Below, piece by piece: positions 1-17,893 of a stretch of 17,893 nucleotides of DNA (position 1 is its first letter; each line of letters opens with the position of its first letter). This DNA comes from Planomonospora corallina (lineage in GTDB: Bacteria > Actinomycetota > Actinomycetes > Streptosporangiales > Streptosporangiaceae): NCBI RefSeq assembly GCF_042650625.1, contig NZ_JBHSBM010000011.1, positions 687,297 to 705,189 of the forward strand, read 5' to 3'. A program made the position numbers and the translations under genes. The notes beneath the pieces were generated by a model. That model did no database searches and had not been told where the DNA came from. It was given only the letters and a program-made list of their open reading frames with translations.

Positions 1-884
1 ACGCGGCCGACCATCCGGGCGTACATCCGCACGGGGCTGGGGGCCGACGGCGGACTGAGGAAGCCGGGGAGCATGGGCAGGTCCACGGCGAACGGCTGGA
101 GGCGCTCGTAGAGCTCGTCGGCGCCCGCCGGGCGGCGCACGGGATCCTTCTCCAGCAGCTGCCCGATCAGCCGGTCCAGCTCGCCGGGGACGTCCGGCAG
201 CGGCGGCGGGCACTCCTTGACCTGGCGCTCGAACACGGCGTACTCGGTGGGCCCGGTGAACAGCTGCCTGCCCGTCAGCATCTCGTGCAGGACGCAGCCC
301 AGCGCGTACAGGTCGCTGCGCGGGCCGGCCAGGCCGCGCTGGATCTGCTCGGGGGCCATGTAGGCGGGCGTGCCGAGCAGCTGGCCGATCCGGGTGAAGC
401 GGGTGGAGCCGGTCTCGCGGAGCATCGCCAGCCCGAAGTCCAGGACCTTGACGCTGCCGTCGGGGCAGAGCATCAGGTTGGTCGGCTTGAGGTCCCGGTG
501 GTAGATCGAGAGCGCGTGCGCGGCCGAGAGCACCGCGCAGGCCTGGGCGGCGATCGCGGCGGCCCACGGGACCGGGAGCGGGCCGTGCTCGCTGACCAGG
601 TCGGCCACGGTGACGCCCTCGATGAACTGCATCACCTGGTACAGCCGGTGGCCCTCGGCGCCGAAGTCGTAGAGCACGGGGGCGCCGGGGTGCTCCAGCC
701 TGGCCAGGATGCGGGCCTCCCGCAGGAAGCGCTGCTGCAGCTCCTCGTCGGGGCCGGTGTGCAGGCGCAGGAACTTCACCGCAACCCTGCGGTCGAGGTG
801 CCGGTCGTGACCGGCGTAGACCGCGCCCATGCCTCCCTGCCCGAGGGGGAGGTCGTCGAGAACGTACCGGTCGCCGATGACCAT
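1..884 (-). CDS. Ser/Thr protein kinase (Hanks-type). N-terminal kinase domain complete; C-terminal part runs off the window start.
   Basis: Reverse-strand translation from the ATG at 884..882 gives MVIGDRYVLDDLPLGQGGMGAVYAGHDRHLDRRVAVKFLR. Further in are IYHRDLKPTN (catalytic loop), VLDFGLA (DFG) and GTPAYMAPE (APE), with no stops down to position 1. Strong SD (GGGGAGGG, 4 nt spacer) sits before the ATG, 29 nt after the upstream methyltransferase stop. Absent from the ORF track because it runs off the edge. Confidence 0.9.
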   Translation of the reverse strand, partial: MVIGDRYVLDDLPLGQGGMGAVYAGHDRHLDRRVAVKFLRLHTGPDEELQQRFLREARILARLEHPGAPVLYDFGAEGHRLYQVMQFIEGVTVADLVSEHGPLPVPWAAAIAAQACAVLSAAHALSIYHRDLKPTNLMLCPDGSVKVLDFGLAMLRETGSTRFTRIGQLLGTPAYMAPEQIQRGLAGPRSDLYALGCVLHEMLTGRQLFTGPTEYAVFERQVKECPPPLPDVPGELDRLIGQLLEKDPVRRPAGADELYERLQPFAVDLPMLPGFLSPPSAPSPVRMYARMVGR

Positions 885-913
885 CCGGCCCTCCCCTGCG
901 GACTAACGGGCTC

Positions 914-2824
914 CTACACCCCTTGGTCGCACGGCCGCAGATGGCCGTCGACCAGTCCGTCAAAGCCTAACCGGATCAAGGTCTCTCCCAGCGCGGCCGC
1001 CTCACGCAATCGGTCCTCCATCGCCGTCAGGGCGCGGAAGGCCTCGCCGTACCGGCGCTGCTCGGCCAGGGGCAGCATCGGCACCCGGGTCCGCCGCACG
1101 TCGAGCCTGCTGGAGCCGGGGTGGGCGCGGGCGGTGTCGGCGGAGCGCAGGCATCCGGCCAGGAAGCCCGGGTCGAGCCGGTCCGGGTCCACCCGGTAGA
1201 GCGTGAGCTGCGGCCCCAGCGCCGCGCCGGGCTCGGTGACCACCCGGACCGCGCCGAGGGCGGTGGCGACGACGTCGCCCGGCCGGAGCATGACCAGCGC
1301 CGGGTCGGGCGGGGCCCCGCCGGAGGGCGGCCCGCCCGAGGCGACGTCGTCGGCGGTCAGGACCGGGACCGGGCCGGAGTCCGTGGCCATGCGCTGCGGG
1401 GCCGCCAGGAGGGTGACCAGCCCCGTCTTGACCAGCTCGCCGACCGTCGTGGCCGGCAGCTCCTGCCGCTCGGGCAGCGGCTCCAGCGGCGGCGGCGCCT
1501 CCGTGAGGACGGCCGAGGCCGCCCGGAAGCGGTCCAGCGTGTCACCGAAGTCGCGGACGAAGTCCAGCGGCCCCTGCTGCGGGCGGTGCCGGGCCGGGGT
1601 GAGGTCGACCTCGTCGTCGAGCAGGTCGATGATCCGCACGGTACGGCCGGCGCCGGACGGCTCCGCCTCCGGGTCCCGCGCGTAGGCGCGCCAGGCCGGC
1701 TCCACCACCGACAGGTCCTCGCCCGCGTCCACCAGCAGGAGCGCCGAGGGCGGCCTGCTCCCGTCGGGGCGGCGGAGCATCCACAGGTCGGGGCCGCCGG
1801 GGGCCAGGCTGATCACCGCGCGCAGCGCCCCGGCCCGCAGCAGGTTGCCCCGGATCCGCTTGCCGGGGCGGCGGCCGGCCGCGGCGGCGGGCATCAGGAT
1901 CGCCACCAGGCCGCCCGGCCGCACGTGGCTCAGGCAGTGCTGGACCCAGGCCAGCTCGGATTCGCCGCGCGGCGGCATGCCGTACTCCCAGCGGGGGTCG
2001 CCGGTCAGCTCCTCGTGGCCCCACGCGCGCTCGTTGAACGGAGGGTCGCAGACCACCGCGTCGGCGAGCTCGCCGGCCAGGCCGTCCTCGCGGAGCGAGT
2101 CGCCGGCCGCGATCCGGGCCGGTGCGCCGCGCAGCAGCAGGCGGACCGCGGTGATCAGGGCGCTGGTCTCGTTGAGCTCCTGGCCGAGCGGGGCGGCGGC
2201 GTGCAGCAGGAGGGTGCCCACGCCGCAGGCGGGGTCGAGCACGGTGCCCGCGCCGGTCCGGCCGTCCCCGGCGGTCAGGCGGATCATGAGCGCCGCCAGG
2301 TCGTCCCTGGTCACCGCGAGCTGCCGGGAGCGTGCCTCGACGTAGCGCGCGCAGAGGAACTCGAAGGCCTCCCGCGGGCCGCGCTCGTCGGCCAGCCGGG
2401 CGGCCAGCCGGAGCAGCGCCGGGTCGGCCGGCGGCCGGGCGCGGCCGGGCAGGCCGGCCGTGGCGGCCGCCGCGCGGTCCGGGACGCACCGCACGCCGTG
2501 CTCGCGCCAGGTCTCCGGCTCGCGGTGCAGGAAGAGCAGGAAGGCGCCGATCCGGCCCACCAGCTCGCCCAGGCGCAGGTCGTCGACGGAGGTCCGCATC
2601 CGCTGCCAGACCAGGTCGCCGAGGGAGACCTCGAAGGACTTGCCGTTGTGGCGCAGCCACGCGGCGACCTCCGACAGGGAGAAGAGCGGGCTGGAGGCGG
2701 TGCCGCCGACCGGCTGCGGGAAGTCCTCGTGCCGGCGGCGCCAGTTGCTCACCGCGGCCCGTCCCACGTCGGCGAGCCGGGCGATGTCGCCCGCGTTGAC
2801 GGTGATCTCCCGGCTCTCCTCCAT
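914..2824 (-). CDS. Single-chain N6-adenine DNA methyltransferase: N-terminal HTH, HsdM-like AdoMet-MTase core, and one C-terminal HsdS-like target-recognition domain.
   Basis: 636-aa ORF. N-terminus ITVNAGDIARLADVGRAAVSNWRRRH is an excisionase/MerR-like HTH. VLDPACGVGTLL is motif I (AdoMet binding). VVCDPPFN is motif IV (D/NPPF/Y). HVRPGGLVAILMP is an HsdM-like motif. The C-terminus (LRPGDVV...LYRV...FLAGCL...VPMLPLAEQRRYGEAF) resembles a type I S-subunit TRD plus its conserved LPPLxEQ region. No restriction subunit in the window. Confidence 0.85.
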   Translation of the reverse strand: MEESREITVNAGDIARLADVGRAAVSNWRRRHEDFPQPVGGTASSPLFSLSEVAAWLRHNGKSFEVSLGDLVWQRMRTSVDDLRLGELVGRIGAFLLFLHREPETWREHGVRCVPDRAAAATAGLPGRARPPADPALLRLAARLADERGPREAFEFLCARYVEARSRQLAVTRDDLAALMIRLTAGDGRTGAGTVLDPACGVGTLLLHAAAPLGQELNETSALITAVRLLLRGAPARIAAGDSLREDGLAGELADAVVCDPPFNERAWGHEELTGDPRWEYGMPPRGESELAWVQHCLSHVRPGGLVAILMPAAAAGRRPGKRIRGNLLRAGALRAVISLAPGGPDLWMLRRPDGSRPPSALLLVDAGEDLSVVEPAWRAYARDPEAEPSGAGRTVRIIDLLDDEVDLTPARHRPQQGPLDFVRDFGDTLDRFRAASAVLTEAPPPLEPLPERQELPATTVGELVKTGLVTLLAAPQRMATDSGPVPVLTADDVASGGPPSGGAPPDPALVMLRPGDVVATALGAVRVVTEPGAALGPQLTLYRVDPDRLDPGFLAGCLRSADTARAHPGSSRLDVRRTRVPMLPLAEQRRYGEAFRALTAMEDRLREAAALGETLIRLGFDGLVDGHLRPCDQGV

Positions 2825-2908
2825 GGACAGTCAGAGTAGTTGACAGAACTAAAACGGTCTACAACATTTTTGCTTGTGAAGTCCTTCAACCAGTGCTTTA
2901 CTGCCTTC
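2825..2908. promoter_or_regulatory. AT-rich divergent intergenic/promoter island between the methyltransferase (-) and PP2C #1 (+).
   Basis: About 45% GC in a 72% GC context. Contains TTGACA (2840-2845) and a GACAG-N11-GACAG direct repeat (2826-2846). No convincing SD for either flanking gene. Exact -10 elements could not be fixed by eye. Confidence 0.4.
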
Positions 2909-3706
2909 ATGGCACAAAACGAAGGACTGGCACTGCGCTACGCCGCCCGCTCCGATGTCGGAGTCCGCCGCGAGGCGAACGAGGACTCGGGCTACGCCAG
3001 CCCGCGTCTGCTGGCCATCGCCGACGGCATGGGTGGCCACGCGGGCGGAGAGGTCGCCAGCTCGCTCGTCGTGACGACCCTGGCCGCGCTGGACGAGGCC
3101 CTCCCGGTGCCGGACGCCACCTTGGAGGAGAGCCTCCAGGGTGTCGCCAGAGACGTCAACCGCGCGCTGCGCGGGATGACCGAGCGCGAGCCCGCGCTGC
3201 GCGGGATGGGCACCACCTTCACCGCCATGCTCTGGGACGGCGCCGCGTTCGCCCTGGCCCACGTCGGGGACTCCCGCGCCTACATGCTGCGCGACGGCGC
3301 GCTCTACCAGATCACCCACGACCACACCCTCGTCCAGTCGCTGGTGGACGAGGGACGCATCACCCCCGAGCAGGCGGCCGAGCACCCGCGCCGGTCGATG
3401 GTCCTGCGCGTGCTGGAGGGGACCGGCGACGGCGACCTGGACCTGAGCCTGCGCGAGGCCCGGCCGGGCGACCGCTACCTCCTGTGCTCCGACGGCCTGA
3501 CCGCCGTGGTCGGGCCGGAGGCCCTCTTCAACACCCTCACCGACGTCGACGACCCCGACGAGGCCGCCCGGTGGCTCATCGAGCTGGCCAACAGCGGGGG
3601 CGGCCCCGACAACATCACCTGCGTCGTCGCCGACTTCGGCCCCCACCCCGCCTCCACCGAGCGCCTCGTCGTGGGCGCCGCCGCCGAGCAGAGACTGACA
3701 CCCTGA
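2909..3706 (+). CDS. PP2C-family Ser/Thr protein phosphatase (paralog 1).
   Basis: MAQNEGLALRYAARSDVGVRREANEDSGYAS...LLAIADGMGGHAGGEVASS...LCSDGL...GGGPDNITCVVADF are canonical PPM/PP2C motifs. ATG at 2909 preferred over the track start at 2840, which lies in the AT-rich intergenic island and overlaps promoter-like sequence. Confidence 0.88.
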   Translation: MAQNEGLALRYAARSDVGVRREANEDSGYASPRLLAIADGMGGHAGGEVASSLVVTTLAALDEALPVPDATLEESLQGVARDVNRALRGMTEREPALRGMGTTFTAMLWDGAAFALAHVGDSRAYMLRDGALYQITHDHTLVQSLVDEGRITPEQAAEHPRRSMVLRVLEGTGDGDLDLSLREARPGDRYLLCSDGLTAVVGPEALFNTLTDVDDPDEAARWLIELANSGGGPDNITCVVADFGPHPASTERLVVGAAAEQRLTP

Positions 3707-3817
3707 CGCGGCGCCCGGTACGGCGGCGCTCCGGGCGGTGCCGGACACCACGGCGCCCCGGGTGGCTTCCGGCGCGGCGCTCCGGGCGGTGTCCGGCGCG
3801 GCGGCGCAGGACAGGCG

Positions 3818-3848
3818 GAGGGCCGGGCCCGGGAGAGGGCCCGGCCTC
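3818..3848. terminator. GC-rich hairpin between the convergent PP2C #1 and giant ATPase genes (possible bidirectional terminator).
   Basis: GGCCGGGCCC (3821-3830), 6-nt loop GGGAGA, then GGGCCCGGCC (3837-3846). Extendable with one bulge to about 13 bp. Overlaps the ATPase stop codon (3847-3849). No U-tract, as is common in actinomycetes. Confidence 0.4.
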
Positions 3849-6800
3849 ATCGCTCCGGCGCGAGCCGGTCGGCGGCCCGGTCGATGGCGGTGCCGACCCG
3901 GTCGGCGAGCAGGCCCACCGCGCCGACGGCCCGGGCCACCGGGTCGTCCTCGCCGCCGCCGAGCGCGCGGGCGCGCACGTAGGCGGCCTTCACCTCGGCC
4001 CACCGCGCGGCCTGCCCGGGGGTGAGCCTTCCCCTGATCTCGGCCAGCCTCAGCAGGTTCTCCTCGGCGCCGGACGTGAGCGTCTGCGCCTCGCCGAGGT
4101 AGTGGTCGTCGATGACGGCCTCCAGCTCGGCGTCGTTCATCACTGCCGAGATCCGCGCCGCCAGCTTGGTCATGTTCCGGTAGGAGCCCTGGAGCCGGAA
4201 CGGCGGCTCGGTCCGCGCGGCGTCCGACTGCGCGGCCGAGGCGATGTAGGCCTGGTTGACGGACAGGACCACCCGCTGGACGTGGAGCAGCTTGCGCAGC
4301 ACCGCGAGGATCTGCTCCAGCTCCACCGAGGAGTACGGATGGGCCAGCCGGTCGGCGCGGACGGCCGGGTCGCCCTGCGCCAGCCGTACCAGCAGGCGGA
4401 CGTCCTCGCGCTCGCGGGTCGCCAGCGGAGCCAGGACGGGGTTGGAGGTCAGCGCCGTGTCGACGTAGCTCAGCGCGAACACCTCCTCCCTGCCGGAGAG
4501 CACGTCGCCGAGGTTCCAGACATCGGCGCGGTTGGCGAGCATGTCGGGGATGCGGAACCGCGCGCCCGACTCGGTGTACGGGTTGCCCGCCATGCAGACC
4601 GCGAAGCGCTTGCCGCGCAGGTCGTAGGTGCGGCTCCGGCCGTTCCAGACCCCCTCCATGCGGCGCTGGGCGTCGCACAGCGAGATGAACTTCTGCAGCA
4701 GCTCCGGTGAGGTGTGCTGGATGTCGTCCAGATAGAGCAGGACGTTGTTGCCCATCTCCAGCGCGAAGTTGATCTTCTCGACCTCCTGGCGGGAGGTCGC
4801 GTCCGGGGCCTCGGCGGGGTCCACCGAGGTGACCCGGTGACCCAGCGCCGGGCCGTTGACCTTCACGAAGACCAGGCCCAGGCGGTTGGCGACGTACTCC
4901 ATCAGGGTCGTCTTGCCGTAGCCGGGCGGGGAGATGAGCAGCAGCAGGCCCATCTGGTCGGTCCGCTTGGCGTCGCCGCTCGCGCCCAGCTGCTTGGCCA
5001 GGTTGTCGCCGATGAGCGGCAGGTAGACCTCGTCGAGCAGCTGGTTGCGGACGAAGGAGCTCATCACCTTCGGCCGGTACTCCTCCAGCCGCAGGCGGGT
5101 GCGCTCGGCGGCGACCAGCTCGTTGCGGCGCCGCAGGTAGTCCCGGTAGGCCGGCGCCCGGTGGGTCCGGAAGCGCCTGGTCCGGGCGAGGAACTCGTCC
5201 AGGCGCACCGTCATGCTCCGGCCGGTGACGCGCGGGTGCGCGCCGAGCAGCCCCTCGACGGTCGCCTCCAGCGCCGCCGACGAGTCGTGGCGGGGCAGCC
5301 CTTCGCAGAGCAGTACGGCGACGGCCTCGGGCAGCTCGGGGCAGGAGCGGGCCAGGGCGGCGCCGGAGCCGTCCCCGGCGTTCCTGGAGTCCCCGCTGCC
5401 TCCGGACGCGCCTGCGGTCACGCCTGCGGTCACGGCTCCGGAGCCGCCCGCGAAGGCCTCCAGCCAGGCCTCGGCCAGCCGCCTGCGGCCGGGCAGGTCG
5501 CCGGCGAGGGCGCGCAGGTCCTCGGCGAAGTCGGCGCGGGCGGCGCCCAGCGCCCGGTCGAAGCGCTCCAGCAGCCTGCGGGCCCCGGCGCTCGTCACGA
5601 ACCCGGCCGGAGCGCTCGCCAGCTCCTCGAACAGGTACTCCCCGGCCAGCTCGGAGATCTCCGCGGGATCCCCGAAGGTCCCGGAGGCCGCGGCTCCCCG
5701 TGCCTCCCCGGACACCGGTCCGCCGGATCCGGTCCGTGCCTCCCCGGGCACCGGTCCGCCGGATCCGCTCCGCCCGTCCGGCGCGGCCTCGTCACCTCCG
5801 CGGGCCGGCTGTGCCAGGAAGGCTCCGTCACCTCCGCGGGCCGGCTCCGCCAGGAAGGCCGCCACCGCCGAGCCCAGGGCGCGGCAGGTCTCCTCCACCG
5901 CCGCCACGTGCCCGAACCGGGCGCGTGCCCGGGCCAGCGAGACCGCCCGGGTGGTCCAGGAGGAGCGTTCGGCCTCGTCCGTCCCGAAGGCCCAGAAGAG
6001 CTGGGCCGCCGCCCGCGCGGCCGGGGGGTAGCGGAGCAGCCCGGCGCCCGCGTGCAGCCGGAGCAGCACGTCGAGGATCGCCGCGGCGTCGTGGTCGTGC
6101 ACGCCCCGCTCGTAGCCCTCGTCGTAGCGGCTCTCCGCGGCCCGGCGGACGATCCGGAGCAGCTCCCCGTCGGCCACCGCCGCCTCGTGCAGCGCGTCGA
6201 GCGAGACCGTGAGCCCGCCGGAGCCGCCCTCCACGAGCGGGGTGCCCGCCTCGGCGGCGGCCAGGACCGCGGCGGCCAGGTGCTCGGCCCGGTAGACGTC
6301 GGGCGACTCCGAGACCAGCAGCTGCGACCAGAACGGCCGGGTCGCGGCGAACGCGGGGTCGCCGACGGGGGCGCGGTAGTCGGTCCCGGTGACGGCGAAG
6401 GCCATCTCCCCGCCGTGCGGGACCAGCGTCAGGTCCGCCTCCTGGGTGTTGACCGCGAACCGGTGCCGGCCCAGCCGGATGGTCTCGCCGCCGTCGGTGT
6501 AGAGGTCGAGCCGGTCGCGCAGCGCCCGCCCGGCCTCCTGCCGGGCCGCCTTGACCCGGCCCTCCAGCTCCTCGGCGCGGACCTGGTCGCCCAGCTCGCG
6601 CAGCTCGGCGGCGACCGCGTGCAGCTTGCGCACCATCGGGTCGGAGGCGAAGTAGGTGTTGACCTCGTCGACCGAGCCGAGCGAGGAGACCCGCCGCTGC
6701 ACGCTCGCCAGGATCCGGTCCGCCGAGCCGGCCAGCCGGTCGGCCCGGCGGGCCCGCTCGTCCAGCAGGGCCTGCCGCCGGGAGGAGAACGCCTCGTAGA

Positions 6801-9075
6801 CGTCCTCCCGCTTGGCGGACAGCTCCGCGAGGAAGTCGTCGAACTCGGTGAAGCGCGACTCCAGGTTCTCCAGCTGCAGCATCAGCCGGCCGAGCTGCTC
6901 GTCGCACCGGTCGGGGGTGTCGGCCACCGCCAGGGCCCCGGTGATCGCCTGCCCCAGCAGGGCGAACTCGGCGGCGAAGGCGGCCCGGCCCTCGGCGGTC
7001 AGCAGCTCGCGCCGGCGCGCCCGCAGGGTGGCCCGCGCCCGGTTGACCCCGCCGAGCACCTCGCCCACCCGCTCCAGGATGGCGGTGCGCACCCCGGCGT
7101 CGGCGATGTCGAGCGTGCCGACCACCTCGATGACCACCTCCAGGCCGCGGGCCTGCACGGTCAGCCGCTCGTCGACGGGCTCGGCCTCGGCCGTGGAGGT
7201 GATCTCCGCGGCCTTCGCGGCCAGGCGCCCGACCTCGTCGCGGTAGTCGGCGAAGGCGTCCTCGCCCGACAGGAAGGCGACCGCGCGCTGCGCCGTACCG
7301 TCGAGCCCGTCCCGCAGCTCGGCGTCCAGCCGGTCGATCCGGCCGGTGTCGGCGTAGCGCAGCTCGCGCAGGGTCACCAGGTGTCCCTGCGCCTGGCGGA
7401 GCCCGTCCAGCCGGGTGACCCACTCGGCGGCCGAGCGGGCCGCCTCCCCGCGAGCCCGGCGCAGGAGGGAGGCGATCTGCGCGGCGGCCTCCTCCACCGC
7501 CGTCTCGGCCTGCCCCGTGAGGGAGCGGACCTTCTCGAACTCGTCCAGCACCTGCTCGGCGGTGGCCCGCAGGTCGGCCAGGGGAGTGCGCAGGTCCCCC
7601 TGCACACCGGGGTCGCCCAGCCAGTGGTAGTGGTCGAAGACCCGCGTGCAGGCCGCGATCAGTGCCTCGAACACCGCCTGCGAGGGCGCCATCTCCTCGA
7701 CCATGCGGGCCACCGAGAGGCAGTCGGAGATGCCGCGCACCAGCTCGGCGTTGCCGATCCGCTCCAGCGGGCCGGTCCCGACCGGCTGGGCGGCGGCGTA
7801 GACGTCGGAGGTGAACGGCGTCTGCCACACCTGCATCGGGTGCACCCGGGTCGGCTCCTCCGAGACCGCCCGGAACACCACCAGCGTGCCGTCGTCGAAC
7901 AGCGAGTAGCCGTGGCAGGGGATCGGCGTCGCCACCTGCTTGCGGATCACGTTGTACGGCAGCAGCAGCGAGCGGCCCTCGGCCCGGGCGTGGAACACGT
8001 AGAGCACGTCCTCGCCGTTGACCGAGCGGATGACCCGCTCGAACTCCAGGTCGGTGACGTCGGTGTCGAAGGTCTTGCTCACCCCGGTGGACAGGTAGTA
8101 GCCGCCCGGGAAGATGATGCCCTGGTCCTCCGGGAGCCGCCGGCAGGCCTGGCCGATGCCGTCCAGCCGCACGACCTCCTTGGTCCGGGTGTTGAAGACC
8201 AGGTGCCGCCACTCCGTCTCGTTGTAGGGCCGGATGCGCAGCAGGATCAGCGGGCCGATCCTGGCGTGCTGCACGTCGGCGTCGGCGAGGCTCTGCAGCG
8301 GCTCGGCGACCGGCTCGTGGTAGATCCCCTCGCCGGTCTCCGTGTTGTTCTCGATCTTGATGGTGAGGTCGCCGCCGACGGTCTCGACGAACACCTCGCC
8401 CTGGATCGAGATGTGCGGGTGCCGGCCGAGGACGTGGTCGTCCCGGGTGGTGGCGGTCCACTCGAAGTCGTGCGAGGCGGGGAAGACGTGGTCGCGCTCG
8501 CCCCGGTCGTCGATGTAGGTGAGCGAGCCGTCCGTGCCGACCTGCCAGCGCAGCACCCGGATGTCCTGCGGGCCGGTCCGGAAGACGGCCAGCAGCTTGC
8601 CGTCCACCCGGCGGAGCTGGATCAGCCGGGTCTCCCGGTAGTACCGGTAGAGCTCGGCGAAGTCCCGCTCGAACTGCGGATGGTGGAAGAGCGGCTCGGG
8701 GTCGAACCGGAAGGCGTCCGAGTCCCGGCTGAAGCGGTGCATGGAGAAGACGTCGGCGACGGTCGTCTCCGGCTTCAGCCCGATGAAGACGTTGTACCCG
8801 AAGAGCATGAGATCGCCGATCGAGACGATGTCGCGGGGCACGCAGTTGTTCTCGGTGCGGATCCGCTCGGTCCCGATCAGGCGGAGCTCGGTCCCGCCGA
8901 AGACCTCCAGGCGCCGGGCGTTGAGCTCCTCGGCCCGCCGGGCCAGCTCCCCGGCCTGCTCGGCGAGGCGGGCGCGGAGCACCTCGTAGGTGCCCGCGTC
9001 CAGCGCCTGCTCCGTCGTGCCCTGCGGGCCGGTGAGGGCCTCGGAGGTGTCGGTGACGCTCACGTCCGGCGTCAC
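3847..9075 (-). CDS. Giant (1742 aa) multidomain protein with a C-terminal MoxR/midasin-clade AAA+ ATPase module. Likely the flotillin-associated 'DNA repair ATPase'/DUF3686-like family (family name from memory, unverified).
   Basis: Uninterrupted 5229-nt ORF. GTG start (9075..9073) overlaps the flotillin TGA stop (GTGA overlap). Walker A LLLISPPGYGKTT is encoded around 4906-4935. Walker B is LLYLDDIQH; sensor-1-like motif is FAVCMAGNPY (ATMNP-type, AAA_5 clade). N-terminal ~480 aa is beta-rich, followed by a long alpha-helical/coiled-coil middle. A Gly/Ala/Ser-rich linker contains 12-aa tandem repeats. Confidence 0.8.
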   Translation of the reverse strand: MTPDVSVTDTSEALTGPQGTTEQALDAGTYEVLRARLAEQAGELARRAEELNARRLEVFGGTELRLIGTERIRTENNCVPRDIVSIGDLMLFGYNVFIGLKPETTVADVFSMHRFSRDSDAFRFDPEPLFHHPQFERDFAELYRYYRETRLIQLRRVDGKLLAVFRTGPQDIRVLRWQVGTDGSLTYIDDRGERDHVFPASHDFEWTATTRDDHVLGRHPHISIQGEVFVETVGGDLTIKIENNTETGEGIYHEPVAEPLQSLADADVQHARIGPLILLRIRPYNETEWRHLVFNTRTKEVVRLDGIGQACRRLPEDQGIIFPGGYYLSTGVSKTFDTDVTDLEFERVIRSVNGEDVLYVFHARAEGRSLLLPYNVIRKQVATPIPCHGYSLFDDGTLVVFRAVSEEPTRVHPMQVWQTPFTSDVYAAAQPVGTGPLERIGNAELVRGISDCLSVARMVEEMAPSQAVFEALIAACTRVFDHYHWLGDPGVQGDLRTPLADLRATAEQVLDEFEKVRSLTGQAETAVEEAAAQIASLLRRARGEAARSAAEWVTRLDGLRQAQGHLVTLRELRYADTGRIDRLDAELRDGLDGTAQRAVAFLSGEDAFADYRDEVGRLAAKAAEITSTAEAEPVDERLTVQARGLEVVIEVVGTLDIADAGVRTAILERVGEVLGGVNRARATLRARRRELLTAEGRAAFAAEFALLGQAITGALAVADTPDRCDEQLGRLMLQLENLESRFTEFDDFLAELSAKREDVYEAFSSRRQALLDERARRADRLAGSADRILASVQRRVSSLGSVDEVNTYFASDPMVRKLHAVAAELRELGDQVRAEELEGRVKAARQEAGRALRDRLDLYTDGGETIRLGRHRFAVNTQEADLTLVPHGGEMAFAVTGTDYRAPVGDPAFAATRPFWSQLLVSESPDVYRAEHLAAAVLAAAEAGTPLVEGGSGGLTVSLDALHEAAVADGELLRIVRRAAESRYDEGYERGVHDHDAAAILDVLLRLHAGAGLLRYPPAARAAAQLFWAFGTDEAERSSWTTRAVSLARARARFGHVAAVEETCRALGSAVAAFLAEPARGGDGAFLAQPARGGDEAAPDGRSGSGGPVPGEARTGSGGPVSGEARGAAASGTFGDPAEISELAGEYLFEELASAPAGFVTSAGARRLLERFDRALGAARADFAEDLRALAGDLPGRRRLAEAWLEAFAGGSGAVTAGVTAGASGGSGDSRNAGDGSGAALARSCPELPEAVAVLLCEGLPRHDSSAALEATVEGLLGAHPRVTGRSMTVRLDEFLARTRRFRTHRAPAYRDYLRRRNELVAAERTRLRLEEYRPKVMSSFVRNQLLDEVYLPLIGDNLAKQLGASGDAKRTDQMGLLLLISPPGYGKTTLMEYVANRLGLVFVKVNGPALGHRVTSVDPAEAPDATSRQEVEKINFALEMGNNVLLYLDDIQHTSPELLQKFISLCDAQRRMEGVWNGRSRTYDLRGKRFAVCMAGNPYTESGARFRIPDMLANRADVWNLGDVLSGREEVFALSYVDTALTSNPVLAPLATREREDVRLLVRLAQGDPAVRADRLAHPYSSVELEQILAVLRKLLHVQRVVLSVNQAYIASAAQSDAARTEPPFRLQGSYRNMTKLAARISAVMNDAELEAVIDDHYLGEAQTLTSGAEENLLRLAEIRGRLTPGQAARWAEVKAAYVRARALGGGEDDPVARAVGAVGLLADRVGTAIDRAADRLAPER
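5409..5432. repeat. 2 x 12-bp perfect tandem repeat (CGCCTGCGGTCA) inside the ATPase linker.
   Basis: Read directly at 5409-5420 and 5421-5432. Encodes AVTAGVTAG on the minus strand. Confidence 0.8.
5699..5770. repeat. 2 x 36-bp tandem repeat inside the ATPase linker.
   Basis: Units CGTGCCTCCCCGGACACCGGTCCGCCGGATCCGGTC (5699-5734) and CGTGCCTCCCCGGGCACCGGTCCGCCGGATCCGCTC (5735-5770), 33/36 identical. Encode SGSGGPVPGEAR / TGSGGPVSGEAR. Confidence 0.8.
5791..5862. repeat. Second, unrelated 2 x 36-bp tandem repeat inside the ATPase linker.
   Basis: Units GTCACCTCCGCGGGCCGGCTGTGCCAGGAAGGCTCC (5791-5826) and GTCACCTCCGCGGGCCGGCTCCGCCAGGAAGGCCGC (5827-5862). Encode AFLAEPARGGDG / AFLAQPARGGDE. 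Confidence 0.8.
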
Positions 9076-11300
9076 TCCCGGCCCGCGTCGGCGACGGGGC
9101 CGCCCCCGGCGCTGCCGTTGCCCGCCGCCGGCACGTCCGTGACGGTCACCGGGACGTCCGTACCGGTCGCCACCGTGGCGGTGGGCGTCACCGGCACCGC
9201 GGCGGCCGTCGTCACGGTCGCGGCGCCCCCGCCGTTCCCACCGCTGCCGCCGGAGCCGAGCAGCTCGCGCAGCCGGGCCCCCTCGGGGCCGCCCTCGTTC
9301 ACCAGCTTCACCAGCAGCGCCGAGAGCGACAGATCGCGCACGTCCGAGCTGCCCAGCGAGCCGAGCACCCGGGTCAGGTCGGCGGGCAGGCTCTGGGACC
9401 CGTCGAGGTACGGCCCGGCGAGCGTGCGGGCCACGCCGGAGTGCTCCACGAAGCCGTCCACGCTCTTGCCCATGGCGACCGCGCCGACCAGCTTGTCGAA
9501 GAACACGCTGTCGCCGCCGACGATGTCGATGTCGGCCTTCTCCAGCCCGGCGGCGAGCACCACGGCCTGCGCCTCGGCGACCTTGACCTGGGAGGTGACG
9601 CCGGCCAGGCGGATCTCCTTCTCCGCCTCCAGCCGCAGGCGGTACTCCTCGTGGCCCCGGCTCGCCTCGTCCATCGCGGCCAGCGCCGCCGCCTTCTCGG
9701 TCAGACCCTCGGCCTCGGCCTTGAGCGTCTCGCCGACCCGGGCGGCCTCGGCCAGCGCCTTGGCCTGCTCGCCGTCGGCCTCCGCCATGAGCTTCTCGCG
9801 CAGCCCGGCGGCGACGGCCTGGGCCCTGGCCTGCTCGCCCTCGGCGGCGGCCAGCGCCTTCTCCCGCTCGACCGCGGCCTCGGCCCGGCCGACCTTCTCG
9901 ATCGCGGCGGCGTTGCGCTCGGCGACCTGCACCTCGGCCAGGCCGGTCGCGGCGGCCTCGGCCTGGACGCCCTCGGCCAGGCGGATCTTGGCGCGGGCGT
10001 CGAGCTCGGCGGCCTGCTGGCGCGCCTCGGCCAGCACCAGGGACTCGCGGGCCTTGTGCTTGGAGGCGGCCTCGGCCGCCTCGGCGGCCTTGATGTCCTT
10101 GACCAGCTTCTCCTGCGCCTCGGCCTCGGCCTGGATGATCACGGCCTGGCGGGTGCGCTCGGCCTCCTCGACCACCCGCAGGCGCTTGATGCTCTCCTCC
10201 TGCTCGGCGACCGTCTTCTCCACCGCGACGCGCTCGCGGACGACCTCGGCGATCGAGCGCTTCTCGCCCTCGAGCTCCTTGTCCTTGGCGATGCGGGACA
10301 GCTCGGTCTCGCGCTCGCGGGCGATGACCTCCAGCAGACGGTCCTTCTCGATCCGCTCGCTCTCGATGGCGATGACCCGCTCGCGGTTCTTGGCCGCCAC
10401 CTCGATCTCCCGGGCCTGGTTCTCCCGCTGGATGCCGAGCTGCTCCTCGGTGCGCAGGTCCGCGGTGCTGGCCTTGAGCCGCTCCTCGGCCCGGACCCGG
10501 GCGATCTCGGCCTCCTCGCGGGCGCGCATGGTCTCGACCTCGCGCTTCTGCTTGATCTCCGCGTCGGCCTGGCGGCGCTCCAGCTCCAGGATGGCCTCCC
10601 GCGCGTCCACGTTCTGGCGGGTGATCTCCTTCTCCTCGTGGCGCTGGTACTCGTTGGTCCGCACGTGCTCGATCGCGGTCAGCTCGGTGATCTTGCGGAT
10701 GCCCTGGGCGTCGAGGATGTTCGCCGGGTCGAGCTTGCTCAGCGGCGTCTGCTCCAGGTAGTCGATCGCCGCGTCCTCGAGGCTGTAGCCGTTCAGGTCG
10801 GTGCCGATGACCTGGATGATCTGGTCGCGGAAGTGATCGCGCTGGGTGTAGAGGTCGACGAAGTCGAGCTGCTTGCCGACGGTCTTCAGCGCCTCGGAGA
10901 ACTTGGCGTTGAACAGCTCCTGCAGCGTCTCGGCGTCACTGGCCCGGGCGGTGCCGATGGCCTGGGCGACCTTCACCACGTCCTCGACGGTCTTGTTGAC
11001 CCGGACGAAGAAAGTGATCTTGATGTCGGCCCGGATGTTGTCCCGGCAGATCAGGCCCTCCTTGCCGGAGCGCTCGATCTCGATGGTCTTCACCGAGATG
11101 TCCATGAACTCGGCCTTGTGGACCACGGGCAGCACGACCGCCCCGGTGAAGGTGACGTCGACCTTGTTGACCTTGGACACGATCAGCGCCCTGCCCTGTT
11201 CGACCTTGTGGAACAGGCGCGTGATCATGAAGACGATGCCGATGAGGACGAGCAGGGCGAAGCCCAGGAGCACGCCGAAACCGGTGGAGATGACGTCCAT
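9072..11300 (-). CDS. Flotillin-family protein (SPFH/band-7 domain with long EA-rich coiled coil; YqiK/FloT-like).
   Basis: N-terminal TM segment then an SPFH-like region (MDVISTGFGVLLGFALLVLIGIVFMITRLF...GRALIVSKVNKVDVTF...). Then several hundred residues of E/A/R/K-rich coiled coil (AEAEAQEKL..., flotillin EA-repeat hallmark) and a Gly/Thr/Val-rich C-terminal tail. ATG at 11300 preferred over the track's TTG at 11312 (SD GAGGGA 6-7 nt upstream). Stop overlaps the downstream ATPase start. Confidence 0.9.
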   Translation of the reverse strand: MDVISTGFGVLLGFALLVLIGIVFMITRLFHKVEQGRALIVSKVNKVDVTFTGAVVLPVVHKAEFMDISVKTIEIERSGKEGLICRDNIRADIKITFFVRVNKTVEDVVKVAQAIGTARASDAETLQELFNAKFSEALKTVGKQLDFVDLYTQRDHFRDQIIQVIGTDLNGYSLEDAAIDYLEQTPLSKLDPANILDAQGIRKITELTAIEHVRTNEYQRHEEKEITRQNVDAREAILELERRQADAEIKQKREVETMRAREEAEIARVRAEERLKASTADLRTEEQLGIQRENQAREIEVAAKNRERVIAIESERIEKDRLLEVIARERETELSRIAKDKELEGEKRSIAEVVRERVAVEKTVAEQEESIKRLRVVEEAERTRQAVIIQAEAEAQEKLVKDIKAAEAAEAASKHKARESLVLAEARQQAAELDARAKIRLAEGVQAEAAATGLAEVQVAERNAAAIEKVGRAEAAVEREKALAAAEGEQARAQAVAAGLREKLMAEADGEQAKALAEAARVGETLKAEAEGLTEKAAALAAMDEASRGHEEYRLRLEAEKEIRLAGVTSQVKVAEAQAVVLAAGLEKADIDIVGGDSVFFDKLVGAVAMGKSVDGFVEHSGVARTLAGPYLDGSQSLPADLTRVLGSLGSSDVRDLSLSALLVKLVNEGGPEGARLRELLGSGGSGGNGGGAATVTTAAAVPVTPTATVATGTDVPVTVTDVPAAGNGSAGGGPVADAGRE

Positions 11301-11312
11301 GTGTTCCCTCAA

Positions 11313-11984
11313 CTAGATGGGACGGTCGGGGTCGAGTTCCGCGTCGTACGGCGTCACCCAGAAGAACTCGCCGTCGGAGTCGTAGGCGTAGATCAGGGCG
11401 GTGCTGCCGGCGCCGAAGACGTCGTCGCCGGTCTGTCTGACCTGTACGAGGGCGGAGGAGCCGTCGCGGGAGGTGATCTCGGCCTGGCCGAAGTCCCTTC
11501 CCACCCGGCTGGTGCGGATGACGCAGGTGCGGCCCACGAAGTCGGCGCGGGAGGGAACGCGCTCCTTCGACGCGGCGCGCTGCAGCGGCACCGCCAGCAG
11601 GCGAGCGCCGATCCAGGCGCAGGCGAGCGCCGCGACGAGCACCGCGACCAGGAGGACGGCCTGGGGGAAGGCAGGGATCCCGGCGACGAGGGCCGAGCCG
11701 GTGAGGCTGGTGAACCAGGCGATGGAGACCATCGCGGAGACGGTCACGCCGACCGGCACTCCGCCGAGCCCGAGGAAGGCCAGGAGCCCGCCGACGCCTC
11801 CCGCGCCCCCTGCATCCCCCGCGTCACCGGCGAGCTCGCTCCCGCCGCCCGCCGCGTCACCGTCGAGCGCGCCCCCGGTGAAGAGGGTGAGAATCCAGTA
11901 ACCGGCCACCACGAGCAGCGGGAAACTGAACAGGACGGTGGGGAAAGAGAGCGCGGCCTCGATGAACCGTTCCAACCGACCCAT
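11313..11984 (-). CDS. NfeD/YqiJ-like membrane protein (flotillin operon partner; TM helices plus C-terminal OB-fold-like segment).
   Basis: MGRLERFIEAALSFPTVLFSFPLLVVAGYWILTLF..., several hydrophobic helices, and a C-terminal GRTCVIRTSRVGRDFGQAEI...ALVQV resembling the NfeD beta-barrel. TAG stop lies 12 nt before the flotillin ATG. ATG 11984 preferred; the track's TTG 12011 is the alternative start. Confidence 0.7.
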   Translation of the reverse strand: MGRLERFIEAALSFPTVLFSFPLLVVAGYWILTLFTGGALDGDAAGGGSELAGDAGDAGGAGGVGGLLAFLGLGGVPVGVTVSAMVSIAWFTSLTGSALVAGIPAFPQAVLLVAVLVAALACAWIGARLLAVPLQRAASKERVPSRADFVGRTCVIRTSRVGRDFGQAEITSRDGSSALVQVRQTGDDVFGAGSTALIYAYDSDGEFFWVTPYDAELDPDRPI

Positions 11985-12039
11985 GGATGTAGAAGATCCC
12001 CCTGCTGGCAACCCCGTGGCCGCGTCCCCGAACGCGTGC

Positions 12040-12107
12040 TCCGACTATAACTTGGTAAAGAACGGGCAAAAGAAATAGTTCCTGAAATCCCGAAAAAATC
12101 TTGACCT
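12040..12107. promoter_or_regulatory. AT-rich island upstream of the NfeD-flotillin-ATPase operon (probable operon promoter, minus strand).
   Basis: CTATAACTTGGTAAAGAACGGGCAAAAGAAATAGTTCCTGAAATCCCGAAAAAATCTTGACC is ~40% GC. On the minus strand a TATAGT -10-like hexamer (plus-strand coordinates 12044-12049) lies ~55 nt upstream of the NfeD ATG, preceded by TTGCCC. Spacing to a -35 is not ideal, so only regional confidence. Confidence 0.4.
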
Positions 12108-12141
12108 GGATGGCTGCGGGGTCCCGGGAATCCCGTGCTTT
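12108..12141. terminator. Perfect 10-bp GC hairpin downstream of the ECF sigma gene.
   Basis: GGGGTCCCGG (12108-12117), 14-nt loop, CCGGGACCCC (12132-12141). About 105 nt past the sigma stop (12247). On the minus-strand transcript a U6 run follows only ~20 nt later, so not a canonical intrinsic terminator. Confidence 0.35.
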
Positions 12142-12246
12142 CCGGGACCCCCGGGGTGCGGCCGGCGGAGTGCGCCCCGGTGAAGACGCCGAGCCGCTCG
12201 CAGGGTGTTCCGGGCGGGGGCGGCCGCCATGGTCATCCCGCCGTGG

Positions 12247-13170
12247 TCATCCCGCCGACCGGCGCGCCTGTCTCACCTCGCGGGTGCTCGCCCAGGCGTC
12301 CGCCACCGGGCCCAGGTGCCCGAGCTTGTCGGGGTTGATCACCGAACGGATGGTCTGGATCCGTCCGCCGAGCACATCGAGCGCCAGGGTGTGGAGCACT
12401 CTGCCGTCCCGGTCCCGGAAGACCGCCCCCGGCTCGCCGTTGACCTCGTGCGGCTCGAACGTCACACCGATCCGGGCCATCAGGGGGAAGACGGAGGCGA
12501 GCAGCCGGGCGACGTTCTCGGCGCCGACGACGGCCCTGGCCAGTTGCGGGGCCCTGCCGCCGCCGTCGCCGGCCATCGACACGTCGGCGGCGAGCAGCTC
12601 CCGCAAACCGGTGACGTCGCCCTCCCGCAGGGCGTCGAAGAACCGCGCCGCGAGTTCCGCCCGCTCCGCCCGGTCCGCTTCGAAGCGTGGACGCCCGGCC
12701 TCCATGTGCCGCCGCGCCCGCACCGACAGCTGCCGGCAGGCCGCCTCCGACCGTCCCACCGCCGCGGCGACCTCGCCGAACCCGAAGCCGAACACCTCCC
12801 GCAGCACGAACACCGCCCGCTCCAGCGGGCTGAGCCGCTCCAGCAGCAGCAGCGCCGCCATCGACACCGAGTCGGCGAGCTCCACCGACCGCGCCGGGTC
12901 CTGGTACGGATCGCTCAGCAGCGGCTCGGGGAACCACGGGCCCACGTACTCCTCCCGCCGGACCCGGGCGGAGCGCAGGACGTCGATCGAGATCCGCGTC
13001 ACCGTGGCGGACAGAAAAGCCCTGGTCGACGCGGGGCGGGCCGCCGAGCCGTCGAAACGCAACCACGTCTCCTGCACCGCGTCCTCGGCCTCGCCCACAC
13101 TGCCCAGAATCCGATAGGCGATCGAGAACAGCAGCGGTCGCAGCTCCTCGAACTCCTCGACCTTGCTCAC
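12247..13170 (-). CDS. ECF41-family RNA polymerase sigma factor (sigma-70 regions 2 and 4 with a fused SnoaL/NTF2-like C-terminal regulatory extension; SigJ-like).
   Basis: Region 2 (LLFSIAYRILGSVGEAEDAVQETWLRF) and region 4 (LSPLERAVFVLREVFGFGFGEVAAAVGRSEAACRQL). ECF41 signatures YVGPWFPEP, DGGGR and C-terminal NPDKL. GTG start at 13170 with SD GAGGGAG and 5-nt spacing; the track's ATG at 13233 is the alternative. Confidence 0.9.
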   Translation of the reverse strand: MSKVEEFEELRPLLFSIAYRILGSVGEAEDAVQETWLRFDGSAARPASTRAFLSATVTRISIDVLRSARVRREEYVGPWFPEPLLSDPYQDPARSVELADSVSMAALLLLERLSPLERAVFVLREVFGFGFGEVAAAVGRSEAACRQLSVRARRHMEAGRPRFEADRAERAELAARFFDALREGDVTGLRELLAADVSMAGDGGGRAPQLARAVVGAENVARLLASVFPLMARIGVTFEPHEVNGEPGAVFRDRDGRVLHTLALDVLGGRIQTIRSVINPDKLGHLGPVADAWASTREVRQARRSAG

Positions 13171-13264
13171 ACCGACTCCCTCACCCTGGAGGTCCTCCCG
13201 CCGGGCCGTACTCGCCGGCGCGGACCTCCCCACCGATCATCGGGACCACCGGGCCGCCCGAGTG

Positions 13265-13292
13265 ACGGCCCGGGCCCCGGGGTCCGGGCCGT
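13265..13292. promoter_or_regulatory. ~28-bp near-perfect GC palindrome between the CMD stop and the sigma start (attenuator/terminator or operator).
   Basis: AGTGACGGCCCGGGCCCCGGGGTCCGGGCCGT. Symmetric about the CCCCGGGG core (13275-13282) with one non-Watson-Crick position. Begins 9 nt after the CMD stop (13301-13303). Confidence 0.45.
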
Positions 13293-13300
13293 TCAACGGA

Positions 13301-13774
13301 TCAGTGGAACCGGCCGGGCTCGTAGCCGCCGGCCGGCTGACGGGTGATGATGTTCAGCCGGTTCGCCGCATTCATGAAGGCGACCAGGGTCACCAGCGCG
13401 GTGAGCTGCTCCTCGTCGTAGTGCATGGCGGCATGCGCCCAGACCTCGTCGCCGACCCCGCCGGCCGCGTCCGCGACCCGGGTCCCCTCCTCCGCCAGCG
13501 CCAGCGCGGCGCGCTCGGCCTCGGTGAAGACCGTGGCCTCCCGCCACGCCGCCACCAGGTTCAGCCGCACCGAGGTCTCCCCGGCTGCGGTGGCGTCCTT
13601 GGTGTGCATGTCGATGCAGGCGGCGCAGCCGTTGATCTGGCTCACGCGCAGCGCCACCAGCTCCTGCGTCACGGCCGGCAGCGGGGACCCCTTGAGCGCC
13701 TTGCCCGCCGCCATGAAGTGCTTGAGGATCTGGCCGGCGGTCGGGGAGGCGAAGTAGTTCAGCCGCGCATCCAT
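13301..13774 (-). CDS. Carboxymuconolactone decarboxylase (AhpD-like) family protein; canonical ECF41-associated 'COE' gene.
   Basis: 157 aa with the CxxCxxxH motif (GCAACIDMH) typical of AhpD/CMD. Strong SD GAGGAG 4 nt before the ATG. Sits immediately upstream of the ECF41 sigma on the same strand and is preceded by the ECF41 promoter motif. Confidence 0.85.
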   Translation of the reverse strand: MDARLNYFASPTAGQILKHFMAAGKALKGSPLPAVTQELVALRVSQINGCAACIDMHTKDATAAGETSVRLNLVAAWREATVFTEAERAALALAEEGTRVADAAGGVGDEVWAHAAMHYDEEQLTALVTLVAFMNAANRLNIITRQPAGGYEPGRFH

Positions 13775-13814
13775 GGTGTGCTCCTCTGCGGTCGTCAGTG
13801 GCTACACCCCTTGA

Positions 13815-13841
13815 GACGAGGTGGCCCGACCCCCTGTGACA
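13815..13841 (-). promoter_or_regulatory. ECF41-type promoter (TGTCACA-N16-CGTC) driving the CMD(-sigma) operon.
   Basis: The minus strand reads TGTCACA (13841..13835), exactly 16 nt (GGGGGTCGGGCCACCT), then CGTC (13818..13815). About 40 nt upstream of the CMD ATG (13774). Matches the published ECF41 target promoter consensus. Confidence 0.7.
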
Positions 13842-13890
13842 CGGATGGATGTGATCTGCGTCTCCCGCCCGCAGGCGCCGGCCCCGCCCG

Positions 13891-14034
13891 CTAGGTGCTG
13901 GTGACCAGGTAGGCGAGCCCGATGAGGATGACGACGGGGATGAGCCAGACGACGGCCTCGCGGGCGAATTCCTTGTACACGGTGGTGTCGTCCCTTCGCG
14001 AGAACGTGACCGAGACAGGCGTGGAACCGACCAT
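13891..14034 (-). CDS. Small (47 aa) hypothetical protein with a C-terminal transmembrane helix.
   Basis: MVGSTPVSVTFSRRDDTTVYKEFAREAVVWLIPVVILIGLAYLVTST. SD-like GAGGCGGGG a few nt upstream. Not in the ORF track (too short). Lies between PP2C #2 and the ECF41 promoter. Weak support; could be spurious. Confidence 0.3.
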   Translation of the reverse strand: MVGSTPVSVTFSRRDDTTVYKEFAREAVVWLIPVVILIGLAYLVTST

Positions 14035-14113
14035 AACCCCGCCTCGGGGTCCCGCCAAGGTCCGCCGCGCCGGCCGGTCACGGCGTGTCCGCGGACCGCG
14101 GCGCCCGCGCCGC

Positions 14114-14887
14114 CTACGGTGTCTGCGGTTCGGCGGCGCCGACGATCACGGGGGTGTCCTGCGCGGGACCCGGCTCGTCCACCACGTCGGCCAGCACGCA
14201 GGTGATGTTGTCCGGGCCGCCGCCGTCGCAGGCCAGCTCGATGAGCGTGCGGGCCGCGGTGTCGAGGTCGTCGATCGTGGCGAGCACGTGCCGGAGCCGG
14301 TTGGCGTCGACCACCCCGGACAGGCCGTCGGAACAGAGCAGGTAGCGGTCGCCGACCTCGGCGTCCCGCAGGGACAGGTCGACCTCGATGCTCTCGCTGC
14401 CGTCGAGGACCTGGAGCAGGATCGACCGGTGCGGGTGCCGGGCCGCCTCCTCGGCGGTGATCCGCCCGTCGTCCATCAGCGTCTGGACCAGCGTGTGGTC
14501 GTAGGTGATCTGGTAGAGGTCGCCCTCGCGGAGCAGGTAGGCACGGGAGTCCCCGATGTGGGCCAGGGCGACGTGCAGCCCGTCCCAGAGCATCAGGGTC
14601 AGTGTGGTGCCCATCCCGGTGAGGCTCGGGTCCTGCGCGACCAGCTCGCGCAGGCGCCGGTTGGCCCGGTGGACCCCGGCCTCCGCCGCGGCGGCCAGGT
14701 CCGCGGGGTGCTCGTGGTCCAGGGACGCGACCACGGCCACCGCGGCCGAGCTGGCCACCTCCCCGCCCACGTGGCCGCCCATTCCGTCGGCGACGGCCAG
14801 CAGCCTCTGGCCGGCGTAGGCGGAGTCCTCGTTGCCCTGGCGGACCCGGCCGACATCCGAAGCCGCCGCGTAGCGGAGCATGATCAT
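14114..14887 (-). CDS. PP2C-family Ser/Thr protein phosphatase (paralog 2).
   Basis: MIMLRYAAASDVGRVRQGNEDSAYAGQRLLAVADGMGGHVGGEVASS...LCSDGLSGVV...GGGPDNITCVLADV. Collinear with paralog 1 at ~55-60% aa identity (by eye). Like paralog 1 it has no obvious SD. Confidence 0.9.
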   Translation of the reverse strand: MIMLRYAAASDVGRVRQGNEDSAYAGQRLLAVADGMGGHVGGEVASSAAVAVVASLDHEHPADLAAAAEAGVHRANRRLRELVAQDPSLTGMGTTLTLMLWDGLHVALAHIGDSRAYLLREGDLYQITYDHTLVQTLMDDGRITAEEAARHPHRSILLQVLDGSESIEVDLSLRDAEVGDRYLLCSDGLSGVVDANRLRHVLATIDDLDTAARTLIELACDGGGPDNITCVLADVVDEPGPAQDTPVIVGAAEPQTP

Positions 14888-15106
14888 CTACACACCACTG
14901 CTGAAACGTCGAGTCGCACGGGTGGGTCGCTTTCGGACGGTCGGTACGGGCATGAGATCTTCCAACGATCCACCGTGCGCCGTGGGTGGCGCAAGCGACC
15001 GGGAGAAGTGTCGTCGTAATCGTTGACGCACCTGGCGGCGCGTAAGCTGTTCCGACACCTGACAGTACCCGGACACGCGTCCCCATGACACGGCGAGGAG
15101 AGCACG
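14888..15106. promoter_or_regulatory. Divergent intergenic region between PP2C #2 (-) and prfC (+).
   Basis: Contains TTGACG (15023-15028) and TAAGCT (15043-15048) but only a 14-nt spacer. Strong prfC RBS GAGGAGAG 5 nt before the ATG at 15107. Confidence 0.3.
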
Positions 15107-16693
15107 ATGACCACCGCGATCGCGCAGGAGGCGGCGCGGCGCCGCACATTCGCGGTGATCAGCCACCCCGACGCCGGTAAGTCGACGATGACCGAGGCTC
15201 TGGCGCTGCACGCCTCGGCCATCATGGAGGCCGGCGCCGTGCACGGCAAGGCCGGCCGGCGCGGCGTGACCTCCGACTGGATGGACATGGAGAAGGCCCG
15301 CGGCATCTCCATCACCTCGGCCGCGCTCCGCTTCGAGTACCGCGGGCACATGTTCAACCTGGTCGACACCCCCGGCCACGCCGACTTCTCCGAGGACACC
15401 TACCGGGTGCTGGCCGCCGTCGACTGCGCGGTCATGCTGCTGGACGCCGCCAAGGGCATGGAGCCGCAGACCCTCAAGCTCTTCGAGGTCTGCCGCCACC
15501 GCCGCATCCCCGTCATCACGTTCGTCAACAAGTGGGACCGGCCCGGCCGCGAGGCGCTGGAACTGCTGGACGAGATCGAGGAGAAGACCGGTCTGCGGCC
15601 CACCCCGGTCACCTGGCCGATCGGCACCGGCGGCTTCTTCCACGGGGTCATCGACCGGCTGGCCGGCCGGGCCGTGCGCTACACCCGGACGCCGGGCGGA
15701 GCCACCAAGGCCATCGAGACCGAACTCACCCCCGAGCAGGCGCTCGCCGAGATCGGGGAGGACTGGGAGCGGTCGAAGGACGAGGCCGACCTGCTGACGG
15801 AGATCGGCGCCGACCACGACCAGAAGGCGTTCGAGTCCCACGAGACGACCCCGGTGCTGTTCGGCGCGGCCCTGTCCAACTTCGGCGTCGGCCGCCTGCT
15901 GGACGCCATGGTGGACCTCGCCCCGCCGCCCGCGCCCCGTCCCGACGCCAAGGGCGACCCGCGCCTGCTGGAGGAGCCGTTCTCCGGCCTGGTCTTCAAG
16001 GTCCAGGCCAACATGGACCCCTCGCACCGCGACCGGATCGCGTTCGTGCGGGTCTGCTCCGGCCGCTTCGAGCGCGGCATGGTGCTGACCCACGCCGCGA
16101 CCGGGCGCCCCTTCGCCACCAAGTACGCCCAGTCGGTCTTCGGGCAGGAGCGCGCCACGATCGACGAGGCCTACCCCGGTGACGTGATCGGTCTGGTCAA
16201 CGCCACCGCGCTCCGGCCGGGCGACACCCTCTACGACGGCCGGCCGGTCGAGTTCCCGAAGATCCCCAGCTTCGCGCCGGAGCACTTCTGGACCGCCCGA
16301 GTCCGCGACTCCAGCCGGTCCAAGCAGTTCCGCAAGGGCATCGAGCAGATGGAGGCCGAGGGCGTCGTCCAGGTGCTCCGCTCCGAGATCCGCGGTGACC
16401 AGTCGCCGGTGCTCGCGGCGGTCGGCCCGATGCAGTTCGACGTGGTCAAGCACCGGCTGGCCGGGGAGTTCAACACCGAGATCGCCCTGGATCGGCTCGA
16501 CTTCAGCCTCGCCCGTCTCACCGACGCCGACTCGGCGCCGATCCTGGCCCGCCAGCGCGGGGTGGAGGTCCTCACCCGGACCCTCGACGGGGCGCTGCTG
16601 GCGCTGTTCACCGACGAGTGGCGGATGCGCGGCGTGCTGCGGGACCATCCGGACCTGAAGCTGGAGCCGCTGCTCGCCGACACCCGGGGCTGA
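15107..16693 (+). CDS. prfC: Peptide chain release factor 3 (RF3, translational GTPase).
   Basis: 528 aa. G1 ISHPDAGKSTMTE; G3 NLVDTPGHADFSEDTYRVLAAVD; NKWDR (G4-like). Overall length and order match RF3. Good SD. Confidence 0.93.
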   Translation: MTTAIAQEAARRRTFAVISHPDAGKSTMTEALALHASAIMEAGAVHGKAGRRGVTSDWMDMEKARGISITSAALRFEYRGHMFNLVDTPGHADFSEDTYRVLAAVDCAVMLLDAAKGMEPQTLKLFEVCRHRRIPVITFVNKWDRPGREALELLDEIEEKTGLRPTPVTWPIGTGGFFHGVIDRLAGRAVRYTRTPGGATKAIETELTPEQALAEIGEDWERSKDEADLLTEIGADHDQKAFESHETTPVLFGAALSNFGVGRLLDAMVDLAPPPAPRPDAKGDPRLLEEPFSGLVFKVQANMDPSHRDRIAFVRVCSGRFERGMVLTHAATGRPFATKYAQSVFGQERATIDEAYPGDVIGLVNATALRPGDTLYDGRPVEFPKIPSFAPEHFWTARVRDSSRSKQFRKGIEQMEAEGVVQVLRSEIRGDQSPVLAAVGPMQFDVVKHRLAGEFNTEIALDRLDFSLARLTDADSAPILARQRGVEVLTRTLDGALLALFTDEWRMRGVLRDHPDLKLEPLLADTRG

Positions 16694-16702
16694 CCCGCCG
16701 TA

Positions 16703-16737
16703 CGGCCCCGCGCCTGCTCACAGGACCGGCGGGGCCG
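16703..16737 (+). terminator. GC hairpin 10 nt after the prfC stop (possible terminator).
   Basis: CGGCCCCGC (16703-16711), 16-nt loop, GCGGGGCCG (16729-16737). No U-tract. Confidence 0.3.
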
Positions 16738-16794
16738 GTTCGGAGCGGTGGGAGCGTTCCCACAAGTGTGCCCGGCATGATGTGATATGTCGCT

Positions 16795-17775
16795 ATGAGC
16801 ACGATTAAGTGGGGCATCCTGGCGACCGGCGGCATCGCCGCGACCTTCACCGAGGACCTGAAACTGCTGCCGGACGCCGAGGTGGTCGCCGTCGGGTCCC
16901 GGTCGATCGAGAGCGCCCGGGCCTTCGCCGACCGCTACGGCATCCCCCGTGCCCACGGCACCTGGGCCGAGCTGGCCGCCGATCCCGAGGTGGACATCGT
17001 CTACGTCGCCACCCCGCACAGCGCCCACTACGACGCGGTCACGACCTGCCTGAACGCCGGCAAGGCCGTGCTGTGCGAGAAGCCGTTCACCCTCGACCGG
17101 ACCCGGGCCGCCGAACTGGTGGACCTCGCCCGCGAGCGCGGCCTGTTCCTCATGGAGGCCATGTGGATGCGCTGCAACCCGGCCATCCGCAAGATCGTCG
17201 AACTGGTCCGCGAGGGCGCGCTCGGCCCGGTGAACACCGTCCACGCCGACTTCGGCATCTCCGTCTCCGTCGGCCCCGACCACCGGCTCCGCGACCCGGC
17301 GCTGGGCGGCGGAGCCCTGCTCGACCTCGGCGTCTACCCGGTCTCCTTCGCCCACATGGTGCTCGGCGCCCCCGAGAAGGTGCAGGCCTGGGCCCGGCTG
17401 ACCCCGGAGGGCGTGGACGAGAACACCGGCATGCTGCTCGGCTACCCCGACGGCGCGGTCGCGGTGCTGTCCTGCGGGATCACCACGCACAGCCCCGTCA
17501 CCGCTTCGATCTCCGGACCGCTCGGCCGGATCGAGCTGCCGCACCTGTTCTTCCGGCCCGAGGCGTTCACCCTCTACCGGACGGACGGCGAGCCGGAGAC
17601 CTTCCAGGTGCCCTTCGACGGCAACGGCATGAACCACGAGGCGGCCGAGGCCATGCGCTGCCTGCGTGAGGGCCTGCTGGAGAGCCCGCTGGTGCCCTGG
17701 AGTTCGACGCTCGAGGTGATGGGCATCCTGGACGAGGTCCGCGCTCGGATCGGCGTGCGCTTCCCCGGAGAGTGA
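16795..17775 (+). CDS. Gfo/Idh/MocA-family NAD(P)-dependent oxidoreductase.
   Basis: MSTIKWGILATGGIAATFTEDL (Rossmann GxxGxxG) and LCEKPF (the family's EKP motif). 326 aa. The start has no clear SD, so the true start may differ slightly. Confidence 0.85.
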   Translation: MSTIKWGILATGGIAATFTEDLKLLPDAEVVAVGSRSIESARAFADRYGIPRAHGTWAELAADPEVDIVYVATPHSAHYDAVTTCLNAGKAVLCEKPFTLDRTRAAELVDLARERGLFLMEAMWMRCNPAIRKIVELVREGALGPVNTVHADFGISVSVGPDHRLRDPALGGGALLDLGVYPVSFAHMVLGAPEKVQAWARLTPEGVDENTGMLLGYPDGAVAVLSCGITTHSPVTASISGPLGRIELPHLFFRPEAFTLYRTDGEPETFQVPFDGNGMNHEAAEAMRCLREGLLESPLVPWSSTLEVMGILDEVRARIGVRFPGE

Positions 17776-17893
17776 CCGGCCGCCCGGACGGGCTTCCTGT
17801 ACGGCGGGTCGTTCGGCCGGGTCCTTTTCTTCTTGGACGGGTCCGGCGTTCCCGTGCCGGGCCGGTGTCCGCGGGCGCGGGGGCGGGCCGGTG

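What the first reader, a model, noticed from the sequence alone, without database searches (positions are those of the whole stretch)
1..2908. HTH-MTase-TRD single-chain adenine methyltransferase co-operonic with a Ser/Thr kinase, divergent from a PP2C phosphatase
A 636-aa protein combines an N-terminal HTH (DIARLADVGRAAVSNWRRR), a complete gamma-class N6-adenine MTase core (DPACGVG..., VCDPPFN) and a single HsdS-like TRD. It lacks any restriction subunit, so it is an orphan. It is followed after 29 bp, with a strong SD, by a Hanks-type Ser/Thr kinase with all catalytic motifs intact. A PP2C phosphatase is transcribed divergently from a shared AT-rich promoter island. A DNA methyltransferase with a protein kinase, with a phosphatase and a large P-loop ATPase nearby, recalls the PglX/PglW/PglZ/PglY logic of the Streptomyces Pgl (BREX type 2) phage-defence system. 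The domain architectures differ, though: PglX is much larger, PglZ is an alkaline-phosphatase fold rather than PP2C, and the ATPase here belongs to a flotillin operon. It is more likely a kinase/phosphatase-regulated epigenetic or defence MTase module than canonical BREX. Either way, a half-TRD MTase hard-wired to a signalling kinase is unusual.
Basis: partly seen in the sequence, partly recalled or inferred. Interest (0 to 1): 0.62.

Follow-up and report, generated by a model that had tools for sequence, protein, structure and literature searches.

The report
Conserved DNA methylase–kinase–phosphatase gene trio
A single-chain DNA adenine methyltransferase, a minimal Ser/Thr kinase and a PP2C phosphatase form a three-gene unit kept together across many actinomycete genera; it has no nuclease of its own but descends from a methylase–kinase pair that elsewhere sits in phage-defence operons, so it is probably a phosphorylation-controlled DNA-marking switch that nobody has studied.

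Summary
The window comes from Planomonospora corallina. On the minus strand it encodes a 636-aa protein made of a putative N-terminal HTH, an HsdM-like gamma-class N6-adenine MTase and half an HsdS subunit (914-2824). After 29 nt and a GGGGAGGG Shine-Dalgarno comes a Hanks kinase (1-884). A PP2C gene (2909-3706) diverges from the MTase across an 84-nt AT-rich spacer.

Orthologues show the kinase is only about 297 aa, with no PASTA or transmembrane segment. A kinase is adjacent in 76 of 86 related loci, and a divergent PP2C in 48 of 86. The flanking genes are otherwise unrelated. The DUF3686 ATPase operon is a neighbour only in the two Planomonospora loci examined.

The PP2C plus short-kinase form is one clade that tracks taxonomy. 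Its sister branches pair the same MTase with a longer TPR-kinase, inside DrmA/DrmB (DISARM-like) or HsdR operons. A 16-nt element, TGTGAA-N5-TCAAC (2875-2890), lies upstream of the MTase in 62 of 87 loci.

It is not BREX/Pgl and not MADS. My best reading is a nuclease-less, vertically kept derivative of a defence-type MTase-kinase module. It would work as an HTH-autoregulated, phospho-switched m6A methyltransferase (inferred). A minimal kinase-based abortive-infection system remains a serious rival. I found no paper describing it.

The parts
1..884 (-). Hanks-type Ser/Thr kinase. 294 of about 297 codons are visible and the gene runs off the window start. It is a kinase domain plus a conserved roughly 35-aa tail (LPxLPGFL..PSPxRMYAR). 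There is no TM, PASTA or TPR.
   Evidence: Pfam Pkinase 2.5e-46. All catalytic motifs are present. The P. alba orthologue is 297 aa and ends 3 residues beyond the window. The tail is conserved across the PP2C clade.
885..913 (-). 29-nt MTase-kinase spacer with Shine-Dalgarno GGGGAGGG (896-889).
   Evidence: Read directly from the sequence.
914..2824 (-). 636-aa single-chain MTase: HTH, HsdM-like helical domain, gamma-class N6-adenine MTase core, then half-HsdS (TRD plus a long conserved-region helix).
   Evidence: 100% identical to the 'N-6 DNA methylase' of Planomonospora corallina.
2645..2803 (-). N-terminal winged HTH (res ~8-60). It is the most conserved domain of the whole family.
   Evidence: HTH_17 E=0.058 and mad1 E=0.0015. 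AF2 places helices at 11-17, 22-31 and 50-59 and a strand at 46-49. Identity is 72-78% across both clades.
1625..2254 (-). MTase catalytic core (res 191-400), with motif I DPACGVG (2216-2236) and motif IV DPPF (2036-2047).
   Evidence: Pfam N6_Mtase. PDB profile hits to PacII M and HsdM. Motif census.
932..1582 (-). Half-HsdS module (res ~415-631): helix, TRD, then a long C-terminal helix.
2825..2908 (.). 84-nt AT-rich divergent control region, strongly conserved across Streptosporangiales and Pseudonocardiales.
   Evidence: Alignment A4. Sequences from further loci.
2875..2890 (+). Conserved 16-nt element TGTGAAGTCCTTCAAC (TGTGAA-N5-TCAAC; core palindrome TGAAG-N2-CTTCA). It lies 19 nt upstream of the PP2C ATG and about 51-66 nt upstream of the MTase ATG. 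It is a candidate operator for the MTase HTH.
   Evidence: Found upstream of the MTase in 62/87 loci, against 0.0027 expected per 270 nt. It is the single match in the window, with 0.03 expected.
2909..3706 (+). PP2C-family Ser/Thr phosphatase, 265 aa, with metal-binding motifs intact (ADGMGGH, SDG, DN).
   Evidence: Pfam PP2C_2 2.2e-12. NCBIfam Stp1_PP2C 213 bits against a cut-off of 230. Divergent from the MTase in 48/86 loci.

Best explanation
Shown. The locus is a three-gene unit: PP2C transcribed divergently from an MTase-kinase operon.

The MTase is a self-contained type-I-like enzyme. HsdM and half an HsdS are fused, and an HTH is added at the N-terminus. The SAM-binding and DPPF catalytic motifs are intact. 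The kinase is a bare Hanks kinase domain with a conserved C-terminal tail.

The unit is kept together across Streptosporangiales and Pseudonocardiales while its flanks change. This form is one monophyletic clade of a larger actinomycete family. In the other clades the same MTase is paired with a longer TPR-kinase and often sits inside DrmA/DrmB-UvrD (DISARM-like) or HsdR-YgjP (type I) operons.

Inferred.
1. This clade lost the helicase/nuclease partners and gained a dedicated phosphatase. It became a chromosomally fixed orphan m6A DNA methyltransferase.
2. Two MTase chains dimerise through the half-HsdS helices, as half-S type I enzymes do, and methylate a conserved and probably symmetric bipartite site.
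3. The N-terminal HTH binds the conserved TGTGAA-N5-TCAAC element in the divergent promoter region. In this way it sets the ratio of PP2C to MTase plus kinase.
4. The kinase and PP2C form a reversible phospho-switch acting on the MTase (its DNA binding or activity) and/or on a conserved cellular target.

The output is regulated DNA marking rather than restriction.
For: Architecture.

Conservation of the trio with unrelated flanks. Only three gene families recur. One search gives a kinase in 76/86 loci and a PP2C in 48/86.

Co-divergence: MTase and kinase identities correlate, r = 0.81.

Strong constraint: the kinase averages 80% identity against 60% for the MTase, and the kinase is the better conserved of the two in 46/46 loci.

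TRD not hypervariable: 55% identity within the clade and 44% between clades, similar to the rest of the protein. This fits one conserved target, as in orphan regulatory MTases.

Phylogeny: the tree tracks taxonomy, and the PP2C clade is sister to the DrmAB/HsdR-linked branch.

Genomic setting:
- No nuclease or helicase in the window or in clade flanks.
- No full-length match in the phage collection. The only close match in the 'plasmid' collection is an 11.85-Mb Nonomuraea record, presumably the chromosome. Otherwise only distant relatives appear, some on true actinobacterial plasmids.
- GC3 of 0.97-0.98, in line with other coding frames in the window.

Cis-element and HTH: the element is enriched about 260-fold upstream of family MTases. 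It lies in a spacer conserved across orders. The HTH is the best conserved domain.

Precedents from established knowledge:
- Half-HsdS enzymes dimerise and read symmetric sites. EcoR124I-NT is the example (abstracts of PMC2877798 and PMC3320862, as listed).
- N-terminal HTHs of SsoII-type MTases autoregulate their own operons (my own knowledge).
Against: No methylation, DNA-binding or phosphorylation data exist for any member, so every functional step is inferred.

The sister clades sit in defence operons. The kinase's best PADLOC matches are PD-T4-6 defence-kinase models at 4e-96. A defence role is therefore not excluded.

The HTH assignment is weak by sequence (E = 0.058).

The element could be a promoter feature rather than an operator. 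In this clade it overlaps a possible -35/-10 pair for a leaderless PP2C transcript.

The kinase is better conserved than the MTase. This could mean that its main substrate is not the MTase.

Ten of 86 loci lack the kinase.

The tree is a rough NJ tree, midpoint-rooted, without support values.
Confidence: 0.45

Rival explanations
1. Minimal nuclease-free defence (abortive-infection) system. The HTH-MTase-TRD marks self DNA and senses unmethylated or foreign DNA. It then activates the sensor-less kinase, which phosphorylates conserved host targets to arrest growth. The PP2C keeps the system off or resets it, acting like an antitoxin. The logic resembles Pgl/BREX-2, MADS or Stk2/PD-T4-6.
For: Sister clades of the same MTase-kinase pair lie in DrmA/DrmB-UvrD-GmrSD and HsdR-YgjP operons. 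The kinase hits PADLOC PD-T4-6 models at 4e-96 and mad6 at 7e-66, and the MTase hits the PADLOC MTase_I model PDLC03037 at 8e-87. Distant relatives sit beside type I R-M on actinobacterial plasmids. A kinase conserved at about 80% fits conserved host targets. A dedicated phosphatase fits a toxin/antitoxin-like control.
Against: The clade looks vertically inherited, with a conserved TRD and conserved control region. The flanks are housekeeping or envelope genes rather than defence islands. There are no clade members on phages or true plasmids. The PADLOC kinase hits mostly reflect generic Hanks-kinase similarity. The curated NCBIfam scores are far below cut-off: MAD6 132 against 460 and PglW 43 against 990.
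Confidence: 0.3
2. The MTase-like protein acts mainly as a sequence-specific DNA-binding transcription factor or sensor. Methylation is dispensable, and the kinase/PP2C pair belongs to an ordinary signalling pathway that uses it as an output regulator.
For: The HTH is the most conserved domain. Many family members outside this clade have a non-canonical motif IV: HPPF in Streptomyces, and APPF, IPPF or VPPF in three of the DrmAB-linked loci. This suggests that catalysis is not always required. A conserved operator-like element accompanies the family.
Against: In this clade motif I (DPACGxG) and motif IV (DPPF) are nearly invariant, and the whole catalytic core is 68% identical within the clade. 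That argues for retained catalysis.
Confidence: 0.12
3. Decaying remnant of an R-M/DISARM system, or a chance juxtaposition of a solitary MTase with housekeeping STPK/PP2C genes, with no joint function.
For: No nuclease is present. Actinomycete genomes carry dozens of STPKs and several PP2Cs, and a second PP2C, 59% identical, lies 11 kb away.
Against: All three ORFs are intact with catalytic motifs. The adjacency is kept in 76/86 loci across four orders while the flanks turn over. MTase and kinase co-diverge (r = 0.81). The intergenic DNA is conserved.
Confidence: 0.04

Closest known systems
Single-chain and half-S type I-like MTases (V. vulnificus YJ016 intact MTase, PDB 7EEW; engineered EcoR124I-NT half-HsdS)
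   Different: This protein has an extra N-terminal HTH and no HsdR partner. Its TRD is conserved rather than hypervariable. It has an obligatory Hanks kinase neighbour and a divergent PP2C.
DISARM (DrmA/DrmB plus an MTase)
   Same: Sister clades of this MTase occupy the MTase slot of DrmA-DrmB operons. PADLOC scores are DrmA 1e-238 and DrmB 3.5e-70.
   Different: The window has no DrmA, DrmB or DrmC. In the relatives the operon additionally carries a TPR-kinase and a UvrD-like helicase, which as far as I know are not part of described DISARM. Three of the DrmAB-linked MTases (L067, L070, L077) have a degenerate motif IV.
Pgl / BREX type 2 (PglX MTase, PglW kinase, PglZ, PglY)
   Same: A defence-family adenine MTase genetically coupled to a Ser/Thr kinase. 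A phosphatase-named partner is also present.
   Different: There is no PglZ (alkaline-phosphatase fold) and no BrxC/PglY. The MTase is half the size of PglX. The kinase lacks the NERD nuclease, pseudokinase and wHTH/iSTAND parts of PglW, and scores 42.6 bits against a cut-off of 990 (architecture from PMC12839542 and PMC4365076).
MADS (methylation-associated defence system, mad1-8)
   Same: It contains an HTH protein (mad1), an adenine MTase (mad2) and a kinase (mad6). Weak PADLOC hits to all three are seen.
   Different: MADS has eight genes and this unit has three. NCBIfam MAD2 scores 19 bits against 720, and MAD6 scores 132 against 460. The resemblance is at domain level only.
Orphan regulatory adenine MTases (Dam, CcrM, CamA)
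   Same: No cognate nuclease, lineage-wide conservation and conserved specificity determinants. CamA and M.BseCI appear among the structural hits.
   Different: There is no sequence relationship beyond the MTase fold. As far as I know, none of these has a dedicated Ser/Thr kinase/phosphatase pair or an N-terminal HTH.

Membership tests
Type I R-M methyltransferase (HsdM/HsdS) | Gamma-class N6-adenine MTase core with motif I (FxGxG-like) and motif IV (D/N)PP(Y/F) | tested here: met
   DPACGVG and DPPF are present. Pfam N6_Mtase 4e-24. PDB HsdM and PacII M hits down to 1.4e-36.
Type I R-M methyltransferase (HsdM/HsdS) | Separate HsdS subunit with two TRDs and two conserved regions | tested here: not met
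   There is one TRD plus one long helix, fused to the MTase chain. No hsdS gene is present in the window.
Type I R-M methyltransferase (HsdM/HsdS) | HsdR translocase/nuclease partner | tested here: not met
   None in the window or in orthologous loci. HsdR is present only next to sister-clade members L031 and L053.
BREX type 2 / Pgl | PglZ and BrxC/PglY core genes | tested here: not met
   No PADLOC, Pfam or NCBIfam hit to either in any window gene. The phosphatase is PP2C.
BREX type 2 / Pgl | PglW multidomain kinase (NERD, pseudokinase, kinase, wHTHs) | tested here: not met
   The kinase is about 297 aa. NCBIfam BREX_PglW scores 42.6 bits against a cut-off of 990.
MADS | MAD2 MTase and MAD6 kinase equivalogs within an eight-gene operon | tested here: not met
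   MAD2 scores 19.3 against 720 and MAD6 132 against 460. The unit has three genes.
DISARM | DrmA helicase plus DrmB (DUF1998) adjacent to the MTase | tested here: not met
   Absent from the window and from the PP2C clade. Present in sister-clade loci L036, L040, L047, L067, L070 and L077.
PknB/Stk1 PASTA kinases | TM segment and extracellular PASTA repeats after the kinase domain | tested here: not met
   Orthologues end at residue 296-297. NCBIfam PknB_PASTA scores 265 bits against a cut-off of 450, covering the kinase domain only.
PD-T4-6 (single-gene kinase defence) | Stand-alone defence Ser/Thr kinase. Membership is defined by homology plus a phage-resistance phenotype. | tested here: inconclusive
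   PADLOC PDLC04042 4.2e-96 over the kinase domain. This library has no curated cut-off. Generic Hanks kinases score similarly. The phenotype cannot be tested here.
Stp1/IreP PP2C phosphatases | Score above the NCBIfam equivalog cut-off | tested here: not met
   213.2 bits against a cut-off of 230. The PP2C fold and metal motifs are present.
Orphan (solitary) regulatory DNA MTase | No cognate restriction gene, lineage-wide conservation and conserved specificity domain | tested here: met
Orphan (solitary) regulatory DNA MTase | A demonstrated methylation motif and a regulatory phenotype | not testable with these tools
   Needs a methylome and genetics.

The most novel reading that the evidence does not exclude
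A bacterial DNA adenine methyltransferase whose activity or DNA binding is switched by its own dedicated Hanks kinase and PP2C phosphatase. It would be an epigenetic writer wired directly to Ser/Thr signalling, domesticated from a DISARM/type-I-associated MTase-kinase defence module, and autoregulated through a family-specific operator (TGTGAA-N5-TCAAC) read by its N-terminal HTH. The same finding would imply that a previously unnoticed kinase component belongs to a whole branch of DISARM-like and type-I-like systems in actinomycetes.
Probability: 0.3. Interest if true: 0.78.

Novelty: new variant of a known kind. Interest (0 to 1): 0.6.

Why it matters
MTase-kinase couplings are known only from large defence systems (Pgl/BREX-2, MADS), and the role of the kinase there is still unclear. 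This locus offers a stripped-down, three-gene version: one MTase, one bare kinase and one phosphatase. It is conserved across antibiotic-producing actinomycete genera, and it has a clear cis-element that can be tested.

It gives a tractable entry point to two questions. Can Ser/Thr phosphorylation control DNA methylation in bacteria? How are defence modules domesticated into chromosomal regulators?

It also shows that a branch of DISARM-like and type-I-like operons carries a conserved TPR-kinase and, in places, MTase-like proteins with a degenerate catalytic motif. The defence-system models I searched (PADLOC, NCBIfam) have no specific match for that architecture.

There is a practical caveat. 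Automated defence finders may label the kinase here as 'PD-T4-6' and the MTase as 'type I MTase', without recognising the unit.

Tried and rejected
- Exact-sequence look-ups of the window MTase and of its 100% match P0001 found no contig. I therefore extended the locus through the P. alba orthologue, which is 89% identical.
- The BREX and MADS readings were rejected on curated score cut-offs and missing core genes.
- The DUF3686/AAA ATPase as a PglY-like partner was rejected. It belongs to an NfeD-like / SPFH-like / DUF3686 operon that neighbours the trio only in the two Planomonospora loci examined.
- A sequence-level search of the C-terminal domain against PDB sequences and Pfam found nothing. 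Only the fold comparison identified it as HsdS-like.
- The consensus sigma-70 promoter and terminator scan of 2700-3000 found nothing.
- Rfam found no RNA family anywhere in the window.
- An 8-nt inverted repeat (2880-2887 / 2921-2928) that could sequester the PP2C start is conserved only in Planomonospora and partly in Streptosporangium. I did not pursue it.
- Four of the literature searches and two papers read turned up no description of this trio or of kinase-bearing DISARM-like operons.
- Pfam scans of conserved Amycolatopsis flanking genes found no nuclease or helicase.


Full report
**What is in the window**

The window is about 73% GC. Position-specific GC resolves the many overlapping ORFs into one gene set:
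- kinase, 3-884 (-)
- MTase, 914-2824 (-)
- PP2C, 2909-3706 (+)
- a 1742-aa DUF3686/DUF7902/AAA protein, 3847-9075 (-)
- a 746-aa gene, 9072-11312 (-), and a 232-aa gene, 11313-12011 (-)
- a SigJ-like ECF sigma factor, 12247-13233 (-)
- a CMD-family gene, 13301-13774 (-)
- a second PP2C, 14114-14887 (-)
- prfC, 15107-16693 (+)
- an oxidoreductase, 16795-17775 (+)

The MTase is 100% identical to the 'N-6 DNA methylase' of Planomonospora corallina.

**Checking the observation**

- The 636-aa protein carries the quoted HTH string, motif I (DPACGVG) and motif IV (DPPF), in gamma-class order.
- The MTase stop and the kinase ATG are 29 nt apart, with a GGGGAGGG Shine-Dalgarno.
- The kinase has all Hanks motifs.
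- The PP2C diverges across an 84-nt AT-rich spacer.

The MTase core is HsdM-like. Pfam N6_Mtase scores 4e-24. A profile search of PDB sequences finds PacII M at 1.4e-36 and several HsdM chains.

The full AF2 model has pLDDT 82.6. Its best Foldseek match over the full length is the single-chain V. vulnificus type I MTase 7EEW, followed by PacII M and HsdM chains.

The HTH is supported weakly by sequence (HTH_17 E=0.058; mad1 E=0.0015) and by the secondary structure of the model.

**Extending beyond the window**

Exact-match look-ups failed. The P. alba orthologue (89% identical) lies on a 158-kb contig. There the kinase is 297 aa and ends three residues past the window edge. It has no PASTA, transmembrane or other domain. 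Downstream are unrelated genes, a phosphoribosyltransferase and type IV pilus genes.

The kinase is not a PknB-like cell-wall kinase.

**Conservation of the gene trio**

In Streptosporangium, Nonomuraea and a 'Nocardia aurea' contig the same PP2C / MTase / kinase arrangement recurs with entirely different flanks. A Pseudonocardiaceae MAG has PP2C and MTase only.

A scan of one genome per species, using a diverse alignment, found at least 594 relatives. I kept 80 loci from Streptosporangiales, Pseudonocardiales, Micromonosporales and Streptomyces.

I called genes in all 86 loci and clustered them. Only three families recur: the MTase, the kinase and the PP2C. Counts:
- A kinase is adjacent on the same strand in 76/86 loci.
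- A divergent PP2C is present in 48/86.
- MTase and kinase identities to the window proteins co-vary, r = 0.81.
- In all 46 complete trios the kinase (mean 80% identity) is better conserved than the MTase (60%) and the PP2C (62%).

The DUF3686 operon neighbours the trio only in the two Planomonospora loci examined, so it is not part of the unit.

**Two forms of the family**

A rough NJ tree separates two groups.

- The first is a monophyletic 'PP2C plus short kinase' clade that includes the window. It follows taxonomy: Planomonospora with Streptosporangium; Nonomuraea; Acrocarpospora with Herbidospora; Amycolatopsis.
- The second comprises the remaining branches. These lack PP2C and have a kinase of 500-690 aa with C-terminal TPR repeats.

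In many of the second group the pair is embedded in defence operons:
- DrmA (PADLOC 1e-238), DrmB (3.5e-70), MTase, kinase and a UvrD-like helicase, with GmrSD added in L036. These are Micromonospora, Herbidospora, Planotetraspora, Sinosporangium and one Amycolatopsis.
- HsdR, a YgjP peptidase, MTase and kinase, in Thermoactinospora and Acrocarpospora.

More distant relatives sit next to complete type I R-M systems on actinobacterial plasmids. None is in the phage collection.

The family is therefore rooted in restriction/defence biology. The window's clade is the nuclease-less, phosphatase-bearing derivative. Conserved flanking genes in Amycolatopsis contain no nuclease or helicase.

**Features that bear on mechanism**

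(i) The TRD is not hypervariable. Identity is 55% within the clade and 44% between clades, similar to the rest of the protein. The HTH is the best conserved domain at 72-78%. This is unlike classical type I systems and suggests one conserved target.

(ii) Motifs I and IV are nearly invariant in the window's clade. Elsewhere in the family the first residue of motif IV varies: N, H (all Streptomyces), A, I, V, Y or E. Some relatives may therefore be non-catalytic sensors.

(iii) The 84-nt spacer is conserved across orders. Within it lies a 16-nt element, TGTGAA-N5-TCAAC.
- It occurs within 260 nt upstream of the MTase in 62/87 loci, in both forms of the family.
- The background rate is 0.0027 per 270 nt.
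- It is the only match in the window.
- In the PP2C clade it points toward PP2C, 19 nt from its ATG. There it overlaps a possible -35/-10 pair for a leaderless transcript.
- In Actinomadura it is duplicated 67 nt apart.
- It is missing where the MTase is internal to a DrmAB or HsdR operon.

(iv) The kinase has a conserved post-domain tail, LPxLPGFL..PSPxRMYAR. It is a candidate docking peptide.

**Interpretation**

Shown:
- the domain architecture
- intact catalytic motifs in all three proteins
- conserved linkage and co-divergence of MTase and kinase
- descent from a defence-associated family
- absence of a nuclease
- a family-specific cis-element

Inferred:
- The MTase dimerises through its half-HsdS helices and methylates a conserved symmetric site. 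The precedent is EcoR124I-NT (PMC2877798, PMC3320862).
- The HTH binds the conserved element to autoregulate the divergent promoters. The precedent is SsoII-type MTases (my own knowledge).
- The kinase/PP2C pair is a reversible switch on the MTase or on a conserved cellular target.

I put about 0.45 on this 'domesticated, phospho-regulated orphan MTase' reading and about 0.3 on a minimal kinase-based abortive-infection system. The rest goes to a non-catalytic DNA-binding regulator or a functionless remnant.

**Comparison with known systems**

It is not BREX/Pgl. There is no PglZ or BrxC, and PglW scores 42.6 against 990. The architecture for comparison comes from PMC12839542 and PMC4365076.

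It is not MADS. MAD2 scores 19 against 720, and MAD6 scores 132 against 460.

It is not DISARM, since the window has no DrmA or DrmB.

It is not a canonical type I system, since it has no HsdR and no separate two-TRD HsdS.

Structurally the MTase is a member of the single-chain and half-S type I-like MTases.

The conserved trio, the cis-element and the kinase-bearing DISARM-like and type-I-like operons did not turn up in four of the literature searches. I rate the finding a new variant of a known kind, namely MTase-kinase modules of the restriction/defence world. Interest is 0.6.

Noticed in passing
window 2875-2890 (+); also loci L001-L086, within 260 nt upstream of the MTase: A family-wide cis-element, TGTGAA-N5-TCAAC, lies upstream of the HTH-MTase genes in 62/87 loci, against 0.0027 expected per 270 nt. 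Its orientation flips between the PP2C clade and the other clades. Actinomadura has two copies 67 nt apart.
   Followed up: yes
loci L036, L040, L047, L067, L070, L077 (also L035, L026); L031, L053: Sister-clade MTase-kinase pairs are embedded in two kinds of operon: DrmA, DrmB, MTase, TPR-kinase and UvrD-helicase (with GmrSD in L036), or HsdR, YgjP-peptidase, MTase and kinase. I found no description of this kinase-bearing DISARM-like / type-I-like architecture.
   Followed up: partly
MTase motif IV column (window residue 260) in loci L064, L067, L070, L076-L086: The first residue of the (D/N)PPF catalytic motif is H in all Streptomyces members and in L085. It is A, I or V in three of the DrmAB-linked loci (L067, L070, L077), A in L064 and Y in L076. 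These 'MTases' may be catalytically impaired sensors.
   Followed up: partly
window 3847-12011 (-): A three-gene operon is present only in the two Planomonospora loci examined. It comprises a 232-aa gene whose hydrophobic stretches suggest an NfeD-like membrane protein, a 746-aa SPFH/flotillin-like gene with a long E/A-rich segment likely to be coiled coil (no Pfam hit; QmcA E=0.18), and a 1742-aa DUF3686 ('ATPase involved in DNA repair') / DUF7902 / AAA protein. The gene ends overlap or abut (9072-9075 and 11312/11313). Function unknown.
   Followed up: partly
window 14114-14887 (-): A second PP2C phosphatase, 59% identical to the one in the trio (E = 2e-94), lies 11 kb away next to prfC. Its relationship to the module is unknown.
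   Followed up: partly
window 1-130 (-), the kinase C-terminus: The roughly 35-aa tail after the kinase domain (LPxLPGFL..PSPxRMYAR..GRV) is conserved across the PP2C clade. It is a candidate docking motif.
   Followed up: partly
window 2880-2887 / 2921-2928: A perfect 8-nt inverted repeat, AGTCCTTC / GAAGGACT, brackets the PP2C start codon. It could form an mRNA hairpin or be a second half-operator. It is conserved only in Planomonospora and partly in Streptosporangium.
   Followed up: partly
window 12247-13774 (-): A SigJ-type ECF sigma factor with a C-terminal SnoaL-like domain (TIGR02957, 8.5e-109) lies next to a carboxymuconolactone-decarboxylase-family gene. This is an ordinary actinomycete pair, unrelated to the finding.
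   Followed up: no
window 9500-11000: AT skew is strongly negative (-0.32 to -0.39). This coincides with the E/A-rich region of the 746-aa minus-strand gene and is probably a codon-composition effect.
   Followed up: no

Follow-up and report, generated by a model that had tools for sequence, protein, structure and literature searches.

A PspA-free YqiJ-like, flotillin and giant AAA+ ATPase operon in Planomonospora corallina, and its relation to phage-shock-like operons

Three tightly packed genes and the two membrane proteins

In the 17,893-nucleotide stretch of Planomonospora corallina DNA analyzed here (hereafter, the window), three tightly packed genes occupy positions 3847-11984 of the minus strand, with an AT-rich element upstream of them:

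12040-12110, minus strand: AT-rich upstream element, GGAACT ... TCTTTA ... TATAGTC; candidate promoter or operator for the three genes, judged from sequence
11313-11984, minus strand: yqiJ/bacC-like gene, 223 aa, placed from its open reading frame (ORF) and junction
9072-11300, minus strand: yqiK/bacD-like gene for a flotillin-type SPFH protein, 742 aa
3847-9075, minus strand: bacE-like gene for the giant ATPase, 1742 aa (GTG start at 9075) or 1738 aa (GTG start at 9063)

The ORF layout confirmed the packing of three minus-strand genes claimed by the original prediction, and GC3 is 0.98 in the giant and flotillin ORFs and 0.89 in the small one. The first junction is also as it had been described, with the TAG stop of the small gene (11315-11313) followed by a 12-nt spacer, ttgagggaacac, which includes a Shine-Dalgarno-like run GAGGGA, and then by the flotillin ATG at 11300. 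At the second junction, GTGA results from the overlap of the flotillin TGA (9074-9072) with a GTG (9075-9073). The database version of the giant protein (P0001), of 1738 aa and 100% identical to the window protein, would put the start at the second in-frame GTG, at 9063, 8 nt past the flotillin TGA and 12 nt further downstream than the GTG of the GTGA. From either candidate GTG, the giant gene is tightly coupled to the flotillin gene. The GTGA overlap proposed as a sign of translational coupling is present, but it is not a conserved feature, as the flotillin-to-ATPase gap reaches about 110-200 nt in proteobacterial, Bacteroidota, and Deinococcus loci (annotated or called genes). In other loci, the projected ATPase starts range, approximately, from overlap to about 230 nt after the flotillin gene. 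Similarly, the AT-rich island with its TATAGT lies where it was predicted, and its core is invariant in three Streptosporangium loci; however, a scan of the element gave no match to a sigma-70 consensus promoter. Rfam contains no family for it.

The product of the small gene shows three hydrophobic segments followed by a C-terminal beta-rich (OB-like) domain, and it can be aligned with its positional counterparts in Pseudomonas, Deinococcus, and Hymenobacter, the last of which is annotated DUF1449. No Pfam or NCBIfam match was found for it, and HMMER matched neither YqiJ_N and YqiJ_OB (PF21001 and PF07290) nor NfeD (PF01957), the control protein E. coli YqiJ matching YqiJ_N and YqiJ_OB, both at about 1e-15. 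Among 31 family members, the NfeD model matched one (Deinococcus), with an E-value of 0.0078 that falls below the cut-off. Comparison of the 31-member family profile with E. coli YqiJ using hhalign gave a probability of 87.9% (E 3e-6, 142 columns), and it is on this profile comparison that the YqiJ identity is based. The three transmembrane segments, the C-terminal beta domain, and the position of the gene just upstream of the flotillin gene agree with it, the small membrane protein gene also directly preceding the flotillin gene in E. coli yqiJ-yqiK and B. subtilis yuaF-floT. Judged from sequence, YqiJ-like is the better label for a protein first called NfeD/YqiJ-like, the Pfam model for NfeD giving no match.

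The second protein comprises an N-terminal membrane anchor (one hydrophobic segment, residues 1-34), an SPFH domain, a long Glu/Ala-rich coiled coil, a divergent C-terminal globular part, and a low-complexity tail. Scanned at full length, it gave no Pfam match; a scan limited to the N-terminal 251 aa was needed for Band_7 to appear, in residues 32-175 (E 1.6e-10; score 41.8 bits, cut-off 23.6). Homology to E. coli YqiK was found both by BLASTP (29% identity over 461 aa, E 3e-41) and by hhalign (99.9% probability, 408 columns, ending at YqiK residue 439). The Flot domain (PF15975) had no match at E-values up to 10 in C-terminal fragments of the window flotillin, and E. coli YqiK, as control, matched it at 6.4e-41. 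The predicted flotillin/SPFH identity is upheld by Band_7 on the N-terminal fragment and by the YqiK homology, and the anchor, Band_7, and homology across the SPFH domain and coiled coil place the protein with YqiK-type flotillins, the C-terminal Flot domain excepted. For both membrane proteins, then, the E. coli counterparts match the YqiJ_N, YqiJ_OB, and Flot models, whereas the window proteins do not.

Architecture of the giant ATPase

The third gene encodes a soluble protein with no transmembrane segment, to which Pfam assigns DUF3686 (E 1e-224), DUF7902, and AAA/AAA_5. Its parts are as follows:

7624-8949, minus strand: DUF3686 region, one long N-terminal helix, then an all-beta propeller-like domain
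6904-7810, minus strand: helical bundle or scaffold after the propeller, residues ~420-713 of the 1738-aa form
7006-7260, minus strand: DUF7902, inside the helical bundle or scaffold
5698-5859, minus strand: low-complexity linker with two tandem 12-aa duplications, AFLAEPARGGDG/AFLAQPARGGDE and SGSGGPVPGEAR/TGSGGPVSGEAR
4444-5043, minus strand: AAA+ ATPase core, Pfam AAA_5 and AAA above cut-offs
4906-4923, minus strand: Walker A GYGKTT, in the AAA+ core
4717-4740, minus strand: Walker B LLYLDDIQ, in the AAA+ core
4576-4593, minus strand: sensor-1 region MAGNPY, in the AAA+ core
4522-4548, minus strand: PDMLANRAD, in the AAA+ core
3850-4443, minus strand: helical lid and a further conserved C-terminal helical domain, with an invariant EPPFxLQGSYRNM motif

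Pfam domains, AF2 models, and fold searches agree on a helix, a beta-propeller, a helical region, and a C-terminal AAA+ module, which corresponds to the beta-rich N-terminus, helical middle, linker, and AAA+ end of the original prediction. The GYGKTT, LLYLDDIQ, and MAGNPY motifs were also located, as was the repeat-bearing linker, in which TRF detected two tandem duplications (5698-5772 and 5790-5859), each with a 36-nt period, about 2 copies, and 94% matches. Among 88 homologues, the propeller and the AAA+ module are the most conserved parts and the linkers the least, the alignment blocks with residues 1051-1150 and 1201-1250 being variable and gappy. None of the 88 sequences departs from the Walker A, Walker B, and NP/Arg motifs, and Walker B carries DD instead of DE in all homologues. 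In AAA+ proteins, a DD Walker B may mean slow, switch-like hydrolysis and not a processive motor.

The AF2 model of the AAA+ part (pLDDT 86) places a beta-hairpin (fragment residues 173-186) between the strands of Walker B and sensor 1 and a loop, with no hairpin, in the beta2-alpha2 segment (109-126). Foldseek matched this part to RuvB, Skd3/ClpB, ClpX, MCM, and NorQ; the best E-values were those of RuvB, Skd3, MCM, and ClpX, with RuvB first, and NorQ had the best TM-score (0.53-0.61) but ranked 22nd or lower. The model thus predicts an AAA+ fold with a pre-sensor-1 hairpin, like that of the protein- or DNA-translocating rings RuvB, ClpX, ClpB-NBD2, MCM, and NorQ. Assignment to the MoxR/midasin clade, as first proposed, is plausible: AAA_5 reaches 28.7 bits (cut-off 22), and MAGNPYTE...IPDMLANRAD, invariant among homologues, presumably corresponds to the MoxR motifs (NP after the sensor-1 strand and the ...P..L.NR.. 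Arg motif). It is not established, however, because the generic AAA model scores about equally, the closest solved structures by E-value, with RuvB first, are not those of the MoxR family, and no VWA partner gene occurs in the window or the conserved flanks.

Nearly all named database homologues found carry the annotation 'DNA repair ATPase', exactly the name (for DUF3686 plus AAA) given in the original prediction. That this annotation is right and the flotillin adjacency incidental seems extremely improbable. The name is used in the Pfam description of DUF3686 and in NCBI product names, and recJ lies two genes downstream in P. aeruginosa; the best Foldseek E-values, to RuvB, also fit, but the NCBIfam RuvB equivalogs score only 20-22 bits against cut-offs of 282-299, and sequence matches to solved structures (PDB) are limited to the P-loop region. 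Pfam detected no DNA-binding or nuclease domain, and synteny with two membrane proteins is invariant while all other surroundings vary. With the family model below threshold and such domains lacking, the candidate assignments as a RuvB or an SMC/Rad50-type repair ATPase were rejected. A literature search returned no paper on 'DUF3686', none mentioning 'DNA repair ATPase' together with flotillin, and none supporting a repair role. The label has no support, as had been suspected, and should be dropped.

Conservation of the operon and its described relatives

In all 82 related loci having upstream DNA, and in two loci beyond these (L086 and L087), the giant gene is immediately preceded by a flotillin gene of the same strand. 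A YqiJ-like gene was found by tblastn in 77 of the 82, and Hymenobacter and Deinococcus have annotated small ORFs at its position. In the flanks of about 80 loci, the YqiJ-like, flotillin, and giant ATPase families are the only ones that recur. The loci come from at least six phylum-level groups: Actinomycetota, Pseudomonadota, Bacteroidota, Deinococcota, and one MAG each of Thermoanaerobaculia and 'Deltaproteobacteria'. The triad is conserved across and beyond Actinobacteria and recurs in every informative locus, beyond what chance would give, so that the yqiJK-type pair is joined by a conserved third partner. In E. coli, yqiJK works without such a giant ATPase, and sibD/ibsD, not an ATPase gene, lies downstream. 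The giant ATPase is about 70% identical across actinomycete orders, where ATPase and flotillin together fall between 60 and 85%.

The operon is not new, and the system had already been recognized. Ravi et al. 2024 (mSystems, PMC11237479) described, in a purely computational study, a class of operons combining CesT/Tir, PspA, Band-7/flotillin, AAA+, and YqiJ/YuaF proteins, whose 'abbreviated' form without the PspA dyad has the content of the window; the Pfam Flot domain, however, is undetectable in the window flotillin, unlike in that class. The triad also matches the core of the Psp-like 'biofilm-associated cluster' of Pseudomonas aeruginosa, bacABCDEF (PA3732-PA3727), with bacC-bacD-bacE (PA3730-PA3728) as orthologues that keep both the order and the strand of the window genes. 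BacC has 213 aa and no Pfam match, BacD is a 688-aa SPFH protein (PaFlo3), and BacE has 1746 aa with DUF3686, DUF7902, and AAA. BacE (P0123, PA3728) is about 50% identical to the window protein over its full length in the 88-sequence alignment, and the flotillins are also about 50% identical. The P. aeruginosa locus (L084) reads DUF2170-PspA-213aa-688aa-giant-PLD-YaeQ-RecJ-LasB. The window differs in lacking this long form, with no gene for the CesT/YjfI-like protein (bacA), PspA (bacB), or PLD (bacF), and in its AT-rich TATAGT-containing element, a sigma-54 promoter having been proposed in Pseudomonas.

In Pseudomonas, Lysobacter, Neisseria, and Hymenobacter, the three genes share one operon with DUF2170/CesT-like and PspA_IM30 genes, and a PLD-family or rhomboid gene adjoins the ATPase in proteobacterial loci (Pseudomonas, Lysobacter, Neisseria, pQBR103). 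In actinobacterial loci, tblastn detected no PspA, YjfI, or PLD gene within 10 kb, and the link to PspA is therefore indirect there.

Co-transcription, co-regulation, and phage induction have been demonstrated for the Pseudomonas orthologues. PA3728-PA3732 are co-transcribed in P. aeruginosa, RT-PCR having shown transcription across the bacD-PA14_16190 junction, and all Bac proteins rise 6-13-fold in a bacA mutant (PMC10948618). Osmotic shock induces PA3731 (PspA), and a mutant lacking it is impaired in biofilm, swarming, and virulence (PMC2587700); deletion of PaFlo3 lowered biofilm by only about 20% and gave no stress phenotype (PMC13086221). Published bac phenotypes concern bacA, bacB, and, weakly, bacD, but never bacE.

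PA3728-PA3732 were furthermore up-regulated in all samples infected with either of two virulent phages (PMC12041424). This induction could point to an anti-phage or conflict system, in which the flotillin and YqiJ-like proteins would sense the membrane perturbation of infection and the ATPase would drive an abortive or protective response, with the PLD-family protein as effector in proteobacteria. It is, however, also expected of a phage-shock response. Copies on megaplasmids (pQBR103, Deinococcus, Hymenobacter) and a patchy distribution among Pseudomonas species (PMC13086221) would suit such a system, but ATPase and flotillin are highly conserved across actinomycete orders, and in a set of 1.84 billion representatives, the DUF3686 domain forms just 789 clusters at 50% identity. 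The Pseudomonas PLD weakly matches PADLOC DrmC, MkoB, and MkoC; no conserved effector exists in the operon, and PADLOC 2.0 gave no significant match for the three proteins, the giant one reaching only mad8 (E 6e-4) and IetA (E 2e-3) in the P-loop region and the other two none. Next to the operon in the window lie genes for an MTase_I-like protein and a PD-T4-6-like kinase, although only about 4 of 80 loci have such neighbours. An anti-phage function is therefore considered improbable.

A possible role in membrane maintenance

The three genes probably, though with considerable doubt, form one envelope-stress or membrane-maintenance module, a PspA-less 'abbreviated' version of the CesT/YjfI-PspA-YqiJ-flotillin-AAA+ operon whose ATPase would remodel flotillin and/or PspA assemblies, or clients. 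The membrane-stress or phage-response role put forward originally remains the best reading, given PspA and the CesT/YjfI chaperone in the same operon in proteobacteria and Bacteroidota and the phage induction in P. aeruginosa. In such a module, the 3-TM YqiJ-like protein and the YqiK-type flotillin would build a cage- or cup-shaped SPFH oligomer anchored in the membrane on its cytoplasmic side. The soluble giant protein may use its N-terminal beta-propeller and its helical scaffold to dock there, and the C-terminal AAA+ domains, assembled as a ring on a flexible, variable linker, could use ATP to build or dismantle the SPFH assembly or to pull clients out of it. Where PspA is encoded nearby or elsewhere, the ring may also act on flotillin-recruited, ESCRT-III-like PspA polymers; in B. 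subtilis, the SPFH protein YdjI is required to bring PspA to the membrane, as cited in PMC10936438. Several findings count against this reading: the DD Walker B, the slight effect of PaFlo3 deletion in Pseudomonas, the lack of PspA, YjfI, and PLD genes near the actinobacterial loci, and the E. coli pair that works without such an ATPase.

SPFH scaffolds are paired with AAA+ machines in several systems. In mitochondria, SLP2-PARL-YME1L and prohibitin-m-AAA are such pairs, and the triad resembles them and HflK/C-FtsH in this respect; a rhomboid is sometimes part of its unit, as in SLP2-PARL-YME1L. However, the ATPases of all these pairs are membrane-anchored proteases of the classical clade, whereas the giant ATPase is soluble, has no protease domain, and is predicted to belong to the pre-sensor-1-hairpin group, with a propeller and about 900 residues of helical scaffold. 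The repeated pairing, exemplified by HflK/C-FtsH (PMC13220708), suggests membrane-protein quality control as another explanation, in which flotillin and the YqiJ-like protein would confine damaged or unfolded membrane proteins, and the AAA+ protein would be an unfoldase, extractor, or chaperone acting on clients instead of the scaffold or PspA. S. aureus FloA-NfeD stabilizes unfolded proteins (PMC11222466), a rhomboid intramembrane protease gene adjoins the operon in Neisseria and on pQBR103, and the unfoldases ClpX and ClpB/Skd3 are among the structural neighbours of the giant ATPase. Nevertheless, no conserved protease gene in the operon makes up for the missing protease domain, and the strongly conserved propeller fits one fixed partner better than many clients, so that quality control appears unlikely, if less so than an anti-phage function.

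Within the favored membrane-maintenance module, a more specific and only tentative proposal is that the giant protein is an ATP-driven remodeler of bacterial flotillin (SPFH) cages and/or ESCRT-III-like PspA polymers, an independently arisen functional counterpart of Vps4 whose propeller and helical scaffold loosely recall membrane-coat proteins. As with Vps4 and ESCRT-III, the long operon form ties an AAA+ protein genomically to PspA, a member of the ESCRT-III family; however, homology to Vps4 extends only to the AAA+ fold, no MIT domain is present, and PspA is absent from the window operon. For the mechanism of the ATPase, Ravi et al. 2024 went no further than the Vps4 analogy, and according to a 2025 review, an ATPase like Vps4 'appears absent in bacteria' (PMC7619361). 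In a literature search, the giant ATPase did not turn up as the subject of biochemical, structural, or genetic work, whatever the organism.

The triad bears on the roles of bacterial flotillins and on the control of flotillin and PspA assemblies. Bound to one flotillin subtype by a shared operon in at least six phylum-level groups, the soluble AAA+ protein (about 1,700 residues) is an obvious candidate regulator. If the remodeling proposal is true, its near-universal pairing with that subtype would provide the first handle on active turnover of bacterial flotillin assemblies. The actinomycete form, as a minimal PspA-free three-gene unit, is the simplest system in which to ask what the ATPase acts on.

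Gene Map and Proteins of the Operon

The G+C content of the window is ~73%, and its genes were mapped by GC3 frame analysis together with Pfam.

Genes of the window (position, strand, product; basis GC3 + Pfam for each row)
3-902, minus: Ser/Thr kinase, truncated at the window edge
914-2824, minus: HTH + N6-methyltransferase
2840-3706, plus: PP2C phosphatase
3847-9075, minus: giant ATPase
9072-11300, minus: flotillin-like protein
11313-11984, minus: small membrane protein
12247-13233, minus: ECF sigma factor with a C-terminal SnoaL-like domain
13301-13774, minus: CMD family protein
14114-14887, minus: second PP2C paralogue
15107-16693, plus: prfC
16795-17775, plus: Gfo/Idh/MocA oxidoreductase

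The operon of NfeD/YqiJ-like, flotillin, and giant-ATPase genes described in the original prediction was confirmed together with its junctions, namely the small-gene TAG at 11315-11313, separated by a 12 nt spacer from the flotillin ATG at 11300, and GTGA at 9075-9072, where the flotillin TGA overlaps a GTG. In the database the giant ATPase starts from the following in-frame GTG (9063), 8 nt past the flotillin TGA, and the coupling of the two genes is tight with either start (9075 or 9063). A plus-strand ORF at 10852-11316 (GC3 0.97), "conserved" in 44 loci, was rejected as a gene; it is a shadow ORF lying antisense within the flotillin gene, a high-GC3 artefact.

The small protein (223 aa) has three hydrophobic segments and a beta-rich C-terminus. 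It can be aligned with the small proteins encoded at the equivalent position in Pseudomonas, Hymenobacter (where the annotation is DUF1449), and Deinococcus. Full-length scans against Pfam, NCBIfam, and PADLOC gave no match for it; as a control, E. coli YqiJ matched YqiJ_N and YqiJ_OB at about 1e-15. A 31-sequence profile of the family matched E. coli YqiJ in hhalign (probability 87.9%, E 3e-6), and on the basis of this match and the alignment of homologues the label "YqiJ-like" appears reasonable. The protein does not qualify as NfeD in the sense of the Pfam model.

The flotillin-like protein (742 aa) carries a single N-terminal anchor. Full-length scans of Pfam, NCBIfam, and PADLOC returned nothing, and the Band_7/SPFH domain was detected only when the coiled coil was cut off (Pfam, E 1.6e-10). 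Homology with E. coli YqiK is clear (BLASTP 3e-41; hhalign 99.9%). The Flot model found no match in the C-terminal part, and a sequence search of solved structures gave no significant match. The coiled coil contains 33/66-nt repeats at 9706-9885, and the low-complexity C-terminal tail (9072-9330), rich in Gly, Thr, Val, Pro, and Ala, contains 21-nt tandem repeats (TRF, 9100-9168). This tail abuts the start of the ATPase. As a candidate docking peptide, it might be bound by the propeller-like domain of the ATPase.

The giant ATPase is 100% identical to its database copy (P0001, Planomonospora corallina, 1738 aa), annotated as "DNA repair ATPase". A true role in DNA repair, for which the name is the sole argument, is highly improbable. 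Pfam recognizes DUF3686 (E 1e-224), DUF7902, and AAA/AAA_5, and the protein lacks transmembrane segments. Its linker contains two 36-nt tandem duplications, and the alignment of homologues is variable and gappy across the linker blocks. In sequence searches of solved structures, matches were confined to stretches at the P-loop level, in p97/VCP and similar proteins.

Structure models were built from alignments of fragments from the window with full-length database proteins. In the model of the N-terminal 720 residues, based on 87 homologues (pLDDT 87), a long helix leads into an all-beta domain (residues 61-414), and residues 420-713 fold as a helical bundle. The top Foldseek matches were all beta-propellers (WD40 proteins, paraoxonase, and the clathrin terminal domain with linker), with TM-scores of only about 0.3; the all-beta domain is therefore predicted to be propeller-like, at a large distance from every solved family. 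The model of the C-terminal 443 residues (pLDDT 86) shows an AAA+ core in which a beta-hairpin separates the strands of Walker B and sensor-1; a lid and additional helices come after the core. Foldseek matches of this model were RuvB, Skd3/ClpB-NBD2, MCM, ClpX, and NorQ, all within the pre-sensor-1 hairpin group of AAA+ proteins. RuvB gave the top E-values, and NorQ, a MoxR-family protein, the top TM-scores. AAA_5 exceeds its Pfam threshold, the motifs MAGNPYTE...IPDMLANRAD resemble those of the MoxR type, and no VWA partner gene was found; membership in the MoxR family is plausible. The Walker B motif (4717-4740) reads LLYLDDIQH, with Asp-Asp in place of the usual Asp-Glu, and DD rather than DE is present in 88/88 aligned homologues from two phyla. 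By analogy with AAA+ proteins such as DnaA, the giant ATPase may hydrolyse ATP slowly and in a switch-like manner.

Conservation of the Triad and Its Surroundings

Homologues of the giant ATPase number in the thousands and share about 70% identity across actinomycete orders. Among 1.84 billion representatives, the DUF3686 domain falls into only 789 clusters at 50% identity, and full-length members are mostly 1600-1900 aa, a picture of slow evolution in a single fixed architecture. Plasmid copies were detected by tblastn in Pseudomonas (pQBR103), Proteus, Vibrio, Photobacterium, Halomonas, Deinococcus, Hymenobacter, and Streptomyces. A genome scan for giant-ATPase loci yielded 80 loci. A flotillin homologue lies directly upstream of the giant gene and on the same strand in all loci with upstream DNA (82/82), and a YqiJ-like gene was detected in 77 of these 82; the Neisseria (L086) and Lysobacter (L087) loci have the same layout as the others. 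Unlike the triad, E. coli yqiJK is found without a giant ATPase. Clustering of all flank ORFs showed that only the three triad families recur, with no fourth conserved gene, the sole extra "family" being the antisense shadow ORF in the flotillin gene. A reading of the triad as a defence system is improbable, as PADLOC matches are lacking, conservation is very high, and no conserved effector accompanies the three genes.

The downstream methyltransferase, kinase, and PP2C genes and the upstream ECF sigma gene were rejected as parts of the system because few loci, all from Streptosporangiaceae, have them beside the triad. Of the three genes directly downstream of the giant ATPase, the methyltransferase matches PADLOC MTase_I (E 8e-87) and mad2 (E 5e-17), and the kinase, 11 nt after it, matches PD-T4-6 (E 3e-96) and mad6 (E 7e-66); the divergent PP2C phosphatase completes the set. 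This trio may form a defence-like methylation/kinase module of the MADS or Pgl type, or else consist of ordinary signalling genes of actinomycetes. It adjoins the triad in two Streptosporangium loci (L004 and L005), is rearranged upstream in Microtetraspora (L025), and is missing from all other loci. The ECF sigma gene sits just ahead of the operon in the same orientation, and the second PP2C gene lies further upstream; neither is conserved beside the triad in other loci.

Upstream of the operon, an AT-rich stretch at 12040-12110 (minus strand) has the sequence GATTTTTTCGGGATTTCAGGAACTATTTCTTTTGCCCGTTCTTTACCAAGTTATAGTCGG. The core of this stretch, GGAACT..TCTTTA..TATAGTC, does not vary among three Streptosporangium loci, and Planotetraspora has a different AT-rich sequence at this position. 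A promoter scan found no sigma-70 consensus upstream of the operon, a terminator scan found no terminator above chance, and no Rfam families were found in the window. Since the element does not fit the sigma-70 consensus, it may serve a different sigma factor, or a regulator, as promoter or operator.

Link with PspA and the Pseudomonas Orthologues

In Pseudomonas, Lysobacter, Neisseria, and Hymenobacter, DUF2170/CesT-like and PspA genes precede the triad, and a PLD-family or rhomboid gene follows it. The proteobacterial versions of the operon add membrane-active enzymes. The ATPase gene is followed directly by a PLDc_2 (HKD) protein gene in P. aeruginosa (L084, 14260-14952) and Lysobacter (L087, 13405-14112), a rhomboid protease gene overlaps the ATPase stop in Neisseria (L086, 13303-13878), and another rhomboid is encoded near the ATPase of pQBR103 (L001, 2484-3038). 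The combination of SPFH, AAA+, and rhomboid proteins recalls the mitochondrial SLP2-PARL-YME1L hub. In actinobacterial loci, no PspA, YjfI, or PLD homologues were found within 10 kb, so the window holds the minimal form of the operon. Precisely this CesT/Tir-PspA-YqiJ-flotillin-AAA+ operon has been described, along with widespread abbreviated operons of a flotillin and a YqiJ/YuaF protein, sometimes with the AAA+ ATPase (Ravi et al. 2024, PMC11237479).

The P. aeruginosa locus ends with YaeQ, RecJ, and LasB; PA3728 (PA14_16190, bacE) is thereby identified as its giant gene, PA3729 (bacD, PaFlo3) as the flotillin gene, and PA3730 (bacC) as the small one. By RT-PCR, bacA-F form a single transcript, and all Bac proteins are increased 6-13-fold in a bacA mutant (Wallart et al. 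2024, PMC10948618). PA3731 is osmotically induced, and its mutant shows biofilm, swarming, and virulence defects (Mace et al. 2008, PMC2587700). In every phage-infected sample PA3728-PA3732 were up-regulated (PMC12041424), recurrent mutation of PA3728 is seen in CF isolates (PMC8190622), and single deletion of PaFlo3 has almost no phenotype (PMC13086221). An eLife 2022 "Arc" paper that mentions PA3729 was set aside, the protein being only abundant background in pull-downs. No functional study emerged from literature searches on DUF3686, on "DNA repair ATPase" together with flotillin, or on YqiK together with AAA+, and nothing was found on BacE biochemistry. The system is not new; it belongs to a family that was described computationally and has been studied in part in Pseudomonas.

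Proposed Role of the Triad

Contextual evidence, namely the invariant synteny, the operon fusion with PspA in other phyla, and the induction by stress or phage in Pseudomonas, suggests that the triad is most likely a membrane-stress module, in line with the membrane/envelope-stress or phage-response type of function originally proposed. Together, the flotillin and the YqiJ-like protein would form an SPFH assembly attached to the membrane, on which the soluble ATPase would dock via its propeller and helical scaffold, and its AAA+ ring would remodel the SPFH assembly, PspA polymers, or clients at the assembly. Quality control directed at such clients is an unlikely account of the triad, although it carries more weight than a defence system, which in turn outweighs DNA repair.

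A 2025 review states that a Vps4-like ATPase appears to be absent in bacteria (PMC7619361). The interest that remains lies in the giant ATPase, which is experimentally untouched, mis-annotated in nearly all named homologues encountered here, and a credible candidate for the ATP-dependent control of flotillin or PspA assemblies in bacteria.
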